In this document: positions 1 to 64,000 of the stretch, one piece after another
How positions within the stretch are numbered: the stretch's first letter is position 1
Layout: each line of letters opens with the position of its first letter
DNA from: an uncultured Ignavibacteriales bacterium
GTDB taxonomy: Bacteria; Zixibacteria; MSB-5A5; GN15; FEB-12
NCBI GenBank assembly: GCA_964396245.1
Contig: CAYNEO010000014.1
Span: 4,315 to 68,314, forward strand
Reading direction: 5' to 3'
DNA: 64,000 bases
The notes under the pieces: generated by a model
Seen by the model: the letters and a program-made list of their open reading frames with translations, nothing else
Told to the model about the DNA's origin: nothing
Databases searched by the model: none
Made by a program: the position numbers and the translations under genes

Positions 1-272
1 ATATTGACCGGGTCTTTTGCCTCGCCGGGAAAACCGGTGCCGGTGAAAGGCCAGAATTCAACAGACTGTCCGCCGAACGAGGCGGTTACCAGGCCGGATG
101 GTGCGCCGGAATTGACGATCGGTTTCGCCGCTGCCTTAAGGGATGCTATCTCCTGGTCGATCGATGAGATATCACCGGCGGCTGAATTCTTCGGATCGAC
201 TGATTGCGTACATCCGAATAGAACGAGCCCCGCGGCGGCGATGATGACTGTCGCGAACCAAAGTCTCTTCAT
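1..272 (-). CDS. putative lipoprotein, C-terminal part cut by left window edge
   Basis: Absent from the ORF track because it runs off the edge. Reverse-strand ATG at 270-272 preceded by GAGG. Translation MKRLWFATVIIAAAGLVLFGCTQSVDPKNSAAGDISS... shows a signal peptide plus lipobox-like LFGC and stays open to position 1. The competing +ORF 4..312 has no recognisable features. Confidence 0.6.
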   Translation of the reverse strand, partial: MKRLWFATVIIAAAGLVLFGCTQSVDPKNSAAGDISSIDQEIASLKAAAKPIVNSGAPSGLVTASFGGQSVEFWPFTGTGFPGEAKDPVN

Positions 273-346
273 CTCGTCCTCACTCTCTGTAATAGGTTTA
301 CCGTTTATCTGATTTGGGTTCACGCACTTTTGCCGAGCGAAAGGAA

Positions 347-362
347 AGCATAAGCGATGCCA
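347..362 (-). promoter_or_regulatory. candidate sigma-54 (-24/-12) promoter for the lipoprotein gene
   Basis: Reverse strand reads TGGCAT-CGCTT-ATGCT. The GG and GC dinucleotides have the exact spacing of the consensus TGGCAC-N5-TTGCW. It lies about 75-90 nt upstream of ATG 272, in the intergenic region divergent from a sigma-54 activator gene. Confidence 0.55.
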
Positions 363-414
363 GTCGAATGGTCGGGGGTGCGCATTCATAACCTGTTGAT
401 TTCGCATGCGTTGC

Positions 415-463
415 GATACCCGCGCAGAAACCGGTTCACCGTTCGCGTTGGTTAGCGGGTATC
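415..463. promoter_or_regulatory. 9-bp perfect inverted repeat, candidate activator binding site (UAS)
   Basis: GATACCCGC (415-423) and GCGGGTATC (455-463) are exact reverse complements separated by 31 nt. They lie about 55-115 bp upstream of the -24/-12 motif at 347-362. A related GCGGGTGGATAGCTGCTACCCGG element sits at 545-567. Confidence 0.4.
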
Positions 464-580
464 CACCGGACGATCCACGATCTGTCAGTAGCAGCACGAA
501 GTCAGTCCTAACCATTGCAGAGACAATGAAATAACATAGTCAGTGCGGGTGGATAGCTGCTACCCGGTCAAAAAACACAT

Positions 581-608
581 TTGACCTGATACATTTGAGT
601 AGTATCTT
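581..608 (+). promoter_or_regulatory. candidate sigma-70-type promoter of the activator gene
   Basis: TTGACC (581-586), 16-nt spacer, TATCTT (603-608), then RBS GAGGAGG and ATG 639. The same TTGAC-N16-TATCTTAA layout recurs at 24316-24343. Confidence 0.4.
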
Positions 609-638
609 AAATCATAGAGAGGAGGAGCCCCTTTCTCA

Positions 639-2225
639 ATGTCATCGGAATCAGTCGAACAGCCGGATCCAAAAAAGCTCGAGGCAGCTCTTAATGAGCT
701 CCGCGTGATCAATCGTGTTCTGGACAAAATCTGCCGGGCGCGTGAAACCAATCACATCATGTCAATCATCGTTGATGAGCTGGTGGCCTACACTCAGGCC
801 GACCAGGGTGTGATTCACCTGCTCACGCCCGGGACGTCCGATGACTTCGTCACCGTGGTCAGGCGCAGCCCGAACGGTCCGGAGGAGATTCCATTCACCC
901 TCAATAACCTCATTTGCGGCTGGGTGCTCAAAAATAAACAGACATTGAAGATCGATGACCTGACTTCAGATGACCGTTTCCCGGGACTCAGTTCAAAAGA
1001 TGGTCGCTTCAGCTCGATCCTGTGCTGTCCGCTGATTGTCAGGGGAGAGGTTATCGGCATTACAAGTCTAATACGGGGCAGCGTCAAAGGGCCGTTCCAT
1101 GAGGATCACGGCAGGTTAGCAGGCATTATTGCATCGCAGTCGGCGCAGATCCTGAGCAATGCGCGCCTGCTCGAAGAGCTCGCGCGCAAAACAGAATTGC
1201 TGGAATTCTCCCAGAAAAAACTCCACGATGAGAACATTCGGCTTCGCCAGGAAATCGGCGCCACGTACGCTTTCGAAAATATCGTGGGCAAATCCGAACC
1301 CATGAAACGCGTGCTGACACTGGCCTCCAAAGTCAGCGGCAATGATGCTCCCGTCCTGATCACCGGCCCGACCGGCACCGGCAAGGAACTTCTCGCCGGC
1401 GCGATCCATCAGCGCAGCAACCGTCGCGGCAAGCCGTATGTCATCAAGAATTGCGGCGTGAAGACCGAGTCGTTGCTCGAGTCGGAACTGTTCGGCCATG
1501 TGAAAGGATCGTTCACCGGGGCCGACCGCGACAAACCCGGCCTTTTCAGGGCCGCCGACGGCGGTACGGTATTTCTCGATGAAATCGGCGACGCCCCTCT
1601 CTCGACACAGGCTGCAATTCTTCGCGTGCTCGAAACCGGCGAATATCGTCCGGTCGGCGCCACGAAATCCGAGTTCGTCGATGTCCGGATTATCTCCGCC
1701 ACCAACCGCGATCTCAAAGAGTTGATCCAGAAGGGGCAATTTCGGCAGGACCTGTATTACCGCCTGAACACCTTCACCATAGACATCCCGCCGCTTTGCC
1801 ATCGCCGTGAAGATATTCCGATTCTGGTCCACCACATTCTCCGCAAGCTGAAAGTCAAACTGCAGATGGACAACCTCAGTATCTCTCCTCGAGCGCTGGA
1901 AGTACTGTGCAATTACTCCTGGCCCGGCAACGTCAGGCAACTGGAAAACGAGCTCGAGCGCGCCGCTATTGTCTGTGATACCGACGGTATCATAGAAATC
2001 TCCGATCTCTCTCCCGATGTGCGCGGGCTCGGAGTATCGGAACCCGAGGTGAGAGAGTACCGGGGCCCTCTCAAGGAGTTGATCGAGAAAGTCGAGCGGG
2101 ACACCATCGAAGCCTGCCTCGCCGAAACCCGGGGCAATATCCTCAAATCATCCCGATTACTCGGTCTGACCCGCAAGGGCCTCAAGGACAAAATCGCCCG
2201 CTATGGGATCGAAATCGAACGCTGA
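639..2225 (+). CDS. sigma-54-dependent transcriptional activator (GAF - AAA+ - Fis-type HTH)
   Basis: 528 aa. N-terminal GAF-like region. Walker A GPTGTGKE; ESELFGHVKGSFTGA (GAFTGA-type loop); Walker B GGTVFLDEIG. C-terminal HTH GNILKSSRLLGLTRKGLKDKI. Confidence 0.95.
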   Translation: MSSESVEQPDPKKLEAALNELRVINRVLDKICRARETNHIMSIIVDELVAYTQADQGVIHLLTPGTSDDFVTVVRRSPNGPEEIPFTLNNLICGWVLKNKQTLKIDDLTSDDRFPGLSSKDGRFSSILCCPLIVRGEVIGITSLIRGSVKGPFHEDHGRLAGIIASQSAQILSNARLLEELARKTELLEFSQKKLHDENIRLRQEIGATYAFENIVGKSEPMKRVLTLASKVSGNDAPVLITGPTGTGKELLAGAIHQRSNRRGKPYVIKNCGVKTESLLESELFGHVKGSFTGADRDKPGLFRAADGGTVFLDEIGDAPLSTQAAILRVLETGEYRPVGATKSEFVDVRIISATNRDLKELIQKGQFRQDLYYRLNTFTIDIPPLCHRREDIPILVHHILRKLKVKLQMDNLSISPRALEVLCNYSWPGNVRQLENELERAAIVCDTDGIIEISDLSPDVRGLGVSEPEVREYRGPLKELIEKVERDTIEACLAETRGNILKSSRLLGLTRKGLKDKIARYGIEIER

Positions 2226-2398
2226 CTTAACCCCTATCCGCTGCGCCACAACCGGTTGCTTCCCGCGTCGTGGCTCGGCCCATCGACCGGCCTGACGCCG
2301 CTCCAATGCCGAAAAATCCGGGTTAGCGTTTCAGGCAGTTTGGCCGTATGTTCTGGTAAATCCGGTTGCGAGTAAACCGCCGTTACCCTGTGGAGCCC

Positions 2399-3058
2399 AT
2401 GAAGACCCTGCTGATTCAAAAAGACATCAACAATACCAACATCGAACACTTTCTCGACATCGCCCGACAGAAGAAGACCGAACTCATTTGCTTTGGCGAA
2501 TTGAGCACCAGCGGATGTATGTACACCGCCCGCGAGGTCCCCGCCTTCGAATCGATTTTGAAGATCCTCGATAACTACGATATGCGCGTCATGCTCGGTT
2601 TGCCGCGCGTCACCGAATCAGGCACGTACAATTCATATCTGTACTACTATCAGGGTGAATCCCAGATTTACAACAAGATCAACCTGTTCCCCCCGATGAA
2701 CGAACCGACCGTTTACCGCGCGGGAACCATCCCTGGTGTCTTCAAGACCGACTTCGGCCGGATAGGCGTCGCCATCTGCTATGATATCCGGTTCCCAACG
2801 TTGTTCGATGATCTCAGGAAAGAACATGTCGACCGCATATTCGTCCCGGCGGCCTTTCCCCGCGTGCGTATCGATGACTGGAAACGGATACTCGCGGAGC
2901 GCGCCACACAGACCGGCGTGCCGGTAATAGGCATCAATGCCGTCGGGGATGACGGCGAAAACGAATTCGGCGGATCCACCAGTGTGATCGACGCCGACGG
3001 AAAAGTGATCCGGCAGGCCGGCGAAACAAAGGAAGAAATCATAGAGGTTGAATTATGA
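2399..3058 (+). CDS. carbon-nitrogen hydrolase (nitrilase superfamily, omega-amidase-like)
   Basis: ORF 2366..3058 trimmed to ATG 2399 (MKTLLIQ; GGAG 4 nt upstream). Glu-Lys-Cys triad contexts are visible: ICFGEL, NKINLF, VAICYD. Its stop overlaps the next start (ATGA). Confidence 0.9.
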   Translation: MKTLLIQKDINNTNIEHFLDIARQKKTELICFGELSTSGCMYTAREVPAFESILKILDNYDMRVMLGLPRVTESGTYNSYLYYYQGESQIYNKINLFPPMNEPTVYRAGTIPGVFKTDFGRIGVAICYDIRFPTLFDDLRKEHVDRIFVPAAFPRVRIDDWKRILAERATQTGVPVIGINAVGDDGENEFGGSTSVIDADGKVIRQAGETKEEIIEVEL

Positions 3059-4242
3059 ATCGCGAACTCGACGACGTAGTTTTTTCGGGAATCGTGGCGG
3101 TCAGGGACCGACTGCTGCAACTACCCGACCCCCTGCGGCTGGAATCGGGCGAGCCGAGCTTCGATACGCCGCCCCATATCAAGGATGCCATGAATCGCGC
3201 CATGGTCGATAACCAGACCCACTACGCGCCGTCGACCGGAATCAAGCCGCTCAAGGAAGCGATCCTCAGGAAGGTCAGCGAAAAAAACGGAATCGGCTAC
3301 CTCGACGGAATCGACAAGGTCACGGTCACCAACGGCGGCATGCACGCGCTTTTCTGCACGATGCAGACCATCCTGAACCCGGGCGATGAGGTCATCCTGC
3401 CACAGCCCAACTGGACCGCGACAGCGTGGATTATCCGCCTGACCGGTGCGAAGCTGTCATTCGTCAAACTTCGCCCCGAGCTGGCTTACCGCTGGGATAT
3501 CAAGGAACTCGAAGAAAAAATAACCCCCAGGACAAAAGCGGTGCTGATCAACTCGCCCCACAATCCGACCGGCGGCGTGATGACCCGGCAGGACTTGACC
3601 GACCTTCTCGAGGTCGCCGCCCGGCACGGTTTGTATGTCATTTCCGATGAAGCGTACGAGGATATCATCTATGATCAGCAACACGTGAGTATCGCCTCAC
3701 TGGCCGGTGACCTCGACAGCGGGGTCCGCGACCGCATTATTTCCTGTTTCACCTTCTCGAAAAGCTACGCCATGACCGGCTGGCGTCTCGGCTACACCGT
3801 GTGCAGCTCGAAATGGTTTGCCGACAATGTCAAGAAGCTCATCCTGTATACGATCAACGGCGTCTCGACCCCGACCCAGCACGGCGGCATCGCCGCGCTC
3901 GAGGGACCGCAGGACTGTATCGCCGAGATGCGCGACGCCTACCGGGGGCGACGCGACCTGCTTTTCGACGGCGTGAACCGGACCTCGCTCCTTCACTGTG
4001 ACACCCCGCCCGGAGGCGCGTTCTACCTGTACGCCCGGGTATCAGATGAGTGGTCCGGAACCGCCTGGGATCTGACAAATCATCTCATCGATAAATACTC
4101 GCTTGGTTCGGTGCCGGGTGATATATTCTATGATGACGAGAAATCGATCCGTTTTTCCTATGCCTGCGCGACGGATATGATCAAACGCGCTATCGGAAAT
4201 CTCACCGGCTCGCGCGAGCCGAGCGCAGCCGCCGAGAAGTAG
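3055..4242 (+). CDS. class I/II pyridoxal-phosphate aminotransferase
   Basis: 395 aa. NSPHNPTG motif and PLP-lysine motif SFSKSYAMTGWRLGY. Translationally coupled to the upstream hydrolase. Confidence 0.95.
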   Translation: MNRELDDVVFSGIVAVRDRLLQLPDPLRLESGEPSFDTPPHIKDAMNRAMVDNQTHYAPSTGIKPLKEAILRKVSEKNGIGYLDGIDKVTVTNGGMHALFCTMQTILNPGDEVILPQPNWTATAWIIRLTGAKLSFVKLRPELAYRWDIKELEEKITPRTKAVLINSPHNPTGGVMTRQDLTDLLEVAARHGLYVISDEAYEDIIYDQQHVSIASLAGDLDSGVRDRIISCFTFSKSYAMTGWRLGYTVCSSKWFADNVKKLILYTINGVSTPTQHGGIAALEGPQDCIAEMRDAYRGRRDLLFDGVNRTSLLHCDTPPGGAFYLYARVSDEWSGTAWDLTNHLIDKYSLGSVPGDIFYDDEKSIRFSYACATDMIKRAIGNLTGSREPSAAAEK

Positions 4243-4284
4243 ACCGACTCCGATTGGCGGTAAAGTGATACAGCTGGAGGGTGA

Positions 4285-5031
4285 ATGGACCATGCCATCG
4301 TCGAGGAACACGGCGATATAGCCGTCTTGCGCCTGAACAACGGCGTAACCAATGCTATCAACGGCGCCACCGTGCACAATCTCTCGGAGGCGTTCGATGA
4401 AATCGAAAACAGCTTTCGGGGATTGGTCTTGGCCGGCGGCGAGAAATTCTTCTCCATCGGTTTCGACCTTCCCACCATACTTCTTTTCACCCGTTCTGAG
4501 ATGGCGGAGTTCTTTGCCGATTTCAACGCCCTCTCGGCCGGCCTCTACACCTGTGGCGTCCCGACCTGCTGCGCCCTCCGCGGGCACGCGACAGCCGGCG
4601 GCTGTATCCTGGCGCTCGCCTGTGATTACCGTATCGCCGCCTCCGGAAGAAAACTAATCGGGTTGAACGAGGCAAAGCTCGGCGTGCCGGTGCCGTTTTT
4701 CGCCGATCTCCTCCTGCGACAACTTGTCGATGACCGCGTCGCCACCGATATGCTCTACACCGGCGAGTTCCTCACCTCCTCCGAGGCCGAACAGGTCGGG
4801 CTGATCGACCTCGTGTGCGATCAGGAGGAGGTCGAGCAGCGCGCGATTGAGAAAGTGCAAGCCCTGACCACGGTCTCCGGGTCCGCCTTCAAGGCCATCA
4901 AGTCCAACCGCGTTGAAGCCGTCATACGCCGGTATGATCGGCAACGGGAAGCGAAGGACGGCTATTTTCTGGATTGCTGGTTCAGCGATACGGCGCAAAT
5001 GGCGCTCAAGGAAGCCTCGGCCAGATTCTAG
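4285..5031 (+). CDS. enoyl-CoA hydratase/isomerase (crotonase) family protein
   Basis: 248 aa. Crotonase-fold pattern: VLRLNNGVTNAI, GGEKFFSIGFDL, GHATAGGCILALACDYRIA. RBS GGAGG. Confidence 0.9.
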   Translation: MDHAIVEEHGDIAVLRLNNGVTNAINGATVHNLSEAFDEIENSFRGLVLAGGEKFFSIGFDLPTILLFTRSEMAEFFADFNALSAGLYTCGVPTCCALRGHATAGGCILALACDYRIAASGRKLIGLNEAKLGVPVPFFADLLLRQLVDDRVATDMLYTGEFLTSSEAEQVGLIDLVCDQEEVEQRAIEKVQALTTVSGSAFKAIKSNRVEAVIRRYDRQREAKDGYFLDCWFSDTAQMALKEASARF

Positions 5032-5144
5032 TGCCCCCGAACGCTACTGATTCTCAGCCCGGCCGCGCAACCTCTCGTGTCCGCCTTCGTACATAAATCA
5101 TGGAGCAATAAGTCCTATAACCCGAACAGGAGGAAAACCGGCAA

Positions 5145-6425
5145 ATGAGCAAATTGTTATCGGTTGTAACAGTATTGCTCGGGGTGTTAATGCTAACGGG
5201 CGCGGCCGTCGCCCAGGACACAGCAAACACGGTCACAGTCTCACCGATAAACGACCATCTCTACATGATCACATGCCTTGGCGGCGAGGAACTCAATCTC
5301 CCTCCGTACACGGCCAACATCATTGCTTCCGTCGGACCGGATGGTCTGTTGCTGATCGATGACGGCTTTCGGTCGACAGCAGAGGAACTCCGGGACACGC
5401 TGATGCGACTCAGTCCCGCCGGCAAGCGGATAATCATCAATACCCATTATCACGGCGACCACGTCTCGGGCAACCAGGCGCTGCGGGACAATGCCGTCAT
5501 TCTGGCTCATCGCAACGTGTTGGATCGTCTGTCCGGGTACTACTTCAACCTTCCCGGTCCGCCCGATCCGAACCGGCCGCATGTCGGCTTCGACGACTCC
5601 CTTGTCCTGCATTTCAACAATGAAACCGTCCGCGTCATCCACGCGCCGGGCTGTCACACCGATGGTGATGTATACGTGCACTTTGTCGAATCCAACATTG
5701 TCTTCGTTGGCGACCTCGTGTTCGCGGATGCCACCCCCTATGTCGATCTCGGGGCGGGCGGAAGCGTGAAAGGCTCCATCGTCCAGGTCAACAATTTCAT
5801 CGACGAATACTCCGACGACATCACATTCATTCCGGCGCACGGCCGACCGTGTACGCGGGATGATCTGCGGGAATACGTCGGCATGCTGACCGGCACCACC
5901 GAGGCCGTGCGGGCCGCAATCGCCAAAGGTCAAACGGTCGATCAGATGGTGGAATCCGAAGTGCTGGCTGCTTACAAGAGTTGGGAAGGGAACTTTCCGA
6001 CTACTTCTCTTGCCATGTGGACCCGGACGGTCAATACCGAACTCAGGGATTTGGTGAACGCCAGGCCTTCGGTGTGCGATCCGCTGACAGCCACGCTCGT
6101 CGACGGGACGGGCAGGGATGCTGTCGGCCATTACCATAAACTGAAAGCGGCGGCCGCCGATGCGTACAATTTCAGCGAACGGCAGATAAACATGCTCGGC
6201 TATCAGCTGCTGTTCAGAGACCGTGTCGACGACGCGGTTGCCGTGCTGAAACTGAACATGGAGGAATACCCGGAATCGTTCAATGTGTACGACAGCTATG
6301 GCGAGGCGCTGATGATCAGCGGCGACACGGCCAATGCCATTGTCAATTACGAAAAATCGCTTGAGCTGAATGCCGATAATACCAACGCTACCGACATGCT
6401 GAAAAAACTCCGCCACGAGTTGTAA
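5145..6425 (+). CDS. secreted MBL-fold metallo-hydrolase with C-terminal TPR-like region
   Basis: 426 aa. Signal peptide (LLGVLMLTGAAVAQD), HxHxDH motif (HYHGDH), TPR-like C-terminus (YEKSLELNADNTNA). RBS AGGAGGA. Confidence 0.9.
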   Translation: MSKLLSVVTVLLGVLMLTGAAVAQDTANTVTVSPINDHLYMITCLGGEELNLPPYTANIIASVGPDGLLLIDDGFRSTAEELRDTLMRLSPAGKRIIINTHYHGDHVSGNQALRDNAVILAHRNVLDRLSGYYFNLPGPPDPNRPHVGFDDSLVLHFNNETVRVIHAPGCHTDGDVYVHFVESNIVFVGDLVFADATPYVDLGAGGSVKGSIVQVNNFIDEYSDDITFIPAHGRPCTRDDLREYVGMLTGTTEAVRAAIAKGQTVDQMVESEVLAAYKSWEGNFPTTSLAMWTRTVNTELRDLVNARPSVCDPLTATLVDGTGRDAVGHYHKLKAAAADAYNFSERQINMLGYQLLFRDRVDDAVAVLKLNMEEYPESFNVYDSYGEALMISGDTANAIVNYEKSLELNADNTNATDMLKKLRHEL

Positions 6426-6474
6426 CCGGATAACCCCGGCATTCAGCAAGCGGGATGGCGGATCACCGGCGAGT

Positions 6475-8028
6475 TCATTCACGCTGTGATCCGCTTTTCA
6501 TTATCGCGGCAAGCGAATCGATTTTCCTGAGCATGGCCGGGTCGAACCGCGCACCTTCAGATTCCGGGGCCTCCGACACTATCCGCTCATAATACATGAA
6601 GAAAAACGGACTTCCCTGCTGCAGCAGCTTACCGAGCATAGCGTGACCGCCGCGATCGACTATTTGCCGGCTCATCGCATAACCAAGACCGTAGAACGGT
6701 CCGTTGGATTTGAGCCCCCGGTTGAGCAGAGACTCGGCCGTATCGAGATTATGAGCGACATACGCCGCGGTATACAGCGAATCGAGAATACTGTATCCCG
6801 TCTGCATCTTTAGCGTCTCGTCCCACGTGCTGTCAACGCCGCCGACATAGGTCGCCGTCCCTTCGAGCATCACGTAACTGATCGTCTCATAGAACTTCCG
6901 GTCGTCCGGGGACTTAAACCCGTAGAACACGAGGTCATCGAAAGAAGTGGGAGACCGTGACACCCGGGAAGAATCCACCGGGCAGATGCGCAGTTGAAGC
7001 CGATGAAATGTCTCGTGCGTGATCGAGCGGAGCATCTGTGAGTACCGGTCCTTGAACTGCACGATATTCGTTCCGAGACCATACGAAGTTGCCCAGCTCC
7101 GGATTCCCCAGTTGACCGCGAAACCGATACGTTCCGAGAAAGCGATGTCTGCCGGCGCGAACTCGTACATGCGGCCGAGTATATAGTCTCCAATATCGCC
7201 GCGGTGCGTTTCAAGATTCACCAGCAGGCGCGCATACTGCACACGATTCAGGTACAGATCGGCCAGGCAGAAATCATTCCACGGATTCAGCCACTTCCAT
7301 ACCTGGTCGACCGGCGCCGTACTCGCCGAGCGAAAAATGAACTCGGCCATGTCGCCGGTGTCGGGCAACGGTTCGGGAACGTAGCCAAGGTTGCGGCGAT
7401 GCTCCAGCATATTGACCACGATGCCCGTTGCCGCAAGTGAATCCGCTTCCTCGCGGGTAGTCGTGCCCCGGTCATACAAGTCCAGCAGGGAGTGAATCAG
7501 ACTCAGGTCGATGTCAACCGACCACCGCGGGGGGCGGGTATACGTCTCCGGGAGCGAAAACGCCTCGCCGGAAAAGTCGAGCGGGTACTGGAAATTCGAC
7601 CCGGCGATGATCGTGGAGTTATGATCCCTAATACCGGACAAAAAGACAGCGCACTCGAGAATGCCCTCAAAGTCCTCAGGCACCGGAATTGTGTTCGAAT
7701 CGGCAAAGTATTGCGGGATGATCCCGTAGAAGCCGCCGCCCCGCTCGGACTGATTCTTTTCGATCGCAGACAGCCGATAAATGTCATCAGGCTGCTTCAA
7801 ACGAGACAGCTGACCCAGCAGAAACCGCGCATCCTCCATGGAGAGACTCGCCTGCAGCGAGTCGATCTTCGCGGTTACCGACGGTGATTTCAGCTCCAGG
7901 CGCAAGTCATCCCACTGCCATTCGGACTGGAAATCGAATGGACCCTTACGATCTTTTTCCTCCGAGACTACCGCACCGGCCAGGACTACTGCCGATGCGG
8001 CGACGACAGCTAAACAGCGCGAAAGCAT
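6475..8028 (-). CDS. secreted hypothetical protein with HExxH zinc-protease-like motif
   Basis: 517 aa. N-terminal signal peptide (AVVAASAVVLAGAVV). A single HExxH (ITHETFHRLQ). No other family recognised. Starts 31 nt downstream of the DsrE-like gene on the same strand. Confidence 0.8.
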   Translation of the reverse strand: MLSRCLAVVAASAVVLAGAVVSEEKDRKGPFDFQSEWQWDDLRLELKSPSVTAKIDSLQASLSMEDARFLLGQLSRLKQPDDIYRLSAIEKNQSERGGGFYGIIPQYFADSNTIPVPEDFEGILECAVFLSGIRDHNSTIIAGSNFQYPLDFSGEAFSLPETYTRPPRWSVDIDLSLIHSLLDLYDRGTTTREEADSLAATGIVVNMLEHRRNLGYVPEPLPDTGDMAEFIFRSASTAPVDQVWKWLNPWNDFCLADLYLNRVQYARLLVNLETHRGDIGDYILGRMYEFAPADIAFSERIGFAVNWGIRSWATSYGLGTNIVQFKDRYSQMLRSITHETFHRLQLRICPVDSSRVSRSPTSFDDLVFYGFKSPDDRKFYETISYVMLEGTATYVGGVDSTWDETLKMQTGYSILDSLYTAAYVAHNLDTAESLLNRGLKSNGPFYGLGYAMSRQIVDRGGHAMLGKLLQQGSPFFFMYYERIVSEAPESEGARFDPAMLRKIDSLAAIMKSGSQRE

Positions 8029-8059
8029 GTCGGAAGACTATTCTCGCGGCAGACTTTTG

Positions 8060-8611
8060 TCAAGGCATTAGGGCATAGCCCATCAACTGGTATGTGGGCA
8101 GGACAACCTGCGCGGAGAGCGCAATGGTGATATCCTTGTTCACCCAGTCGTGCTGGTACTCGAAATCACCCAGTGACTGCCCGCAGACATACAGTTGCAC
8201 ACCGGCCTTCTTGAGTTCGCTGATAAGCTTGATATTCGGGTTATCCTTACCGAACTTCGCCTTGTACTGGTCATTGTTCAGCACGATGGGCGTCGCCGCG
8301 CTGTGAATGATTGCAACCACTTTCATCTTGTCCGGCTTCATTCCCGCGACCGCAAACACGTTGACAAGACGGCCGACATGAGCCAGCTGAAAGTTGTACT
8401 TGTCGGCTCCTTCGGTCTTGTCCATGCCGACGTCGCAGATAATCTTGTACTGCAGGCTGGTATCGGGCTGAACGGCGGCATCCGGCAGCGGAATTGCCGG
8501 GCCGTAACCTTCGATGACCGGATATTGCCAGTTTGGCTTCTGCGCCGTTGCGACGCACGAAATGCCGGCGACAACTGCCACCGCGACAATCAAGCGTACT
8601 GCTGCTTTCAC
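8060..8611 (-). CDS. secreted DsrE/DsrF-like family protein
   Basis: 183 aa. GTG start with AGGAGG 5 nt upstream; signal peptide. KVVAIIHSAATPIVL and VQLYVCGQSL resemble the DsrE-like fold. Family call is from memory. Confidence 0.75.
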   Translation of the reverse strand: MKAAVRLIVAVAVVAGISCVATAQKPNWQYPVIEGYGPAIPLPDAAVQPDTSLQYKIICDVGMDKTEGADKYNFQLAHVGRLVNVFAVAGMKPDKMKVVAIIHSAATPIVLNNDQYKAKFGKDNPNIKLISELKKAGVQLYVCGQSLGDFEYQHDWVNKDITIALSAQVVLPTYQLMGYALMP

Positions 8612-8962
8612 AACTACCTCCTGAAAAAAACGGATATGCTGTTTGCCACTGGTGATCGAAGATGAGAATAGCGGGGTGGTCCCGTTGAGGTTATGTGGTG
8701 CTGAACCGTTCGGTGTTCATGCCACTTACGCCGTCGGTCGGTCGATGGGCGGGCGGTGAGTTGACGGCCTGTCTTCCAGAAACAACCCTTCGCGAACAGC
8801 GGTTCCGGGATTCGTCCTGAGATCCTGAGGCACCGCTGGAAAACGCAATGATCGGCCGGCGAACACGGATTATCCGGGTCCCCGAAGTTTATGGTTGACA
8901 TACTATCAAACAACCGGCCAACTTGACGTCATATCCCATCCATAAACAGGAGGAATCGTCAC

Positions 8963-9373
8963 ATGGAACCAATCGGCATCAACTATCTGTCGGTACTCGT
9001 TGCCGGCGTAGCCTACATGGTTCTCGGCGCCATCTGGTATTCGTCGGCCATATTCGGGAAAGCCTGGATGAAAGGGATAGGCAAAACCAAAGAACAGGTT
9101 ACCCGGAACTTTTCCGTGGTGAGCTATATCTGGACTTTGATCGCCTCGTTCGTACTGGCTTACGGCGTCGCCCGGATCATGCTCTGGCACGGCACGACGA
9201 CTATCGGCGGCGGCGTGCTTGTCGGCGTGCTGGTCGGCGTCTGTTTCGTCCTCACCACGTTCAGCATCAACGACAGCTTCGAGCGCCGGCCCCTGGGCCT
9301 GACCATTGGAAATATCCTCTATCACATGATCGGACTGGTCATAGTCGGAATAATCATCGCTGCCTGGAAATAA
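8963..9373 (+). CDS. DUF1761-family membrane protein
   Basis: 136 aa. N-terminus INYLSVLVAGVAYMVLGAIWYSSAIFGKAWMKGIG is typical of DUF1761. Four hydrophobic helices. RBS AGGAGG. Confidence 0.85.
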   Translation: MEPIGINYLSVLVAGVAYMVLGAIWYSSAIFGKAWMKGIGKTKEQVTRNFSVVSYIWTLIASFVLAYGVARIMLWHGTTTIGGGVLVGVLVGVCFVLTTFSINDSFERRPLGLTIGNILYHMIGLVIVGIIIAAWK

Positions 9374-9396
9374 AGGCGGCCGACCGGAAAGTGAAC

Positions 9397-9422
9397 GGCT
9401 GTCGGGCCTTTACCCGACAGCC
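9397..9422. terminator. GC-rich hairpin between convergent genes (possible bidirectional terminator)
   Basis: GGCTGTCGGG-ccttta-CCCGACAGCC: a perfect 10-bp stem. It lies between the DUF1761 stop (9373) and the kinase stop (9468). No clear U-tract. Confidence 0.45.
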
Positions 9423-9467
9423 GCAGCATAAGACGAACTTGTCTTAATCCGCTATCGGTCTTGATGG

Positions 9468-12400
9468 CTATAACTGGAAATAGAAGGTGGCGCCTTTTTC
9501 CACTTCACCTTCCGCCCACACGCGTCCGCCGTGAAGGTCGATAATTCGCTGCACCAGCGGCAGACCGACACCCGTGCCGGGGAAATCGGTTACCGAGTGC
9601 AGCCGCTGGAACGGCAGGAACAGCTTCTCGGAGAACTTCATGTCAAATCCCGCACCGTCATCCCGGACAAAAAACGTCGTGCTCCCGTCGACCTGCGTTC
9701 GGCCGAACTCAATCCGGGCGGTCGGGTGTTTCGAGGTAAACTTCCACGAATTGCGGAAAAGATTCTCGATGACAAGGTTGAGGAGCAGCCGGTCGCCGTG
9801 TGCCGTCATCCCGTCTTCGATAACGAACGTGACGTCCCGCTCCGGCTCCGAGTCCTCAATCGTTTCGGCTATATCATGCGCCATCGCGGTAAGGTCAATA
9901 TCCTCGCGATTGACCGCCGCCCGTGACACACGGGACAGTTGCAGCAGGTCGTCAATGAGCTGTGCCATCCTTTCACTGGCCGCGCGAACTCGATTGAGAT
10001 AATCCCGGCCGTCTTCATCGAGCCTGTCGCCGTAATCCTCGAGCAGCGCCAGGCTGAAACCGTTGATGCTGCGGAGGGGCGCGCGCAGGTCATGAGACAC
10101 TGAATAGCTGAAAGCCTCCAGCTCCTTGTTGGTTTCCGCCAGCCGTGCGGCATGCCGCGCAAGCATCTCGTTCATGGCTTTCATGTCTTCTTCGGCATGC
10201 TTGCGATCCGTGATATCAATGGCGGCCGATGTCACGCCGATGACCTCCCCGTCCTGATCCCGCAGCGGTTCGGCGGTCAGGTCAAAATAGTGCATGCCGT
10301 CGGCAAGCCTCAGCGGTACTTCTTCTCTGATTCCCGCACCGGTGTCCAGCACCCGTTGTTTGGCTGTGGACCACTCCAATGCACCCTCGGCGGGATTCAC
10401 TTCCTCCATACGCCTTCCAAGCAATTTCCCCAGCTGGAGGTCTCTGGGTGCGTTGCTCACCCATGTATACCGAAGGTCGCAGTCAACCATGGCCACCGAG
10501 ATTTTGGAATTAGTGATGGCCACGCGGAACCTCTCCTCGGTTTCACGCAGCGCCCGTTCAGCCTGCTTCTGGGCGGTAATATTGCGGGCGGTAGTCGCAG
10601 CCGCCACAACCTGACCCTCTTTATTTTTGATAGGCGAGATGGTAAGGGATACCAGAATACGTTCGCCGTTCTTGCGGACACGGATGGTCTCGAATTGTTC
10701 GATTCTCTCCCCGCGCTCCAGTTTCGCGACAATTTCGTCCTCCTCATCCTCCTTGTCAGGGGGTATCATGACCGTTATCGGCTGACCGATAATCTCTCCT
10801 GCCGAATAGCCGTACATTCGTTCGGCGCCCGGATTCCACGTGCTGATTGTGCCGTCGATGGCCTTGGTGATCATGGCATCGGACGACGACTCGACAATCG
10901 CCGCCAGACGGGACTTCGAATCAAAAGCGACTTTCTGGTCGGTAGTATCGTAGATCATGCCGACCATACGTATCACCCGGCCGTCGTGGTCACGTACGAC
11001 GTCCCCAATTTCCTCTACCCAGCGAACCGTACCGTCGGGCCACACCACCCGATGCTCTTCCTTATAGTGATGTCCTTCGCTAACGCTGGCCTCCACCGCT
11101 TTTGTAATGCGCGGTTGGTCTTCAGGGTGCACGGTGTCGAAAAAGGTCTGGGCAGCGGTTTCTCGTATGTCTGGCGGCACTCCCAGTATGAGCGGCACTT
11201 CCTCGGACCAGATCAACCGGTCGTTGATAATATCCCAGTCCCAGGCGCCGATATTCGCCAGCCTCTGCGCGAGCTTAAGCCGCTCTTCACCCTTTTGAAC
11301 TTCTTCCTGTGCCCTCTTTCGTTCCGTGATGTCGACATTGACGGCTACCGCCCCGACTATATTCTCCTCGGCATCGCGAATAGGCAGTGCGTAGTTGAGG
11401 ATCGTCTTCCGCTTTCCGTCGAACGTCTCAATTTCGACTTCTTCCGCCTCGCTTTCTTCGCCTCTCGCTATAGCGCGCGCAAGTCCCCACTCATGAGCCT
11501 CGACTTGACGGCCGGTGTCGGGCCAGAAGGCCTTGTAAGTGCCATAGGACTCCGGCGAGTCCACCATCGGCGTCTCTCCTCCCCAGATCGCGCTCGCAGC
11601 GGGATTGGCCTGAATCAGCTGCCCTCGGGCGTCTGCGATCAATACCGCTACCGGCAGAGCATTAAGGACCGCCTCGAGTCTCCGGCGTTCAAGGGCTACC
11701 TCCGCATGAATTTCTTCGAGTATCTTGTCGGCGCGGACTTCTTCGGTAACATCGAGCAGTGAAAACACGAGACCCTGCACTGTACCGTCGGCATCTTTTA
11801 CGGGTACCAGTGTCCAATCCCAATAGGTCGTGCCGCGTTCCGGTTGATCTATGTATTCGAACGGTTTCTTATGAAATTCCGCTTGCTCGCCGCTGTCACG
11901 AACCTTCGTGAAAATGGCTTCATTTGCCGGATCGGGGAAGAGTTCAAAATGGTTCCTGCCGATCAGTTCCTCCGCCGGCCGCCCGCACCCCTCGACATAC
12001 GCCGAATTGACCCCGACAAAGTTGAAATCCCGGTCAAGGTAGGCGAGTTGCGTGCGCGTGTTCTCCATGATGATATTCAGGATGTCACGCTCGCGCTGGA
12101 CGACGTCGGCCAGCTCCGCAGCCGCCTGTCGTTCCTCGACTAACTGGGCAAGCAGTTGCTCCCGTTCTTCTTCCGCTTGCTTGCGCTCGGTAATATCGAC
12201 ATTGGCGCCGATGTACGCTGTAATTCTTCCGGCATCATCTCTCACTGCCGTGGCGTATCCGGATATCCAGGTCACTTTACCGTCAGGAGTTATAAACCGA
12301 TATTCCTTGCCCCACTTGCCCTCCGATGCCACCATCTGATTCCATGCGCTGGAGACTTCCTCGCGATCATCGGGATGAAGCGCCGCAGACCACCCATCGC

Positions 12401-13856
12401 CCAAAGCTTGTTCGACCGTCATGCCCGCCATGGCACACCAGCGCTGATTGGCATACGTACACTGTCCCTTCTCATTGGTGAGATAGATGCCGACCGGGGC
12501 GACCTCTGCCAGCGTCCGGAACTGCGCTTCGCTGTTCTTGAGCGCGATTTCGTTGATTTTGCGTTCGGTTATGTCACGCTGATTCGAAATCAGGCATATC
12601 ATCCGTCCGTAGGCGTCATTGACGGCGGCCACGGAAGCTTCGGTGATGAAGACCGTGCCGTCTTTCGTGATATTATGCACCTCACCGTGCCAGGTACCAT
12701 GCTCTGCCAGGGCCGTCATGATTTCAGTCCGCGTTTTCTGCGCATCAGGTGCGTTGAGGGCTGCAACCTCCTTGCCGATCAGTTCGCCGCGACCATACCC
12801 GAACATCCGTTCAAAGGCCGGATTCGCATAGATGATCGAGCCCTCGGCGGAAACAATCGTCGTCCCGTCGTTACTGGTGTCGACGGCCTTTTGAAGAATC
12901 TCGCGCTGTTCTTCCGCCCGTTTCCGCTCGGTGACATCGTGGGTGATCCCGAGTATCTGCCGTATCCCGCCATGACCATCGAGAACCGGTACGTAGGACG
13001 CGATAAATGTGTACGTGCCTGATTTCAGGGGCATGGTGCACTCGCCGCTTTGCGGCTGCCGGGTTTCGACCGACTTGATCAACAGTGGGAGAAAAGACCC
13101 GGTCACGTCAGGCGGCAGGATCTCCTCATCCCTCCGGCCGACAATGTCATTCGGTGAGAGCCCCATCAATGCGGCGCCGTAGGAGTTGATATACTGTATT
13201 CGGCGGTCGGCATCATAAAGCACAAACGTCGCCGGGTAATGATCCACCGCCAATCTAAACTGTTGCTGACTTTGCTGAAGGCCCTCGAGGGCCTCCGCCA
13301 GCTCCGCCGTGCGCTCATGCACCCGCATCTCCAGTTCATCGTTCACCTTCTTCAGGGCGGCCTCGGCGCGCTTTTTTCCCTCGATATCGCTACTGGTACC
13401 GAACCAGTTGGTGATATTGCCTGAAGCGTCCAGCTGCGGTTCGGCGCGCGCCACGAACCACCGGTAGCTCCCGTCCGCCATCCGGTAACGCACCTCAACT
13501 TCGTAGTCTTTTCCCTCGCTCAGGGATTCCTGCCATCTTTTCAGACAGCGATCGACATCATCCGGGTGCAACACTTCCGCCCACGCTGTCCCGAGCGACT
13601 GTTCCCTGGTGCGACCGGTATTCTTGTACCAGACGTCGTTGAGGAACGTGATGTTCCCTTCCGGATCACCGATCCAGAGATAGGCAGGGACGGTGTTGGC
13701 AAGTCGAAGAAACAACTTGCCGGCATCGCACAGGTTCTCTTCGGACTCCTGCGTCAGCAGCGTACCTGTGTCTGTCACCCGTCGTTTCGGGATTGGCGCC
13801 GGCCGGTCCTTGCGGGAAGATCTGTTTCCAGTTTTCTTGCTCTTGCCACCGGACAT
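9468..13856 (-). CDS. multi-PAS sensor histidine kinase
   Basis: 1462 aa. About nine PAS/PAC modules, each ending in a D(I/V)TERK-like motif. HisKA H-box FSYSVSHDLRAPL. HATPase_c GTGVGLPLVQRIIDLHGG. RBS AGAGGAG. Confidence 0.95.
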   Translation of the reverse strand: MSGGKSKKTGNRSSRKDRPAPIPKRRVTDTGTLLTQESEENLCDAGKLFLRLANTVPAYLWIGDPEGNITFLNDVWYKNTGRTREQSLGTAWAEVLHPDDVDRCLKRWQESLSEGKDYEVEVRYRMADGSYRWFVARAEPQLDASGNITNWFGTSSDIEGKKRAEAALKKVNDELEMRVHERTAELAEALEGLQQSQQQFRLAVDHYPATFVLYDADRRIQYINSYGAALMGLSPNDIVGRRDEEILPPDVTGSFLPLLIKSVETRQPQSGECTMPLKSGTYTFIASYVPVLDGHGGIRQILGITHDVTERKRAEEQREILQKAVDTSNDGTTIVSAEGSIIYANPAFERMFGYGRGELIGKEVAALNAPDAQKTRTEIMTALAEHGTWHGEVHNITKDGTVFITEASVAAVNDAYGRMICLISNQRDITERKINEIALKNSEAQFRTLAEVAPVGIYLTNEKGQCTYANQRWCAMAGMTVEQALGDGWSAALHPDDREEVSSAWNQMVASEGKWGKEYRFITPDGKVTWISGYATAVRDDAGRITAYIGANVDITERKQAEEEREQLLAQLVEERQAAAELADVVQRERDILNIIMENTRTQLAYLDRDFNFVGVNSAYVEGCGRPAEELIGRNHFELFPDPANEAIFTKVRDSGEQAEFHKKPFEYIDQPERGTTYWDWTLVPVKDADGTVQGLVFSLLDVTEEVRADKILEEIHAEVALERRRLEAVLNALPVAVLIADARGQLIQANPAASAIWGGETPMVDSPESYGTYKAFWPDTGRQVEAHEWGLARAIARGEESEAEEVEIETFDGKRKTILNYALPIRDAEENIVGAVAVNVDITERKRAQEEVQKGEERLKLAQRLANIGAWDWDIINDRLIWSEEVPLILGVPPDIRETAAQTFFDTVHPEDQPRITKAVEASVSEGHHYKEEHRVVWPDGTVRWVEEIGDVVRDHDGRVIRMVGMIYDTTDQKVAFDSKSRLAAIVESSSDAMITKAIDGTISTWNPGAERMYGYSAGEIIGQPITVMIPPDKEDEEDEIVAKLERGERIEQFETIRVRKNGERILVSLTISPIKNKEGQVVAAATTARNITAQKQAERALRETEERFRVAITNSKISVAMVDCDLRYTWVSNAPRDLQLGKLLGRRMEEVNPAEGALEWSTAKQRVLDTGAGIREEVPLRLADGMHYFDLTAEPLRDQDGEVIGVTSAAIDITDRKHAEEDMKAMNEMLARHAARLAETNKELEAFSYSVSHDLRAPLRSINGFSLALLEDYGDRLDEDGRDYLNRVRAASERMAQLIDDLLQLSRVSRAAVNREDIDLTAMAHDIAETIEDSEPERDVTFVIEDGMTAHGDRLLLNLVIENLFRNSWKFTSKHPTARIEFGRTQVDGSTTFFVRDDGAGFDMKFSEKLFLPFQRLHSVTDFPGTGVGLPLVQRIIDLHGGRVWAEGEVEKGATFYFQL

Positions 13857-13910
13857 GGAAACTCCTCTTGTGCGAGTCTATGGGCAGTAATCAGTGTTAT
13901 CTAATCTTAT

Positions 13911-13939
13911 ATGATAGCAGGCGGGCGACGGTTCGGCAA
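13911..13939 (-). promoter_or_regulatory. candidate sigma-70-type promoter of the histidine kinase gene
   Basis: Reverse strand reads TTGCCG, 17-nt spacer, TATCAT, about 55 nt upstream of ATG 13856. Confidence 0.4.
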
Positions 13940-13976
13940 CCGTCATATTCTTCATAATGGTATGGGTAAAACTGCA

Positions 13977-14966
13977 TTACAGTGCGGACAGGATAGCGTC
14001 GGCGACCCCTAATCCCGACAGTGCGGCTCCTTCCAGCTTCTCACCGGTGAATCCGTCGCCGGCGAGAGCTATCAGCCCGGGCGCCTTGCATAAGACAAAC
14101 GGCTCCGGATAGTTTGTCACCGGTTGGCTGTACCGCCACCGGTGGAGCTGCGTCTTCTGCGGCTCGGCCGTGACTATCTGACCCACGGAGTCTATCATCA
14201 TCCGCACGATCTGTTCGTCGGCCGTACCCCACTGGGCATCGCTGAACTCCGGGTTTGCAAGCAATGTCAGTGCGCCGGGCTGACCCGATACCCCCTTGGT
14301 GTGATTATCTGCCAGCCAGTCAACGCTGTCGCTGTCGGGGTAGTCACCGCCCGGTGAGGGAATCTCCACCGAGTCGTCAAAACCGGCAAGAAGGGCGATA
14401 CACCGTTCATATCTGATGTTCCGCAGTTGTCCGGAGACGTCGTCGGGAAGATCAATGTGATTGTTTTGAAGCAGCGCCGTCGTCTGTGGCATCGGCGCCG
14501 TAATAATGATTGAGTCGGATGCGAATGTCCTCCCGTCCTCGGTACTGATCTTCCAGCCGTCGTCCTCGGCCGACACCGATACCACCGTACTGCTCAGCCG
14601 GACGTCGAGCCCCGTTGCCAGGTATTTCGGGATGGCCGTCATGCCTCCGACACCGCAGTAAAAACCGTCCGGTGCATCGCTTCCCGGACTCTGGTGGCGT
14701 GCGAAACTCTGACACCATAGTCGCGCGACACCGGCCTCGACCCACGCCTTCACGAACGCTTTGAACTCCGGGTTTCTCGCGGTGAATGACTGCGCGCCGT
14801 GATCGAACTGCCACGACCCGACCCGGCGCGTGGCCATCCGGCCGCCGACACCGCGGCCCTTGTCGAGCACAAGGACACTGGCGCCGCTTTCGTTGAGTTT
14901 CTTGGCGGCCATCAGCCCGGCTATGCCGGCCCCGACGATCACACACCTGTATCTGTCAGATTTCAT
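13977..14966 (-). CDS. NAD(P)/FAD-dependent oxidoreductase (renalase-like, COG3380 type)
   Basis: ORF 13977..15125 trimmed to MKSDRYRCVIVGAGIAGL (Rossmann GxGxxG near the N-terminus). DKGRGVGGRMATRR...FDHGAQSF pattern. ATG 14987 is an alternative start. Confidence 0.88.
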   Translation of the reverse strand: MKSDRYRCVIVGAGIAGLMAAKKLNESGASVLVLDKGRGVGGRMATRRVGSWQFDHGAQSFTARNPEFKAFVKAWVEAGVARLWCQSFARHQSPGSDAPDGFYCGVGGMTAIPKYLATGLDVRLSSTVVSVSAEDDGWKISTEDGRTFASDSIIITAPMPQTTALLQNNHIDLPDDVSGQLRNIRYERCIALLAGFDDSVEIPSPGGDYPDSDSVDWLADNHTKGVSGQPGALTLLANPEFSDAQWGTADEQIVRMMIDSVGQIVTAEPQKTQLHRWRYSQPVTNYPEPFVLCKAPGLIALAGDGFTGEKLEGAALSGLGVADAILSAL

Positions 14967-15253
14967 TTCGGCAATCGATCCGGTCATGAGATTGTGGCGG
15001 GCCGGAAAAATCTCCCGCCTTTTATTCGTAACACCAACGCCGGATTGCGGTTCCACCTTACACACAACGACACCGCGTGTCCCGTCGATAAGGTGTAAGT
15101 CTCTACGCGGATCCCCGAGAACCATCGGTCACCCGTAACGTTGGTAATAGATAAAGAATTCTCCCTTGTCAGATCATCTATCACCACCCAATATCGCAGC
15201 CTCTCATCGACCAACGGCAATGGAGACGAACAGAACGGAATAAGGGAAAAAGC

Positions 15254-15949
15254 ATGCCCCAATGGCTGACAATCATCGCCATCATTTCTTTGATCGCCGG
15301 CGCGCTTTCGGCGATAGTCATTATTATCGATCTGCTCAACGGCAACAAACAGCACATGTGGATTATGAACCTGGTCTGGCCGATTACCGGACTCTGGGCG
15401 GGTCCGCCCGCAGTCTGGGCCTACTACCGCTACGGACGCGCGGCGAGGCACAAAGTGGTGATGGCTGCGAAGAAGTCGGGGGAGAAGCCGCCCTCCATGA
15501 AACAGCCCTTCGCGGTGGCGGTCGCCAAAGGCGCGTTACACTGCGGCTCCGGCTGTACGCTCGGAGATATCATCGCCGAATGGTTTGCGGTCGCCGTGCC
15601 GTTGGTTTTGTTCGGCCGCCTCATATTCGGCTCGTGGGTCTATGACTATGCGTTTGCTTACGTGCTCGGCATTATCTTTCAGTATTTCACCATCAAGCCG
15701 ATGAGAAACCTGACCGTCGGCAAAGGGTTCGTCGCCGCTGTCAAAGCCGATACACTCTCGCTCACCTCGTGGCAGGTCGGCATGTACGGCTGGATGGCGA
15801 TTGCCACCTTTGCGATATTCGGAGTCGAACTGCACAAAACCGACCCGGTCTTCTGGTTTATGATGCAGATCGCGATGTATTTCGGCTTTCTGACCGCCTA
15901 TCCCACCAACTGGTGGCTCTTGCGCCGGGGTATAAAGGAACGGATGTAG
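15254..15949 (+). CDS. DUF4396-family membrane protein
   Basis: 231 aa polytopic membrane protein. The HCGSGCTLGD motif and overall layout match DUF4396 from memory. Confidence 0.85.
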   Translation: MPQWLTIIAIISLIAGALSAIVIIIDLLNGNKQHMWIMNLVWPITGLWAGPPAVWAYYRYGRAARHKVVMAAKKSGEKPPSMKQPFAVAVAKGALHCGSGCTLGDIIAEWFAVAVPLVLFGRLIFGSWVYDYAFAYVLGIIFQYFTIKPMRNLTVGKGFVAAVKADTLSLTSWQVGMYGWMAIATFAIFGVELHKTDPVFWFMMQIAMYFGFLTAYPTNWWLLRRGIKERM

Positions 15950-16022
15950 CTTCCGTATCGCATCAGGAGAAGCCTGACTCATCCCCCCGCTGCAAAGTCA
16001 CATTGGTGGCAATATTCTGTCC

Positions 16023-16637
16023 TCAAAGAATGGCCACGCGCTTGATATCAGCCACCGATGTCTTGGTCGTGCGGGCGTTGTGCTGGCCGACCAGGTGCCA
16101 GCTCTTCTGGAACCGCAGCGACGGACGGTCGATATCGATGTCCTCCTGCTTCGGACCGCGCGACTTGGTGGTAACGCGGACTTTCCTGTCGCAGACGATA
16201 GCGCCGTTGATCAGTACCGATGATACCAGGCTGCTGAAATCGCCCGACTCAGGAATTGTCTCCATCTGGTGCTTGAATGACCGGATGATGTCCTCCACGG
16301 GAAAGGGCTGGGCGACGATGATCTTCTGGACCAGGGCGTCGATGTCCTGTTTGTAGTCGCCGTTGACCCTGGCGCCCAGGACCTTCAATGCAATGACCAG
16401 GATAAGGGCTTCATTGATCTGCAGACTGTCGACTGATGCGGCGTGCTCGGTGTTCAACCGGTAAGCCCTGAGGTTCTTATCGTAGTATACGGGAATATTG
16501 GCTTCGGAGAGCGTGTTCAGGTAACGGTAGATAGTTCGTTCAGGGATGTCGCACGTTTGCTTGATCGTCTCAAGTGTGACATATCGCCGATTATTCAACA
16601 GGCTGATCAAAAGCAGGATTCGGTCTATGGCACTCAT
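16023..16637 (-). CDS. HTH (HTH_11/YafY-type) + WYL-like domain transcriptional regulator
   Basis: 204 aa. N-terminal wHTH RYVTLETIKQTCDIPERTIYRYLNTL. C-terminal KVRVTTKSRGPKQEDIDIDRPSLRFQKSWHLVGQH...SVADIKRVAIL matches the WYL-domain pattern (WYL replaced by WHL). It lacks the usual C-terminal extension. Confidence 0.85.
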   Translation of the reverse strand: MSAIDRILLLISLLNNRRYVTLETIKQTCDIPERTIYRYLNTLSEANIPVYYDKNLRAYRLNTEHAASVDSLQINEALILVIALKVLGARVNGDYKQDIDALVQKIIVAQPFPVEDIIRSFKHQMETIPESGDFSSLVSSVLINGAIVCDRKVRVTTKSRGPKQEDIDIDRPSLRFQKSWHLVGQHNARTTKTSVADIKRVAIL

Positions 16638-16649
16638 AATAGTGATTCA

Positions 16650-16671
16650 GGAGGGGGAGTGACCCCCCTCC
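16650..16671 (-). promoter_or_regulatory. 8-bp G/C hairpin between the small ORF and the WYL regulator
   Basis: GGAGGGGG-(6 nt)-CCCCCTCC: a perfect stem. On the mRNA strand the 5' arm and the preceding GGAGGAGGA are the only SD-like sequences ahead of ATG 16637. They are paired with, or adjacent to, the CCCCCTCC arm. Confidence 0.5.
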
Positions 16672-16687
16672 ATCCTCCTCCTTTAGG

Positions 16688-16921
16688 TTAGATACTTAAG
16701 GTTGTGAGAGCGAGCATCTGAAAAAGAGTACCCGCATCGTAAGTGCTGCTGCCCGCGTCGACGGTGGTCATGGTCGTGTCCTGTGGCACGCCGGAAGGCG
16801 GGATAATCGGATATCCATCGGCATAACCTTGTGACGGGATGCCTATCATGAAGGCGGCGCCCAGCAGGGCGGTAAGCGCTACCGCCGTAATCAGTCTCGC
16901 GAACCGTGATCTTGTTTCCAT
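16688..16921 (-). CDS. small secreted hypothetical protein (77 aa)
   Basis: RBS GGAG 7 nt upstream of the ATG. METRSRFARLITAVALTALLGAAFMIG reads as a signal peptide. Mature part is P/T/G/D-rich with a hydrophobic C-terminus (TLFQMLALTTLSI). GC3-biased codons. No family recognised. Confidence 0.55.
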   Translation of the reverse strand: METRSRFARLITAVALTALLGAAFMIGIPSQGYADGYPIIPPSGVPQDTTMTTVDAGSSTYDAGTLFQMLALTTLSI

Positions 16922-17188
16922 TTTGCGCTCCTATGCGTCTGAAGTTTCCTTGGCAACGACGCGAGGAGCCATTACAAGCCATATGCCGTCGCTTTTACGG
17001 CACGATCACGGTGGCGTAACTTGTTTAGATTGAGTGTGTTAGCGAGGTCGGTGCAAGGCAGACCGGCGGGAAAACCGGCCGGAAAATCTGCCACCTCTTG
17101 GGATCAAAAAATTAATCCCGTGTGACACAGTATGTTATGAAATGGAATGGTTGCCGATTATGTGGCGCGGCGGTAAATCTGGACCGGC

Positions 17189-20100
17189 TTATCGAGGTTT
17201 TGTGATGTTATGTTTTTTCATTTTTCTTCGAAGAGTCGTCAGCGGTAACCCCAGAAACCGCGCCGCACGCGACTGATTCCACCGGTGCTGAATCAGCGCC
17301 GAGTGAATTTCAGCCCTCTCCGCTTCCAGTGCGGCTTTCTTCGACGTCTCTGAACTGCTGACGACATCGCGCATCTCCGGCGGAAGCATTTCGCGCGTGA
17401 TCATCCGCCCGGCGCCGGTGATACAACACCGCTCCACGAAATTCCGGAGTTCCCGAACATTTCCCGGCCAATCATAGGCCAGCAAGGCCTGGATAACCTC
17501 GCCGGCAAACCGCGGCGCGGCTCTGCCGGCTGAGAATATGGCGACAAAATGCTGCAATAACGGGATGATATCCGACCGACGCTCTCTCAGCGGCGGAATC
17601 TCGATATCAAACGTGTTGATCCGGTAGTACAGATCCTCCCGGAACCTGCCTTCTTTGACCATCTCGCCGAGGTCCTTGTTGGTCGCATAGATAAACCGCA
17701 CATCCGAATACGTCGTACGATTACTCCCCACCTTCTGAAATTCCCTGGTTTCCAGGACCCGAAGCACCTTCGCCTGCGTTTCGGTCGACATATCGCCGAT
17801 TTCGTCAAGCAGCAGCGTGCCGCCGTCGGCGGCCGCCAGCTTTCCATCCCGACCCTCGACACCGGTCACCGCCCGGTTGGCCACTCCGAACAGCTCGCTC
17901 TCCACCAGGTTTTCCGGAATCGCGGAGCAGTTCACTTTGACCAACGGCATTTCCCGACGGTGAGAAAGGCGGTGAATCATGTCAGCCAGTATTTCCTTGC
18001 CGGTGCCGCTTTCTCCCCTGATGAGCACCGACGCATTCGATCGCGCTATTTCCGGAAGCATGCTCAACAGCGCCTTGGTAACTTCATCGTCGGCAACGAA
18101 CATTGCGCTGCCGCCCAGCTGGTTGATGTCCTCGATAAGCTGCTGATTGATCAGCGTCATGCTCTTGTACCGCTGAATGGTCGACAGCATGACCGACAGG
18201 AAATTCGCTATCGAGTTGATATACTTCACGTCCTGATCATCGAAAAGGGCCGGTATCGTGTGGTGATCGAGATACAGTGCGCCCATCACCGAGCCGTCCG
18301 CCGCAATCGGCAGGCAGATGACCGACAGGATATTATGGTGAATGATGCTCTTGAACCGATTGGTGCGCTTGTCGTTCAGGGCATTTTCGATCACCAGCGG
18401 TTCGAGTTCGCTGCTGACCCGGAGTGGAATAGAGGAACTGATACTCTCGATATCATCGAGACTGTCCTCGTCGCAATTCTCGTAAGCTACCACCTGCAGC
18501 TTACCGGACTGCTCCTTTTTGAGCAGCAGGGCGCCCCGCTCCGCTCCGGTGGCCTCGACGGCAAACCGCACCATCGCCTTCAGCGAATCGGCGTAGCGAT
18601 CGATATTCTGGAAGATTTCCGAGATAACGTGAATGGAATGAACCAGTTGCGACTCACCTTCGGCGCTCGCCAGGGTAAGCTTGAGTTCGTCGTTGATCTT
18701 CGCCTGAAAGCTGTCGTTCGACAGCGCTTCGGCCAGCGTCCGTGCGCGCAGGAAAAACTTCCTCGCGAACTTGATTCTCGACCCGAGCAAATACAGCTGT
18801 CCGATTCGATAGGCGGACAGCATGCCGAGAAATTTCTGCTCGCCCTCCACGAGAATGGAATGAATTTCCTTGAACGTACGAATCTGCGCGTTCGGCGAAT
18901 TATCCCCCGAGCGTACCAGATTGACCAGATTGAGAAGCGACCGTAAAACAGGCGAATTCGTTTTTGCATAAGGGTCGAGGAAAGGCCCGATCAGCTTGAT
19001 CGCCCCTTTCGACGCAGTCTCGTCGGACGATAGCAGGACATAAAGCGCCGTCAGCACGGCATACATGCGGCAGTCGTATTTCAAAAGCTCTTCGATGCGC
19101 CTGAGGAGAGGAGATGCGTCCACCGGACCGCTACTGTAATAGACCTCTTGTATGGCCCTGATTGTCGCGATTTCAGCCAGCGAGCTCTTGTCGCCGATTT
19201 CTTCGAAGACCGCCGCGGCCGAGTTCAGCGCCGACGTGCACTCATCCATTTTCCCCCGGTACAGTGCGATTTCTGCGAGATTGTGGTATGCTTTACCCTG
19301 GTACGCCGATGAGTGCGCCGAGCGGAGCAGTTGCAGCGCCTGAACGCAGGACGAACGAGCCTGTTCGAGGTTGCCCGAGTTAGCTTTCAGAAAGGCATCA
19401 TAGCAGTAGTGGGAGATAAGGGCGCTTCGGTCGACATCGACTGATTTCAGGTTGAATACGCGCTGGAGCCAGTACTCGGCTTTCCGATATTCGCCTTCCC
19501 TCATGTGGGCGGCGCTGAGCGTGTAGAACACGGCCGGCAGGCGGAGAGCGGCCAAAGGCGAAACCGCGTTCTCCTCGCTCATCTTGGCATATTCAATCGC
19601 TTTCCTGAACTCCGTTCGCTCGTGATAGATCATAGCCAGTAAATTGGTGATCAGCATTACGCTGAGCCGTGAGTCGGTCGTGCGGGCGCCTTTGAGACCG
19701 TTCTGGAGGTGTCTGACGGCAGCGGGCTTGTCTCCCTGCCAGAGGCTGAGAATCGCCCGCGTATAAGTCGCCATCGTCTCAACCTCGTGGTCTCCAATTT
19801 CTATCGCCTCCTCCAGGGTTTCTTCAATTGTCGCCGCCGCCTCTTCTAATCGGCCGCGAAGACCGGCGTCGAAAGCCTGCGATCTCTTCATCTGAAGGTA
19901 ATACCTGGGGGTCTCCTTGAGCCTCTCATCGGCCAACGCACGCTCGACCAGTGTTGACCCTCGGTCATAGTCAGCCATTGAGTTATATCGAAGGACCAGC
20001 TCATACAGGAGTTCCGGATCAAACCGGTTCTGGCGCTCCACAATCTCCCGGACCTTCTCGTAGTATTCGGCCGCCCGCGAAACGCGGTTAAGGACCGTAG

Positions 20101-21379
20101 CCAGATAAGCGAGCTTGCGGTAAATCTGTTCCCGTTTCTCCGACCCGTCTTCTTCAGGATGATCTTCAAGCGCTGTGAGGGCGGTCTTGAGTCGCAAGTA
20201 CGCTTTTTGGAAATGCTCGCTTTTCTCGTCATCGCCGGCCTCGGCCACCAGCCGGTCTATATCGACCCGTTCCGGTGAACTCACCAGCCGCGAAGGGCCC
20301 GGGCCCGACGCGATAATCCGCTCCAGCCGGCTATACGTTTTCTGAAGCGTGTCATCGTCGGCCGAAAAGTGCCAGTAATCGCCGAGACGGCTGATTTCCG
20401 CCTTCTGAAAAAGGAATTTGAACGCCTTGAGTGTTTCCAGCGGCCGATTGGAATAGGCTGCATTGAAATCGATTATCAGTTCTTCGCGAAGTCCCAGCAC
20501 ACGATTTCGCTGGAAAAACGATTTCAGGCTGCTGCCGGCGCCCGCAAGTTTCCGGCGCTCGCGACAAAAACCGGTGAGCAGGCCCATGGCCAGGACGGAT
20601 TTCTGAGCCGACTCATATGCCGGTTCATCGATAAGCCCGTATTGTCTCAGTCCTTCGACAAGCGATCGCGGACGCCTGACCGGATCGTCCTGTGTGAGTT
20701 GAGCGGTAAATGCCCGTAATTTCTCGATATCTACTGCCGCCGATTCATCGGCCGACCTTGCCCGGGACTCGAGATGCTCGATTAGTTTGGCAAGCGATAC
20801 ACCGAGGGAATAGTTGTCGGACTGGGTGGTGATCCTGTCATTGGCCCGGATTTCAGGCGCAATATGCTCCGGTGTACCCAGGATTTTTGCCTTCGGACGG
20901 GAGTCGGTCTTGCACAAAAAATCGAGATCGACAAGGATAACCGACCGGCTACCGTTGACCGAATTCACCAGGAAATTTGACAGTTTCAAGTCGCAGTGGA
21001 CCAGATCCAACAGGTGCAAGTAGTCTATTACGATACATATCTGGAGCAATATCGAACTGAAATCGGCCCGAAAGTCTTCCGGTGTCAGCTCCCGCCAGAC
21101 CTCGGTGTCGAGATAAGGATACTCGACAAACAGATTGCCGGCCTCGAGACGCTTCCGCCGCGCCCACAATACCTTGTAGCTGTAGGCGCCCTTCTGACAG
21201 GCGAAAGAATCGCTCAGAATCTCCTTCAAGGCGCTGACATTAAGCATGTTAGTCGGCGAAATTGTCTTGATAAAACACTTCCGGCCGCTTGCGATGCGGG
21301 TGGCCCACCACGACTGACACATGTCGTTTTCCGCCATGAGCCGGTCGAATCGATAGGCCTTTGATTTCGGCTGTATCAT
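17189..21379 (-). CDS. Ser/Thr protein kinase - TPR - GAF - sigma-54-type AAA+ - Fis HTH fusion regulator
   Basis: 1396 aa. Kinase motifs CFIKT, HCDLKLSN, DLDF, GTPEHIAPE. Long TPR-like helical middle, then a GAF-like region. AAA+ motifs GESGTGKE, ESELFG, GGTLLLDEIG. The GAFTGA loop position reads RAVTGV (17858-17875). C-terminal HTH NQSRAARFLGLPLTTLRRKMKK. Confidence 0.95.
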   Translation of the reverse strand: MIQPKSKAYRFDRLMAENDMCQSWWATRIASGRKCFIKTISPTNMLNVSALKEILSDSFACQKGAYSYKVLWARRKRLEAGNLFVEYPYLDTEVWRELTPEDFRADFSSILLQICIVIDYLHLLDLVHCDLKLSNFLVNSVNGSRSVILVDLDFLCKTDSRPKAKILGTPEHIAPEIRANDRITTQSDNYSLGVSLAKLIEHLESRARSADESAAVDIEKLRAFTAQLTQDDPVRRPRSLVEGLRQYGLIDEPAYESAQKSVLAMGLLTGFCRERRKLAGAGSSLKSFFQRNRVLGLREELIIDFNAAYSNRPLETLKAFKFLFQKAEISRLGDYWHFSADDDTLQKTYSRLERIIASGPGPSRLVSSPERVDIDRLVAEAGDDEKSEHFQKAYLRLKTALTALEDHPEEDGSEKREQIYRKLAYLATVLNRVSRAAEYYEKVREIVERQNRFDPELLYELVLRYNSMADYDRGSTLVERALADERLKETPRYYLQMKRSQAFDAGLRGRLEEAAATIEETLEEAIEIGDHEVETMATYTRAILSLWQGDKPAAVRHLQNGLKGARTTDSRLSVMLITNLLAMIYHERTEFRKAIEYAKMSEENAVSPLAALRLPAVFYTLSAAHMREGEYRKAEYWLQRVFNLKSVDVDRSALISHYCYDAFLKANSGNLEQARSSCVQALQLLRSAHSSAYQGKAYHNLAEIALYRGKMDECTSALNSAAAVFEEIGDKSSLAEIATIRAIQEVYYSSGPVDASPLLRRIEELLKYDCRMYAVLTALYVLLSSDETASKGAIKLIGPFLDPYAKTNSPVLRSLLNLVNLVRSGDNSPNAQIRTFKEIHSILVEGEQKFLGMLSAYRIGQLYLLGSRIKFARKFFLRARTLAEALSNDSFQAKINDELKLTLASAEGESQLVHSIHVISEIFQNIDRYADSLKAMVRFAVEATGAERGALLLKKEQSGKLQVVAYENCDEDSLDDIESISSSIPLRVSSELEPLVIENALNDKRTNRFKSIIHHNILSVICLPIAADGSVMGALYLDHHTIPALFDDQDVKYINSIANFLSVMLSTIQRYKSMTLINQQLIEDINQLGGSAMFVADDEVTKALLSMLPEIARSNASVLIRGESGTGKEILADMIHRLSHRREMPLVKVNCSAIPENLVESELFGVANRAVTGVEGRDGKLAAADGGTLLLDEIGDMSTETQAKVLRVLETREFQKVGSNRTTYSDVRFIYATNKDLGEMVKEGRFREDLYYRINTFDIEIPPLRERRSDIIPLLQHFVAIFSAGRAAPRFAGEVIQALLAYDWPGNVRELRNFVERCCITGAGRMITREMLPPEMRDVVSSSETSKKAALEAERAEIHSALIQHRWNQSRAARFLGLPLTTLRRKMKKHNITKPR

Positions 21380-21479
21380 GACAAAGTAACCCCGTCCATT
21401 TTCACGAGCCCCGTCTGTCGGGATGAATTACGGGAAATCTGACAGCGAGCCCGTACCAGCAATATAGAGAATCTGCCAT

Positions 21480-21503
21480 TTTTTTCAAATTTCTTTGAAA
21501 AAA
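21480..21503. promoter_or_regulatory. AT-rich perfect palindrome upstream of the kinase-regulator gene
   Basis: TTTTTTCAAA-tttc-TTTGAAAAAA, about 100 bp upstream of ATG 21379 in otherwise GC-rich DNA. It is followed by the imperfect inverted repeat CTACTGCCA-gaaag-TGACAGTAG (21511-21533). Confidence 0.4.
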
Positions 21504-21609
21504 TCAATTTCTACTGCCAGAAAGTGACAGTAGCCTTCCGTACATTAGGCCATAGGATGTCGACAAACCGTCACAGGCTCGACATTGCAAAGGGGGCCAG
21601 ACGTTAAGT

Positions 21610-21684
21610 GGGCAGGGCAAGTAAATCCGTCTGAGGGGGGTAGGAAACTACCGATTGGAGCTTGCCCCTGCCCCTTTTATTTAT
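21610..21684 (+). ncRNA. orphan terminator-like structured element (candidate sRNA 3' end or leader/attenuator)
   Basis: A 12-bp stem, GGGCAGGGCAAG (21610-21621) with CTTGCCCCTGCCC (21661-21673, one bulged C). It encloses an inner GGTAG-GAAA-CTACC hairpin (GNRA loop, 21639-21652). CTTTTATTTAT follows. No upstream +strand gene. Confidence 0.4.
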
Positions 21685-21895
21685 CCTTAAGTATCGCTCT
21701 TTCTCCATTTTTGTCAAGAAATAGATGCCGATGCTTGCCTGTCCGCCCTCCGGGCTTGCCTCACGGCCAATTACGCCGCCGGATCAGTCGCACGTCAGAC
21801 GGTCCATCTTCGCCGGGGCACTTGACAGCCGCGCAGCATGTCGCCATTTTATCTGTCACCATTAATAGGTGTTAACCATAGGCGAGGAGGTGTGT

Positions 21896-23509
21896 ATGCT
21901 AAGGTCCGTCGCTGTTATTCTTCTCTTGCTCGTGTTTCTCCTGCCGGTGGCGCCGGTTTTTGCGTCGCCCGGAGACACGGTAACGTCCATTCCCACCCCC
22001 CGGTGTTGCCCGCAGGGTTTGACGTTCGATGGCACCCACCTCTGGAATGCCGACCGTCGAACCGACATGATCTATCGCATCGACCCGGCCACCGGCTCGG
22101 TGGTGGATTCCATTCCGACCCCCGGCTACGCGCCGCTGGGACTGACCTGGGACGGTCAGCGGCTGTGGATTATCGATGCCGACGAAGAGCTGATCTATGC
22201 TGTCGACCCGCAAACCCGCATCGTGGAAAAGACGATTTATTGCCCGGTCAGCAGCCCCGGCGGACTGGCATGGGACGGGGAGTTCCTCTGGATATCCGAC
22301 GACGGCGGTAATACAATAGATAAAATCAGCCCCGAAGACGGCACTACGATCATTTCACTCCCGGCACCGTCGTCTCACCCCGGCGGTCTGACATGGGACG
22401 GTGAATACCTGTGGGTCGCCGACCGGGTGCAGGACATGATCTACATGATCACGCCGGATCGCGGCGACGTTATCATTTCGTTCGCCTCACCCGGTCCTCA
22501 TGCCTGGGGACTGGCCTGGGACGGCAAGAACATATGGAGTGCGGACTACCAGACCGACCGCATTTATAAGCTGGTCGTGGACGACGGGACGTTGTTCTCC
22601 CGCATGAACGAGAAGACCGAGCGTGTCGATTTCATCCACCAGGTACGAAATTTCGGCCCGGATACCATGACCGTCCTCGATGTCTATCTCGCGGTTCCCG
22701 AAAACCTGAACAGCCAGGAGATCCTCGGCGAGATCAAATACGACCCGCAGCCAAAAGAATTTCTGACCGACAAGTGGGGACAGAAAGTCGCCCATTACGA
22801 GTTCACCAATCTGGGCGCCACGGAATTCCGGACGGTCACCATGACAACCGATGTCAGGCTGTACCAGAACCGGTATTACATCTATCCGGACAAGGTCGGT
22901 TCACTGGCCGAGATTCCGAAGGAGATACGGGAGAAGTATCTTGTCAACGATACCAAGTTCGACATGGAAAACCCGATCATCCGGAAAGCGGTACAGGCGG
23001 CCGTCGGCGACGAAACCAACCCGTTCTGGATAGCCCGCAGGATATTCAACTATATCATCGAGCACATGGAATATGAACGCGTCGGTGGATGGAATGTGGC
23101 GCCGACCGTGCTGGCCCGCGGTAACGGCTCGTGCTCGGAGTACACCTTCGTTTATATCGCCATGTGCCGGGCGGCCGGGTTGCCGGCGAGATACGCCGGT
23201 TCGGTCGTGATTCGCGGCGATGACGCTTCATGGGACAACGTCTATCACCGGTGGGTCGAAGTGTACCTGCCCAACTTCGGATGGATTCCGGTCGATCCGT
23301 CGGGCGGTGACTCGGAGTGGCCGGGTCAGCAGGCAAACAGCTTCGGCTACCTCAACAACCGCTTCCTCATTACCACCATCGGTGGCGGCGGTTCCGAGTA
23401 TCTTGGATGGAGCTACAATTCCAATGAGGAATGGAAGTCGAAAGGCCGGTGTAAAATCGTCGTTGAAAACTTCGGCGAGTGGTCGCCTCTGAACATGGAA
23501 ACAGAGTAG
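21896..23509 (+). CDS. secreted beta-propeller-repeat protein with C-terminal transglutaminase-like core
   Basis: ORF 21869..23509 trimmed to ATG 21896 (GAGGAGG RBS; signal peptide MLRSVAVILLLLVFLLPVAPVFA). Five tandem ~48-aa repeats with G(L)TWDGxxLW. C-terminal Cys-His-Asp core context: GNGSCSEYTFVYIAMCRAAGLPARY, YHRWVEVYL, GWIPVDPS. Confidence 0.9.
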   Translation: MLRSVAVILLLLVFLLPVAPVFASPGDTVTSIPTPRCCPQGLTFDGTHLWNADRRTDMIYRIDPATGSVVDSIPTPGYAPLGLTWDGQRLWIIDADEELIYAVDPQTRIVEKTIYCPVSSPGGLAWDGEFLWISDDGGNTIDKISPEDGTTIISLPAPSSHPGGLTWDGEYLWVADRVQDMIYMITPDRGDVIISFASPGPHAWGLAWDGKNIWSADYQTDRIYKLVVDDGTLFSRMNEKTERVDFIHQVRNFGPDTMTVLDVYLAVPENLNSQEILGEIKYDPQPKEFLTDKWGQKVAHYEFTNLGATEFRTVTMTTDVRLYQNRYYIYPDKVGSLAEIPKEIREKYLVNDTKFDMENPIIRKAVQAAVGDETNPFWIARRIFNYIIEHMEYERVGGWNVAPTVLARGNGSCSEYTFVYIAMCRAAGLPARYAGSVVIRGDDASWDNVYHRWVEVYLPNFGWIPVDPSGGDSEWPGQQANSFGYLNNRFLITTIGGGGSEYLGWSYNSNEEWKSKGRCKIVVENFGEWSPLNMETE

Positions 23510-23538
23510 TCCAGGTACTACAGAGGGTAACATTCCGT

Positions 23539-23577
23539 GCGGCCGCCCCCGGTATCGGGAGCGGCCGCTTTACATTT
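23539..23577. terminator. hairpin between convergent genes (possible bidirectional terminator)
   Basis: GCGGCCGC-CCCC-ggtatc-GGGA-GCGGCCGC followed by TTTACATTT. It lies between stops at 23509 (+) and 23585 (-). Confidence 0.5.
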
Positions 23578-23584
23578 GCGTGCG

Positions 23585-24130
23585 TTACTTCTGCTGCTCG
23601 GCGGTGTCCTGTTGTTCTTCGGTTGTCTTTTTCACGTGCGTCGTGTCGTCTTCGGCGTGTTTCAACTCGGTCGGCGTTTCGGCGGCCGGCACAATAGTGA
23701 ACTGAAGGCCCTTCAACACATTCCCGTCTGCATCCAGCACCTTCACATCCCACTTGCCAGTCCAGTCGGGAAGGATCGCCTTGCTGCTCCAGGTCCGCCA
23801 CGACGGACTTTTCACCGGCAGTTCAACCCTGGCCATTTCCTCGCCTTCGTGAGTCCAGACGTCGACTATCATCGTCGTGTCCTTCGCTCCCGTTACCTTG
23901 GTCCACAGGTATACAGTGTCGACATCGGCCGGGAACTCGGTCGCGGCGCCGACCGGCATCCGATCCTGTATTCCCGTGCAAACCTCCGCCTCGACCGTCA
24001 TCACACCGGCGGTTGAATCAGCTGCTTGCGTAGCTTTCTGAGTAGTATCCTCGGCGGCTTCCTGGGCGGCTCCCAGGACCGGCAGCATGAGTATCGCCAG
24101 GACGGCGAAACGGACCATCATCTTGTACAT
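23585..24130 (-). CDS. secreted protein, DUF2914-like
   Basis: 181 aa. RBS AGGAGG and a signal peptide. Central region VYLWTKVTG...VDVWTHEGEEMARVELPVKSPSWRTWSSK...GKWDVKVLDADGNVL resembles DUF2914 (from memory). Acidic, low-complexity C-terminus. Confidence 0.75.
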   Translation of the reverse strand: MYKMMVRFAVLAILMLPVLGAAQEAAEDTTQKATQAADSTAGVMTVEAEVCTGIQDRMPVGAATEFPADVDTVYLWTKVTGAKDTTMIVDVWTHEGEEMARVELPVKSPSWRTWSSKAILPDWTGKWDVKVLDADGNVLKGLQFTIVPAAETPTELKHAEDDTTHVKKTTEEQQDTAEQQK

Positions 24131-24315
24131 GCCTACCTCCTCTTGTATTTGTGCGCGGATACACGGTGGTGATACCTATTCAAGTATATGCTTCGTACAA
24201 TGTACGCAAGTAGAAAACGACGAAAATCGGACATCTGTCCGGTCTCCGGAACGGGAACCCGGCCTGTCAGAGAACGTTTATCGGGGCAGGGAGTTCCCAC
24301 GGCAGCGCCGAGAGT

Positions 24316-24343
24316 TTGACAAACCGGATCGCTTTAGTATCTT
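24316..24343 (+). promoter_or_regulatory. candidate sigma-70-type promoter of the DUF362 gene
   Basis: TTGACA, 16-nt spacer, TATCTT(AA), about 60 nt upstream of ATG 24403. Same layout as 581-608. Confidence 0.45.
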
Positions 24344-24402
24344 AACCGGTGGCCCGATACAGGGGTATAAGACTTTGACCGTTTTAGCCGAAAGAATACA
24401 AC

Positions 24403-25521
24403 ATGTATAGATCAAAAGTAGCGGTTCTCCGGACAAATGCCGAACGGGTGGTCGAGGACTACGGCAGGCTTCTTGATTTGATCGAATATCGATCGATTAT
24501 CGATTTCAGCCAGAAGACCGTTCTCAAGCTTAACCTCTCATGGACCAAGTACTTCCCTGCCTGTTCCTCGCAGCCGTGGCAGGTCGAGGGCGTGGTTCGG
24601 AAGTTTGTCGGCGACGGCATCCCGCGTGACAATCTTATCCCCGTCGAAAACAAGACCGTCGTCACCAACCCGATCAAAGGGGCAAAGAACAATCTCTGGA
24701 TGCCGGTGCTCGAGAATTACGGCCTCGGGTTTACGCCGCTTCCCGGTGTCGAGTGGGTTGTTTACAACTTCAAGTCGAAGTTGCTGAAGCTCAACGAGAT
24801 TTTCCCCGAAGGCATTCAGATCCCCAAAATGTACATCGGCAAACAGATCGTTCACCTGCCGACCGTCAAAACCCACGGCCATTCCACGACAACCGGCGCC
24901 ATCAAGAATTCATTCGGCGGGTTGCTCAAGGAAGTTCGCCATTACGCCCATAAGTACATGCACGAAGTGCTGGTCGACCTGATGCTGATGCAGAAAGAAC
25001 TGCACCCGAATATCCTGGCCGTTATGGATGGTACCGTTGCCGGCGACGGCGCCGGACCGCGCACCATGATCCCGCATGGCAAGAACCTTATTCTCGCTTC
25101 AGCCGATTCGGTCGCTATCGACGCCACCGCGGCGAAACTCATGGGATTCGACCCGCTGAGCATTCCTTACTTGAGGATGTGTCACGAGCGCGGGCTTGGC
25201 GTCGCCGACCCAAAAGAGATAGAGATTCTCGGGGAGGATATCGAAGAGATCAATTTTAACTTTCACACCAAGAAGTCGCTCGTCATCTGGGGAGACCAGA
25301 TGCTTCGCAAGGGACCGCTGCGCTTCCTAGAGAAGGTCGCGCTCCACTCGCCGTTAGTCGTATGGGCGCCCATGGCCAGCAATATCTATCACGACTGGTT
25401 CTGGTACCCGACTGTCGGGAAGTCAATCATCCGCAAGTTCTCCGGCACGGAGTGGGGACAGCTGTTCGAGAAATACAAAAACTACCAGCCGTCGAGCGGC
25501 GTCGAAACCACCGCTCAATAA
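24403..25521 (+). CDS. DUF362 domain-containing protein
   Basis: 372 aa. LKLNLSW..., VHLPTVKTHGHSTTTGAIKNSFGGLL and AVMDGTVAGDGAGP are typical DUF362 signatures (from memory). Confidence 0.88.
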   Translation: MYRSKVAVLRTNAERVVEDYGRLLDLIEYRSIIDFSQKTVLKLNLSWTKYFPACSSQPWQVEGVVRKFVGDGIPRDNLIPVENKTVVTNPIKGAKNNLWMPVLENYGLGFTPLPGVEWVVYNFKSKLLKLNEIFPEGIQIPKMYIGKQIVHLPTVKTHGHSTTTGAIKNSFGGLLKEVRHYAHKYMHEVLVDLMLMQKELHPNILAVMDGTVAGDGAGPRTMIPHGKNLILASADSVAIDATAAKLMGFDPLSIPYLRMCHERGLGVADPKEIEILGEDIEEINFNFHTKKSLVIWGDQMLRKGPLRFLEKVALHSPLVVWAPMASNIYHDWFWYPTVGKSIIRKFSGTEWGQLFEKYKNYQPSSGVETTAQ

Positions 25522-25871
25522 TCGTGGGTCCCGACCACGAGTTCCTTACCGAAGTTGTCCTTTATTAACTGCGTGAGCTGATCGAAATCCAGTGGGCACT
25601 TCCCGGTCTTTTTCGCCTTGACCACACATGTCCCGAGATGGATGGTATCGAATTCATTACCGATCATGGTATTGATCTCGTTCATCAGGGTGAGCTTGGG
25701 CATGATCAGGCCCGGGCAGTCGCCGCAATCTCCGAGCGCCACCAGCTCGACCTCGCCCTTGTAGCGGGCAAACTCGCCGTCACGATTCTTCAGCGCCTTC
25801 AAACATTTGGCACAGGCGATGCAGAGATGATCCTGCACGCGCCGGCAGCCCACAATAGCGATTCTTGTCAT
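25515..25871 (-). CDS. CGGC-domain protein
   Basis: ORF 25515..26147 trimmed to MTRIAIVGC (AAGGA RBS). Cys-rich pattern CIACAKC...GDCGDCPG...HLGTC fits the CGGC domain, with CGDC in place of CGGC. Its 3' end overlaps the convergent DUF362 gene by 7 nt. Confidence 0.8.
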   Translation of the reverse strand: MTRIAIVGCRRVQDHLCIACAKCLKALKNRDGEFARYKGEVELVALGDCGDCPGLIMPKLTLMNEINTMIGNEFDTIHLGTCVVKAKKTGKCPLDFDQLTQLIKDNFGKELVVGTHDY

Positions 25872-26455
25872 GTACGTGGTCCTTTCTGTCGTCCGCAGCC
25901 AGTATAGTGGAGTGACCACACCATTATATTGTGGTGGCGTAAGAATATCAAGCAATTGCACGAAGATTTTGCGCCGGTCAGAGGATTGAACAAATTCCGG
26001 CGGCGGGGCTGTCGGGCCGACAGCCCCTACTGGAATGGACTCATCGAGTGTGTGAATTCTTCTCTCGATTCGTGCTGGGGCCGCACCCAATCGGTGAAGC
26101 CTCAAAACCGCCGGACATTCATTCCATGTTCGGGTCCGCTGAAACATGGACGAAAGTCTTTTGCTCCCGGGCGCTCAAATGATTCTTAAAAGTGTTTCCC
26201 GCCCGTGGCTCTCTCTAAACATAAGACGAGGCTCCCCATACGGTTGTTTAACGATCACGCCCGGTGACTTCCGGCCTGCGAGCATATCGCTCATCGCAAG
26301 TGCTTATAAAACATGCCGTTAAACGAATTCTACCCGGCCATTTGACGACCGCCGGCCATCGCCCGTCTCTTTAATACAGTCCTCACCATGAATACTGCCG
26401 TGCCAACGGAGTATATTCATCGAGGAGACTTCCAACAGCGGGTGCAATAGAAACA

Positions 26456-26764
26456 ATGTGGTTCTGGGAAACAATCGAACGGCGGCTGAACTCCGGCGTC
26501 TCGCTCGAACGGGCCGGCGAAATCATCCGTCGAGCCGGTTTTGAACGACGCGGTGAGAGCTCAACGTATGCTATCTATCGAAAAACCGGAAACAGATGGA
26601 CCCTCTCAGGCAAAGATGCGTCGCTCGAACTCGGCGTGGCTCGCTCGAACGACGGCCTGTACCTCTTGCTCCGCTATGCCTCGCCGTTAGTCATCCGCGA
26701 TAGCGGTGAGCTGGTCCGCTTCGCCGATGAACTCGCCGCGCAACTTCGCTCCACCGGCGAGTGA
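26456..26764 (+). CDS. hypothetical protein (102 aa)
   Basis: GC3-biased ORF with ordinary amino-acid composition. No RBS and no recognisable family. Confidence 0.5.
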   Translation: MWFWETIERRLNSGVSLERAGEIIRRAGFERRGESSTYAIYRKTGNRWTLSGKDASLELGVARSNDGLYLLLRYASPLVIRDSGELVRFADELAAQLRSTGE

Positions 26765-26788
26765 CGCGCCCCCATACCAATACGAACG

Positions 26789-27589
26789 TCACTTCGACGG
26801 AAACCCGACCGGCATCATCAGCAGCGTTGCCTCGCCGAGACCGTCGATATCCAGAAAATCATTCGCCGACTCGTCATTGAACGCACCGACCGCCACCGTC
26901 CCCATGCCCATCGATGTCGCCGCCAGGTACACGTTCTGACAGATGGCCCCGGTCTCGATATACGTGTACCGGTAACCGCGGTCGCCGTACTTGTGCGTCG
27001 AGCGGTCGAACCGCGCCGTCATCATCAGCGTCACCGGAGAAGCGCCGACCGACGCCTGGTCGTTGGCGGCCGTCCGGGCTCTCTCGCCGAAATCCCCGAG
27101 CTTGACCTGCTCGAGACTGCTGTCGGATACCTGGAAATGATAGAGACCGTTGGGCAGACCATCCACGCGCGTGACGACAACATAAATCTCCATCGGGTAG
27201 AGCGCGCCTCCCGACGGCGCCGCGCGCATGCCCCAGTCGCCCCGCTCGTGAGTGATACCGCCCGCCGACAGCAACAACCGCGATAGCTGCGCGAGTGACA
27301 TCGCTTGATCCGAGAACGAACGGACCGACGTCCGCCTGTTGATTGCTTCATCGAGCGGCATGCTCGCCTTCGCCGGAGACGGCAGTTGTATCCTGGGCGC
27401 GCCCTCGTACGTTTTGTACTGCGCAATAAGGTCGCCGAAACGAACATGCTCCCCGACATACCCGTTGTCATCGAAACTCGTTTCCCGGTGAAAACGCTGC
27501 CCGATTGAAAGCGAATCATCCGCCGCCGCGGAAATCGGAAGCACGAGTAGAAGACACGGAAGTACCAGGGACAAAATCCTGTGACGCAT
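26789..27589 (-). CDS. SagB/ThcOx-type nitroreductase-family dehydrogenase with signal peptide
   Basis: 266 aa. RBS GGAGG; signal peptide LVLPCLLLVLPISAAA. RRTSVRSF, APSGGALYPMEIYVV, YRYTYIETGAICQNVYLAA and MGTVAVGAF are characteristic of the SagB-type nitroreductase fold. Confidence 0.88.
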   Translation of the reverse strand: MRHRILSLVLPCLLLVLPISAAADDSLSIGQRFHRETSFDDNGYVGEHVRFGDLIAQYKTYEGAPRIQLPSPAKASMPLDEAINRRTSVRSFSDQAMSLAQLSRLLLSAGGITHERGDWGMRAAPSGGALYPMEIYVVVTRVDGLPNGLYHFQVSDSSLEQVKLGDFGERARTAANDQASVGASPVTLMMTARFDRSTHKYGDRGYRYTYIETGAICQNVYLAATSMGMGTVAVGAFNDESANDFLDIDGLGEATLLMMPVGFPSK

Positions 27590-27828
27590 AATCAGCCTCC
27601 CAGAATGAATCCTGTTTGCCTGCCTCTAATTAGTGCAAGTTAACTCATAAGGTCAAGAGCCGTCGGCCTCACCGGCGATAAATCAGACTGTTCAGAATTT
27701 CCTGCAACACCGCATATGTTTCTGTTGTTAAGACAGATACACAAAACGAACCGACCGGAGCGAGTCTCGTTCGCCTTCACCAGTGCCCCGCTTTCCGATC
27801 AAATTCCGGTTACCAGAGTCGATGTGAT

Positions 27829-28953
27829 ATGCTGCAGGATTTAAGTAATTTTCTCCACGGGAGCGCCGGCAAAAGTCAGGCCGTGCTGTATTCCATTCTT
27901 TTCGCGGTGGTGGCAATCCTTGTCGGCCTGTTTATCCACTGGATCGTCTCTCTGATTCTCCGCCGGTGGCATCATCACCGCCAGTCCAGAGGCGGTCGGG
28001 TGCGCCTCGAACTGAGTCATCTCAAGGCTCCGCTCCGCCTGCTTTTCCCGGCCGGCATTCTGGCCGCGGTCATACCGTTTCTTCAGTTCCCGCCGGGCGC
28101 CCAGAAAGTAATCGAGCGCATCATTATCCTGCTCGTCATCGCCGGCTTCGGCTGGCTCACCATACGCATTGTCTACATCATCCGCGACATGATCCTCCAC
28201 CACTACGACATCGACCAGAAAGACAACCTCCGGGCGCGCGAACTCTACACGCAGGTCCGCGTGATCGACCGGGTCGTGGCCGTGATGATCATCCTCACCA
28301 CCATCGCCGTCATGCTCATGACCTTTCCCGCCGTCCGCAAACTCGGCATCAGCCTGCTGGCATCGGCCGGCGTGGTCGGGATCATTCTCGGTCTGGCCGC
28401 GCAGAAAACACTCGGCAATCTTCTCTCCGGCATCCAGATTGCCCTCGCCCAGCCGATACGTATCGATGATGTCGTCATTGTCGAAAACGAGTGGGGGAGA
28501 ATCGAGGAAATAACGCTGACCTATGTCGTCATCCGTATCTGGGACCTCAGGCGGCTCATTGTCCCGATCAGCTATTTCGTCGAGCAACCGTTCCAGAACT
28601 GGACGAGAGTTTCGGCCGATCTGCTCAAGACGGTATACGTCTACGCCGATTATCGCCTGCCCGTCTCGGAGGTGCGCGATGAACTCAAGCGCCTTCTCGA
28701 TGCCAGCGAGTACTGGGACAAGAAAGTGTGGAATCTGCAGGTGACCAACTCGACCGACCGGACGATGGAACTGCGGGCGCTGATGAGCGCGGCGGATTCG
28801 TCGGCCGGATGGAATCTCCAGTGCGAAATCCGCGAGAAACTGATCGACTTCTTACAACAACGCTTCCCCGGCTACTTACCCCGCGTCCGATTGGAAATGG
28901 ATACCAGGCCCGATCAATCGGATGAAGATAAAGCGGCGACGCAAGAGTCGTAA
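27829..28953 (+). CDS. mechanosensitive ion channel (MscS family)
   Basis: 374 aa. Multiple TM helices, then LGNLLSGIQIALAQPIRIDDVVIVENEWGRIEEITLTYVVIR (MscS pore/beta domain). Confidence 0.9.
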   Translation: MLQDLSNFLHGSAGKSQAVLYSILFAVVAILVGLFIHWIVSLILRRWHHHRQSRGGRVRLELSHLKAPLRLLFPAGILAAVIPFLQFPPGAQKVIERIIILLVIAGFGWLTIRIVYIIRDMILHHYDIDQKDNLRARELYTQVRVIDRVVAVMIILTTIAVMLMTFPAVRKLGISLLASAGVVGIILGLAAQKTLGNLLSGIQIALAQPIRIDDVVIVENEWGRIEEITLTYVVIRIWDLRRLIVPISYFVEQPFQNWTRVSADLLKTVYVYADYRLPVSEVRDELKRLLDASEYWDKKVWNLQVTNSTDRTMELRALMSAADSSAGWNLQCEIREKLIDFLQQRFPGYLPRVRLEMDTRPDQSDEDKAATQES

Positions 28954-29012
28954 TAAATCAATCATTTGGTGTGTCGGGTCATCGATAGGGGGCGCAAAGC
29001 CCAAAAGAAAAA

Positions 29013-29086
29013 TACGCCCAGGAGGAGTCGAACCCCCAACCTTCTGGTCCGTAGCCAGACGCTCTGTCCAATTGAGCTATGGGCGC
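29013..29086 (-). tRNA. tRNA-Arg (anticodon ACG)
   Basis: The 74-nt reverse-strand sequence GCGCCCATAGCTCAATTGGACAGAGCGTCTGGCTACGGACCAGAAGGTTGGGGGTTCGACTCCTCCTGGGCGTA folds as a cloverleaf. Anticodon loop CTACGGA; T-loop GTTCGACT. CCA is not encoded. Confidence 0.92.
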
Positions 29087-29109
29087 ATCACATAAAAAGT
29101 GCAGACGTA

Positions 29110-29137
29110 AGTATACACCTTGAATAATCCTTGTCAA
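29110..29137 (-). promoter_or_regulatory. candidate promoter of tRNA-Arg
   Basis: Reverse strand reads TTGACA, 16-nt spacer, TATACT, ending about 24 nt upstream of the tRNA 5' end. Confidence 0.5.
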
Positions 29138-29157
29138 CTGACTTTTTGGAGGGCTGT

Positions 29158-30162
29158 TTAACGGAATTGGGTGAAGTAAATAATAAGGGCGGCGAGAATC
29201 ACAAAGACGAAAAAGATGCCGAATAAATATGATTTGTGAGAGCCGGAGCCGGTAACATCCGGACTCCCGCTCTCCTCCTTTTCCGCGCCGGCCAGGCGCA
29301 GTTTCTCCACCCAGGTATCCTCAACCGCAAGGACTTGGGCCGATTCGGCCGGCAGGGTGGCGACCTTAATGTCAGGCAGGGGAGACTCTTTGACCTCCAG
29401 AATTTCCAGAGCAATCACCGTCACGTTGTCAGCCCCGCCGCGATCATTGGCCATCTGTACCAGATCCTCGGTCATCTTTTCGATATTATCACGCGAACGC
29501 CGCGCGACCTCATAGATCTCATCATCGTCGGCAAAACCGCATAAACCGTCCGAGCAAAGCAGGAATACATCTCCCGGGTTGACCTTGATAATCCGGTAGT
29601 CAACCTCGACATTTTCACGCACTCCCAGGGCCCGGGTGATAACATTCTTGCCCACGAACGAGCTTGCCTCTTCCCGCGAAATACCCTGCGCTTCCTGGAA
29701 TTCCTCGATCCACGAATGATCCCTCGTGAGCGGCACGAGCATCGTCTTGTCGAGCCGGTAGGCCCGGCTGTCGCCGACATGCGCGATCGTGGCGATATCC
29801 GCCTCGAACACGGTGGCAACCACGGTCGTTCCCATGCCGCTCTTGGCCGAGTCCGACGCGGCCATCGTGTAAATCGCACGGTTGGCCAGCCGTATCGCTT
29901 TCAACAACACCTCGCTGCTCGGCGGCAGAATCCGTCCGATATCCAGTTCGGGCGCTTCGATCAATTCTTTCTGGAAGACATTGAATGAATTGCGAAGTGT
30001 CTCGCCGGCCAGCATCGATGCTACCTCACCGGCCTGGTGACCTCCCATCCCATCACAAACGGCGTAAACGTGGTTGTCCGGGTCGAGATGCAAATAGTCT
30101 TCGTTGCCCGGTCTGACAAGACCTTTGTCCGTCTTACCGGCGACCTTTATTCTGAGCGGCAC
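29158..30162 (-). CDS. PP2C-family Ser/Thr protein phosphatase with C-terminal membrane anchor
   Basis: Motifs GKTDKGLVRPGNEDY, AVCDGMGGH, LLCSDGL, GGADNVTVI. C-terminal TM helix LFGIFFVFVILAALIIYF. The track ORF extends to 30231. However, a strong promoter occupies 30203-30231, and GTG 30162 has a GGAAGGG RBS and gives a canonical N-terminus (VPLRIKVAGKTDKG). Confidence 0.88.
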   Translation of the reverse strand: MPLRIKVAGKTDKGLVRPGNEDYLHLDPDNHVYAVCDGMGGHQAGEVASMLAGETLRNSFNVFQKELIEAPELDIGRILPPSSEVLLKAIRLANRAIYTMAASDSAKSGMGTTVVATVFEADIATIAHVGDSRAYRLDKTMLVPLTRDHSWIEEFQEAQGISREEASSFVGKNVITRALGVRENVEVDYRIIKVNPGDVFLLCSDGLCGFADDDEIYEVARRSRDNIEKMTEDLVQMANDRGGADNVTVIALEILEVKESPLPDIKVATLPAESAQVLAVEDTWVEKLRLAGAEKEESGSPDVTGSGSHKSYLFGIFFVFVILAALIIYFTQFR

Positions 30163-30202
30163 AAGCCCTTCCTGGTTGGAGTTAAACGCCCAAGGTATAA
30201 CG

Positions 30203-30231
30203 ATTATATCCGATGTACCCCTGTTTCGCAA
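30203..30231 (-). promoter_or_regulatory. sigma-70-type promoter of the PP2C gene
   Basis: Reverse strand reads TTGCGA, 17-nt spacer, TATAAT (perfect -10), about 40 nt upstream of GTG 30162. Confidence 0.55.
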
Positions 30232-30324
30232 GTTTATAATTCAAATTATCGGAAGCCTTTGCCCCCGATTTGAATTCGAATTCGTAAACGCCGAAGAAAA
30301 ACGCACGTTCTCTGAAAACGCAGT

Positions 30325-30350
30325 AAAAAAAACCCCGGCCGTCGCCGGGG
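30325..30350 (-). terminator. Rho-independent terminator after the T9SS-cargo gene pair
   Basis: Reverse strand reads CCCCGGC-gacg-GCCGGGG followed by eight T, 36 nt downstream of the stop at 30386. Confidence 0.8.
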
Positions 30351-30385
30351 CTTGTAAGGTGGGGCAAATCTGAACTGGTAATTCG

Positions 30386-31402
30386 TTACTTCAGTAAGAC
30401 CATCTTTCGTGTCTGGTAACCCATGTCGGTAACAACCCGGTAGAAGTACACGCCGCTGGCAAGACCGGAAGCGTCATAGGTTACCTCATGATCACCGGCT
30501 CCGAGGTTTCCGAGATCCCGGCTGTCAACATATCGACCGAGAACATCGATCACCTGAAGCTCAACGCGCGAGCGCGACGGCAACGAGAATTGTATGGTCG
30601 TGGTCGGGTTGAACGGGTTCGGGAAATTCTGGTACACCGCGAATCCGCCCGGAAGAATAGTGCCGTCCTCGTCATCGACATCGGTGATCGTGAAGAACAG
30701 GTCGACATTACCGTCGATTTTCACGGTCGGATCCAGCATCGAATAGACGCTGAACGACGCGTTATCGACCGTGTCGGCGCTGAACGTCGGCGAACTGATT
30801 TCAAAGTACACGTAGATCGTTTCGCCCGGCTCGGCATAGAACATCGTATCCTGAGGCAGGGTATTGAATCCCGCGAGGCTGTTCGTGGCCGAAACACCGT
30901 AGAAATCGAGCCCGTCACCGTCGTTGCGGATACCGACCTCGAAACGCACCGTGTCGTTAAATGTCACCGCTTTCGCCGTCGGCAGCTCGATCGCCGTCAG
31001 GGCGATAGTCGCGGTCGCCGAGAGACGGACATCCTTCTGTGCCTGGTCGGTGAATGTCGGATCGCCCGACACGACCGTCGCCGGTCGGCCGTTAATCTCG
31101 AAACGGATCGTATCGCCATCCTCGGCGCCTTCGTCGGGAACGGTCCCGCTCTCGTCACCATAAACAGGCATGAACCCGTAGTAGCCGGCCGTATGGACGG
31201 TATCGATTCCGCACAATACGTTGTCGGGGTCGTAGGCGGTAATAATCGAACCGGGGACAAGCGGCTGGCCAAGATAGGTCGAGGCGCTGTCGTAGAACGA
31301 CGTGAAATACGGCGTCGGGCTGATCTGCGCCGTGGCGGCGCCAATGCATACCAGCGTGAGGATTCCGGTTATCAGTAGTTTTGTTAATACCAGTTTATTC
31401 AC
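30386..31402 (-). CDS. secreted protein with T9SS C-terminal sorting domain
   Basis: 338 aa. GTG start with GGAG RBS; signal peptide. C-terminus NFPNPFNPTTTIQFSLP...GVYFYRVVTDMGYQTRKMVLLK is a T9SS type-A CTD. The N-terminal module (aa 42-115) is shared with the neighbouring giant protein. Confidence 0.9.
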   Translation of the reverse strand: MNKLVLTKLLITGILTLVCIGAATAQISPTPYFTSFYDSASTYLGQPLVPGSIITAYDPDNVLCGIDTVHTAGYYGFMPVYGDESGTVPDEGAEDGDTIRFEINGRPATVVSGDPTFTDQAQKDVRLSATATIALTAIELPTAKAVTFNDTVRFEVGIRNDGDGLDFYGVSATNSLAGFNTLPQDTMFYAEPGETIYVYFEISSPTFSADTVDNASFSVYSMLDPTVKIDGNVDLFFTITDVDDEDGTILPGGFAVYQNFPNPFNPTTTIQFSLPSRSRVELQVIDVLGRYVDSRDLGNLGAGDHEVTYDASGLASGVYFYRVVTDMGYQTRKMVLLK

Positions 31403-31422
31403 AACTTCTCCACCATTTCTCT

Positions 31423-31446
31423 CCGGCCGGGTGTTGACCCGGCCGG
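31423..31446 (-). terminator. perfect 10-bp GC hairpin between the two T9SS-cargo genes (attenuator or processing site?)
   Basis: CCGGCCGGGT-(4 nt)-ACCCGGCCGG, between stop 31469 and GTG 31402. No U-tract. Confidence 0.45.
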
Positions 31447-31468
31447 ACTTATATATGACAGCAAGAGA

Positions 31469-34400
31469 TTACTTCAACAGCATCATCTTCCTGGTTTCAG
31501 TATACTTATCGGTTGACAGGCGGTAGAAGTAAACCCCCGAAGCAACCTGGTCACCGTTCATATCGCGGCCGTTCCAGGTCACGACATTCTCACCGGCGGT
31601 AGCCATACCGTCGAACGGTACCGCAACGACCTTACCGAGGACGTTGTACACCGTGATCGTGGCCTTGGCCGTTACCGGCATGGTGAAATTGATATTGGTC
31701 GTCGGGTTGAACGGGTTCGGGTAGTTCTGAGCCAGCGAGTACGTCGTCGGGAGCGTGTTGTCCGACGCTGTCTTGGAGGTCAGGGCGCCTACCTCGATCC
31801 TGTCGCCATTGGTGGTCCAGGTGAACCGTTCAGTGGTTTCCGCGCCGTTGACGGTCAGGTAGAACGGATCGCCTCTCTTGAGACCGGTGACACCGCTGTT
31901 ATTGGCGTCGTCGGCATACACCGGCATGAACCCGAACTTGCCGGACTCCATGACGGTAAATCCGCCGATCTTCTTGCCTTCAGTGCTGTACGCGGCGATA
32001 TCCGCGCCGGGCATGACCGCCTTGCCGTCAAGCGTCAGATCGGCTGAGTAGACGTTCACCCAGCTTGTGGTCGGCGTCACGTCAGGGCGCACCAGTTTCG
32101 CGGCGGCTTCAGCCTGACGATCAACACCATGAGAGGCAACCACCGGACCCTGACCCGGGTAGATCAAGTCGCCGTCGGCGCTGACCTTGACCCAGTAACC
32201 GAAGCACGGGCCCATCTGCTCGAGCTTGTTAAACTCGGTCTGTCCCGGAACAAATATCTGGATACCGGCGTCGAACCCGTAAGCAATCATCACGTCGCCC
32301 AGGATAGATTCGAGGGCGGCATCGGGAGCCAGCGTATAGTCGGGCAGGTAACTGACCAGGTTCCATCCGGTCGTGACCGGAATCGGAGTGTTGGACAGCA
32401 CCGGCAGTCCGCTCAACTCGAGCGTAATCCCGTCTGTGCAACTGGTGTCAACCTTGATCCAGTAGCCACTCATATGATCGACATACCAGAGGGTCGAGAA
32501 CTGCTGGAGATCGGGATCGTAGGTGAGACCGCCGCGTTCGAAACCGAGAATAACATCGATGCAATCCATGTACGGGCCGAGAACATCGAGAATGTTATCC
32601 GTCTCGGTGTTCACCGACCAGCTCACGAGGTTCCAGCCGGGGGCGAGGTCGCAGGTCTTGGTGATGGTGGCACCGGCTGAGAGGCAAACCTGCTTCTGAG
32701 CATATGCAGGCGGATAAATGACGTCGCCATCGGCCATTGCTTCTTCGCCGTTGACGTAGAAGCTGATGATATCGTCGGTCGTGGCGCCTTCATCGATAGC
32801 CGAACCCGCCGAGTCACGGTATACCGGCATGAAACGGTACTTGCCGGGCTCGTCGACCATCTGCTGGCCGCAGAGCACACCGTCCGGATCGTATGCTTCG
32901 ACAATCGATCCGACCGGAAGCGGTACGCCGAGCAGGGTGTTGGTTTCGCAATAGTAATCAACCCATTGGTCGGTCGGGGTCAGTTCGGCGAGCGGATGCA
33001 GCACAATCTGCACGCCCTTGTCCCCGAAATTCAGATTGGTAACGGTGCCGGGATAGTAACCGGCCTTGTAGGCATAGAGATCGAACGGGATCGTGGTGAA
33101 ATCCGCAAAAGCGAAGTTGCCGGCCCATCCGGAGCTCGTCTGTTGAATAGCCTCGCCGTACGGGAAGTCGGCATAGAGTTCCACCATGGCGCCTTCGACA
33201 CTCTTGAATCCGCCGAGTCCGTCGGGTTCAACAACCCAGCCGCAGACATAATTGGCGCTCGTGTCGACCACAATAGCGCCGGCGACAAACTCAGGCGTCT
33301 TCACTTCGATGCCACCGCCGCAGTCGCGGTCAAAGAAGACCGGGTCGACTGCGAGGGGAGCTCCCAGACCAAAACTAACCGTTCCCGGACCAATATCACA
33401 CGAAACGGTGAAATGCAGATTGGCCCAGTTGTAACCGGAACCGGGGAGGAGCGGCGTGGCGGAAGTACCAACCTGTTCGCTCAGCATGACATAGGATTCG
33501 TCATTGTTAATATCCACAATGTGATCGAAATCAGCGATATCGGAACCGGCATACGATACCGAATCGAGATGTACCATTCCGGAAGTCCAGTTAAGCTGGA
33601 GCCCGGCGCCGTGCAATTCGCAGCTGCTGGCGAAAGTCACCGGTACGGTAACCTGCATGCCCGGTACAGCCGGCTCGGTGGCCACAATGACCGTATCGGA
33701 GCTCGGCGCCGGGAAGACCTGCAGATGAACGGTAAACTGCGTGAATTTCGGATCACACACGATATCGTCGGTCGACGTGACTATCACAATAGCCTCATAC
33801 GTGCCCGCGGCGACACCGTTCGGGTCGACATACAGCGGTACCGTTGCCGGGGTCGCTCCCTCGAACGGGCCGGTTTCTCCGAAACTCAGCCAGGCGGCGT
33901 CGATCGGTTTCGTGGCCGTAAAGGCAAAATTCTCGTTACTGTCGGAGCTGTACACCATGACGGAATCGAAAAGCGGCGCGAGATACTCGGCGCCCTCGAT
34001 GGCCGTGAAATTCACCAGCGTATCCGACACCAGCACATTGACGCACGGCTTTTCGTTAACAACGATGTTAAGACAATACGTCGCCGACGAGAAACAGGTG
34101 TTCTCTGCGTTTTCGGCGCTGGAGAAAGTGATACAGGCCTGATATTCACCCGGCGTATCATACTGCACGTCGTAGCCCACAATCACGGTCGCCGGGGTGA
34201 CATCGCCGCTGAACGAGACGGCGAAATTGGTATCGGCATCCATCACGAAAGTGATTTCGCCGGGGCCGGAACTCGTGACCTCCAGTGTATCGGTGAAATT
34301 CGTGGTCTCACCGGCCGTAATCTCGACGGTGGCCGCAGTATCCGAAAGGACAAGCGACGGACACGGCAATATGACCAGTTTCACGTAGGCATATTGCGGC

Positions 34401-36154
34401 GAGTTGAGCACTTCTTCCGACGACACCATGACGCTGTCAACATACGTGCCCGGACCGACTCCGGTGGCATTGATATTGACCGTCACGTCGGAAGGCGTCG
34501 TGCCGGCCGAATCGGCAGTCAGCCCGATCCACGTGGACGCCGTGGTGGCGACAAACGCTACCGCGTATCCGCCCTGCTCGTCGACATTAAAGGTATTGGA
34601 GGGATAACTGACGTCTCCCTCGGAAATTTCAAACATCAGAGTGTCGGGCGTTATAGTCAAATACTTGCCCGGCTCATTCACTGTCAGCGTAACCGGCACC
34701 TTCAGATCTTCTTCCGCATCGACCGCTGCGATGAGAACGGTGTCCTCGTACACTCCCGCGGCGACGCCGGTCGGGTCAACGGTAACCAGGACCTTGCCCG
34801 GCGTGGTATCGTCGGTAACATTGACAGTCGTCCACGCCTGCGTGGCGGTAGCGGCGAATATGATTTCAAATCCGCCCTGCTCGGTCACTGTCAGGCTGTC
34901 GAGCAAAGCTGTTGTCGAGCCCTCGGTAGCCGTAAAAGACAGGCTCGTCGGGTCGACCTGAAGGAACTTGGGCGGTTCCACTATGGTGAATTCCACCGGT
35001 ACCTTTATCGACGCGGTCGGAGCCGCCGCACTGATGGTCACCGTATCCCGGTAAGTACCGGCGATAAGTCCGGTCGGGTCCGCCGAAACCTGGATACTGC
35101 CCGGGGTGGTGTTGTCGAGCAGGTTAACACTCAGCCACGCTTGCGCGGTCGTGGCGCTGAACGTAATCTCCGCTCCGCCCTGCTCGGTGACCGCGATCGT
35201 GTCAAGCAGTGGTCCGGTATCCCCCTGCGTGGCGTTGAAGGACAGGCTGGTCGGATCCGCAAGCAAAACCCTGGGACCCTCCACCACGAGCTGGACTTTT
35301 ACCCACTGCGGCGAATTGACCGCTTCTTCCGAAGAAACCATCACGGAATCGGTATATGCTCCTTCAGAAAGCCCCGTAATATTGACATTGACAGTTACAT
35401 CGCCCGGTGTTGTTCCCGTCGGGTTGGTCAGTGAAATCCAGGAGGAAGTCTCGGAAGCAGTATAGGCGATATTATCTGCCGATGCCTCGCTTACCGTGAA
35501 ATTCTGTGGGGCGGGATCAGCGTCCCCCTGGATTGCCGTAAAATCCAACTGTGATGGGGAGACCTCCAATTGCCCGGTCACCGGAACATAATCACAGTCA
35601 CGAATTTCAAGGTTTGAATTGACATAGGGCAAGTAAGATTCCAGATCTGGATAATCAATGAATTGCACTTTGACACCGGCGGAGTAAACCGTATCCTTGA
35701 CAAAAACGACGTCATTGACGCTCCAGTCCGAGAGGGTGAAGTTGTAAGTCGCCCAGAGACGGCGTTCCGGAGCCGGGGGAATACCGAATTTCCCCAGTCC
35801 AAAGGTGATACTCACAAACTGAAATCTGCGCTTCGCATTCGTGGAGTCCAGAGACGACCGATCATAAAAAAGAAGCTGGTCAAAGTTGTCCTTAGCCAGA
35901 CTGCTTGGCGTGGCTCCGGTCATGGTCATGTTTGGATTGCTCCATGTCCATCCGATGGAAGCCGCGAACACCTGGTTGGAGTCATTGAAGGCCCAAGCTT
36001 CAAGGACGACGTTGAAATCACTGCTCGATGCACACGGCGTGATGGTAGCCTCGAGCGCCATCGTATCCATGGCGCCCAGGTCGCCTGCCGCCGCGGCCGG
36101 CACTGCCAGTGCCGTCAGCAGGCCCATGAGGATTACGACTAGTTTTAGCTTCAT
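31469..36154 (-). CDS. giant secreted multi-domain protein with T9SS C-terminal sorting domain
   Basis: 1561 aa. RBS GGGAGG; signal peptide. Six tandem ~100-aa Ig/BACON-like repeats (aa ~194-812). Cohesin-like region (aa ~818-965), then a CarboxypepD_reg-like region. Two copies of the AYDPDGVLCG...FMPVY module. Two GWNLVS...GYW(I/V)KV repeats. CTD NYPNPFNPTT...GVYFYRLSTDKYTETRKMMLLK. Confidence 0.95.
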   Translation of the reverse strand: MKLKLVVILMGLLTALAVPAAAAGDLGAMDTMALEATITPCASSSDFNVVLEAWAFNDSNQVFAASIGWTWSNPNMTMTGATPSSLAKDNFDQLLFYDRSSLDSTNAKRRFQFVSITFGLGKFGIPPAPERRLWATYNFTLSDWSVNDVVFVKDTVYSAGVKVQFIDYPDLESYLPYVNSNLEIRDCDYVPVTGQLEVSPSQLDFTAIQGDADPAPQNFTVSEASADNIAYTASETSSWISLTNPTGTTPGDVTVNVNITGLSEGAYTDSVMVSSEEAVNSPQWVKVQLVVEGPRVLLADPTSLSFNATQGDTGPLLDTIAVTEQGGAEITFSATTAQAWLSVNLLDNTTPGSIQVSADPTGLIAGTYRDTVTISAAAPTASIKVPVEFTIVEPPKFLQVDPTSLSFTATEGSTTALLDSLTVTEQGGFEIIFAATATQAWTTVNVTDDTTPGKVLVTVDPTGVAAGVYEDTVLIAAVDAEEDLKVPVTLTVNEPGKYLTITPDTLMFEISEGDVSYPSNTFNVDEQGGYAVAFVATTASTWIGLTADSAGTTPSDVTVNINATGVGPGTYVDSVMVSSEEVLNSPQYAYVKLVILPCPSLVLSDTAATVEITAGETTNFTDTLEVTSSGPGEITFVMDADTNFAVSFSGDVTPATVIVGYDVQYDTPGEYQACITFSSAENAENTCFSSATYCLNIVVNEKPCVNVLVSDTLVNFTAIEGAEYLAPLFDSVMVYSSDSNENFAFTATKPIDAAWLSFGETGPFEGATPATVPLYVDPNGVAAGTYEAIVIVTSTDDIVCDPKFTQFTVHLQVFPAPSSDTVIVATEPAVPGMQVTVPVTFASSCELHGAGLQLNWTSGMVHLDSVSYAGSDIADFDHIVDINNDESYVMLSEQVGTSATPLLPGSGYNWANLHFTVSCDIGPGTVSFGLGAPLAVDPVFFDRDCGGGIEVKTPEFVAGAIVVDTSANYVCGWVVEPDGLGGFKSVEGAMVELYADFPYGEAIQQTSSGWAGNFAFADFTTIPFDLYAYKAGYYPGTVTNLNFGDKGVQIVLHPLAELTPTDQWVDYYCETNTLLGVPLPVGSIVEAYDPDGVLCGQQMVDEPGKYRFMPVYRDSAGSAIDEGATTDDIISFYVNGEEAMADGDVIYPPAYAQKQVCLSAGATITKTCDLAPGWNLVSWSVNTETDNILDVLGPYMDCIDVILGFERGGLTYDPDLQQFSTLWYVDHMSGYWIKVDTSCTDGITLELSGLPVLSNTPIPVTTGWNLVSYLPDYTLAPDAALESILGDVMIAYGFDAGIQIFVPGQTEFNKLEQMGPCFGYWVKVSADGDLIYPGQGPVVASHGVDRQAEAAAKLVRPDVTPTTSWVNVYSADLTLDGKAVMPGADIAAYSTEGKKIGGFTVMESGKFGFMPVYADDANNSGVTGLKRGDPFYLTVNGAETTERFTWTTNGDRIEVGALTSKTASDNTLPTTYSLAQNYPNPFNPTTNINFTMPVTAKATITVYNVLGKVVAVPFDGMATAGENVVTWNGRDMNGDQVASGVYFYRLSTDKYTETRKMMLLK
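33719..35575 (-). repeat. tandem array of six ~300-nt coding repeats (Ig/BACON-like domains)
   Basis: Repeat consensus visible in the protein: P(T/D)SL(S/M)F.A..G........(V/I)TEQGG..I.F.ATT...W........TTPG...V.(V/A)DPTG...G.Y.D.V.I. Units 1 and 4 share GTTP(G/S)DVTVN(V/I)N.TG...G.Y.DSVMVSSEE.(V/L)NSPQ. Confidence 0.7.
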
Positions 36155-36554
36155 CTCGAATAAAGCCTCCCGACAAAAAGTTAACGCTTATTGCTTAGTT
36201 TCAAATTGGACGTGCCGCACTGATCCGAAATTGACGACTGCCCTTGTCCGGGATATCCGTTCGCCGCCACCGCTGAATCCGCGGGGGCAAAGTAACCTGA
36301 CCGAACCGGGTGCCGGAACCGGGATACCACGTGCACTGTAAGCAGCGCCGGATAGTACTCTTCGTCAATCATGAATGCGTAAATTTTATTGCCTAGCCAG
36401 CTACGTTAGACCAAAAGAAGAAGGAAATCCTTGCAGTAGAACACACCCGGCAAGTATTCCCCTATCAACCACCTGAATATATCAAAATGCGCTTTAATGT
36501 CAAGGTTTTATGCCTCCTATTTATGCGCAACTTTTGCGCATATACCGCAGTTTT

Positions 36555-36986
36555 TCAGCCCTCCGGAGTCCCCTTCCGGCGATGTCTCAACCACATGAAA
36601 ACAATCACCAGGACCGACCCGAGAAGGTCGGTGGCGACATCGGCTACATCCGCCTGACGGCCCGGGATAAATCGCTGATGGTACTCATCAACCACGGCAA
36701 AAATCGATAGAAACAAGATTGACAGAAGCAAGGCCAAATTTACCCCGATTCCTTCCTTTAGACGCGAAAAAGACCGAAATGTAAGAAACCCGAACATTGC
36801 GTACTCGATAAAATGCGCCAGCTTGTCGACCGCGAAAAATCTCACCGACGGTGTCTTTAGATTGGGGACCGATGAAACCGCAATCACGGCGCCGGCATAG
36901 AGAATTACCGGAACATGATAGGTCAGCATGTTTCTCCAGAACCCCGAATTGGTATGCCGTGAGACCATAGAGCCATTCGGTACCAA
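36555..36986 (-). CDS. VanZ-like family membrane protein
   Basis: 143 aa. DKLAHFIEYAMFGFL and DEYHQRFIPGRQADVADVATDLLGSVLV are VanZ-family signatures. The start is uncertain: TTG 36986 or ATG 36968. Confidence 0.82.
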   Translation of the reverse strand: MVPNGSMVSRHTNSGFWRNMLTYHVPVILYAGAVIAVSSVPNLKTPSVRFFAVDKLAHFIEYAMFGFLTFRSFSRLKEGIGVNLALLLSILFLSIFAVVDEYHQRFIPGRQADVADVATDLLGSVLVIVFMWLRHRRKGTPEG

Positions 36987-37102
36987 AAAACGTTGAAATG
37001 GTCAATAACAAATTACTGCTCAATCCGCATAAGGTCTCCATTAGCGCCACGTTCAATTTTTAGTGGCATACTCTCGGCACCGGACCTACCTTAACGGCGA
37101 CC

Positions 37103-38125
37103 ATGGAGCCGTATTACATCTCATCACAAGTCAGTCCGTTTCGGAAACTGCAGATCGCCGTGTTGGCTGCCATGGCCATTGTCGCCGCCGGCACAATCGG
37201 GCTGATGTACCTCGAGAACATGCCGTTTCTCGACGCGCTCTACATGGTAATCATCACCCTCTCGACCGTCGGTTTTGGCGAGATCCGGGAACTGCATACC
37301 GACAGCCGCGTCTTCGTCATGTTCCTCATTGTCGTCGGCGTGTTGCTCGGTGGGTATCTCGTCACGATCGTGGGACAAATGGTGCTCGAGGGGCAGTTCC
37401 GGGAACTGGTTTCGAGGAGAAAGATGGAAAATCGAATAAAAAAACTGTCGGATCATTACATCATCGCCGGATTCGGTCGCGTCGGCCGACACGTGGCGCA
37501 GGAATTCCAGAAGAAAAACGTCAGGTTCGTTGTCGTGGAGAAAGAACCGGCCTCCATAAGCAGGCTGGTGTCCGACGGCTACCTGTTTGTGGAAGGTGAT
37601 GCCACCGACGAGGACATCCTGCGCCAGGTCAATATCGAGCAGGCACATACGCTCGTCTCCACCCTGCCCGAAGAGGCGCAGAATGTTTACCTGACTCTGA
37701 CTGCCCGCCAGATGAACAGCAAACTCAAAATTATCGCCCGTGCCGACTTCGAGGAAGGCGAGAAGAAACTTATCCGTGCCGGGGCGGATCATGTTGTCAT
37801 CCCGCACGTTATCGGGGGTATGCGGATGGCCATGGCCTCGCTACGGCCGAACGTTGTCGATTTCATGCAAATTGCCGCCGTCGGCGAGGAAGGACTCTCG
37901 CTCGAGGAAGTCGTCATCCCCGGCGAATCGAAACTTGTCGGCAAAACCGTCCTGCAGTCAAATCTGAAATCCGACTACGGCGTGACCATCATGGGCATCA
38001 AGCACGCCGGGGAGAGGATGACACTCAATCCGGAGCCGTCCACGGTGCTGAAAGCCGGCGACGTCATGATATTGATCGGGCACACCGATCAACTCGAGCA
38101 ACTGAACAAAACTCTCCGCCTGTAA
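37103..38125 (+). CDS. two-TM potassium channel with RCK (TrkA-N/TrkA-C) domains
   Basis: 340 aa. Pore/selectivity sequence TLSTVGFGE between two TM helices. Rossmann motif IIAGFGRVGRHV. C-terminal TrkA-C-like region (GKTVLQSNLKSDYGVTIMGI). Confidence 0.9.
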   Translation: MEPYYISSQVSPFRKLQIAVLAAMAIVAAGTIGLMYLENMPFLDALYMVIITLSTVGFGEIRELHTDSRVFVMFLIVVGVLLGGYLVTIVGQMVLEGQFRELVSRRKMENRIKKLSDHYIIAGFGRVGRHVAQEFQKKNVRFVVVEKEPASISRLVSDGYLFVEGDATDEDILRQVNIEQAHTLVSTLPEEAQNVYLTLTARQMNSKLKIIARADFEEGEKKLIRAGADHVVIPHVIGGMRMAMASLRPNVVDFMQIAAVGEEGLSLEEVVIPGESKLVGKTVLQSNLKSDYGVTIMGIKHAGERMTLNPEPSTVLKAGDVMILIGHTDQLEQLNKTLRL

Positions 38126-38256
38126 ATTCGGGGCTCCGGGTACCGGATCGCCGTATGTCGAGCATCAACGGGGGCACGGGGGATTTTTCGCAAACCCCCG
38201 TCTACCCGCAAGTGACTGTATGGCATCGACTTGGTTTTTAATAAGGGAAAAACGCC

Positions 38257-38285
38257 TTGCCAGACCGGAAACAGGTGGGTATTAT
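38257..38285 (+). promoter_or_regulatory. candidate sigma-70-type promoter with long leader ahead of the DAACS gene
   Basis: TTGCCA, 17-nt spacer, TATTAT, in an AT-rich patch. This would give a leader of about 175-215 nt before ATG 38466/38508. Confidence 0.5.
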
Positions 38286-38465
38286 AAAAAGTTATGTCAA
38301 AATATGGAGTAATCTAGGAATAACATGTGATGCCGCCTGCCCGACGGCGCGTTCCGGACCTGTTGCCTCACGCAACCGGACAGTCCGAGCGACAAAAACA
38401 TACGCGCCGCGCACGTAATGATATAACGCAGGAACGGCACACCAACCGGCTCTTCCCACAGCGGA

Positions 38466-40784
38466 ATGAAGGAAACAATACCGGAAGAGCCAAACACGTG
38501 GAATAGCATGAGCGGAAGAACAACAATCTTACTGCTGGCAGGAATGCTCGCCGGTATCGTTCTGGGATTTCTCCTCGGAACCTACGCGCCCGGCTTTATG
38601 CTCGCCATCAGCTTCATCGGTAAGCTGTTCATCGGCGCCCTGACCATCCTCGCCGCAGTACTCATCGTTGCCGGCCTCGTCGTCGGCATCACGCGCCTCG
38701 GAGACTATCGAAAGCTCGGGCGCTCCGGAAGCAAGTCGCTTCTGTATTTTGCAGTTACGGGGGTTATTGCGGTGATCCTCGGTATCGCCGCCGGTTATGT
38801 ATTCAATCCCGGGGGCGGATATGTGATCCCGGGAGGAGCCGAAAATCTCGGCGCCGTCGATGTCATCGGTCAGGGATACACCCTCTACAACACCGTACTC
38901 CCGGACAACGGCCTCAGCGGAATCGCGGGCGGGCAGTTCTTTGGTCTGATTGCCCTGGCCATAGCATTCGGCGTGGCCCTTCTTCTAATGGGGGCCAAAG
39001 CCCGGCCGGTCGTTACCTTCTTCTCCGGCGTGACATCGACCCTGGGTAACATGGCCACGGTCATGTTGTACGCGGCCCCCCTGGGTCTCTTTTCTCTCAT
39101 CGGGACGTCAGTCGCCGGCAAGCAATCGGACCTCGGCCAGGTGTTCACTGTCGCCGGCGGCTTTCCATTCGCCGTGATTATCGCGGTATTGGTTTATGGC
39201 GTCATCATCCTGCCGCTTGCCCTCAAGTTTTTCGGAAAGCGTCCCATTCTGAGCTATCTCGCGAGCCTCGCACCGGCCGTGACGGCCGGCTTCGGAACAG
39301 CATCGTCGACCAGCGCCATCCCGTACACTTATGAAGGCGTCGTCCATCGGCAGAATGTCGACCAGCGGGCCGGCAGCCTGGTCCTGCCGCTCGGTACCAT
39401 TGTCAATTTCGGTCCCACCGCCATGATTGTCGTGCTGGGCGGTATGTTCCTCGGTCAGGCCATGGGCATGCCGCTCGGTTTTGGAAGCGTCCTGCTTCTG
39501 GCCCTGCTGGCCATCCTGCTTTCGCTGGGCCTGGCCGGCATCCCGGGCGTTATCACGCCCCTTCTCTATATGACACTGGGGCTGGTCGGCACCTCCGAAG
39601 GGTTGTATGCCGGTATCATTATCGTTGTCGCCGCCGACTGGCTAATCGACCGCGTTCGCGGAGCGGCAAATACCTGGGGTGATGCCGTCGGCGCGGCCGT
39701 AATCGGGGAAACGTTCGAATTCAAGACGGCGACCCGGGCTCCCGCGCGGGAAGAAAGACGGCCAACACGACCGATTCGTAAAGGACGAGAAAAGCGGCCG
39801 CCGACATCAGACCGTAAACCGGACCGGACTGATAAGCGCCGTCCCGACCGTCGCAGCGGCTCCCGTGAAAGGACCGACCGCCCTTCGTGGACCGACCGCA
39901 GAGACTCTGACCGTCGATCCGGCGGCCGGACGGACCGGGCGGACCGGCCGGACCGGTCCGGCAGCAAGCCACGACAGCCGGACACGGGTCGCCAGCGCGA
40001 AACAGGCAAGTCACCTTTCCAGGTAACCAGCAGCACCCCGCCCGCACTCGACGTTGAATCGGAGAAGCCGTCTGAACCGATGACCCGGTTCGACCAGAAA
40101 AAATCGGCTCCCCAGAGAACATCGCCGCCGGCTCCTTCGCCGCGCCCCAAAGAAGCGCCGGAGAAGCCGCCTCAGGAAAGAGCCCGGCTGAGCCGCGAGA
40201 AGGCAGAAGAAGAGCTGGCCCGGGTGTCGGCCCAGCTCCGGTCACGTCGTGAGACCGCCGGACCTGAACCAAAACCGGAGCGGCACGAAACGGCTGAGGA
40301 AGCCCCGCAGGAAAATCACTTCCATCCTGAAACCTCCGTTACGCCGGATGAAAGCCCCTCGGAAGACGCCACCGGAGTGACGGCCAGAACCGAACAGCCG
40401 TCAACCGAAACCGAGCCGCGAAGAATCGAAATGGAAACTCCGCCGGAAGCCGACCGGGAACAGGCTTCGTCCGAGGCTGAAATCTCCGAAGAGGAAGAGC
40501 CGGCTGAAGAGGAGATCGCCCGGGTCTCAGCCGAGGAGGAAGAACAGCCTGCCGAGACCGAGACGGTGGAGTACCTCGAAGAGTCGGAAGAAGAGGCCGA
40601 AGAAGAGGAAGAACCTGAGGAGGAAGAGGAGCCCGAAATTCATTACGGGCGGACCAAATCCCGTCGGCGGACGCCTCATCCGAGCAATGAGGAAACCGAG
40701 AACGAGGGAGACTCCGAGGCCGAGGACGGCTTCTCGAAAGAGGGCATATCGTTCGGGCGCGGGAAGCGAAAACGAACGAGGTAG
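38466..40784 (+). CDS. dicarboxylate/amino acid:cation symporter (DAACS) fused to a ~350-aa charged low-complexity tail
   Basis: 772 aa. The first ~420 aa are a polytopic DAACS-like core (GFGTASSTSAIPYT, LPLGTIVNFGPTA, AADWLIDRVRGAANTWGDA). From ~39726 the same frame continues without a stop through R/D/P/T-rich and then E-rich sequence. ATG 38508 (MSGRTTILLLAGML) is an alternative start. Confidence 0.88.
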   Translation: MKETIPEEPNTWNSMSGRTTILLLAGMLAGIVLGFLLGTYAPGFMLAISFIGKLFIGALTILAAVLIVAGLVVGITRLGDYRKLGRSGSKSLLYFAVTGVIAVILGIAAGYVFNPGGGYVIPGGAENLGAVDVIGQGYTLYNTVLPDNGLSGIAGGQFFGLIALAIAFGVALLLMGAKARPVVTFFSGVTSTLGNMATVMLYAAPLGLFSLIGTSVAGKQSDLGQVFTVAGGFPFAVIIAVLVYGVIILPLALKFFGKRPILSYLASLAPAVTAGFGTASSTSAIPYTYEGVVHRQNVDQRAGSLVLPLGTIVNFGPTAMIVVLGGMFLGQAMGMPLGFGSVLLLALLAILLSLGLAGIPGVITPLLYMTLGLVGTSEGLYAGIIIVVAADWLIDRVRGAANTWGDAVGAAVIGETFEFKTATRAPAREERRPTRPIRKGREKRPPTSDRKPDRTDKRRPDRRSGSRERTDRPSWTDRRDSDRRSGGRTDRADRPDRSGSKPRQPDTGRQRETGKSPFQVTSSTPPALDVESEKPSEPMTRFDQKKSAPQRTSPPAPSPRPKEAPEKPPQERARLSREKAEEELARVSAQLRSRRETAGPEPKPERHETAEEAPQENHFHPETSVTPDESPSEDATGVTARTEQPSTETEPRRIEMETPPEADREQASSEAEISEEEEPAEEEIARVSAEEEEQPAETETVEYLEESEEEAEEEEEPEEEEEPEIHYGRTKSRRRTPHPSNEETENEGDSEAEDGFSKEGISFGRGKRKRTR

Positions 40785-40947
40785 CCGCCGCAAAAGAATC
40801 TTCACCAAGGAGCCGGACCAGGTCCGGCTCCTTTTATTTAACCCCGTGTCGCGGAACTTTTTGGCCTCTCTTACGATATACGCAGTAGGAAAATTGTTTG
40901 ACCGGGGCAGGGTCAACGCTTTTAATTGATAACGAGGTGGTAATAAT

Positions 40948-41808
40948 ATGAATTCTCTTAAAGTTTTTCTGCTGATGGTGGCCCTGCTGGCCCTCTTCAT
41001 GTGGGTCGGCTACATGTTCGGCGGCACCAACGGCATGATCATCGCCTTTGCCATCGCTACGATAATGAACCTGGTCACCTACTGGTACTCCGACAAGATG
41101 GTCCTCAAAATGTACCGTGGACGACAGGTCACCGAAGCCGATCACCCGCGCCTGTATCGGATCGTTAAAAACGTCGCGACCAAGGCCATGCTCCCGATGC
41201 CGAAAGTGTATATCATTCCGACCCAGGGACCGAATGCTTTTGCGACCGGCCGTAATGCCGAGCACGCCGCCGTCGCCGCAACCGAGGGAATCCTCGAGTT
41301 GCTTGGCGACGACGAACTCGAAGGCGTCATCGGTCACGAAATGGCTCACATCCAGAACAGGGACATGCTCGTAGGCACTATCGCAGCTACGTTCGTGGGT
41401 GCTATCGGTATTCTGGCGTCGATCGCAAGATGGGGCGCAATCTTTGGCGGGTACAGCCGCGACAATGATCGCGGCGGGCTGTTCGGTCTCCTGGCGATCG
41501 CGATAGTGGCCCCGATCATGGGCATGGTGCTCCAGGCGGCAATATCACGCCAGCGAGAATTCAAAGCCGACGCCGAAGGGGGACGGATCACCGGCAAGTA
41601 TCTCGCGCTGGCTTCCGCCCTCCAGAAACTGCATCGCTCGCCGGTGCGGATGAACCTCGACAAGCACCCGGCCACGGCCAACCTGATGATAGCGAACCCG
41701 ATTTCCGGACGCGGCCTCACGTCGCTGTTTTCCACCCACCCGCCGGTCGAGAAGCGAATTGAGCGCCTGCGGGCCATGGCGCAGCAAGGGGTGTATCAGA
41801 GTTACTGA
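40948..41808 (+). CDS. htpX: zinc metalloprotease HtpX (M48 family)
   Basis: 286 aa. HExxH in GVIGHEMAHIQNRD. Four TM helices. C-terminal FSTHPPVEKRIERL. RBS GAGGTG. Confidence 0.95.
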   Translation: MNSLKVFLLMVALLALFMWVGYMFGGTNGMIIAFAIATIMNLVTYWYSDKMVLKMYRGRQVTEADHPRLYRIVKNVATKAMLPMPKVYIIPTQGPNAFATGRNAEHAAVAATEGILELLGDDELEGVIGHEMAHIQNRDMLVGTIAATFVGAIGILASIARWGAIFGGYSRDNDRGGLFGLLAIAIVAPIMGMVLQAAISRQREFKADAEGGRITGKYLALASALQKLHRSPVRMNLDKHPATANLMIANPISGRGLTSLFSTHPPVEKRIERLRAMAQQGVYQSY

Positions 41809-41877
41809 TGAATATCGCCGATAGCGAGCCGGGCGGTCAACCCGGGCCTGTCAAAGTCATAGAGGCTGCTGAACACC

Positions 41878-43197
41878 ATGGACGGTAGCCTCACTCTCGA
41901 ACTGCTGGCAATCCTGGTGCTTATCCTGGCCAATGGATTTTTCGCATTGGCCGAATTTTCCGTCATCGCCAGCCGAAAAAGCCGGCTGCGGCAAAAAGCC
42001 GAAGAACGCAAGCCCGGCGCTGAACAAGCCGCCAAACTTCGCGAAAACCCCGAACGATTCCTCGCCACGATTCAGGTGGGAATCACACTCGTGGCTGCCA
42101 TGGTAGGTGTCTTCAGCGGCGCCACCATGGTCAATAAGCTCGCCGAGGCTATCAAACTCATCCCGATTCACGGTATCCAGAATGCCGCGACCGGAATCTC
42201 GATGGTGTTGGTGGTTGTCCTGATCACTGTCCTGTCGGTCGTCCTCGGCGAACTGGTGCCCAAGTACCTGGCCCTGTCTTTCCCCGAGAGATACGCCCGC
42301 TATGTCGCGCGGCCGATATCATTCTTTGTCAAGGTCACATCCATATTCTCACGGCTGCTGAGCGGCACGGCCCTTTCCATTGTCCGCATGCTTGGCGTCC
42401 GAAGTGACCCGCAACGCGGCGCCGTGAGCGAAGAGGAAATCAACCAGCTGGTCATAGAGGGCCGGGAAGAGGGCGTGTTCGACGATACCCAGAGAGAATT
42501 CATCCGCTCCGTGTTCGAGTTCGCCGACTCCACGGTGCGACGGGCGATGACTCCTCGGACCGATGTGATCGGCATCGACATCGACGGCAAGCCGATTGAT
42601 ATCGTCACCCTGATGGTCGAGCAGGGATACAGCCGCTACCCTGTCTTCAAGGGCAACATCGACACTGTCGTCGGAGTCATATACGCCAAAGACGTCCTCC
42701 AGAAAGAGATGAATGCCCGCGACATAGACGTCGCCGGGATTCTCAGGGAGGCGCTGTACGTTCCGGACTCCATGCCGTTGTCGAAACTGCTGCGTGAGTT
42801 CCAGAAGGGGAAAAATCACATGGCCGTCGTGCTCGATGATTTCGGCGGCACCGCCGGCATCATCACGCTCGAGGATATTCTCGAGGAGCTCGTCGGCGAG
42901 ATACAGGACGAGTACGACACCGAGGCAAAACCGCTGGTCAGGCACTCGGATACCGTCGCCTTTGCCGACAGCTCGGTCTGGCCCGGCGAAGTCAACGATT
43001 TGCTGAACTCAAACCTTCCCGAAGACGATGTCGACACGCTGGCCGGCCTGTTCATGGAAGCGGTCGGTCGCCTCCCCGAACAGCACGAGACCGTCACGAT
43101 TGCCGATGTCAAACTGACCGTGCTGGCCAAGGACGAGAACCGTATACTCAGGATCAAGGCGGAAAAGATCGTGCCCGAGAGTACGCCGAGGGAATAA
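41878..43197 (+). CDS. HlyC/CorC-family transporter (DUF21 - tandem CBS - CorC_HlyC)
   Basis: 439 aa. N-terminal four-TM DUF21 (NGFFALAEFSVIASR). CBS pair (MTPRTDVIGIDID...; YSRYPVF...). C-terminal transporter-associated domain. Confidence 0.9.
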   Translation: MDGSLTLELLAILVLILANGFFALAEFSVIASRKSRLRQKAEERKPGAEQAAKLRENPERFLATIQVGITLVAAMVGVFSGATMVNKLAEAIKLIPIHGIQNAATGISMVLVVVLITVLSVVLGELVPKYLALSFPERYARYVARPISFFVKVTSIFSRLLSGTALSIVRMLGVRSDPQRGAVSEEEINQLVIEGREEGVFDDTQREFIRSVFEFADSTVRRAMTPRTDVIGIDIDGKPIDIVTLMVEQGYSRYPVFKGNIDTVVGVIYAKDVLQKEMNARDIDVAGILREALYVPDSMPLSKLLREFQKGKNHMAVVLDDFGGTAGIITLEDILEELVGEIQDEYDTEAKPLVRHSDTVAFADSSVWPGEVNDLLNSNLPEDDVDTLAGLFMEAVGRLPEQHETVTIADVKLTVLAKDENRILRIKAEKIVPESTPRE

Positions 43198-43215
43198 CCG
43201 AGGAGATCTTCTTCG

Positions 43216-43884
43216 ATGACAAACATACTGCGCGCTCCTCTGGTCTGGAGCCGTCGGCTATATGACTGGGTCTTGAGCTGGGGCGAGAAACGTCACGGTC
43301 AAACCGCGCTTTTCTTCCTCTCGATGGCGGAAGCCTCCTTTTTCCCCATTCCTCCCGACGCCCTCCTGATTGCCCTCTGTATGGGTTCGCATCGCAAGTG
43401 GGTCCGGTTTGCGATCGTTTGCTCGATAGGCTCGATAATCGGCGGTATGCTCGGCTACTTGATCGGATATGCGGCGTTTGAAGTGATCGGCCACAAGATA
43501 CTGGACTTCATCGCAACCATTTCCGGCGGTGACCCGGATCAGATGCTTTCCGTGGCCCGGTACTGGTTCGATGAAAAGCGGGTCTGGGGCATGCAGGTGG
43601 GCGCCTGGGCAGTCGGAATTGCCGGGTTCACGCCCATCCCGTACAAAGTCTTCACGATCGCAGCCGGCTTCTTCTCTATGAGCTTCCCGATTTTCGTGAT
43701 CGCATCGGCCGTCAGCCGTTCGCTCCGATTTTTCGTTGTCGCGGGACTCGTCGGGACCCTCTTCGAGCGCTACGGCGTGCGCATTAAGGAGTTCATTGAC
43801 AAGTACTTCAATGCTCTCGCCATCGCCTTTGTGGTTCTCTTGATAGCCGGATTCGTCTCGCTCAAATTTATCGGTGCCGACTGA
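43216..43884 (+). CDS. YqaA/DedA-related (VTT-domain) membrane protein
   Basis: 222 aa. ALFFLSMAEASFFPIPPDALLIAL and GFTPIPYKVFTIAAG are typical of the YqaA family. RBS GAGGAG. Confidence 0.85.
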   Translation: MTNILRAPLVWSRRLYDWVLSWGEKRHGQTALFFLSMAEASFFPIPPDALLIALCMGSHRKWVRFAIVCSIGSIIGGMLGYLIGYAAFEVIGHKILDFIATISGGDPDQMLSVARYWFDEKRVWGMQVGAWAVGIAGFTPIPYKVFTIAAGFFSMSFPIFVIASAVSRSLRFFVVAGLVGTLFERYGVRIKEFIDKYFNALAIAFVVLLIAGFVSLKFIGAD

Positions 43885-44001
43885 AAATCTCACCGCATGA
43901 CCGACTCTTTTTGTGTTTCTTTGTGGGCTTCAACCGCATTTTTGTGTATATTAGTCAACCTTTAACGTGCTCGACCGCAATAGATACTGACTGACAAACT
44001 G

Positions 44002-45366
44002 ATGAGCGAACTGCGAAAGAAACTGGTGGAACTGGAAGTAACCGACCTCGCCTTCGACGGTAAGTCGGTGGCGCATCAGGAAGGCAAGGTGGTCTTCCTG
44101 CGCGGCGGTCTTCCGGGAGAAACCGTCCTCGCTGAAATTACCCGCCAGAAGCCCCGCTACAATGAAGGCGTCGTAAAGGAAATTGTCGGCCAATCCGACA
44201 TGCGGACGCCCGCAATCTGTTCTCACTTCGATATATGCGGCGGCTGCACCTGGCAGGACCTGCTGTACGAAAAACAGCTCCAGTTCAAGAAAAAACAGGT
44301 CAATGACTGCATCGAGCGCATCGGCGGACTCGAATCAGTCGTGGTGGAAGACGTCATCGGCTCGGTAGAGATTTTTAACTACCGCAACAAGATGGAATTC
44401 TCTTTCCACACCTCCGATGACGGATTCACTCTGGGCCTGCATCGGCGCGGACACTTCGACCAGGTTTTCGACATCGACAAGTGCCACCTCCAGTCCGCAC
44501 AGTCCAACGCCATCGTGGCGTGGATTCGGGATTTCGTCAAGCGGAATGACATCCCGGTCTACGACGTCAAGAACCACACCGGCTTCATGAGATTCCTTGT
44601 TATCAGAACCGGCAAGCGGACCGGCCAGACGATGGTCAATATCGTCACCAATTACGGCGATTTGCCCCGCCACCAGGAACTCGTGGAACAACTCCGCGAG
44701 GCATTTCCCGACGTTACGACCGTCATTCACAGCCAGAACGGCCGGAAATCCAATATCGCCACCGGCGAAATCGAACACATTCTCTATGGCTCGGGCTATG
44801 TCGAGGAAAAACTCTTTGAGCGTCGTTTTCGCATACGGGCGAACTCGTTCTTCCAGACGAACTCGATCCAGGCCGAGACTCTCTATCGCACGGCGTTTGA
44901 TATGCTCGACCCGAACCGGACCGACCGGATTCTCGATCTGTACTGCGGGACCGGGTCGATAGGTCTGCTGATTTCGGACCGTGTCGCGGAAGTGGTCGGC
45001 GTTGAGTTAGTGGCCGATGCCATCCGCACCGCACGGGAAAACGCCGCCGTCAACGGGATAGAGAACGTGACATTTCACGAGAGCGACGTTAAAGAGTTCC
45101 TGAAGTCCTCGCCGGAGGCGCCGGAGCCGTTCGACGCGGTTATCGTTGATCCGCCGCGCGCCGGACTGCATCCGAAAGCCCTCAAGCGACTGATCGAAAT
45201 CCGGCCGAAAAAGCTGCTCTATATATCCTGTAATCCATCGACTTTCGCCCGCGACGCTAAATCGCTCGTAGACGCCGGTTATTCCTTGCCGCGCGTGCAG
45301 CCGGTCGATATGTTTCCACACACAATGCACATAGAGGTGGTCGGACGGTTTGATCGCGGGGAGTGA
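44002..45366 (+). CDS. rlmD: 23S rRNA (uracil-C5)-methyltransferase RlmD/RumA family
   Basis: 454 aa. N-terminal TRAM-like region. Fe-S Cys cluster CSHFDICGGCTWQ. SAM motif DLYCGTGSIGL. DPPRAGL. Catalytic YISCNPSTFARD. Confidence 0.9.
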   Translation: MSELRKKLVELEVTDLAFDGKSVAHQEGKVVFLRGGLPGETVLAEITRQKPRYNEGVVKEIVGQSDMRTPAICSHFDICGGCTWQDLLYEKQLQFKKKQVNDCIERIGGLESVVVEDVIGSVEIFNYRNKMEFSFHTSDDGFTLGLHRRGHFDQVFDIDKCHLQSAQSNAIVAWIRDFVKRNDIPVYDVKNHTGFMRFLVIRTGKRTGQTMVNIVTNYGDLPRHQELVEQLREAFPDVTTVIHSQNGRKSNIATGEIEHILYGSGYVEEKLFERRFRIRANSFFQTNSIQAETLYRTAFDMLDPNRTDRILDLYCGTGSIGLLISDRVAEVVGVELVADAIRTARENAAVNGIENVTFHESDVKEFLKSSPEAPEPFDAVIVDPPRAGLHPKALKRLIEIRPKKLLYISCNPSTFARDAKSLVDAGYSLPRVQPVDMFPHTMHIEVVGRFDRGE

Positions 45367-45431
45367 CGGACCAGGCCGAATAAGGATTTTCAGTGATCTG
45401 CCGACCTACATAGCACCAAGGAGGTCAAAAC

Positions 45432-47165
45432 TTGCGCACGGTTAAACAGACCACAGCCTTGCTCATAGTGATAGTTTTCACGACGGTTCTTTTCTCGCAA
45501 GCGGTGTTCGCCGCCACCCAGAAAGAAAGATTCGACAAACTCTCCGGCGAGATTCTTGAACTCATCCAGTCCTTCTATCCCGTTCAATCGACCATGATGG
45601 GAATCCACAGCTATGACCATCGCCTGGGCGATTTCTCCGCGGCCTCGGTCAAGTCCATGGTCAGAAAGCTGAAGGACTACGAGGTCAAACTGCACAAGAT
45701 CAATACTTCGTCGTTCTCTCTCGAGGACCGGACCAACTATCGGCTGATCAAATCCAATCTCGATATCGCGCTGCTCAATCTCGACAAGATCGAATGGCAG
45801 CGGTTTTCGCCCGGCCTGTATGTCGATGAGGCCGTCAACGGCGTCTATTATCTCGAATTGTCGCAGCACGCCCCAATGTCGGAAAAGCTGTATTCGATCA
45901 TCGACCGAATGAAGGCCGTGCCCGACCTGTTCGAAACCGCCCGGGAAAACCTGCGCCAGGTGCCACCGGTCTATATCGAGACGGCCGGCCGGTCACTGCA
46001 GTCCGGGATGGATTTCTACCGCCAGATAGCCTCCGAGATGATGGCGGAATTTCCTGACCGGGCCGATGAAATCCTGAAAGTTTCCACCGTCGCACGCGAA
46101 GCCATGAATGATTTTCTGAACTACCTGTCACAGGTCACACCCGGCGATGAAAAGGGATTTGCCATCGGCAAAAAGAACTTCGATTACATGCTCTCCAACG
46201 ACTACTTCCTGGACTACGATTCCGATTCTCTTCTGAAAATCGGCGAGCAAATGTTGGCCGGTGTTCAGCAGGAATACGATGAACAGGAGCAGTATCTCGC
46301 GGCCAACCAGAACGGCCAGGATTCGGTGTTCGTGCCGCAGTGTTTTTCCCGTGAGGACTTGATCGACTATTACGGCTGGGAAATCGACCAGGTGAAGCTG
46401 TTTCTCACCGAGAATGAGATTGTCAGCATCCCGGAAGATATTGCTCCCCTCGAAGTGGTCGAGACGCCGCCGTTCCTCAGCACCATGATTACCAGCATCG
46501 CCTACGAGCCCGCCGGCCCGTTTGACGATACCCAGCGGGGACTGATCTATATTCGGCCGATACCGCAAAATATGGACCGTCGGCAGCTGGAGGCGCGGTT
46601 CCGTTATGTCGATCGGCGTGGTTTCCGCGGGTCGGTCGTCCACGAAGGGTATCCGGGACACCACCTGCAGATGCAAATCGCGGCAAGAAACGCGAGCGCC
46701 GTGCGCCGATGGCAGACGAACCCCATGATGATCGAAGGATGGGGACTGTATTGCGAAGAATTGATGTACAACGACGGTCTGTACGGCGCTGATGACCCGG
46801 CACAGCGGCTGAAAGTGCTCGGCGGCATTCGCATGCGGGCGGCGCGCGTGATTGCCGACGTGAAGTTGCATACCGGGCAGTTCACCGTCGACCAGTGTGT
46901 CGATTGGATGACCGATGTGCTCGGTATCGATACCGAGTCCGGTCGGCAGTTTATCGCGGGCGAAGTAAGACGCTACACGCTGACTCCCACGTACCAGATG
47001 TCCTATCTCATGGGCAAGCGGGATATCGACCGGCTCCGGCAGGCCATGGAAGAGCGCGAGGGGGAGAACTTCTCCGAACAGCAGTTTCACGATGCCCTTC
47101 TCGCCGAAGGATCGATTCCTACGGCACTTATGTGGGACCTCCTTGGCTTGAGCCGTCCTCATTAA
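45432..47165 (+). CDS. DUF885 domain-containing protein (secreted)
   Basis: 577 aa. TTG start supported by AGGAGG RBS; signal peptide. HEGYPGHHLQ signature of DUF885. Confidence 0.9.
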   Translation: MRTVKQTTALLIVIVFTTVLFSQAVFAATQKERFDKLSGEILELIQSFYPVQSTMMGIHSYDHRLGDFSAASVKSMVRKLKDYEVKLHKINTSSFSLEDRTNYRLIKSNLDIALLNLDKIEWQRFSPGLYVDEAVNGVYYLELSQHAPMSEKLYSIIDRMKAVPDLFETARENLRQVPPVYIETAGRSLQSGMDFYRQIASEMMAEFPDRADEILKVSTVAREAMNDFLNYLSQVTPGDEKGFAIGKKNFDYMLSNDYFLDYDSDSLLKIGEQMLAGVQQEYDEQEQYLAANQNGQDSVFVPQCFSREDLIDYYGWEIDQVKLFLTENEIVSIPEDIAPLEVVETPPFLSTMITSIAYEPAGPFDDTQRGLIYIRPIPQNMDRRQLEARFRYVDRRGFRGSVVHEGYPGHHLQMQIAARNASAVRRWQTNPMMIEGWGLYCEELMYNDGLYGADDPAQRLKVLGGIRMRAARVIADVKLHTGQFTVDQCVDWMTDVLGIDTESGRQFIAGEVRRYTLTPTYQMSYLMGKRDIDRLRQAMEEREGENFSEQQFHDALLAEGSIPTALMWDLLGLSRPH

Positions 47166-47194
47166 ACCCGATCGGCATAAGACTGATAATACTC

Positions 47195-47222
47195 AGCCCC
47201 GGCTTATCGCCGGGGCTTTTTT
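47195..47222 (+). terminator. Rho-independent terminator
   Basis: AGCCCCGGC-ttatc-GCCGGGGCT followed by TTTTTT, 30 nt after the stop at 47165. Confidence 0.88.
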
Positions 47223-47275
47223 GGCTTATGAAGGTCTCGTCTTCCGGCGGCAGTCGTGCCCGTAAACAACTGTTA

Positions 47276-47289
47276 GACAACCGGTTGTC
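47276..47289. promoter_or_regulatory. 14-bp perfect palindrome, candidate operator
   Basis: GACAACCGGTTGTC, preceded by the related AACAACTGTT. It lies about 145 nt upstream of ATG 47434, in the intergenic region ahead of the HIT / aconitase-like / DinB genes. Confidence 0.4.
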
Positions 47290-47433
47290 GTTTCCAGTAT
47301 GAATCGGGGCGGGCCCGGATAAGGGGCTTAATTCGGACCGAACCGGTCAACTGGCTATAGGGCAAACGAATAGCGGCGATTGAATTTTTGTTTTTCCTTT
47401 ATTTCATCGCTCATTTGTTTATATTAGCCACAT

Positions 47434-47925
47434 ATGGATAACAATATTCTCTGGGCGCCCTGGCGTTCTGCGTTTGTGCTGGCCAAAAAAGAAAAGGGAT
47501 GCCCACTGTGCAAAGCTCTCGAGGCGGAAACGGACTCGGTCGAGAATCTCATCGTCTATCGCGGCAAGACCTGCTTCGTGATTCTCAACAAGTTTCCGTA
47601 CAACTCCGGTCATGCCATGATCTGTCCCAACCGTCATCTGCCTGACCTGAGAGATTTGAACGAAGAAGAATCGGCCGAGCTGTTCGAACTGGTGCGCACT
47701 ACCGTAAGATTGCTCCAGGAGGTCATCAAGCCCCAGTCATTCAATCTCGGGATGAATATCGGCGAAGGTTCCGGGGCGGGGATTCCGCAACACCTGCATA
47801 TGCATGTCGTCCCCCGGTGGAACGGCGACACCAGCTTCATGATGGTCCTGGGCAAGACAAAGGTCGTTTCGGTGCCGCTCGATCCGGTTTATGAGAAGAT
47901 GAAGGAAGCATTCGACAGGTTATGA
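47434..47925 (+). CDS. HIT-family protein (Ap4A phosphorylase / nucleotidyl-transferase-like)
   Basis: 163 aa. LWAPWR N-terminus. Histidine-triad motif QHLHMHVVPRW. Its stop overlaps the next start (ATGA). Confidence 0.9.
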   Translation: MDNNILWAPWRSAFVLAKKEKGCPLCKALEAETDSVENLIVYRGKTCFVILNKFPYNSGHAMICPNRHLPDLRDLNEEESAELFELVRTTVRLLQEVIKPQSFNLGMNIGEGSGAGIPQHLHMHVVPRWNGDTSFMMVLGKTKVVSVPLDPVYEKMKEAFDRL

Positions 47926-49544
47926 GCCCCAAAAGGAAGATGCCGACCAAGACCGAGCTTCAGCAGCTGCAGAAGCTGTACAAGACCGATGAAAAAATAG
48001 GCGAACGGCTCGGCGGTGTGCCCGCCTATCTGGTAGCATACTGGCGGCGCAAGAAGGGCATCCCGAAATACTCGCTCCCGAAATTCTCCGAAACCGAAAT
48101 CCGCAATCTGTGGGAGAGGTACGGCGACGACGAAAAAGCCGGACTCGAACTCAGCCTGTCAAAGGCCGCCTTCTATAATTGGCGGCGGCGCTACAACATT
48201 CGTGAAAAGCCCGCCTTCCTGAAACTCGAACAGCTCGAGTTCAACTTCCCCGGCGCCAAATTCAGCTCCTATGCCGGGTCCCTGTACGGCAAGCAGAGCG
48301 TGGCGCAGAAGATACTCGCGCGGGCGGCGGGCGAAGAAAAAGTCGAAGTCGGCCGGACTCTTCAGGTTGAACCGGATATCGCCCTGTTGCATAAGCACGC
48401 CGAAGAAATCATCGACGCGTTCAAAAAGTCCGGCCCGGAATATGTCTGGAACCCCAATAAGGTACTGGTCACTCTCGATTACTCCCGCTGCGACGGTGGG
48501 GGTGACCCGGCCGAAGTTCACAAGCTTGTCCGCGAATTCGTCAAGCGGCAGGGGATCAAAAACTTCTATGACCTCCGCGAAGGTACCTGTCACCAGGTGG
48601 TGGTCGAGCGCGGCCATGTCATGCCCGGGCAGCTCATTCTCGGCACCGACGGCCTCACCACCTCGTACGGTTGCCTCGGTACGATGGCGGCGAATATCGA
48701 TGCCGAGCAGATGCTGGCGCTCTTCAGCAACGGCACGGTCGACATGAGTGTACCGCGCACGATCTGCATCAATATCACCGGCAGAAAAACCCGCGGCGTC
48801 TACGCCAAGGACATCGTCCTCTGGATTCTCCGCCAGCTCGGTTCCGGGACCGCCCACGACCGCGTGGTCGAGTACGGCGGCTCGGTGGTGTCGCAGATGT
48901 CGATCAGCGAGCGGTTTGCCCTTTCCAATATGTCGGTCGAACTCGGGGCGCGCTCCGCAATCTGCCCGTATGACGCCACCACTCGCCGGTATCTCAACGG
49001 CCGCGCTATGGGACAGTACAAGCCGGTCGTACCGGACAAGGACGCCGAGTACGAAAACATCTACCAGGTGAGTATCGACCAGCTTGTGCCGCAGGTAGCC
49101 TGTCCCGGAGAGGAACCCTCGATCAAACCCGCGGCGGAAGTCGAAGGCCTGCCCGTCAACCAGATTGTCATGGGGACATGCAGCAGCGGACGATTCGATG
49201 ACCTCCGGGTGGCGGCTGATATTCTCAAGGGGAAAACGGTTAGTTCTGATTGTCGGATGTACATATACCCGGGCTCGCGGGCGGTCTATCTCGAAGCCCT
49301 CAAGAAAGGCTTGATTCGCGTCTTCGTGGAGGCGGGTGCCATGGTGATGAATCCGGGGAGCTCGCCGTTCATGTCCTCGCAGGACGGACTTCTCGCCGAC
49401 GGCGAACGGTGTCTGGCCACCACCACCTGGCAGATTCACGCCCCGAAGTCAGGCAAGGCGGAGGTATACCTCTGCTCGCCGGCGACCGCGGCCGCATCGG
49501 CGCTCAACGGCGCCGTGACCGACCCGACACGATTCGTCAGATAG
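47922..49544 (+). CDS. aconitase/3-isopropylmalate-dehydratase-large-subunit-fold protein, predicted catalytically inactive, with N-terminal tandem HTH-like region
   Basis: 540 aa. From aa ~125 it is collinear with archaeal-type LeuC/HacA (GIKNFYDLREGTCHQVV, VEYGG, GTCSSGRFDDL, FVEAGAM). The DSHT motif is DGLT, CNM is SNM, the CGPC Fe-S ligands are SSPF (49359-49370), and TNRNFKGR is TTWQIHAP. The N-terminal 110 aa contain two wHTH-like units (GVPAYLVAYWRRKKGIP; LSKAAFYNWRRRYNIRE). Confidence 0.88.
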   Translation: MSPKRKMPTKTELQQLQKLYKTDEKIGERLGGVPAYLVAYWRRKKGIPKYSLPKFSETEIRNLWERYGDDEKAGLELSLSKAAFYNWRRRYNIREKPAFLKLEQLEFNFPGAKFSSYAGSLYGKQSVAQKILARAAGEEKVEVGRTLQVEPDIALLHKHAEEIIDAFKKSGPEYVWNPNKVLVTLDYSRCDGGGDPAEVHKLVREFVKRQGIKNFYDLREGTCHQVVVERGHVMPGQLILGTDGLTTSYGCLGTMAANIDAEQMLALFSNGTVDMSVPRTICINITGRKTRGVYAKDIVLWILRQLGSGTAHDRVVEYGGSVVSQMSISERFALSNMSVELGARSAICPYDATTRRYLNGRAMGQYKPVVPDKDAEYENIYQVSIDQLVPQVACPGEEPSIKPAAEVEGLPVNQIVMGTCSSGRFDDLRVAADILKGKTVSSDCRMYIYPGSRAVYLEALKKGLIRVFVEAGAMVMNPGSSPFMSSQDGLLADGERCLATTTWQIHAPKSGKAEVYLCSPATAAASALNGAVTDPTRFVR

Positions 49545-49553
49545 GGGATCGCC

Positions 49554-50015
49554 ATGACAGAGCACACCAGGCGATTGTTCGAGTACAATGGCTGGGCTAA
49601 CCGCGAGGTGTCTAATTCTCTCAAAGCGGCGCCCGAACCACCCCCGTCTTCCGTGCACATTCTCGGCCACATCGTGGCCGCCGAGTGGCTGTGGATCGGG
49701 CGGCTGAAACGTGACCAGACCGCCGTGGTCGTCTGGCCGCAACTCACTCTCGACCAGTGCGAGGTGCAGTTTTCCGACCTGGCGCGCCTCTGGCGGGAAT
49801 ATATGAACGACCTGACAATTGACAGATTAATAGAGACGGTCTCGTATCGTACCAGTGCGGGAGAGGAATTCACCAATAACGTGGGGGACATACTATCGCA
49901 CGTCATCATGCACGGTGTGTATCACCGGGGACAGATCGCCCGGGATATGCGAATGGCCGGGCTCGAACCGCCCTACACCGATTACATCCACGCCGTGCGC
50001 AACGGACTGATCTGA
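49554..50015 (+). CDS. DinB-family protein
   Basis: 153 aa. LFEYNGWANREV and SHVIMHGVYHRGQIARDM are typical of the DinB/DinB_2 four-helix-bundle family. Confidence 0.9.
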   Translation: MTEHTRRLFEYNGWANREVSNSLKAAPEPPPSSVHILGHIVAAEWLWIGRLKRDQTAVVVWPQLTLDQCEVQFSDLARLWREYMNDLTIDRLIETVSYRTSAGEEFTNNVGDILSHVIMHGVYHRGQIARDMRMAGLEPPYTDYIHAVRNGLI

Positions 50016-50111
50016 GAGAGTAACACTCGATCGATCCGGGGAGTTAACGCTGCACGCGCAGCACATCACAAAATCGTAAATGCGTTCTCAAATGAGGGCC
50101 GGGAGGCGATC

Positions 50112-50648
50112 ATGCGAAAAATCTTACTGGTAACGGCAATCATCTCTATCATCTGCGGATCCGTCGCGGGATTCGACGGTAAACGCAAGGGGTTCGTCCT
50201 GGGAGGCGGGATCGGTTTTTCACCCTACATCCACTGGGCATTCGATGATTATGCCTCGAAGGACGAAGGCGCCGGGATCGGCCTGCAGATTATTATTGGC
50301 TACGCCTGGGATGACCGGAACATGATCGTTTATGAGGAACAGGCATCCGGTTACTCGGAGGGCGGCGGAAGTATAGTTCAAGGCGGCAGATTCGTCAGCT
50401 GGCATCATTATTTCGGACCGGCCGGCCGGACTTTCTTCACCACCGCCGGTCTGGGACTTTACACCTGGGCGACCGGTAGCGACGATTTCAACGACTCCGG
50501 GGCGGCGTTGCTGGTCGGAGGAGGCTATGAATTCCACCGGCACTGGCAGGTGGGGCTTTTCATGTCCACCGGTAAGAGTAGTCGCGGAAGCTATGGAGGA
50601 ATGACTCACACCACTGTCGATTTGATGATCGGCGGCGTGGCCTTTTAA
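50112..50648 (+). CDS. putative outer-membrane beta-barrel protein
   Basis: 178 aa. RBS GGGAGG and a signal peptide. Gly/aromatic-rich alternating segments. C-terminal ...LMIGGVAF (terminal Phe). Confidence 0.72.
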   Translation: MRKILLVTAIISIICGSVAGFDGKRKGFVLGGGIGFSPYIHWAFDDYASKDEGAGIGLQIIIGYAWDDRNMIVYEEQASGYSEGGGSIVQGGRFVSWHHYFGPAGRTFFTTAGLGLYTWATGSDDFNDSGAALLVGGGYEFHRHWQVGLFMSTGKSSRGSYGGMTHTTVDLMIGGVAF

Positions 50649-50685
50649 ACGCAATCTTGTGTTAATGATCTAGCTGTAAATAGAA

Positions 50686-50720
50686 ACGGCGCACCCTCGG
50701 GCGCGCCGTTTGTTCCTTTG
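50686..50720. terminator. bidirectional terminator between convergent genes
   Basis: ACGGCGC-a-CCC-tc-GGG-c-GCGCCGT is flanked by T-rich tracts on both strands (TTGTTCCTTTGT on +, TTCTATTT on -). It lies between stops at 50648 (+) and 50723 (-). Confidence 0.65.
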
Positions 50721-50722
50721 TA

Positions 50723-51430
50723 TCAGGCAACTTCGGGTTTCCAGATTTCCCAGACCTTGCCGACCAGGTTCGGGCCGACCTTCAACGTCGGCTTGCCGGG
50801 CTGCCATTCGGCCGGAGTCGCCTCCGCGCCCTTGGTTGACCGGACATGCTGGAACGCCTTGATCTGCCGGACCGTTTCGATGAAATTCCGTCCGACCGGC
50901 GGCGTCAGGATTTCCATCCCCTGCACCACGCCGTCGGGATCAATAATAAATCTCCCGCGGACATCCACACCCGCATTTTCATCATACACGCCGTACACGC
51001 GGCCCAGATGACCGCCGGCGTCGGAAAGCATCGGGTACGGGATACCACCTTCAACCATCTTGGACAACTCCTGTTCGTGCCAGGTCTTGTGCACGAAAAT
51101 GGAATCGACCGAACAGGCATAAACGAAAACGTCGAGATCCTGAAGTGTTTTGTACGAAGCGGCGACCGTCGCTAGCTCGGTCGGTCAGACGAAGGTGAAG
51201 TCACCGGGATAGAAACAAAGCAGCGCCCAGTGACCGAGGGCATCGGAGAGTTTCACCTGCGTGAACCCACCCTTGTGATACGCCGGCGCCTCGAAATCGG
51301 GAGCCTTGCGGCCTACCATGATAGACATCTTCGGTTCCTCTCTTTCGGTTGGGTGTTCGGGAGTCGTTTCCGGTTCGGTCTGCCCGACCACGCGTCCGGT
51401 GGGACGGGCGCAGCCTACAGTGTCAGCCAT
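50723..51430 (-). CDS. peroxiredoxin (AhpC/Prx1 type) with in-frame TGA at the peroxidatic Cys position; probable selenoprotein
   Basis: Track ORFs 51185..51430 and 50723..51094 are in the same frame and are separated only by TGA 51185-51187. Read-through gives ...LLCFYPGDFTFV-U-PTELATVAASY...SVDSIFVHKTWHEQ...RGRFIIDPDG..., which is the FYPxDFTFVCPTE active site. ATG 51430 has an AAGGAGG RBS. ATG 51328 (MSIMVGRKAPDFEAP) is the alternative, canonical-length start. Confidence 0.82.
51157..51187 (-). other. UGA recoding site plus candidate bacterial SECIS hairpin
   Basis: mRNA reads UGA-CCGACC-GAGC-UA-GCGA-CGG-UCGC-C-GCUU. Lower stem GAGC/GCUU, upper stem GCGA/UCGC, and apical CGG(U) 17-19 nt after the UGA. 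An alternative 6-bp stem is CGACCG/CGGUCG. Folded by eye only. Confidence 0.5.
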
Positions 51431-51481
51431 ACGACCTCCTTTCGATATATTAACAACGTGTCTGGTTCGTGGCTCTGCCTA

Positions 51482-51510
51482 TCTATATCCAGAAATCTCC
51501 CGCAACGCAA
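51482..51510 (-). promoter_or_regulatory. candidate promoter of the peroxiredoxin gene
   Basis: Reverse strand reads TTGCGT, 17-nt spacer, TATAGA, about 50 nt upstream of ATG 51430. Confidence 0.35.
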
Positions 51511-51614
51511 GTAGTTCACACAAAATAACCCGCACTCAGAAGTACAGCTTCATCCCTGAGTCACGCTCAATTGTTTTTGTTGAAGTCTCTCACCACCCTG
51601 TGTAGCATATCCCC

Positions 51615-52592
51615 ATGCACTATCAACCGCTTCCACGCCTGGACACGGACAACGACGATCTCAAGCAACACTTGCTGTCGGTGTGCCGCCTGCGCCCCGG
51701 TCAGGTCTGGCACGACCCGCTCGGACGACATATTGTCGGCTGCGGCGATGCTACCGACCGTCGCTTCGTACTGTCACTCTTCCGGCGCATGAAACGCGCC
51801 ACGCTCGCGGTGCAGGACCCCCCGTACAATCTCGTCATGTTCGAAAAGCAATCGGTCGAAGAGTTCATCGCCTGGTGCCGCCGGTGGATCGATGTCACTC
51901 ATCATGTCCTCGACCGCGACGCCGCCCTCTATGTCTGGCTCGGCGCCGACCAGCGCGACAATTTCCAGCCGTTGCCGCAGTTCATGATGATGATGTCGGA
52001 GACTGACTTTAATGCCCGCTCGTTCATCACCATGCGAAACCAGCGCGGCTACGGAACCCAGCACAACTGGATGTCGGTCAGGCAGGAGCTGCTCTACTAT
52101 ATCAAGGGGCGTCCCGATTTCAACGTGCAGTACACCGATATCCCGAAAATCCTCCGCGGATACTACAAAGACGTGGGCGGTCGGACCACCGAAAACCTCG
52201 AACGCTCCAAATCACCGACTATCCGCCCCGGAAATGTCTGGGTCGATATTCAGCAGGTGTTCTATCGGATGGAGGAAAACGTCAACGGCTGCTACGCCCA
52301 GAAACCGTTGAAAGCGATTGAACGAATTGTGGAAGCGTCATCGCGCCCGGACGACGTCGTCGCAGACTTCTTCTCGCACTCCGGCACCACGCTGTTAGCT
52401 GCCGAAAGAACCGGGCGGCAGTGCGTAACATGCGAAATTGATCCGATTTTCGCCGAGATCACGATCCGCCGTTTGGAACACTTCCGCGAGACCGGGCGCA
52501 CCGGATGGCAGGCCGGCAACCCGTTCGAGAACGAGCTCCCCGACCGATGGTCCGCAATAAAAGTCGAGAGCGCCTCCCGGCGTGTCTGGTAA
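51615..52592 (+). CDS. DNA methyltransferase (N6-adenine/N4-cytosine, beta class; DPPY type)
   Basis: 325 aa. HIVGCGDATD; motif IV LAVQDPPYNL precedes the SAM-binding motif VADFFSHSGTTLLAAERTGRQCVTCEID. No restriction or specificity gene is adjacent. Confidence 0.9.
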   Translation: MHYQPLPRLDTDNDDLKQHLLSVCRLRPGQVWHDPLGRHIVGCGDATDRRFVLSLFRRMKRATLAVQDPPYNLVMFEKQSVEEFIAWCRRWIDVTHHVLDRDAALYVWLGADQRDNFQPLPQFMMMMSETDFNARSFITMRNQRGYGTQHNWMSVRQELLYYIKGRPDFNVQYTDIPKILRGYYKDVGGRTTENLERSKSPTIRPGNVWVDIQQVFYRMEENVNGCYAQKPLKAIERIVEASSRPDDVVADFFSHSGTTLLAAERTGRQCVTCEIDPIFAEITIRRLEHFRETGRTGWQAGNPFENELPDRWSAIKVESASRRVW

Positions 52593-52606
52593 GTCGCGAC
52601 AAATTC

Positions 52607-53125
52607 TTACTGCTTTGCCCATGAGTAGTGCTGCTGCACCACCCGCCAGTGACCGTCCTTCTTCTGCACCACCCCCGTCCACCGCGTGTTCAGCCAGTTG
52701 GCCGGCTTTCCGTTGATTTCATTATAGTCGTCGAGCACGCAGTAAAACCACGCTACGTCCCCTGATTCCGACATGTGGATATTGAGATCGTGTACTTCAT
52801 GCTTGATCGCCTTGAAAGCCGGATTGGACCAGAACGAGGTATCCTGCTTCACGGCATCGACCCCGAACTTGACCCGTTGATACGGCGTCACGCTGACAAA
52901 ATTGGAATCATCGCCGATACTGCTGAAAAACAGATCGAAATCTTTATTCACCGCCCAGCCAATCACGTTGTTGATTGTCTTCTCGATCTCCTTCATCTCA
53001 AGCGCCTTTTTAGCTTCTGTCTGATAACCCGCTTTCAAATCGGCCTTGAGGCCGGCTCCAATAGCTACCAGACAGACCAGCGACACGGTCGCAACCAGCA
53101 CACGACGTGCAGCGAATGGTTTCAT
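52607..53125 (-). CDS. secreted SnoaL/NTF2-like (DUF4440-type) protein
   Basis: ORF 52607..53161 trimmed to MKPFAARRVLVATVSLVCLVAIGAG (GGAGG RBS). C-terminal WTGVVQKKDGHWRVVQQHYSW is typical of NTF2-like folds. Confidence 0.82.
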   Translation of the reverse strand: MKPFAARRVLVATVSLVCLVAIGAGLKADLKAGYQTEAKKALEMKEIEKTINNVIGWAVNKDFDLFFSSIGDDSNFVSVTPYQRVKFGVDAVKQDTSFWSNPAFKAIKHEVHDLNIHMSESGDVAWFYCVLDDYNEINGKPANWLNTRWTGVVQKKDGHWRVVQQHYSWAKQ

Positions 53126-53305
53126 CTTCCTGACCTCCACAACTGTGTATGAAGAGCTCATCCTGCCGGTTCGGCAATCGTGATGTCTCCCCTGGTGCAG
53201 CTTTCCATGCGCCCGGCCTTAACCTGGCTTCATATACGTAGCCGATGCCTGAGAATTTTCAAAATTGTTTGCGCGGGATAGTAGTAAAGGCTGACCCGGA
53301 CTATT

Positions 53306-54022
53306 TCAAAGATACTCCAGCCTCGTCTGACCGTCCGCGATCTTGACATAGCTGAAATGATTGATAAAATCGCCGGTGTTGATATAGATCCCCTCGGGCC
53401 AGGTGTGAACCACCGGGATATGAAGGTGCCCGATAAGAACGATATCAAACCCCTCCGCCAGTTTGGCCTTCGCATAAGCCTCGTATTCTTCGACAAAGAT
53501 ATGGTCGCGTTGCGAGGTATACTGCCGCGACGATCCCGATACTTTCTTGGCGAGAGGGATAGCCCAGTCGGGCGGCAGCTTGCGGTACAGCCAGATATTG
53601 AATCTGTTGCGAAGGATCTTCTTGAGGAAGCGATACCCCCGGTCCGCCTTCGCAAGGCCGTCGCCGTGCGTCATGTGTATCCGGTTTCCGCCGTATTCCA
53701 TGTTGAATATGTCGCGGTGAAGCGTGATGCCGATCTGCGTTTCGAAAAAATCCCCCATCCAGAAATCGTGGTTGCCGCTGACATAATCCACCGGAATCCC
53801 GCCCGTCACCAGCTCCCGAAGGCGGAAAAGGACGTCGTGGTGGTCTTTCGGGATGGCGTGACGGTACTCGAACCAGAAATCAAACAAGTCGCCCAGAATG
53901 ACAAGCCGGTCGCCGTCACCCTTCACCCGGTCGAACAGCCGTTCGATATGCTCGAGCTTGGATTGTTCCTCTTCGGGTGTCCCGGAACCGAGATGGGCGT
54001 CGGAAAAGACATATAGCGCCAT
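53306..54022 (-). CDS. lpxH: UDP-2,3-diacylglucosamine diphosphatase LpxH
   Basis: 238 aa. Calcineurin-like motifs FSDAHLG, ILGDLFDFW, SGNHDFW, MTHGD, GHLHIP, collinear with LpxH. Confidence 0.88.
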   Translation of the reverse strand: MALYVFSDAHLGSGTPEEEQSKLEHIERLFDRVKGDGDRLVILGDLFDFWFEYRHAIPKDHHDVLFRLRELVTGGIPVDYVSGNHDFWMGDFFETQIGITLHRDIFNMEYGGNRIHMTHGDGLAKADRGYRFLKKILRNRFNIWLYRKLPPDWAIPLAKKVSGSSRQYTSQRDHIFVEEYEAYAKAKLAEGFDIVLIGHLHIPVVHTWPEGIYINTGDFINHFSYVKIADGQTRLEYL

Positions 54023-54081
54023 GGCGACAATATACGCGATTAGGTCGGCAAGGGAAGTTTCAAAATCGCGGACTAATGAAC

Positions 54082-56319
54082 CTACTCAACCCGATCCATG
54101 AACCGGTTCATGGAATTGTAGAACACGTCCGACAGCGACTCGATATCGACGTCGATCAGGTCATTGACAACCAGCCGTTTTCCCGTAACCGTGCCGATCT
54201 TGACCGCCGGAATGCCCTTTTCGGTGAAGAACTCCACGAGGTCAGCTTGATCCGTCGGGCAGGTCACGATCACCCGCGACTGACTCTCGCCAAACAGCAG
54301 GCAGTCCCGCCGAATATGCTCGACCATCTGAATCTGCGCTCCGATCTGCCGGTCCCGGTTCGAGATACAGCATTCCGCCAGCGCGATTGCCAGACCGCCG
54401 TCCGAAACATCGTGCGCCGATTTCACCATCCCCGCCCGGATAGCCTCGAGCAGTGCCTCCTGGAGCTTCTTCTCGAAATCGAGATCGAGCGCGGGGACTT
54501 CACCGCGTGTCATGCTGTGGATCGTGTGAAGGTACTCGGTGCCGCCCAGTTCCTCCTCGGACTCGCCGAGCAGGATAATGTCATCCCCCTCGTCCTTGAA
54601 CCACTGCGTCGTGATATGATCTAGCCTCTCGATCAGGCCGATCATCCCGATCGTCGGCGTGGGGAAGACGGCGCGGTTGGGATCCTCGTTATAAAACGAC
54701 ACGTTGCCGCCGGTGACCGGAGTGCCGAACACGCGGCAGGCTTTGCCCATGCCGGCGACAGCTTCGGAGAAGCCGTAATAGATCTCCGGTTTATATGGAT
54801 TGCCGAAGTTAAGGCAGTTGGTGATCGCGAGCGGTTTGCCGCCCGAACAGACAATGTTCCGCGCCGCCTCAGCCACCGCCATTTCCGCCCCAAGACGCGG
54901 ATTGAGATAGCAGTAGCGCCCGTTGCAGTCGGTGGTCATCGCCAGCGCCTTGTCGGTCTTGCGAATCCGAAGCACCGCGGCGTCGGAGCCGGGTCCCACG
55001 GCCGTATTGGTGCGGACCATCGAATCATACTGCTCGAACACCCATCCCTTGTGACAGAGGTTCGGTGAGCCGAGCATCGTGACGAGTGTCTCGTTCCAGT
55101 CCCGATCATCCGAAATTTGGCTCATATCGAGCGTCTTCAGTTCATCCATGTATGCCGGGCGCTTCGTGTCCCGGTGATAGACCGGCGCGCCGCCGCCGAG
55201 TACGAGGTCCCACGACGGTACCTGCGAGACTGCTTCGCCGTTCAATTTTACCGTCATGAGGCCGTCGGATGTCACATGGCCAATGATAGTTGAATCGAGT
55301 CCCCACTTGTCGAAGACTTTGCGGACCTCGCCTTCCTTGCCCTTCTTCACGCAGACCAGCATCCGCTCCTGCGATTCCGACAGGAGAATCTCGTACGGCA
55401 CCATGCCTTCTTCGCGCACCGGCACCAGGTCGATATCGAGGACGACACCGGCCTCACCTTTGGCGGACATTTCCGATGACGAGCAGGTAATTCCCGCGGC
55501 GCCCATATCCTGAATACCGACAATCAAACCTTTTTCGATAATCTCGAGCGTGGCTTCGAGCAGCAGTTTCTCCGTAAACGGGTCGCCTATCTGCACCGAG
55601 GGACGTTTCGCCTCGGATGCTTCTGAGAGTTCTTCCGAGGCAAATGTCGCCCCGTGGATACCGTCGCGACCGGTCTTCGAACCGACAATCATCAACGGGT
55701 TGCCCTCACCGGTGGCAATCGCCGATGCCAGACCGTCGTGCTTGACAATCCCGACCGCCATCGCATTGACCAGCGGGTTGCCGGTGTACGCTTCGTCGAA
55801 ATAGACTTCACCCGCCACGGTCGGCACGCCGAACGAGTTGCCGTAATCGCCGATACCGCGCACCACGCCGTCGACAAGATATCTGACGCGTGGATTGTTG
55901 GGGCTCCCGAACCTGAGGGAATTGAGCGATGCTATCGGGCGTGCACCCATGGTGAAAATGTCCCGAAGGATACCGCCGACACCGGTCGCCGCGCCCTGAT
56001 ACGGTTCGATTGCCGACGGATGGTTGTGCGATTCGATCTTGAACACAACCGCGAGACCGTCGCCGATATCAACCGCACCGGCATTTTCCTCGCCGGCTTT
56101 CGCCAGGAGCGCTTCGCCTTCGCGCGGAAGCGTTTTCAGCAGCGCAATCGAGTTCTTGTACGAGCAGTGCTCCGACCACATCACCGAGAAGACACCCAGC
56201 TCGGTGAAATTCGGTTCGCGGCCCAGTATCGTCTTGATCCGCTCGTATTCCTCGTCGGTAATTCCGTGACTCTTAACGGTTTCGAGTGTCACCGGGGGTT
56301 GGACAAACTCTTTTGCCAT
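54082..56319 (-). CDS. purL: phosphoribosylformylglycinamidine synthase subunit PurL
   Basis: 745 aa. [41 protein letters not shown] and the duplicated AIRS-like halves are typical of FGAM synthase II. Confidence 0.97.
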
Positions 56320-56435
56320 GCGCTATTGCTTCCTGCTCGTCGGAGCCATTGTCTGCCGGACCTTGGGCCGTCCCTCGACCGCTCGCAGCCGACAACTTCC
56401 GGCCGGATTCACTCCTGCCGGTTGGTGAAAGGCGG

Positions 56436-56464
56436 AATATAGACTGGAATTACAGGGAGGTCAA
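56436..56464 (-). promoter_or_regulatory. candidate sigma-70-type promoter of purL with ~110-nt leader
   Basis: Reverse strand reads TTGACC, 17-nt spacer, TATATT. It lies between the upstream gene's stop (56500) and ATG 56319. Confidence 0.5.
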
Positions 56465-56499
56465 GAGGCACGGCACACCCAACGCCGTCCCGAACCAAT

Positions 56500-57147
56500 T
56501 CAACGCGCCGCTACCCGGTCCTCTCTGGCTTTGCGAATCTCGTACGTCCCGAAGACGTGATCCCAGAAGGAGTTGCTCACGCCGTACCGAAGGTCCTCGT
56601 GCTTCTCGCTGAAATGGTGAAGCAAATGATGGCGCTGGAGCTTCCTGGCCCACTTCCACCGCGGCTTGCCGTGATGCAAATAATAATGGGTAAGGTCATA
56701 TGCAATGTACCCGACAGTGAAACCGGCCTGAAACGCCCAGGCGTAGGGCCCGAGTATCAGCCGATAGATGCCGAGAAAAATCAGGAAAAGCCCGATACTG
56801 ATCATCGGAGGCATCACCAACCTGAGCGGGTCGTTGGGCCAGGTATGGTGAATTCCGTGCACCCAGAAATGCATCCGCTCACCCCATTTTGCGTCCGGAA
56901 TCCAGTGCATGATCGTCCGGTGAAGCCAGTACTCCACCAGCGTCCAGGTGAAAATACCGGCGACCGCCAGAAGCACGCTGTTCACCGGGGAAACCCCGGC
57001 ACGGGCTATGCTGTACCAGATCAAAAACGCCGACACCGGCAAGAAGATTGACGGTACTACTATAGGATGTGTCCGGGTGAACACCTCGAGAACAGGATTT
57101 TCGAACAGTCTGGGAGTCCCCGGTTCAGGATGAATTTGACCTTGCAT
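56500..57147 (-). CDS. fatty acid hydroxylase / sterol desaturase family membrane protein
   Basis: 215 aa. His boxes HRTIMHW, WVHGIHH, HYYLHH, HHLLHHF. Four hydrophobic helices. RBS GGAGGG. Confidence 0.9.
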   Translation of the reverse strand: MQGQIHPEPGTPRLFENPVLEVFTRTHPIVVPSIFLPVSAFLIWYSIARAGVSPVNSVLLAVAGIFTWTLVEYWLHRTIMHWIPDAKWGERMHFWVHGIHHTWPNDPLRLVMPPMISIGLFLIFLGIYRLILGPYAWAFQAGFTVGYIAYDLTHYYLHHGKPRWKWARKLQRHHLLHHFSEKHEDLRYGVSNSFWDHVFGTYEIRKAREDRVAAR

Positions 57148-57409
57148 AACGATATATCCCTCCGAAAGTCGTTCTCACAAAGCACCCGGACGCATTGATT
57201 CAGCTGTTGTGGAAAATGGGGGCGGTGCCTTCCGGCGCTTCAACACGTACAACAAAGACCCATACAATATTGTTTCCCCCTAATCTAGCCGACGTTTTGC
57301 CGGTGCGCAATGGAAAATGTGGGGCCGTGACTCTCCGGCGACGCGAACAATGACTCACCGTGAGACTTTTTATCTTCCGTTTCATCGAATACCGGCTATC
57401 TTGATACTG

Positions 57410-58813
57410 ATGGATACGGCGCGCACAGTCAGAGAGACAATTCGCGACCACAATCTGGTCACCGTCGGTGATTCGATACTCGTCGCCCTCTCCGGCGGAC
57501 CGGATTCGGTAGCGTTGCTGCACCTGCTCAGCCGTCATCGTAAGTCAATGAAACTCAACCTGACAGCGGTCTATATCAATCACCAGATCAGGAAGAAAGC
57601 AGCCCTTCTGGAGGAGAAATTCTGCCAGAAGCTGTGCGACTCTCTCAAAGTCGAGCTCGATATCGTCAGCGAGGACATTCCCGCGCTGGCCCAGAGACGG
57701 AAAATGGGGCTCGAAGAAGCCGCCCGCGAATTCAGGTACGAACTGTTTGACTTGCTTGCCGTTGAAGACCATCATGACCGTATCGCGCTCGGCCATCACG
57801 CCGATGACCGCGTCGAAACCATCCTCTTCCGGATTCTCCGAGGTACCGGCACCGGCGGCCTTTCCGGCATCCCGATAAAACGCGGCAAGATCATTCGCCC
57901 GCTCTACTACCTGACCAAGCAGGACATCCTGGAATACCTCTCGAAGCAGGACCTCGAGTACTGCATAGACCAATCCAACGAAGGCGTCGATTTCCGGCGC
58001 AACTATATCCGCAATCGCCTGCTCGTGAACATCCGCAAGGAACTGAACCCGCAGGTTGACCGGGCGATTCTCGGCCTGTCGGCAATCGCGGCGGCCGATG
58101 ATCGCTTTCTGGAGCAAGTGACCGAGAAGGCCGCGGCGAATACACTCCGATGGACCCCGGGGGGGAAAATTGAACTTGATTTGACACGTTTGAGCTCTTA
58201 TGATACCGCGATTCGCCGCCGTCTGCTAAGATATTGTCTCAAAATGCTTTCGGCGACCGGTGAGGCCCCCGATCGGGTCGTCATCGAGCGTCTGGAACAT
58301 CTTGCGACTGCAGGCGGACGGGCCCTTTCGGTCCCCGGCAGACTCCGGGCAGTCAGGGCGGGAAATATGCTGGTGATCCATCGAACGGGCCGGCTTTCAT
58401 TTCAGAAGCAGTTCGATCCGGGCCGGACACTGCTTCTCGACCGGCCGGCAATAAAGATTCGCTCCGAAGTGGAAACAAATTGGACAGCACAGCCGATTAA
58501 AGAAAGAGGAACGCGAAAGGTAACGCTGGACCTCGAGAAGATTAAACCGCCGCTGGTGGTGAGGAGTATAAAACCGGGTGACAGATTCCGCCCGCTGGGA
58601 CTCGGCGGGAGTAAGAAGGTCGGCGACTACCTGACGGACAAAAAGGTAGAGGCGGTCTTTCGCGATGAAATCCCGGTGATATGTGATGCCGAAGGCATCG
58701 TATGGCTGGTTGGATTTGAAATTGATGACAGGGTAAAGGTAGATGTGCATACAGGGAAGGTCATAACACTTGAAGTCAGCGACAGGAAATCAGGTGCAGC
58801 CGCAACCATTTGA
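57410..58813 (+). CDS. tilS: tRNA(Ile)-lysidine synthetase TilS
   Basis: ORF 57317..58813 trimmed to MDTARTVRETI. PP-loop LVALSGGPDSVALLHLL. Has the C-terminal TilS substrate-binding region. Confidence 0.9.
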   Translation: MDTARTVRETIRDHNLVTVGDSILVALSGGPDSVALLHLLSRHRKSMKLNLTAVYINHQIRKKAALLEEKFCQKLCDSLKVELDIVSEDIPALAQRRKMGLEEAAREFRYELFDLLAVEDHHDRIALGHHADDRVETILFRILRGTGTGGLSGIPIKRGKIIRPLYYLTKQDILEYLSKQDLEYCIDQSNEGVDFRRNYIRNRLLVNIRKELNPQVDRAILGLSAIAAADDRFLEQVTEKAAANTLRWTPGGKIELDLTRLSSYDTAIRRRLLRYCLKMLSATGEAPDRVVIERLEHLATAGGRALSVPGRLRAVRAGNMLVIHRTGRLSFQKQFDPGRTLLLDRPAIKIRSEVETNWTAQPIKERGTRKVTLDLEKIKPPLVVRSIKPGDRFRPLGLGGSKKVGDYLTDKKVEAVFRDEIPVICDAEGIVWLVGFEIDDRVKVDVHTGKVITLEVSDRKSGAAATI

Positions 58814-58814
58814 A

Positions 58815-59321
58815 ATGGTGCTCGATCAAACCCGGCTCGCCAGGCGGATCGGCGAAATGGGCCGGGAGATCAGCCGCGACTACGAGGGAAAACCTCTCGT
58901 TCTGCTCGGCGTCCTCAAGGGATGCATGGTTTTTATCGCCGATCTCGTTCGGCATATCACGATCCCGGTCGAGGTCGAATTTATCTGTCCGGCTACTTCG
59001 CGAAGCCGGATTCGTGAGGAAGGTGATATCATCTTCACCGGCAGCGCCGCGCGCTCGATCAGGGGCCGCCATGTGCTTCTCGTCGAAGGAATTGTCGACA
59101 CCTGTCGCACGGCGTCGGTCGCCCTCGGACGGCTGCGAAAGATGGAACCGGCCTCGGTCGAGATTGTTACGCTGTTAGACAAACCCGGCAGTCATCGTGA
59201 GAAGCTGGAGATCAAGTATAAAGGGTTCTCGATAGGGAACGACTTTGTGATCGGGTTCGGGATGGACAACGCCCAGAAGTACCGCAACCTGCCGTTTATC
59301 GGGCGCGTAATAGACTCATGA
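58815..59321 (+). CDS. hpt: hypoxanthine phosphoribosyltransferase
   Basis: ORF 58770..59321 trimmed to the ATG 1 nt after the tilS stop. LLGVLKGCMVFIADL. PRPP motif VLLVEGIVDTCRT. FVIGFGMDNAQKYRNLPFI. Confidence 0.92.
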   Translation: MVLDQTRLARRIGEMGREISRDYEGKPLVLLGVLKGCMVFIADLVRHITIPVEVEFICPATSRSRIREEGDIIFTGSAARSIRGRHVLLVEGIVDTCRTASVALGRLRKMEPASVEIVTLLDKPGSHREKLEIKYKGFSIGNDFVIGFGMDNAQKYRNLPFIGRVIDS

Positions 59322-59412
59322 GCCCACACGTCACATTGCCACTTTGTGAATTATTGCGTACCTTTCGAGTATAACAGGTGAGAATATTAATTTTAGTTAT
59401 GGTGATAATTAA

Positions 59413-61371
<1,959 letters not shown>

Positions 61372-61395
61372 CCGACCACAGACTTGAAAATTCAC

Positions 61396-61421
61396 GCCCC
61401 CTCGTATGAGGGGGCTTTTTT
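61396..61421 (+). terminator. Rho-independent terminator after ftsH
   Basis: GCCCCCTC-gtat-GAGGGGGC followed by TTTTTT, 25 nt after the stop. Confidence 0.88.
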
Positions 61422-61519
61422 ATCCGTGAAATGATGATCCATACCCCGAACCAATGATTAAACTTGCGCCGCGCGAACGATTTGTGCAATATGCTCTCAA
61501 ACCGACAGGCGGATCTCTT

Positions 61520-62398
61520 ATGTCCAGGCAAAAACTCGTCAACCAACAAGAAACGCGGGCTATCCCGCTCGCCAACGGCCGCCGGTTGCCGCTTGACCGG
61601 CCGCTGGTCATGGGCATTCTCAACCTGACGCCGGATTCCTTCTCCGACGGCGGCCTCCATCCCGATAGAAACTCAGCCATCGACCACGCCGTCCGCATGG
61701 CCGCCGAGGGCGCCGACATCATCGACATCGGCGGCGAATCCACCCGCCCCGGTTCCGAACCGGTCAGCGAAATCGAAGAACTCGAGCGCGTCCTGCCGGT
61801 GTTGAAAGCGGTTCGGTACGAGGTCGACTTCCCCATCTCGGTCGATACCTATAAATCCAATGTCGCGCGAGCGGCCCTCGATGAAGGCGCCGACATCATC
61901 AACGACATCTCCGCCCTCCGCTTCGACCAACAGATGCCCGCCCTCCTCGCCGAACGCAACGTGCCGGTCATCCTCATGCACATGCTCGGTACTCCGCGAG
62001 ACATGCAGCAGCACCCGCACTACGAGAACTGTATCGCCGAAATCACCCAATTCCTCTCGGAACGCATCGCCTTCGCCGCCGAGCACGGCATCGACCGCGC
62101 CAAAATCATCATCGACCCCGGCATCGGTTTCGGCAAGCGGCTTGTCGACAACCTCGACATCCTGCGCAACCTCGCCGCCTTCAAATCACTCGGCGCGCCC
62201 CTACTTGTCGGCGCCTCCCGGAAAGGCTTCATCGGTGCGCTCAACCCCCAAAGCCGCCCCGCCGCCGAACGAATCGGCGGTTCCATCGCCGCCGCCGTTA
62301 CAGCCGTCATCAACGGCGCCGATATAATCAGGGTGCACGATGTCGCTCCGACTGTCGAAGCCCTGAAAGTCATTCAGGCCATACGGAAAGGAATCTAA
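61520..62398 (+). CDS. folP: dihydropteroate synthase
   Basis: ORF 61454..62398 trimmed to MSRQKLV. MGILNLTPDSFSDGG, IIDIGGESTRPG, IINDISALR and DPGIGFGK are typical pterin-binding motifs. Confidence 0.92.
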   Translation: MSRQKLVNQQETRAIPLANGRRLPLDRPLVMGILNLTPDSFSDGGLHPDRNSAIDHAVRMAAEGADIIDIGGESTRPGSEPVSEIEELERVLPVLKAVRYEVDFPISVDTYKSNVARAALDEGADIINDISALRFDQQMPALLAERNVPVILMHMLGTPRDMQQHPHYENCIAEITQFLSERIAFAAEHGIDRAKIIIDPGIGFGKRLVDNLDILRNLAAFKSLGAPLLVGASRKGFIGALNPQSRPAAERIGGSIAAAVTAVINGADIIRVHDVAPTVEALKVIQAIRKGI

Positions 62399-62401
62399 CG
62401 C

Positions 62402-63154
62402 GTGGAGTGGGGATTTATCAAATTCGGCGTGAAAGACGTCTTCGACGTCCTCATCGTCTCGTTCATCATCTATCAACTGCTCAAACTCACCAAGGGCACC
62501 CGCTCGGCGCAGATTATCATCGGCCTGTCCCTGCTCGCCGTCATCGCCTTTATCGCCTACTGGTTCCAGCTCGAGGGCCTCACCTGGCTCTTTTCCAATC
62601 TCGCCACCGTCGGCTTCCTCGTGCTCGTCATCGTCTTCCAGCCGGAACTCCGGAGCGCCCTCGCGCACATCGGCCAGAACCGATTATTCCGCCGCTTCGT
62701 CACCCTTGAAAACAGACGCGTCATCGACGAAGTCAGCCGCGCCGCCCTCCGCCTCTCCGAACTCAACTACGGCGGCCTCATCGTCATCGAACGGCGCACC
62801 GGTCTGCGCAACCACGTCGAAACCGGCAAGGAACTCGACGCCAAACTCTCCTGGGAAACCATCGTCACCCTCTTCACGCCCTATACGCCCCTGCACGACG
62901 GCGCCGTTATCGTCTCCAACGATTTCATCACCGCCGCCGCCTGCTCCCTGCCCCTGACCTCCAACCCCCGCTACCGCAAACTCTTCGGCATGCGCCACAA
63001 AGCCGCCATCGGCGTCTCCGAGGTCTCCGATGCCGTCGTCGTGGTCGTCTCCGAGGAAACCGCCAATATCTCCATCGCCTACAACGGCATCCTCGAATCC
63101 GATATCAGCAAAATCGAATTCAAGGACCGCCTCGCCAAATACCTCAAGATGTAA
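62402..63154 (+). CDS. cdaA: diadenylate cyclase CdaA
   Basis: 250 aa, GTG start. Three N-terminal TM helices. DisA_N motifs GGLIVIER, TPLHDGAVIV, GMRHKAAIGVSE. Confidence 0.92.
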   Translation: MEWGFIKFGVKDVFDVLIVSFIIYQLLKLTKGTRSAQIIIGLSLLAVIAFIAYWFQLEGLTWLFSNLATVGFLVLVIVFQPELRSALAHIGQNRLFRRFVTLENRRVIDEVSRAALRLSELNYGGLIVIERRTGLRNHVETGKELDAKLSWETIVTLFTPYTPLHDGAVIVSNDFITAAACSLPLTSNPRYRKLFGMRHKAAIGVSEVSDAVVVVVSEETANISIAYNGILESDISKIEFKDRLAKYLKM

Positions 63155-63253
63155 CCCCCGCCACATCCATTTGACAACCGAGCGTATTTTCCCTACCTTT
63201 CGCGGCTCGCCTGAGGACACTCACTAATAGAATCTGTTTCCCCCTCCGGCGGT

Positions 63254-64000
63254 ATGATAGATATGACCGACGAACTCAAATACATACGCAACTTCTCGAT
63301 CATCGCCCACATCGACCACGGCAAATCCACCCTGGCCGACCGCATGCTCCAGCTCACCGGCACCCTCACCGACCGCCAGATGCGCAGCCAGGTGCTCGAT
63401 ACCATGGACCTCGAACAGGAACGCGGCATCACCATCAAGGCCCACGCTATCCGCATGGAATATGCCGCCCAGGACGGTCACAAATACCAGTTCAACCTCA
63501 TCGATACCCCCGGCCATGTCGATTTCACCTACGAGGTCAGCCGCGCCCTGGCCGCCTGCGAGGGCGCCATCCTCGTCGTCGATGCCACCCAGGGCATTGA
63601 AGCCCAGACCATCTCGAACCTCTATCTCGCCATCGACAACAACCTGGAAATCATCCCCGTCGTCAACAAAATCGACCTCCCCGCCGCCCACCCCGACGAG
63701 GTAACGCAGGATCTGGTCGACCTGCTCGGATGCAAACCCGAGGATGTCCTCAAAGTCTCCGCCAAAGAGGGGATAGGCATCGCGGCCGTCCTCGAGCAGA
63801 TCATCACCGTCATCCCGCCCCCGGTCGGCGACCCCGAGGCCCCTCTCCAGGCCATGGTCTTCGACTCCCTCTACGACAGCTACCGGGGCGCCATGCCGCT
63901 CGTGCGAATCAAGAACGGCCGCCTCCACACCCACGACCGCATCCGCTTCTTCTCGCACAGCAAGACCTTCGATGTCGACGAGGTCGGCTTTCTCAGATTG
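63254..64000 (+). CDS. lepA: translation elongation factor 4 (LepA), N-terminal part; continues past window
   Basis: Absent from the ORF track because it runs off the right edge. ATG 63254 or 63263. [27 protein letters not shown]...[10 protein letters not shown]...NKIDLP gives GTPase G1-G4 in the LepA context. The antisense ORF 63224..63958 is rejected. Confidence 0.95.

Follow-up and report, generated by a model that had tools for sequence, protein, structure and literature searches.

A conserved Zixibacteria cassette pairs a kinase-fused AAA+ regulator with a sigma-54-type promoter and a predicted exported peptide

The locus described here raises the question of how a large regulator that resembles sigma-54 activators, but departs from them in the loop that contacts sigma-54, would control transcription, and of which genes it would control. 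It lies in a 64,000-nt stretch of DNA (the window), to which all positions below refer. An original prediction, made from the letters of the window, described the regulator and two genes downstream of it, and suggested that it may act independently of sigma-54.

Conservation of the cassette

As predicted, the ORFs comprised three co-directional genes, with gaps of 267 bp between the 1396-aa gene and the 77-aa ORF and 50 bp between the 77-aa ORF and the 204-aa gene.

17189–21379, minus strand: 1396-aa regulator gene (kinase-like, TPR, GAF, sigma-54 AAA+, HTH_8)
16688–16921, minus strand: 77-aa small ORF
16023–16637, minus strand: 204-aa HTH-WYL regulator gene

The trio is conserved at approximately 24 independent loci, mostly in Zixibacteria, with the same order and spacing and with different, unrelated flanking genes. 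It is carried by the complete Zixibacteria genomes CP070756.1, CP070674.1, LS998015.1 and OY760907.1, and two cassettes were found in one MAG. This check of gene neighbourhoods bore out the proposed wiring of the large regulator to an exported-peptide ORF and an HTH-WYL gene; the cassette is a self-contained, vertically conserved regulatory unit of Zixibacteria and relatives. Approximately 60 full-length homologs of the 1396-aa protein were 32–46% identical to it, and its kinase-like domain (clustered at 50% identity, E ≤ 1e-30) gave 124 cluster representatives, almost all approximately 1390 aa long. Our literature search found no paper describing the cassette, in keeping with the statement that the combination was not recognised as a described system. 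A PP2C phosphatase had been offered as a possible partner. The gene (29158–30231) is real, but seven unrelated genes and 7.8 kb separate it from the cassette, and the neighbourhoods of six other cassette loci contained no PP2C; the partnership is not supported.

Domain structure of the large regulator

20630–21379, minus strand: Hanks-type protein-kinase fold (approximately residues 1–250; AF2, Foldseek and phmmer)
18680–20362, minus strand: helical/TPR region (approximately residues 340–900)
18185–18583, minus strand: GAF domain (residues 933–1065; Pfam GAF_2 and GAF)
17339–18094, minus strand: sigma-54-interaction AAA+ core and lid (residues 1096–1347; PF00158, Sigma54_activat, E 6e-60, and PF25601, AAA_lid_14)
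17858–17875, minus strand: L1 loop hexad RAVTGV in place of GAFTGA (family consensus xVATGV or xAATGV)
17210–17326, minus strand: Fis-type HTH_8 DNA-binding domain (residues 1352–1390; Pfam PF02954, E 2e-11)

Structure prediction gave a complete kinase fold at the N-terminus. The AF2 model of residues 1–340 (pLDDT 93, pTM 0.92) contained both the N-lobe and the C-lobe, and Foldseek placed it in the CaMK/DAPK/PAK group, with CaMKII, DAPK1 and PAK4 at E values of approximately 1e-11. The Pfam Pkinase match scored 59.5 bits (cut-off 31.7) over residues 106–240, and a phmmer search of the region against the PDB found STK17B at 1e-10 with the motifs aligned; the hhalign alignment with PKA covered the C-lobe only. 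All of the motifs originally quoted were located (K38 in CFIKT, HCDLKLSN at 128–135, DLD(F) at 151–154, GTPEHIAPE at 168–176), the conserved residues being K38, H128-C-D130-L-K132-xx-N135, D151-L-D and APE176. The GxGxxG Gly-rich loop, reported as missing, is indeed absent, with SENxLxQSW in its place, as is the conserved αC Glu; because of these two losses the kinase-like domain may be catalytically silent.

Pfam found each of the parts predicted to follow the kinase; one polypeptide does combine the Hanks-type kinase fold with TPR, GAF, sigma-54-type AAA+ and HTH regions. The TPR_12, TPR_MalT and TPR_2 matches fell within residues 553–744. Six GAF residues (C969, D970, C1022, D1038, H1039 and H1040) were near-invariant among the homologs. 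The best NCBIfam match was to a NifA-type GAF plus AAA+ model (residues 914–1341), and all NCBIfam scores were far under the equivalog cut-offs. No extracytoplasmic part was predicted.

The AAA+ core has the Walker A sequence GESGTGKE and the Walker B sequence GGTLLLDEIG, and the ATPase residues K1128, D1192, E1193, R1253 and R1309 are invariant in the family. The hexad RAVTGV occupies the sigma-54-contacting loop, as had been claimed. Approximately 52 of 56 members have A or V where GAFTGA has Phe, and only four retain an aromatic residue; the Thr-Gly is invariant, and every member keeps the loop at nearly its full length, with one residue fewer past the hexad. By comparison of the family sequences, the Phe-less L1 is a conserved variant, neither decayed nor deleted. 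In PspF, each GAFTGA substitution tested, F85 included, abolished open-complex formation (PMC3467059), and therefore a Phe-less loop might not engage sigma-54. The other activator of the window (639–2225, plus strand) keeps GSFTGA, as reported. Because the contig also encodes a canonical activator, the presence of sigma-54 is implied; no rpoN was seen in the sequences examined.

A sigma-54-type promoter and repeated boxes

16973–16988, minus strand: sigma-54-type promoter CGGCATATGGCTTGTA (CGGCAT-ATGGC-TTGTA; −24 GG at 16986–16987, −12 TTGT)
17162–17177, minus strand: box A, tandem (T)TGCCRC-type repeats, here TTTACCGCCGCGCCAC, 12–30 nt past the stop codon of the large gene
17118–17130, minus strand: central palindrome CTGTGTCACACGG, TGTG..CACA type
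17082–17094, minus strand: box B GGTGGCAGATTTT, a box A-type sequence in inverted orientation, approximately 105 nt before the −24 element

Neither intergenic region flanking the large gene had been thought to contain correctly spaced −24/−12 motifs. This held for 21380–21895, upstream of the large gene, where we found no sigma-54-like element, but not for 16922–17188, which contains CGGCATATGGCTTGTA, a fit to both GG-N10-GT and GGCA-N6-TTG. Of 23 related loci, 21 have the GGCA-N6-TTG element in the same place, 195–215 nt past the large-gene stop codon and 50–73 nt upstream of the small ORF; in shuffled controls it occurred in a mean of 0.21 of 13 loci, and in 3 at most. In 18 anchored loci the G, G, A and G positions were invariant, and just 4 of 22 loci have the −12 "C". 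In E. coli, the pspA promoter (TGGCACGCAAATTGTA), whose use by sigma-54 is proven, likewise has a −12 TTGT. The exceptions were L032, with no clear element, and L037, with only TGGCAC-N5-GTG.

Box A was positionally conserved in most loci, and GTGGCA/TGCCAC occurred in 10 of 15 intergenic regions, compared with no more than 7 in shuffles. The boxes repeat directly in tandem, with a periodicity of approximately 9–11 bp, and inverted GCCAC box sets lie at approximately −190 and −105 from the −24 element. Palindromes resembling CTGTGTCACACGG occupy the same place in L002, L009, L011 and L033. The exact word TGGCAGATT is present three times in the window (0.34 expected), and in both regulatory regions. 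In L010, L033 and L037, changed boxes (AGCCACTCG) accompany a changed activator recognition helix (TTFRR). The positions of the GCCAC boxes are enhancer-like.

Because a sigma-54-type promoter with repeated boxes upstream is found at a fixed distance at nearly every locus, and L1 is kept, the suggested independence of sigma-54 lost its support. The activator is still not an ordinary one, because of its kinase input and Phe-less L1 loop.

The upstream region of the large gene contains two further elements.

21511–21533, minus strand: palindrome CTACTGTCAC-TTT-CTGGCAGTAG, candidate operator, approximately 150 nt upstream of the ATG
21461–21488, minus strand: sigma-70-like promoter TTGAAA-16-TATATT, with the box TGGCAGATT (21470–21478) in its spacer

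The sequence CACTGNCA-N5-TGNCAGTG was found once in the window and at a similar position in 7 of 15 loci, and L004 has an arrangement similar to that of the promoter (TTGAAA..GTGGCAGG..TATCTT). The box copy in the sigma-70-like spacer and the conserved palindrome suggest that the activator, the WYL protein or both exert feedback here.

The small ORF and the HTH-WYL gene

16928–16932, minus strand: ribosome-binding site AGGAG of the small ORF
16820–16921, minus strand: predicted Sec signal peptide (residues 1–34)
16691–16819, minus strand: predicted 43-aa mature peptide, acidic, Pro-containing, with a hydrophobic C-tail
16650–16671, minus strand: GC-rich hairpin with a 9-bp stem in the gap before the WYL gene (RNAfold −20.5 kcal/mol, z −3.4)
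16455–16637, minus strand: winged HTH of the 204-aa protein (AF2 fold)
16194–16418, minus strand: helical linker (AF2 fold)
16029–16181, minus strand: WYL-type β-barrel, no WCX extension (AF2 fold)

The ribosome-binding site and signal peptide ascribed to the 77-aa ORF both found support: a GGAG-type site precedes nearly all of the ORFs, the N-terminus is signal-peptide-like (GYA|DG at residue 34), and such features were present in 23 of 23 loci. The same architecture was repeated in 23 syntenic ORFs at an identity of just 13–26%. The 77-aa protein had no match in Pfam, NCBIfam or PADLOC. The peptide diverges far faster than both regulators; in L023, the WYL protein is 59% identical and the peptide is barely alignable. 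The hairpin had z below −2 in 12 of 19 loci, with unrelated stem sequences, and may end transcription ahead of the WYL gene.

The 204-aa protein was correctly described as HTH plus WYL-like. Its AF2 model (pLDDT 83) matched DriD, BrxR, PafBC and CapW as the top PDB hits in Foldseek (probability 1.0, E 4e-7 to 1e-3), and the PADLOC WYL model matched it at E 4e-16; the Pfam WYL model did not. JGI names its homologs "YafY".

Discussion

We propose, with a probability of roughly 0.6, that the cassette encodes a one-component sigma-54 bacterial enhancer-binding protein (bEBP) that takes a presumed biological signal through kinase, TPR and GAF input and activates the adjacent exported-peptide/WYL operon. 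The 1396-aa protein would be cytoplasmic. Its GAF domain probably restrains the ATPase ring, as in NifA, NorR and PexR, and the N-terminal non-RD Hanks-type kinase or kinase-like domain and TPR array probably supply further input. The Fis-type HTH probably binds the GCCAC boxes, held at fixed positions in the approximately 200-bp spacer past its own gene, and the bound activator probably turns on sigma-54 RNA polymerase at the GGCA-N6-TTG promoter. This promoter would drive the small, Pro-rich peptide, predicted to be Sec-exported, and, probably by read-through of the hairpin, the short HTH-WYL regulator. The activator and/or the WYL protein may feed back on the promoter region of the large gene. 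In this conserved module of uncultivated Zixibacteria, a kinase-fused activator lacking the supposedly essential L1 Phe stands beside a sigma-54-type promoter.

The loss of that Phe in nearly all members and the inactivity of the PspF substitutions (PMC3467059) would also fit a protein that acts on sigma-70-type promoters and not with sigma-54. Several bEBPs without GAFTGA do so (R. capsulatus NtrC, Caulobacter NtrC, NtrX and V. cholerae VspR; TyrR has also been named), and they resemble the cassette activator in breaking the consensus in an otherwise sigma-54-activator-like protein. Because a box lies inside the sigma-70-like spacer of its own gene, the large protein could well regulate that promoter, probably by repressing it. 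However, the sigma-70-acting bEBPs known so far have L1 deletions, whereas here loop length and Thr-Gly have been selected across at least 124 clusters, the ATPase residues are all invariant, and a conserved sigma-54-type promoter lies beside the gene at constant spacing; we therefore consider this reading unlikely. The promoter could also be served by another activator rather than by the large regulator. A different, canonical GAFTGA activator is present in the same genome, and if a Phe-less L1 is unable to remodel sigma-54, the large protein could serve mainly as a kinase or a scaffold, or occupy the boxes as an ATP-dependent repressor or anti-activator. This is quite improbable, given that boxes, promoter and activator gene are passed on together at constant spacing, that the boxes co-vary with the large protein's HTH in one subclade, and that no second activator gene is conserved near the cassette.

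The nature of the product invites two other readings. An exported peptide or fragment could be sensed by the activator's TPR, boosting its own sigma-54-dependent synthesis in a quorum-sensing-like loop, as a TPR cytoplasmic regulator beside a rapidly diverging secreted-peptide gene, which it probably controls, recalls RRNPP systems (Rap, NprR, PlcR, PrgX, AimR) and two cassettes share one MAG. This we regard as a long shot: the cassette has no conserved importer, processing protease or membrane sensor, no part of the activator is predicted to be extracytoplasmic, the output domain is a sigma-54 AAA+ activator in a diderm candidate phylum, and the likeness is one of resemblance, with no homology demonstrated. 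To our knowledge, RRNPP systems are known only from Gram-positive bacteria and their phages. Very unlikely, too, is an envelope-stress module like Psp, in which envelope or secretion perturbation would induce a small membrane-active or periplasmic effector. In pspF-pspA an activator gene likewise adjoins its sigma-54 target, the pspA promoter (TGGCAC-N5-TTGTA) also has T instead of C at −12, and the C-tail of the cassette product is hydrophobic or amphipathic; but the small protein is unrelated to the IM30-family PspA and resembles no known family, and PspF has a canonical GAFTGA and no sensory domains, compared with three in the large protein. The boxes and palindromes could instead form an RNA element (a structured 3′ UTR or terminator of the large gene, or a small RNA), since the 200-nt spacer folds slightly more stably than shuffles (mean z −1.6), the MFE structures of L010, L002 and L004 pair the two boxes with each other, and in L010 both arms have changed in concert. 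However, just 4 of 17 loci were predicted to form 8 or more pairs between boxes A and B, complementarity in the window extends over only 5 nt, tandem repeats of this periodicity are typical of protein sites, the same word recurs in the large-gene promoter, and there was no match in Rfam; we rate this reading as highly improbable.

The preferred reading, a sigma-54 activator, places the large protein closest to the group III bEBPs (NifA, NorR, FhlA, PexR), with which it shares the order GAF, sigma-54 AAA+ and Fis-type HTH and a sigma-54 promoter target with multiple upstream sites beside the regulator gene; its conserved GAF Cys, Asp and His residues recall the GAF domains of NorR and PexR, which bind metal. 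It differs from them in approximately 900 extra N-terminal residues (kinase fold and TPR), in xVATGV for GAFTGA, and in a target that is a small, predicted exported peptide and not an enzyme operon. The 204-aa protein shares its winged HTH, helical linker and WYL-type β-barrel with DriD, BrxR, CapW and PafBC, but is shorter than these targets (266–330 aa), ends at the barrel and therefore lacks the C-terminal WCX domain, is missed by the Pfam WYL model, and adjoins no defence or DNA-damage module. A kinase fold followed by TPR is also found in the cytoplasmic signalling STK-TPR proteins (M. tuberculosis PknG, and myxobacterial and planctomycete examples), and kinase-AAA_16-GAF-sigma-54 fusions exist in databases, although these are 1500–2170 aa long, with a different architecture and a canonical GAFTGA. 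Unlike both, the cassette kinase domain has no Gly-rich loop, and it forms a distinct clade found almost only in the approximately 1390-aa architecture.

Conservation of the cassette

The original prediction was that three co-directional genes belong together. All three ORFs were present as described, with gaps of 267 and 50 bp between them:

17189–21379, minus strand: large gene, encoding a protein of 1396 aa
16688–16921, minus strand: small ORF of 77 aa
16023–16637, minus strand: HTH-WYL gene, encoding a protein of 204 aa

Approximately 60 full-length homologs of the large protein were found, mostly labelled Zixibacteria, with 32–46% identity. An exact look-up of the window's own protein gave no entry. 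Neighborhoods were gathered independently from two queries, the large protein and the 204-aa protein. The results showed that the trio is conserved together; it occurred in the same order in approximately 24 independent loci, with flanking genes that were unrelated between loci. The order was the large gene, a gap of about 250–285 bp, an ORF of 70–99 aa, a gap of about 10–80 bp, and an HTH-WYL gene of 200–211 aa. One related locus (L035, 8236–8760) was an exception that kept the boxes and promoter described below and an apparently frameshifted small ORF, and had no WYL gene. At another (L036, 6099–6773), gene calling had produced an antisense ORF, and neither the small ORF nor the WYL gene was annotated; annotation of the cassette's small genes is systematically incomplete. 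Loci L009 and L012, both from one MAG (JBATNE01), are two divergent copies of the entire cassette; the other complete genomes had one copy.

Promoter and boxes downstream of the large gene

The intergenic regions had been reported to contain no correctly spaced −24/−12 motif. For the region between the large gene and the small ORF that report was wrong, as CGGCATATGGCTTGTA is present at 16973–16988 on the minus strand. When 18 loci were anchored on their common GG, the invariant bases were G-G-(C)-A-N6-T-T-G, which we read as a sigma-54 core with GGCA at −24 and TTG at −12. With extra metagenomic loci included, the strict pattern GGCA-N6-TTG was present in 21 of 23 loci, 50–73 nt upstream of the small ORF; of the two exceptions, L037 has TGGCAC-N5-GTG and L032 is without a clear element. 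In shuffled controls the pattern was found in 0.21 of 13 loci. The base 3′ of TTG was T in 10 loci, A in seven, C in four, and G in one, showing that the C of the −12 element is not conserved. The earlier null result presumably arose because a strict GG-N10-GC search misses an element in which TTG is followed by a base other than C. A −12 element of TTGT is consistent with sigma-54, because the proven sigma-54 promoter of Escherichia coli pspA, TGGCACGCAAATTGTA, has the same bases. A scan of the whole window for TGGCAC-N5-TTGCW gave 19 matches vs. 22 expected and was therefore uninformative.

Measured in 17 loci, the distance from the large-gene stop codon to the GG was always 195–215 nt, and in 16 of them it was 195–203 nt, between loci whose proteins are 32–46% identical. 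The following features lie within this fixed spacer:

12–30 nt after the large-gene stop codon: tandem (T)TGCCRC boxes
between the two box sets: TGTG..CACA palindrome, often present
about 105 nt upstream of the GG: inverted (T)TGCCRC boxes
about −31: conserved TTA

The hallmark of a sigma-54 activator, a −24/−12 promoter with upstream activator sites at its target, is thus present at the sequence level. A short GC-rich inverted repeat, TGCCGT-AAAAGCG-ACGGCA (16989–17012, minus strand), abuts the upstream side of the −24 element or overlaps it, and similar repeats are found at equivalent positions in L008, L009, L011, and L014; it could be the large-gene terminator or another protein-binding site.

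AAA+ core and L1 loop of the large protein

The motifs quoted for the large protein in the original prediction were all at the positions given, including RAVTGV (17858–17875), which occupies the place of the sigma-54-contacting GAFTGA (L1) loop. The Pfam domains of the protein are:

residues 106–240: Pkinase, 59.5 bits (cut-off 31.7)
residues ~553–744: TPR_12 / TPR_MalT, weak
residues 933–1065: GAF_2, E 2.6e-10
residues 1096–1259: Sigma54_activat (PF00158), E 6e-60, 202 bits (gathering cut-off 20.2)
residues 1265–1347: AAA_lid_14, E 1.2e-21
residues 1352–1390: HTH_8, Fis-type, C-terminal, E 2.3e-11

The top NCBIfam match, a NifA-type GAF plus AAA+ protein, was sub-threshold. The Walker A (GESGTGKE) and Walker B (GGTLLLDEIG) motifs, the Arg fingers, and sensor II are all intact, and K1128, D1192, E1193, R1253, and R1309 of the AAA+ domain were invariant among 56 sequences.

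GAFTGA is absent from the L1 loop, which reads xVATGV, xAATGV, or xVATDV in the family. Among approximately 56 members the hexads included NVATGV (11), GVATGV (seven), GAATGV (five), xVATDV (eight), and similar ones; the Thr was invariant and the Gly mostly kept. An aromatic residue was retained in only four members, with GAFTDA, NAFTGV, SAFTGV, and NAYTGV, and these hexads look like intermediates. More distant kinase-EBP (enhancer-binding protein) fusions of 1500–2170 aa have canonical GAFTGA. In PspF, F85 and T86 contact region I of sigma-54, and substitution at each loop position abolishes open-complex formation (PMC3467059). Retention of Phe or Tyr in the loop did not covary with TTGC at −12; the hexads at loci with TTGC are NVATGV, GAATGV, and NAFTGV, and GTGA is found at the locus with NAYTGV.

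The second activator of the window (639–2225, plus strand) carries GSFTGA, as had been stated. No RpoN box was detected in the window or in the sequences of related loci; the GSFTGA activator, lying on the same contig, is indirect evidence of sigma-54 (rpoN) in the genome. The sequence TGGCATCGCTTATGCT (347–362, minus strand; GG-N10-GC), 280 bp upstream of and divergent from that activator gene, is a candidate canonical sigma-54 promoter of the same genome, one that alone is not above chance.

Kinase-like and GAF domains

The assignment of a Hanks-type kinase to the N-terminus was borne out by both the Pfam match and the predicted structure. An AlphaFold2 model of residues 1–340, made with 52 homologs, had a pLDDT of 93 and a pTM of 0.92 and showed a bilobal protein-kinase fold with five N-lobe strands (beta1–5), an alphaC helix, and a C-lobe. 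In Foldseek searches it matched the kinases CaMKII, DAPK1, and PAK4 (E ~1e-11, probability 1.0). In alignments with STK17B and PKA, HCDLKLSN corresponds to H(L/R)DLKPxN, V-D-L-D to V-D-F-G, and GTPEHIAPE to GTPEYLAPE. D130, K132, D151, and E176 were invariant in 56 family members, and K38 and N135 were at least 90% conserved; K38, the candidate beta3 (VAIK) Lys, is found in CF(I/V)K within a predicted strand (residues 34–40), in an N-lobe for which sequence gave no alignment to PKA. The GxGxxG Gly-rich loop is absent, its place being taken by AENDMCQSW here and by a conserved SENxLxQSW in the family. No conserved alphaC Glu was found across the family in helix 48–62, where S58 and Q62 are conserved instead. 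Because the catalytic residues are conserved and the Gly-rich loop and alphaC Glu are missing, the model and alignments describe a non-RD (HCD) kinase fold whose catalytic C-lobe is intact and whose nucleotide-binding N-lobe is atypical; its phosphotransfer activity is putative. An exhaustive search with these 340 residues gave 124 cluster representatives (50% identity) at E ≤ 1e-30. Because nearly all of them were 1370–1420 aa long or contig fragments, this kinase clade is essentially confined to the large-protein architecture.

In the GAF domain (18185–18583, minus strand; residues 933–1065), C969, D970, D976, D1003, C1022, D1038, H1039, and H1040 were near-invariant in 56 homologs. The GAF domains of NorR and PexR have a non-haem-iron or Zn site that this set of Cys, Asp, and His residues resembles, and by that analogy the domain might sense redox state, NO, or a metal.

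Predicted exported peptide and HTH-WYL protein

The small ORFs of the cassette are just 13–26% identical and have a pattern in common rather than a sequence. A GGAG-type ribosome-binding site precedes the ORF. Despite the low identity, one architecture was common to all 23 syntenic copies. The N-region has a net charge of +1 to +3 and is followed by a hydrophobic core, Pro/Ser, and a signal-peptidase-type site at residues 30–35, with A or G at −1 and D or E at +1, most often as A-x-A|D-G. The predicted mature peptide is 37–57 aa long, acidic (−3 to −11), and 7–27% Pro, and it ends in a 14-residue hydrophobic tail that often contains one acidic residue. The small ORF had no match among Pfam, NCBIfam, or PADLOC families. 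It diverges far faster than its neighbors; in one locus (L023) the WYL protein is 59% identical and the peptide is barely alignable.

The description of the 204-aa protein as HTH plus WYL-like was correct, with the WYL part assigned at the level of the predicted fold. In Pfam the protein matched HTH_11 alone (E 1.6e-6), without a match to the WYL model. Its AlphaFold2 model (pLDDT 83) has a winged HTH (H-H-H plus beta-hairpin, residues 1–61), a helical linker, and a six-stranded barrel (residues 153–203). The top PDB matches of the full-length model in Foldseek were all WYL regulators (DriD, BrxR, PafBC, and CapW; E 4e-7 to 1e-3, probability 1.0), and the barrel alone aligned to the DriD C-domain (7tzv) with an rmsd of 3.7. 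The Trp that gives WYL its "W", W180, is invariant; the PADLOC WYL model matched the HTH-linker part (E 4e-16), and homologs are named "YafY" at JGI. A comparison of the protein's profile with PDB sequences gave Vps23/STP22, which was spurious, and weak TetR matches; these were set aside for the fold search. The C-terminal WCX extension is missing, because the chain stops at residue 204 straight after the barrel; the matched structures have 266–330 aa. On the model, the protein is a short variant of the WYL regulators.

Elements flanking the promoter region

A GC-rich hairpin (16650–16671, minus strand) lies after the small ORF and ahead of the WYL gene, where 12 of 19 loci had a hairpin at z < −2. 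The stems are unrelated in sequence between loci, the structure being conserved, and usually are without a U-tract. Possible roles for the hairpin are attenuation, processing, or mRNA stabilization that sets the ratio of peptide to regulator.

A sigma-70-like promoter, TTGAAA-16-TATATT (21461–21488, minus strand), is located 5′ of the large gene, with the box word TGGCAGATT in its spacer. The word occurs three times in the window (0.34 expected), and another copy is box B (17082–17094) of the spacer downstream of the large gene. A palindrome, CACTGNCA-N5-TGNCAGTG, was found approximately 150 nt 5′ of the large-gene ATG in seven of 15 loci; the 23-bp copy in the window, CTACTGTCAC-TTT-CTGGCAGTAG, is just upstream of the sigma-70-like promoter. 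The palindrome is probably an autoregulatory operator, and together with the box word it suggests feedback on the large gene.

Model and alternative explanations

The evidence best supports a sigma-54-dependent cassette of the one-component type. An activator gated by its GAF domain, as in NifA, NorR, and PexR, and also by the kinase-like and TPR modules, would bind the boxes in the spacer and fire the promoter of the exported peptide; the WYL regulator would be produced by read-through and would then feed back. The fuller reading is tentative, with a probability of roughly 0.3: that these proteins are a natural EBP clade (more than 120 clusters at 50% identity) in which an xVATGV loop serves sigma-54 activation, kinase and TPR modules provide gating, and the circuit is autoinducing around its own, perhaps sensed, peptide.

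The large protein might act at sigma-70 promoters only. Bacterial EBPs that act with sigma-70 have L1 deletions (bioRxiv 10.1101/2023.06.06.543975); in this family the loop has its usual length as far as the hexad and lacks one residue beyond it. Because the loop appears selected, full-length, and Thr-Gly-retaining, the ATPase residues are invariant, and a conserved sigma-54-type promoter is adjacent, we argue for sigma-54 coupling that continues through a modified contact. A different EBP might activate the promoter instead. In one subclade (L010, L033, and L037), altered boxes in common (AGCCACTCG) are accompanied by an altered recognition helix of the activator (TTFRR vs. STLRR), with the HTH of the WYL protein unchanged; this co-change is weak evidence that the activator of the cassette binds the boxes. 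The spacer could also be an RNA element, as its boxes might pair; however, box A (17162–17177) paired with box B (at least eight pairs) in only four of 17 MFE structures, and Rfam had no match in 15500–22500.

Two further explanations concern the peptide. An RRNPP-like peptide loop would account for a TPR regulator that adjoins a predicted exported-peptide gene, but neither an importer nor a protease is conserved around the cassette loci. A Psp-like stress module would call for an effector of the PspA/IM30 family, whereas the small ORF matched nothing in Pfam or NCBIfam.

The cassette is made up of components of known kinds, each of which departs from its kind: the bacterial EBP in GAFTGA, the Hanks kinase in the Gly-rich loop, and the WYL regulator in the missing WCX. 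They are brought together in a conserved module with a predicted exported peptide that matches no known family. The original prediction that the combination is not a described system agreed with the literature searched, in which we found no description of the architecture or the cassette and nothing specific on kinase-EBP fusions or Zixibacteria sigma-54. Myxobacterial genome papers reportedly mention kinase-EBP fusions. A recent sigma-54 regulon survey drops any activator without exact GAFTGA (PMC12316311), and the cassette activator would therefore be excluded from it by design.

Sigma-54 activators are regarded as having an invariant and indispensable GAFTGA; a large conserved family in which all but the Phe is kept, beside a conserved sigma-54-type promoter, would be a natural test of the loop requirements. 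The architecture would also fuse eukaryotic-type kinase signaling directly to enhancer-dependent transcription with a probable target known, and would give a first regulatory handle on an uncultivated phylum, the Zixibacteria. It also suggests that there is a family of small exported peptides, overlooked or mis-called in gene calling, that merits a 1400-aa regulator of its own.

Neighboring genes

The PP2C phosphatase gene proposed as a partner is real, but it is not a conserved neighbor of the cassette in other loci and was rejected as a partner for that reason. No defense system was found near the cassette, where the PADLOC matches were generic (RtcR/PspF-like AAA+, kinase, and WYL). Three other genes of the window were noted:

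9468–13856, minus strand: histidine kinase of 1462 aa with roughly eight PAS domains, on the downstream side of the cassette at 2 kb; not conserved near cassettes elsewhere
31469–36154, minus strand: a further very large ORF, 1561 aa
21869–23509, plus strand: divergent upstream neighbor, a secreted beta-propeller (Vgb_lyase-like) and transglutaminase-core protein

In L002 (1–1111), a homolog of the last, absent from the other loci, lies upstream of the cassette at a distance of 7 kb.

Follow-up and report, generated by a model that had tools for sequence, protein, structure and literature searches.

A predicted selenocysteine-containing PrxU peroxiredoxin gene with a conserved in-frame TGA in a Candidatus Zixiibacteriota genome

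Introduction

Selenocysteine (Sec)-containing peroxiredoxins (Sec-Prx) have been known since 2001 and are among the commoner bacterial selenoproteins of anaerobes. PMC13188914, which cites Sohling et al. (2001), places Sec-Prx among the bacterial selenoprotein families with experimental verification, and an earlier survey counted 12 Sec-Prx genes (Zhang et al., 2006; PMC1794560). In PrxU of Eubacterium (Peptoclostridium) acidaminophilum, Sec occupies the peroxidatic position of the PxxxTxxU motif within FYPGDFTFVU, and the protein lacks a C-terminal resolving Cys. The same arrangement is predicted for the product of the locus described here, which lies in a Zixibacteria metagenome-assembled genome (MAG), whereas the E. 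acidaminophilum gene belongs to a clostridium. The published model of the bacterial SECIS element (bSECIS) specifies a loop of 3–9 nt with G in the first two loop positions, 16–37 nt from the UGA, on an upper stem of at least 4 bp (PMC13188914).

Here, a 64-kb stretch of DNA (the window) was analyzed, in which two minus-strand ORFs very probably form one intact gene, presumed to be expressed, for a Sec-containing thioredoxin-dependent PrxU of a Candidatus Zixiibacteriota genome. The prxU locus is a new member of an experimentally verified selenoprotein family, real but ordinary, and the result is biologically expected. The role of an invariant N-terminal Cys arm is its only possibly new angle.

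Gene Structure and Family Membership of prxU

Translation of the minus strand from 51430 to 50723 placed both ORFs in one frame, with the TGA at 51187..51185 as the sole internal stop and neither a frameshift nor a further stop in the prxU frame (Table 1). The first ORF (51430..51185) starts with ATG and encodes 81 aa; the second (51094..50723) starts with an internal GTG and encodes 123 aa. The context of the internal TGA was LLCFYPGDFTFV-TGA-PTELATVAASYK, and the TGA coincides with the peroxidatic-Cys position of FYPGDFTFV-x-PTE. Translation therefore agreed with a preliminary description of this DNA, which had reported two ORFs in one frame separated by a single TGA and a Prx active-site block with TGA in place of the catalytic Cys codon.

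The start at ATG 51430 is backed by the cross-phylum conservation of the encoded N-terminal motif, and Met occupied the Met35 column in 151 of 201 aligned PrxU sequences. Downstream of the gene, the terminator-like hairpin had a minimum free energy (MFE) of -22.7 kcal/mol (z = -4.31), and none of 200 shuffles folded as well; a consensus terminator scan of the minus strand did not list it.

Table 1. Features of the prxU locus, with positions in the window.
Feature	Position	Strand	Remarks
Shine-Dalgarno-like AAAGGAGG	51435..51442	minus	4 nt upstream of ATG 51430..51428; read from sequence
Complete prxU CDS	50723..51430	minus	235 codons including one predicted Sec codon, plus terminal TGA stop 50725..50723
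N-terminal extension, residues 1-34	51329..51430	minus	MADTVGCARPTGRVVGQ, then E/P/T-rich linker
Internal ATG (Met35)	51326..51328	minus	"Short form" start chosen by many gene callers
Cys72 codon (LLCFYPGD)	51215..51217	minus	Second conserved Cys, 10 residues before Sec
In-frame TGA, predicted Sec codon, residue 82	51185..51187	minus	Peroxidatic position of PxxxTxxU motif
GAGC-UA-GCGA-CGG-UCGC-C-GCUU hairpin	51157..51178	minus	Mutually exclusive with conserved register
SECIS-like hairpin, family-conserved register	51158..51173	minus	Covariation, 99 orthologues
Thr205 codon in EATPAEW	50816..50818	minus	Position of C-terminal resolving Cys of AhpC/Prx1
Intrinsic-terminator-like hairpin	50678..50711	minus	12-bp G+C-rich stem, then UUUCUAUUU; begins 12 nt past stop

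For profile searches of the product, Cys was placed at the TGA codon. The product scored 371.7 bits against NCBIfam NF040737 (peroxi_PrxU; equivalog cutoff, 270; E = 1.5e-111), and its residues 5–233 were aligned with profile positions 2–232 of 233, the N-terminal extension included. The score against the AhpC equivalog TIGR03137 was 193.9 bits, under the cutoff of 272. Pfam matches were AhpC-TSA (7.1e-36) and 1-cysPrx_C, and Pro75, Thr79, and U82 of YPGDFTFV-TGA aligned with the invariant P, T, and Cp (alignment A2). The view that the Sec-Prx family is not new, for which PrxU of E. acidaminophilum had been named as precedent, was well founded. The thioredoxin-dependent peroxidase activity of the product is a prediction, with the name taken from the NCBIfam annotation. 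The closest sequenced orthologues found were only 74% identical to the product.

Conservation of the TGA Codon Across Phyla

The pattern F-T-F-V-TGA-x-T-E had at least 120 matches in GTDB species representatives, and approximately 115 of the matches listed were Prx genes. TGA at the homologous codon was found in species of many anaerobic phyla, with loci in Desulfobacterota, Chloroflexota, Clostridia, Synergistota, Acidobacteriota, Planctomycetota, Calditrichota, Ignavibacteria, Zixibacteria, and others, and also at loci L005–L008. Since the TGA falls on one catalytic codon of a conserved motif and recurs in more than 100 species, its position is not due to chance. Alignment with Cys homologues yielded the expected U/C column: among the best 120 homologues, the residue at the Sec column was W in 91, Cys in 15, and G in one, and other entries among the nearest homologues were split. 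The DNA under the homologues' "W" reads TGA, and five Cys-type orthologues (L249–L251, L142, and L235) carry TGC or TGT at the homologous codon.

A Covarying Hairpin Downstream of the TGA

Across 99 orthologues, a SECIS-like hairpin follows the UGA in a conserved register. With the U of UGA as nt 1, the conserved stem pairs nt 14/15–20 with nt 25–30/31 and presents nt 21–24 as a tetraloop. In the window, the pairs are A15-U30, G16-C29, C17-G28, G18-C27, and C20-G25, with A19.C26 mismatched, and the loop is G21-G22-U23-C24 (51167..51164). The register was 93.2% paired across the orthologues, with a covariation score of 0.507; shuffles gave 0.174 (0/500 as high), and sliding the register gave no more than 0.171. 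Cells in which both sides of a pair had changed numbered 160, compared to 56 in shuffles. RNAalifold with RIBOSUM scoring returned exactly pairs 14-31 to 20-25 for the 99-sequence alignment, and with default scoring it predicted zero pairs for the same alignment.

Pairs 19-26 and 20-25 and the loop residues G22-U23 are partly forced by Ala-Val-Ala codons, and therefore only third-position covariation is independent of coding. At the synonymous third positions 21/24, G-C was present in 52/99 and A-U in 44/99 sequences, and correspondingly the loops were GGUC in 52 and AGUU in 44; at the synonymous third positions 18/27, G-C was present in 59/99 and A-U in 31/99.

The hairpin of the window agrees with the bSECIS model, with its GGUC loop 17 nt after the UGA and five pairs plus one A.C mismatch in the stem, but it is weak, at -3.3 kcal/mol in the conserved register compared to a family median of -9.5 kcal/mol. 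The mismatch arises from a Thr codon (ATVA instead of S/A-AVA) and is shared with L031 and L049. The 71 nt past the UGA were less stable than their shuffles (z = +1.98), and a SECIS would not have been supported on thermodynamic grounds alone. No SECIS family was found when Rfam was scanned at gathering thresholds over the whole window and at E up to 10 over 51050–51300; since coverage of bacterial SECIS elements is poor, this result carries no information.

The preliminary description had also drawn a SECIS at this place. A covarying hairpin does follow the TGA, and the drawn pairing is the local MFE structure of the window sequence (-6.4 to -6.9 kcal/mol), more stable than the conserved register; its register, however, is not the conserved one. 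It has a CGG loop 16 nt after the UGA and a 4-bp upper stem when set against the bSECIS model, but across the 99 orthologues it was only 50.8% paired and showed no covariation (398/500 shuffles as high). GCGA-CGG-UCGC was therefore rejected as the conserved SECIS register for want of comparative support.

In the conserved register, Cys-type Prx that share the FYPGDFTFVC motif were only 39% paired. Only two of the 119 hits in this control, obtained by a metagenome scan, were true PrxU orthologues, and three more were added by look-up. Each of the five formed 4–6 of the 8 pairs, and none formed the full stem. As judged from these sequences, the contrast between Sec-type and Cys-type hairpins is real, though it is not all-or-none and n = 5.

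Decoding of the TGA and Genomic Context

These features suggest the following course of translation. Initiation would occur at ATG 51430, and the ribosome would not terminate at UGA 51187..51185, where the hairpin lies 11–27 nt downstream with its GGUC tetraloop approximately 17 nt after the UGA. The hairpin would recruit SelB.GTP.Sec-tRNA(Sec), and Sec would be inserted at residue 82. The ribosome would then proceed to the second TGA (50725..50723), which has no such hairpin and is followed by the terminator.

The presence of prxU implies a Sec-decoding trait in this Zixibacteria lineage, and we infer that the host organism decodes Sec. None of selA, selB, selD, and tRNA-Sec was found in the 64-kb window, and ARAGORN runs on the window and on every fetched locus were negative for tRNA-Sec. 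The only AIRS-domain protein in the window (54082–56319) is PurL-like with an FGAR-AT linker. Among 102 candidate pairs of ORFs joined by a single TGA in the rest of the window, none resembled a second selenoprotein. A tblastn search of the neighboring genes against all fetched loci revealed no synteny with named genomes.

The strongest competing explanation, though an improbable one, is that the UGA is decoded as something other than Sec, either under a Trp or Gly code (4 or 25) or by read-through with a near-cognate Cys- or Trp-tRNA. Insertion of Sec in the host is itself inferred, and database gene callers give W in most of the best 120 homologues and G in one. The W calls are nevertheless artefacts, since translating the loci with code 11 does not give the database protein. 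TGA terminates 16 of 41 well-supported genes in the window, prxU included, the G + C content is approximately 57%, and the host was placed in Zixibacteria by FtsH, all of which argue against a reassigned code. The FtsH is encoded at 59413–61371, and a partial FtsH with 99% identity to it is named as Candidatus Zixiibacteriota. To our knowledge, Zixibacteria is not a lineage known to reassign TGA. Moreover, a Prx with Trp or Gly as its peroxidatic residue would be catalytically inactive, and a hairpin at a fixed distance with G-U in its loop is needed by SelB-dependent decoding but not by plain read-through. Insertion of Sec, presumably with SelB contacting the loop, is therefore the preferred reading.

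Purifying Selection Across the TGA

The same TGA was present in independent metagenome assemblies, namely four contigs (L001–L004) from three samples (ERZ27291580, ERR1811657/ERZ935554, and JGI 3300038686) processed by different pipelines. The window and these contigs differed at 21 codons of the gene, in every case synonymously, and 18 of these codons lie 3' of the TGA. This pattern indicates that the coding sequence across the TGA is under purifying selection.

It also bears on the explanation that prxU is a true pseudogene, in which a TGC/TGT to TGA nonsense mutation killed a Cys-type Prx and left only an inactive fragment of 81 residues. Neutrality predicts that approximately 1/4 to 1/3 of the differences would be synonymous, so that the outcome of 18/18 3' of the TGA would have a probability of approximately 1e-9 or less. 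The TGA is, in addition, fixed in the three independent samples, frameshifts and other stops are absent, and the same codon is TGA in approximately 115 species among the matches listed, together with the covarying hairpin. Against this evidence, the lack of Sec machinery within the window, a SECIS weaker than in most orthologues, and the splitting of prxU by public gene callers leave a pseudogene very improbable. The least credible explanation is a one-base error of sequencing or assembly in what is really an ordinary Cys codon. TGA is indeed one base away from TGC/TGT, but the four contigs agree on the TGA while differing from the window at 21 other sites in the gene, and orthologues likewise carry TGA.

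The N-terminal Arm and Proposed Recycling of Sec82

The 34-aa extension had been regarded as unusual, but it proved to be a family hallmark, present in 160 of 215 PrxU family members and covered by the PrxU profile. The original PrxU is reportedly a protein of 203 residues with U47, without the extension. It contains a G-C-x-R/K-P motif (GCARP, residues 6–10; Cys7 codon, 51412..51410), in which P10 was conserved in 143/162 and G6 in 122/159 sequences. Cys72 was Cys in 201/215 PrxU and invariant in alignment A2. At the other end of the protein, EVCPANW had been said to read EATPAEW here, and Thr205 indeed aligned with the resolving Cys (KVCPANW) of the AhpC structure 5y63. The label "1-Sec enzyme" given to the product was nonetheless premature because the extension carries an invariant Cys; this Cys7 and the conserved Cys72 had been overlooked.

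In the proposed catalytic cycle, the Sec82 selenolate in the PxxxTxxU pocket would reduce peroxides and become a selenenic acid. With Thr205 in place of the usual C-terminal resolving Cys, the enzyme would be recycled through a different thiol, for which Cys7, invariant and carried on the flexible N-terminal arm, is the most plausible candidate, or else directly by thioredoxin. We tentatively suggest that Cys7, on a flexible tether of approximately 30 residues, resolves the Sec82 selenenic acid in an undescribed Prx recycling route, although we consider this possibility rather doubtful. Such a route may involve an intra- or inter-subunit selenenylsulfide, followed by thioredoxin reduction, and may replace the C-terminal Cys lost in most of the family.

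Several observations may favor a role of Cys7. The residue was Cys in 160/160 long forms, the canonical resolving position was Thr in 164 of 215 PrxU (Cys in 22, other residues in 29), and disorder is predicted for the linker. In the AF2 model of the Cys-type homologue P0001, the core was confident, linker residues 18–35 had pLDDT <50, and the motif had approximately 51–58. Other observations may speak against it. The arm was not confidently docked in the same model, PrxU short forms without the arm exist, and the anticorrelation of N-terminal and C-terminal Cys within the PrxU clade was not significant (p = 0.29). Mutual exclusion of the two Cys reached apparent significance only with sequences of another Sec-Prx subfamily in the test; this was lost within the PrxU clade, and it was therefore not used as support.

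Annotation of prxU

The gene had been predicted to be mis-annotated, and public calls do give fragments of 81 and 133 aa, or W in 91 of the best 120 homologues. The false Trp at the catalytic residue in these 91 entries arose because gene callers switched the genetic code on short contigs. The PrxU family is poorly represented in public protein collections, where gene callers routinely split or mistranslate it, and false Trp and split PrxU entries can lead astray both the inference of genetic codes and the analysis of active sites. The prxU gene should be annotated as one CDS with a transl_except for Sec at 51187..51185, not as a pseudogene or as two fragments.

Comparison With Known Systems

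The product shares its fold and active-site motif with typical 2-Cys Prx of the AhpC/Prx1 type (PDB 5y63, Enterococcus AhpC; 1we0, Amphibacillus AhpC; 1yep, Salmonella AhpC), to which it aligned from residues 32–38 through 211–226 (E = 1e-43 to 1e-40). These enzymes differ in having Cys for Sec and a C-terminal resolving Cys in KVCPANW, compared to EATPAEW here. They also lack the N-terminal arm, and residues 1–31 of the product are covered by no solved chain.

Like the SECIS of Escherichia coli fdhF, the hairpin of prxU lies inside the CDS just 3' of the UGA and carries a GGUC tetraloop with G-U exposed (nt 22–23 here). The fdhF loop is G22-G23-U24-C25, of which G23 and U24 are needed for SelB. 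In contrast to fdhF, the stem of prxU is much shorter, with no evident bulged U and with a mismatch under the closing pair; there is no sequence similarity outside the loop, and the SelB contact is putative here.

In mammalian MsrB1, the catalytic Sec95 is served by a resolving Cys4 on a flexible N-terminus. Although the fold and chemistry of MsrB1 are unrelated and the role of Cys7 in PrxU is hypothetical, the two proteins are alike in that a catalytic Sec is paired with a conserved Cys near a disordered N-terminus.

Gene structure and family assignment of prxU

Minus-strand translation of prxU gave one frame with a single internal stop, flanked as LLCFYPGDFTFV-TGA-PTELATVAASYK. The read-through product with Cys at the TGA matched Pfam AhpC-TSA (7.1e-36) and 1-cysPrx_C, and the TGA therefore falls on the peroxidatic-Cys codon. 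The product scored 371.7 bits against the NCBIfam equivalog model NF040737 ('peroxi_PrxU'; cutoff, 270), which is dedicated to selenocysteine (Sec) peroxiredoxins, with residues 5-233 aligned to profile positions 2-232 of 233. Its score against the AhpC model TIGR03137 was 193.9 bits, under the cutoff of 272. The score above the equivalog cutoff indicates that the gene is a PrxU family member at the NCBI naming level. The preliminary description had proposed the shared frame with its lone TGA, the replaced catalytic Cys codon, and a Sec-type enzyme of the known PrxU kind, and the translation and profile matches agree on each point.

Features of the prxU locus and other window genes
Feature	Position	Strand	Remarks
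prxU	51430..50723	minus	235 codons
Upstream ORF	51430..51185	minus	81 aa; ATG start preceded by AAAGGAGG
Internal TGA	51187..51185	minus	proposed Sec codon
SECIS-like hairpin, conserved register	51173..51158	minus	loop GGUC 51167..51164
Downstream ORF	51094..50723	minus	same frame as upstream ORF
Stop TGA of prxU	50723-50725	minus	terminator hairpin 12 nt later
N6/N4 DNA methylase	51615-52592	divergent to prxU	upstream neighbour
Gly-rich ORF	50112-50648	plus	178 aa; downstream of prxU terminator; weak outer-membrane beta-barrel match (OMP_b-brl, 7e-5)
Segment missing from contig L001	50017-50719		~700 nt
GAF-sigma54 activator	639-2225		second such activator
Histidine kinase	9468-13856	minus	1462 aa; at least 8 PAS domains
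Kinase-activator fusion	17189-21379	minus	1396 aa; N-terminal Ser/Thr protein-kinase, TPR repeats, GAF, sigma-54 activator AAA+, Fis-type HTH
T9SS-sorted protein	30386-31402		
Secreted protein	31469-36154	minus	1561 aa; BACON_2 domains, T9SS C-terminal sorting domain
AIRS protein	54082-56319		PurL-like
FtsH	59413-61371		

Error, truncation, or recoding

The gene was found on four contigs from three independent samples, ERZ27291580 (ENA), ERR1811657 (ENA and Logan), and JGI 3300038686, in which public gene callers break it into 81 + 133 aa, the mis-annotation that had been predicted. Over 708 positions, these contigs retained the TGA and showed 21 differences relative to the window. All 21 changed codons were synonymous and 18 of them lay 3' of the TGA, a pattern inconsistent with a truncated gene whose 3' part is untranslated. 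A reassigned genetic code was ruled out because TGA terminates 16 of 41 well-supported window genes, and prxU too. With two TGAs, one proposed to be read as Sec with a hairpin after it and the other a real stop before a terminator, prxU shows compactly, within a single gene, how context determines the way a codon is read.

Distribution of the in-frame TGA

The best 120 protein-collection matches to PrxU were 62-72% identical and carried W (91), Cys (15), G (1), S (1), or R (1) at the catalytic position, so that the proposed comparison with Cys homologues held. When four 'W' entries (L005-L008) were checked at the DNA level, the codon was TGA and translation with code 11 did not give the database protein, which argues that the 'W' is a gene-calling artefact masking Sec codons. 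On short contigs the callers evidently adopted genetic code 4/25 to bridge the Sec codon, which gave rise to spurious 'W' active sites and spurious alternative-code assignments (homologues P0002-P0120; L005-L008).

When GTDB species representatives were scanned directly for F-T-F-V-TGA-x-T-E, at least 120 matches were obtained. About 115 of the matches listed were in-frame-TGA peroxiredoxin genes; the matches listed spanned Desulfobacterota, Anaerolineae/Chloroflexota, Clostridia, Synergistota, Acidobacteriota, Planctomycetota, Calditrichota, Ignavibacteria, Zixibacteria, Spirochaetes, and some Bacillus/Neobacillus. The nearest to the window protein among them were L056 (Calditrichaceae) and L029 (Thermodesulfobacteriota), each 74% identical, and the Zixibacteria representative L068 also encodes a Sec-type PrxU, whose hairpin is perfect.

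Two other Sec-peroxiredoxin groups were observed. One (L009, L014, L016, L080, L082, L087, L109, and L122; motif FFYPADFTFV-U-ATEFAALAEQ) was seen in Rokubacteria, Planctomycetota, Krumholzibacteria, and Thermodesulfovibrionia; it retains the resolving Cys at the C-terminal site (E[VG]CPSKW), and its UGA is followed by a hairpin unlike that of PrxU (GCUGCUC-UGGCA-GAGCAGC). The other, in Bacillus/Neobacillus and other Bacillota (L026, L053, L084, L107, L118, and L123), is shorter, with 139 residues after U, the motif FFY[PAGS]SDFTFVUPTELAAVAA, the same GGUC hairpin, and upstream regions that contain Cys yet are unlike the PrxU arm.

A covarying hairpin follows the UGA

Numbering starts at the U of UGA (nt 1). 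The sequences 3' of the UGA in 99 distinct PrxU-type genes aligned without gaps. Nucleotides 14-21 were 93.2% paired with nt 24-31, and loop nt 21-24 read GGUC (52/99) or AGUU (44/99), G22 and U23 being invariant. Helix cells altered on both sides numbered 160 versus 56 in shuffles, and the covariation score was 0.507 versus 0.174, a value reached in 0 of 500 shuffles; with the partner slid, it was at most 0.171. Ala-Val-Ala codons partly force pairs 19-26 and 20-25 and the loop G-U. Since the covarying sites are synonymous third positions (21/24: G-C in 52 sequences, A-U in 44; 18/27: G-C in 59, A-U in 31; 15/30: five pair types), coding does not account for the covariation. RNAalifold returned exactly pairs 14-31 to 20-25 with RIBOSUM scoring and no pairs with default scoring on the same alignment. 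The geometry agrees with the bSECIS consensus of a 3-9 nt loop with G within its first two positions, 16-37 nt from the UGA (PMC13188914).

All six inner pairs formed in 81% of Sec-type genes, and Cys-type peroxiredoxins sharing the FYPGDFTFVC motif were 39% paired in the conserved register. Five Cys-type PrxU orthologues (L249 from Aggregatilinea lenta, L250, L251, L142, and L235) kept 4-6 of 8 pairs, the full stem in none; the retained pairs may be left over from Sec-to-Cys conversion or reflect codon bias. Even the GGUC loop persists in L249 and L251, and a divergent FUR-family gene adjoins prxU in L250.

The window hairpin is a weak copy, in which a Thr codon (ACG) gives an A.C mismatch at 19-26, common to the window, L031, and L049. 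With the mismatch open, the conserved register gave -3.3 kcal/mol (family median, -9.5), and a shifted GCGA-CGG-UCGC plus GAGC/GCUU pairing (about -6.9 kcal/mol) was the more stable local fold. A SECIS 3' of the TGA in this shifted register had been proposed earlier; the element stands as the covarying family hairpin, but its register does not, with 50.8% pairing and no covariation across the family. For this reason the conserved register is taken as the functional one, that in the window mRNA itself being less certain.

Locus and host

prxU stands alone at its locus, and the terminator-like hairpin downstream is strong (-22.7 kcal/mol, z = -4.3). In the 98-99% identical contig L001, which carries the same gene, DinB is 58 nt away from this terminator, and the segment missing there is an indel specific to the strain. 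Among 47 window ORFs surveyed with Pfam, none was SelA, SelB, or SelD, and tRNA-Sec was absent from the 64-kb window, whose sole tRNA is tRNA-Arg; Sec decoding by this organism is thus something we infer. The FtsH was 100% identical to an NCBI protein, 99% to a partial Candidatus Zixiibacteriota FtsH, and 77-80% to those of other Zixibacteria MAGs. T9SS sorting domains in the window agree with an FCB-group organism.

N-terminal arm and comparison with known peroxiredoxins

The N-terminal extension, initially regarded as unusual, proved to be a family hallmark that lies within the NF040737 model and is present in 160 of 215 aligned PrxU sequences. Its Cys7 was Cys in 160/160; a conserved R/K-P (P10 in 143/162) and a variable acidic/Pro-rich linker come next. 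Cys72 (LCFYPG) was kept in 201/215, and the earlier '1-Sec enzyme' label was corrected on these counts. At the canonical resolving position, 164 of the 215 had Thr and 22 had Cys. In the AlphaFold2 model of P0001, a Cys-type homologue, the core was confident (pLDDT >90), linker residues 18-35 were disordered (<50), and the motif was weakly ordered (about 51-58); no solved structures cover the arm. A tethered resolving Cys in the arm is a reasonable hypothesis, kept at that level because N- and C-terminal Cys were not significantly anticorrelated within the PrxU clade (p = 0.29), and PrxU could possibly be recycled via this invariant Cys.

Sec-containing peroxiredoxin is described in a 2026 review (PMC13188914), citing Sohling et al. 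(2001), as an experimentally verified bacterial selenoprotein family, and an earlier count gave 12 such genes, for which five Cys-to-Sec events were inferred (Zhang et al., 2006; PMC1794560). The window prxU is thus of a known protein kind in a host that is new at the phylum level. In 5y63, the closest solved AhpC, the resolving Cys lies in KVCPANW, whereas the window PrxU has Thr205 there, within the C-terminal motif EATPAEW, as had been noted from the sequence.
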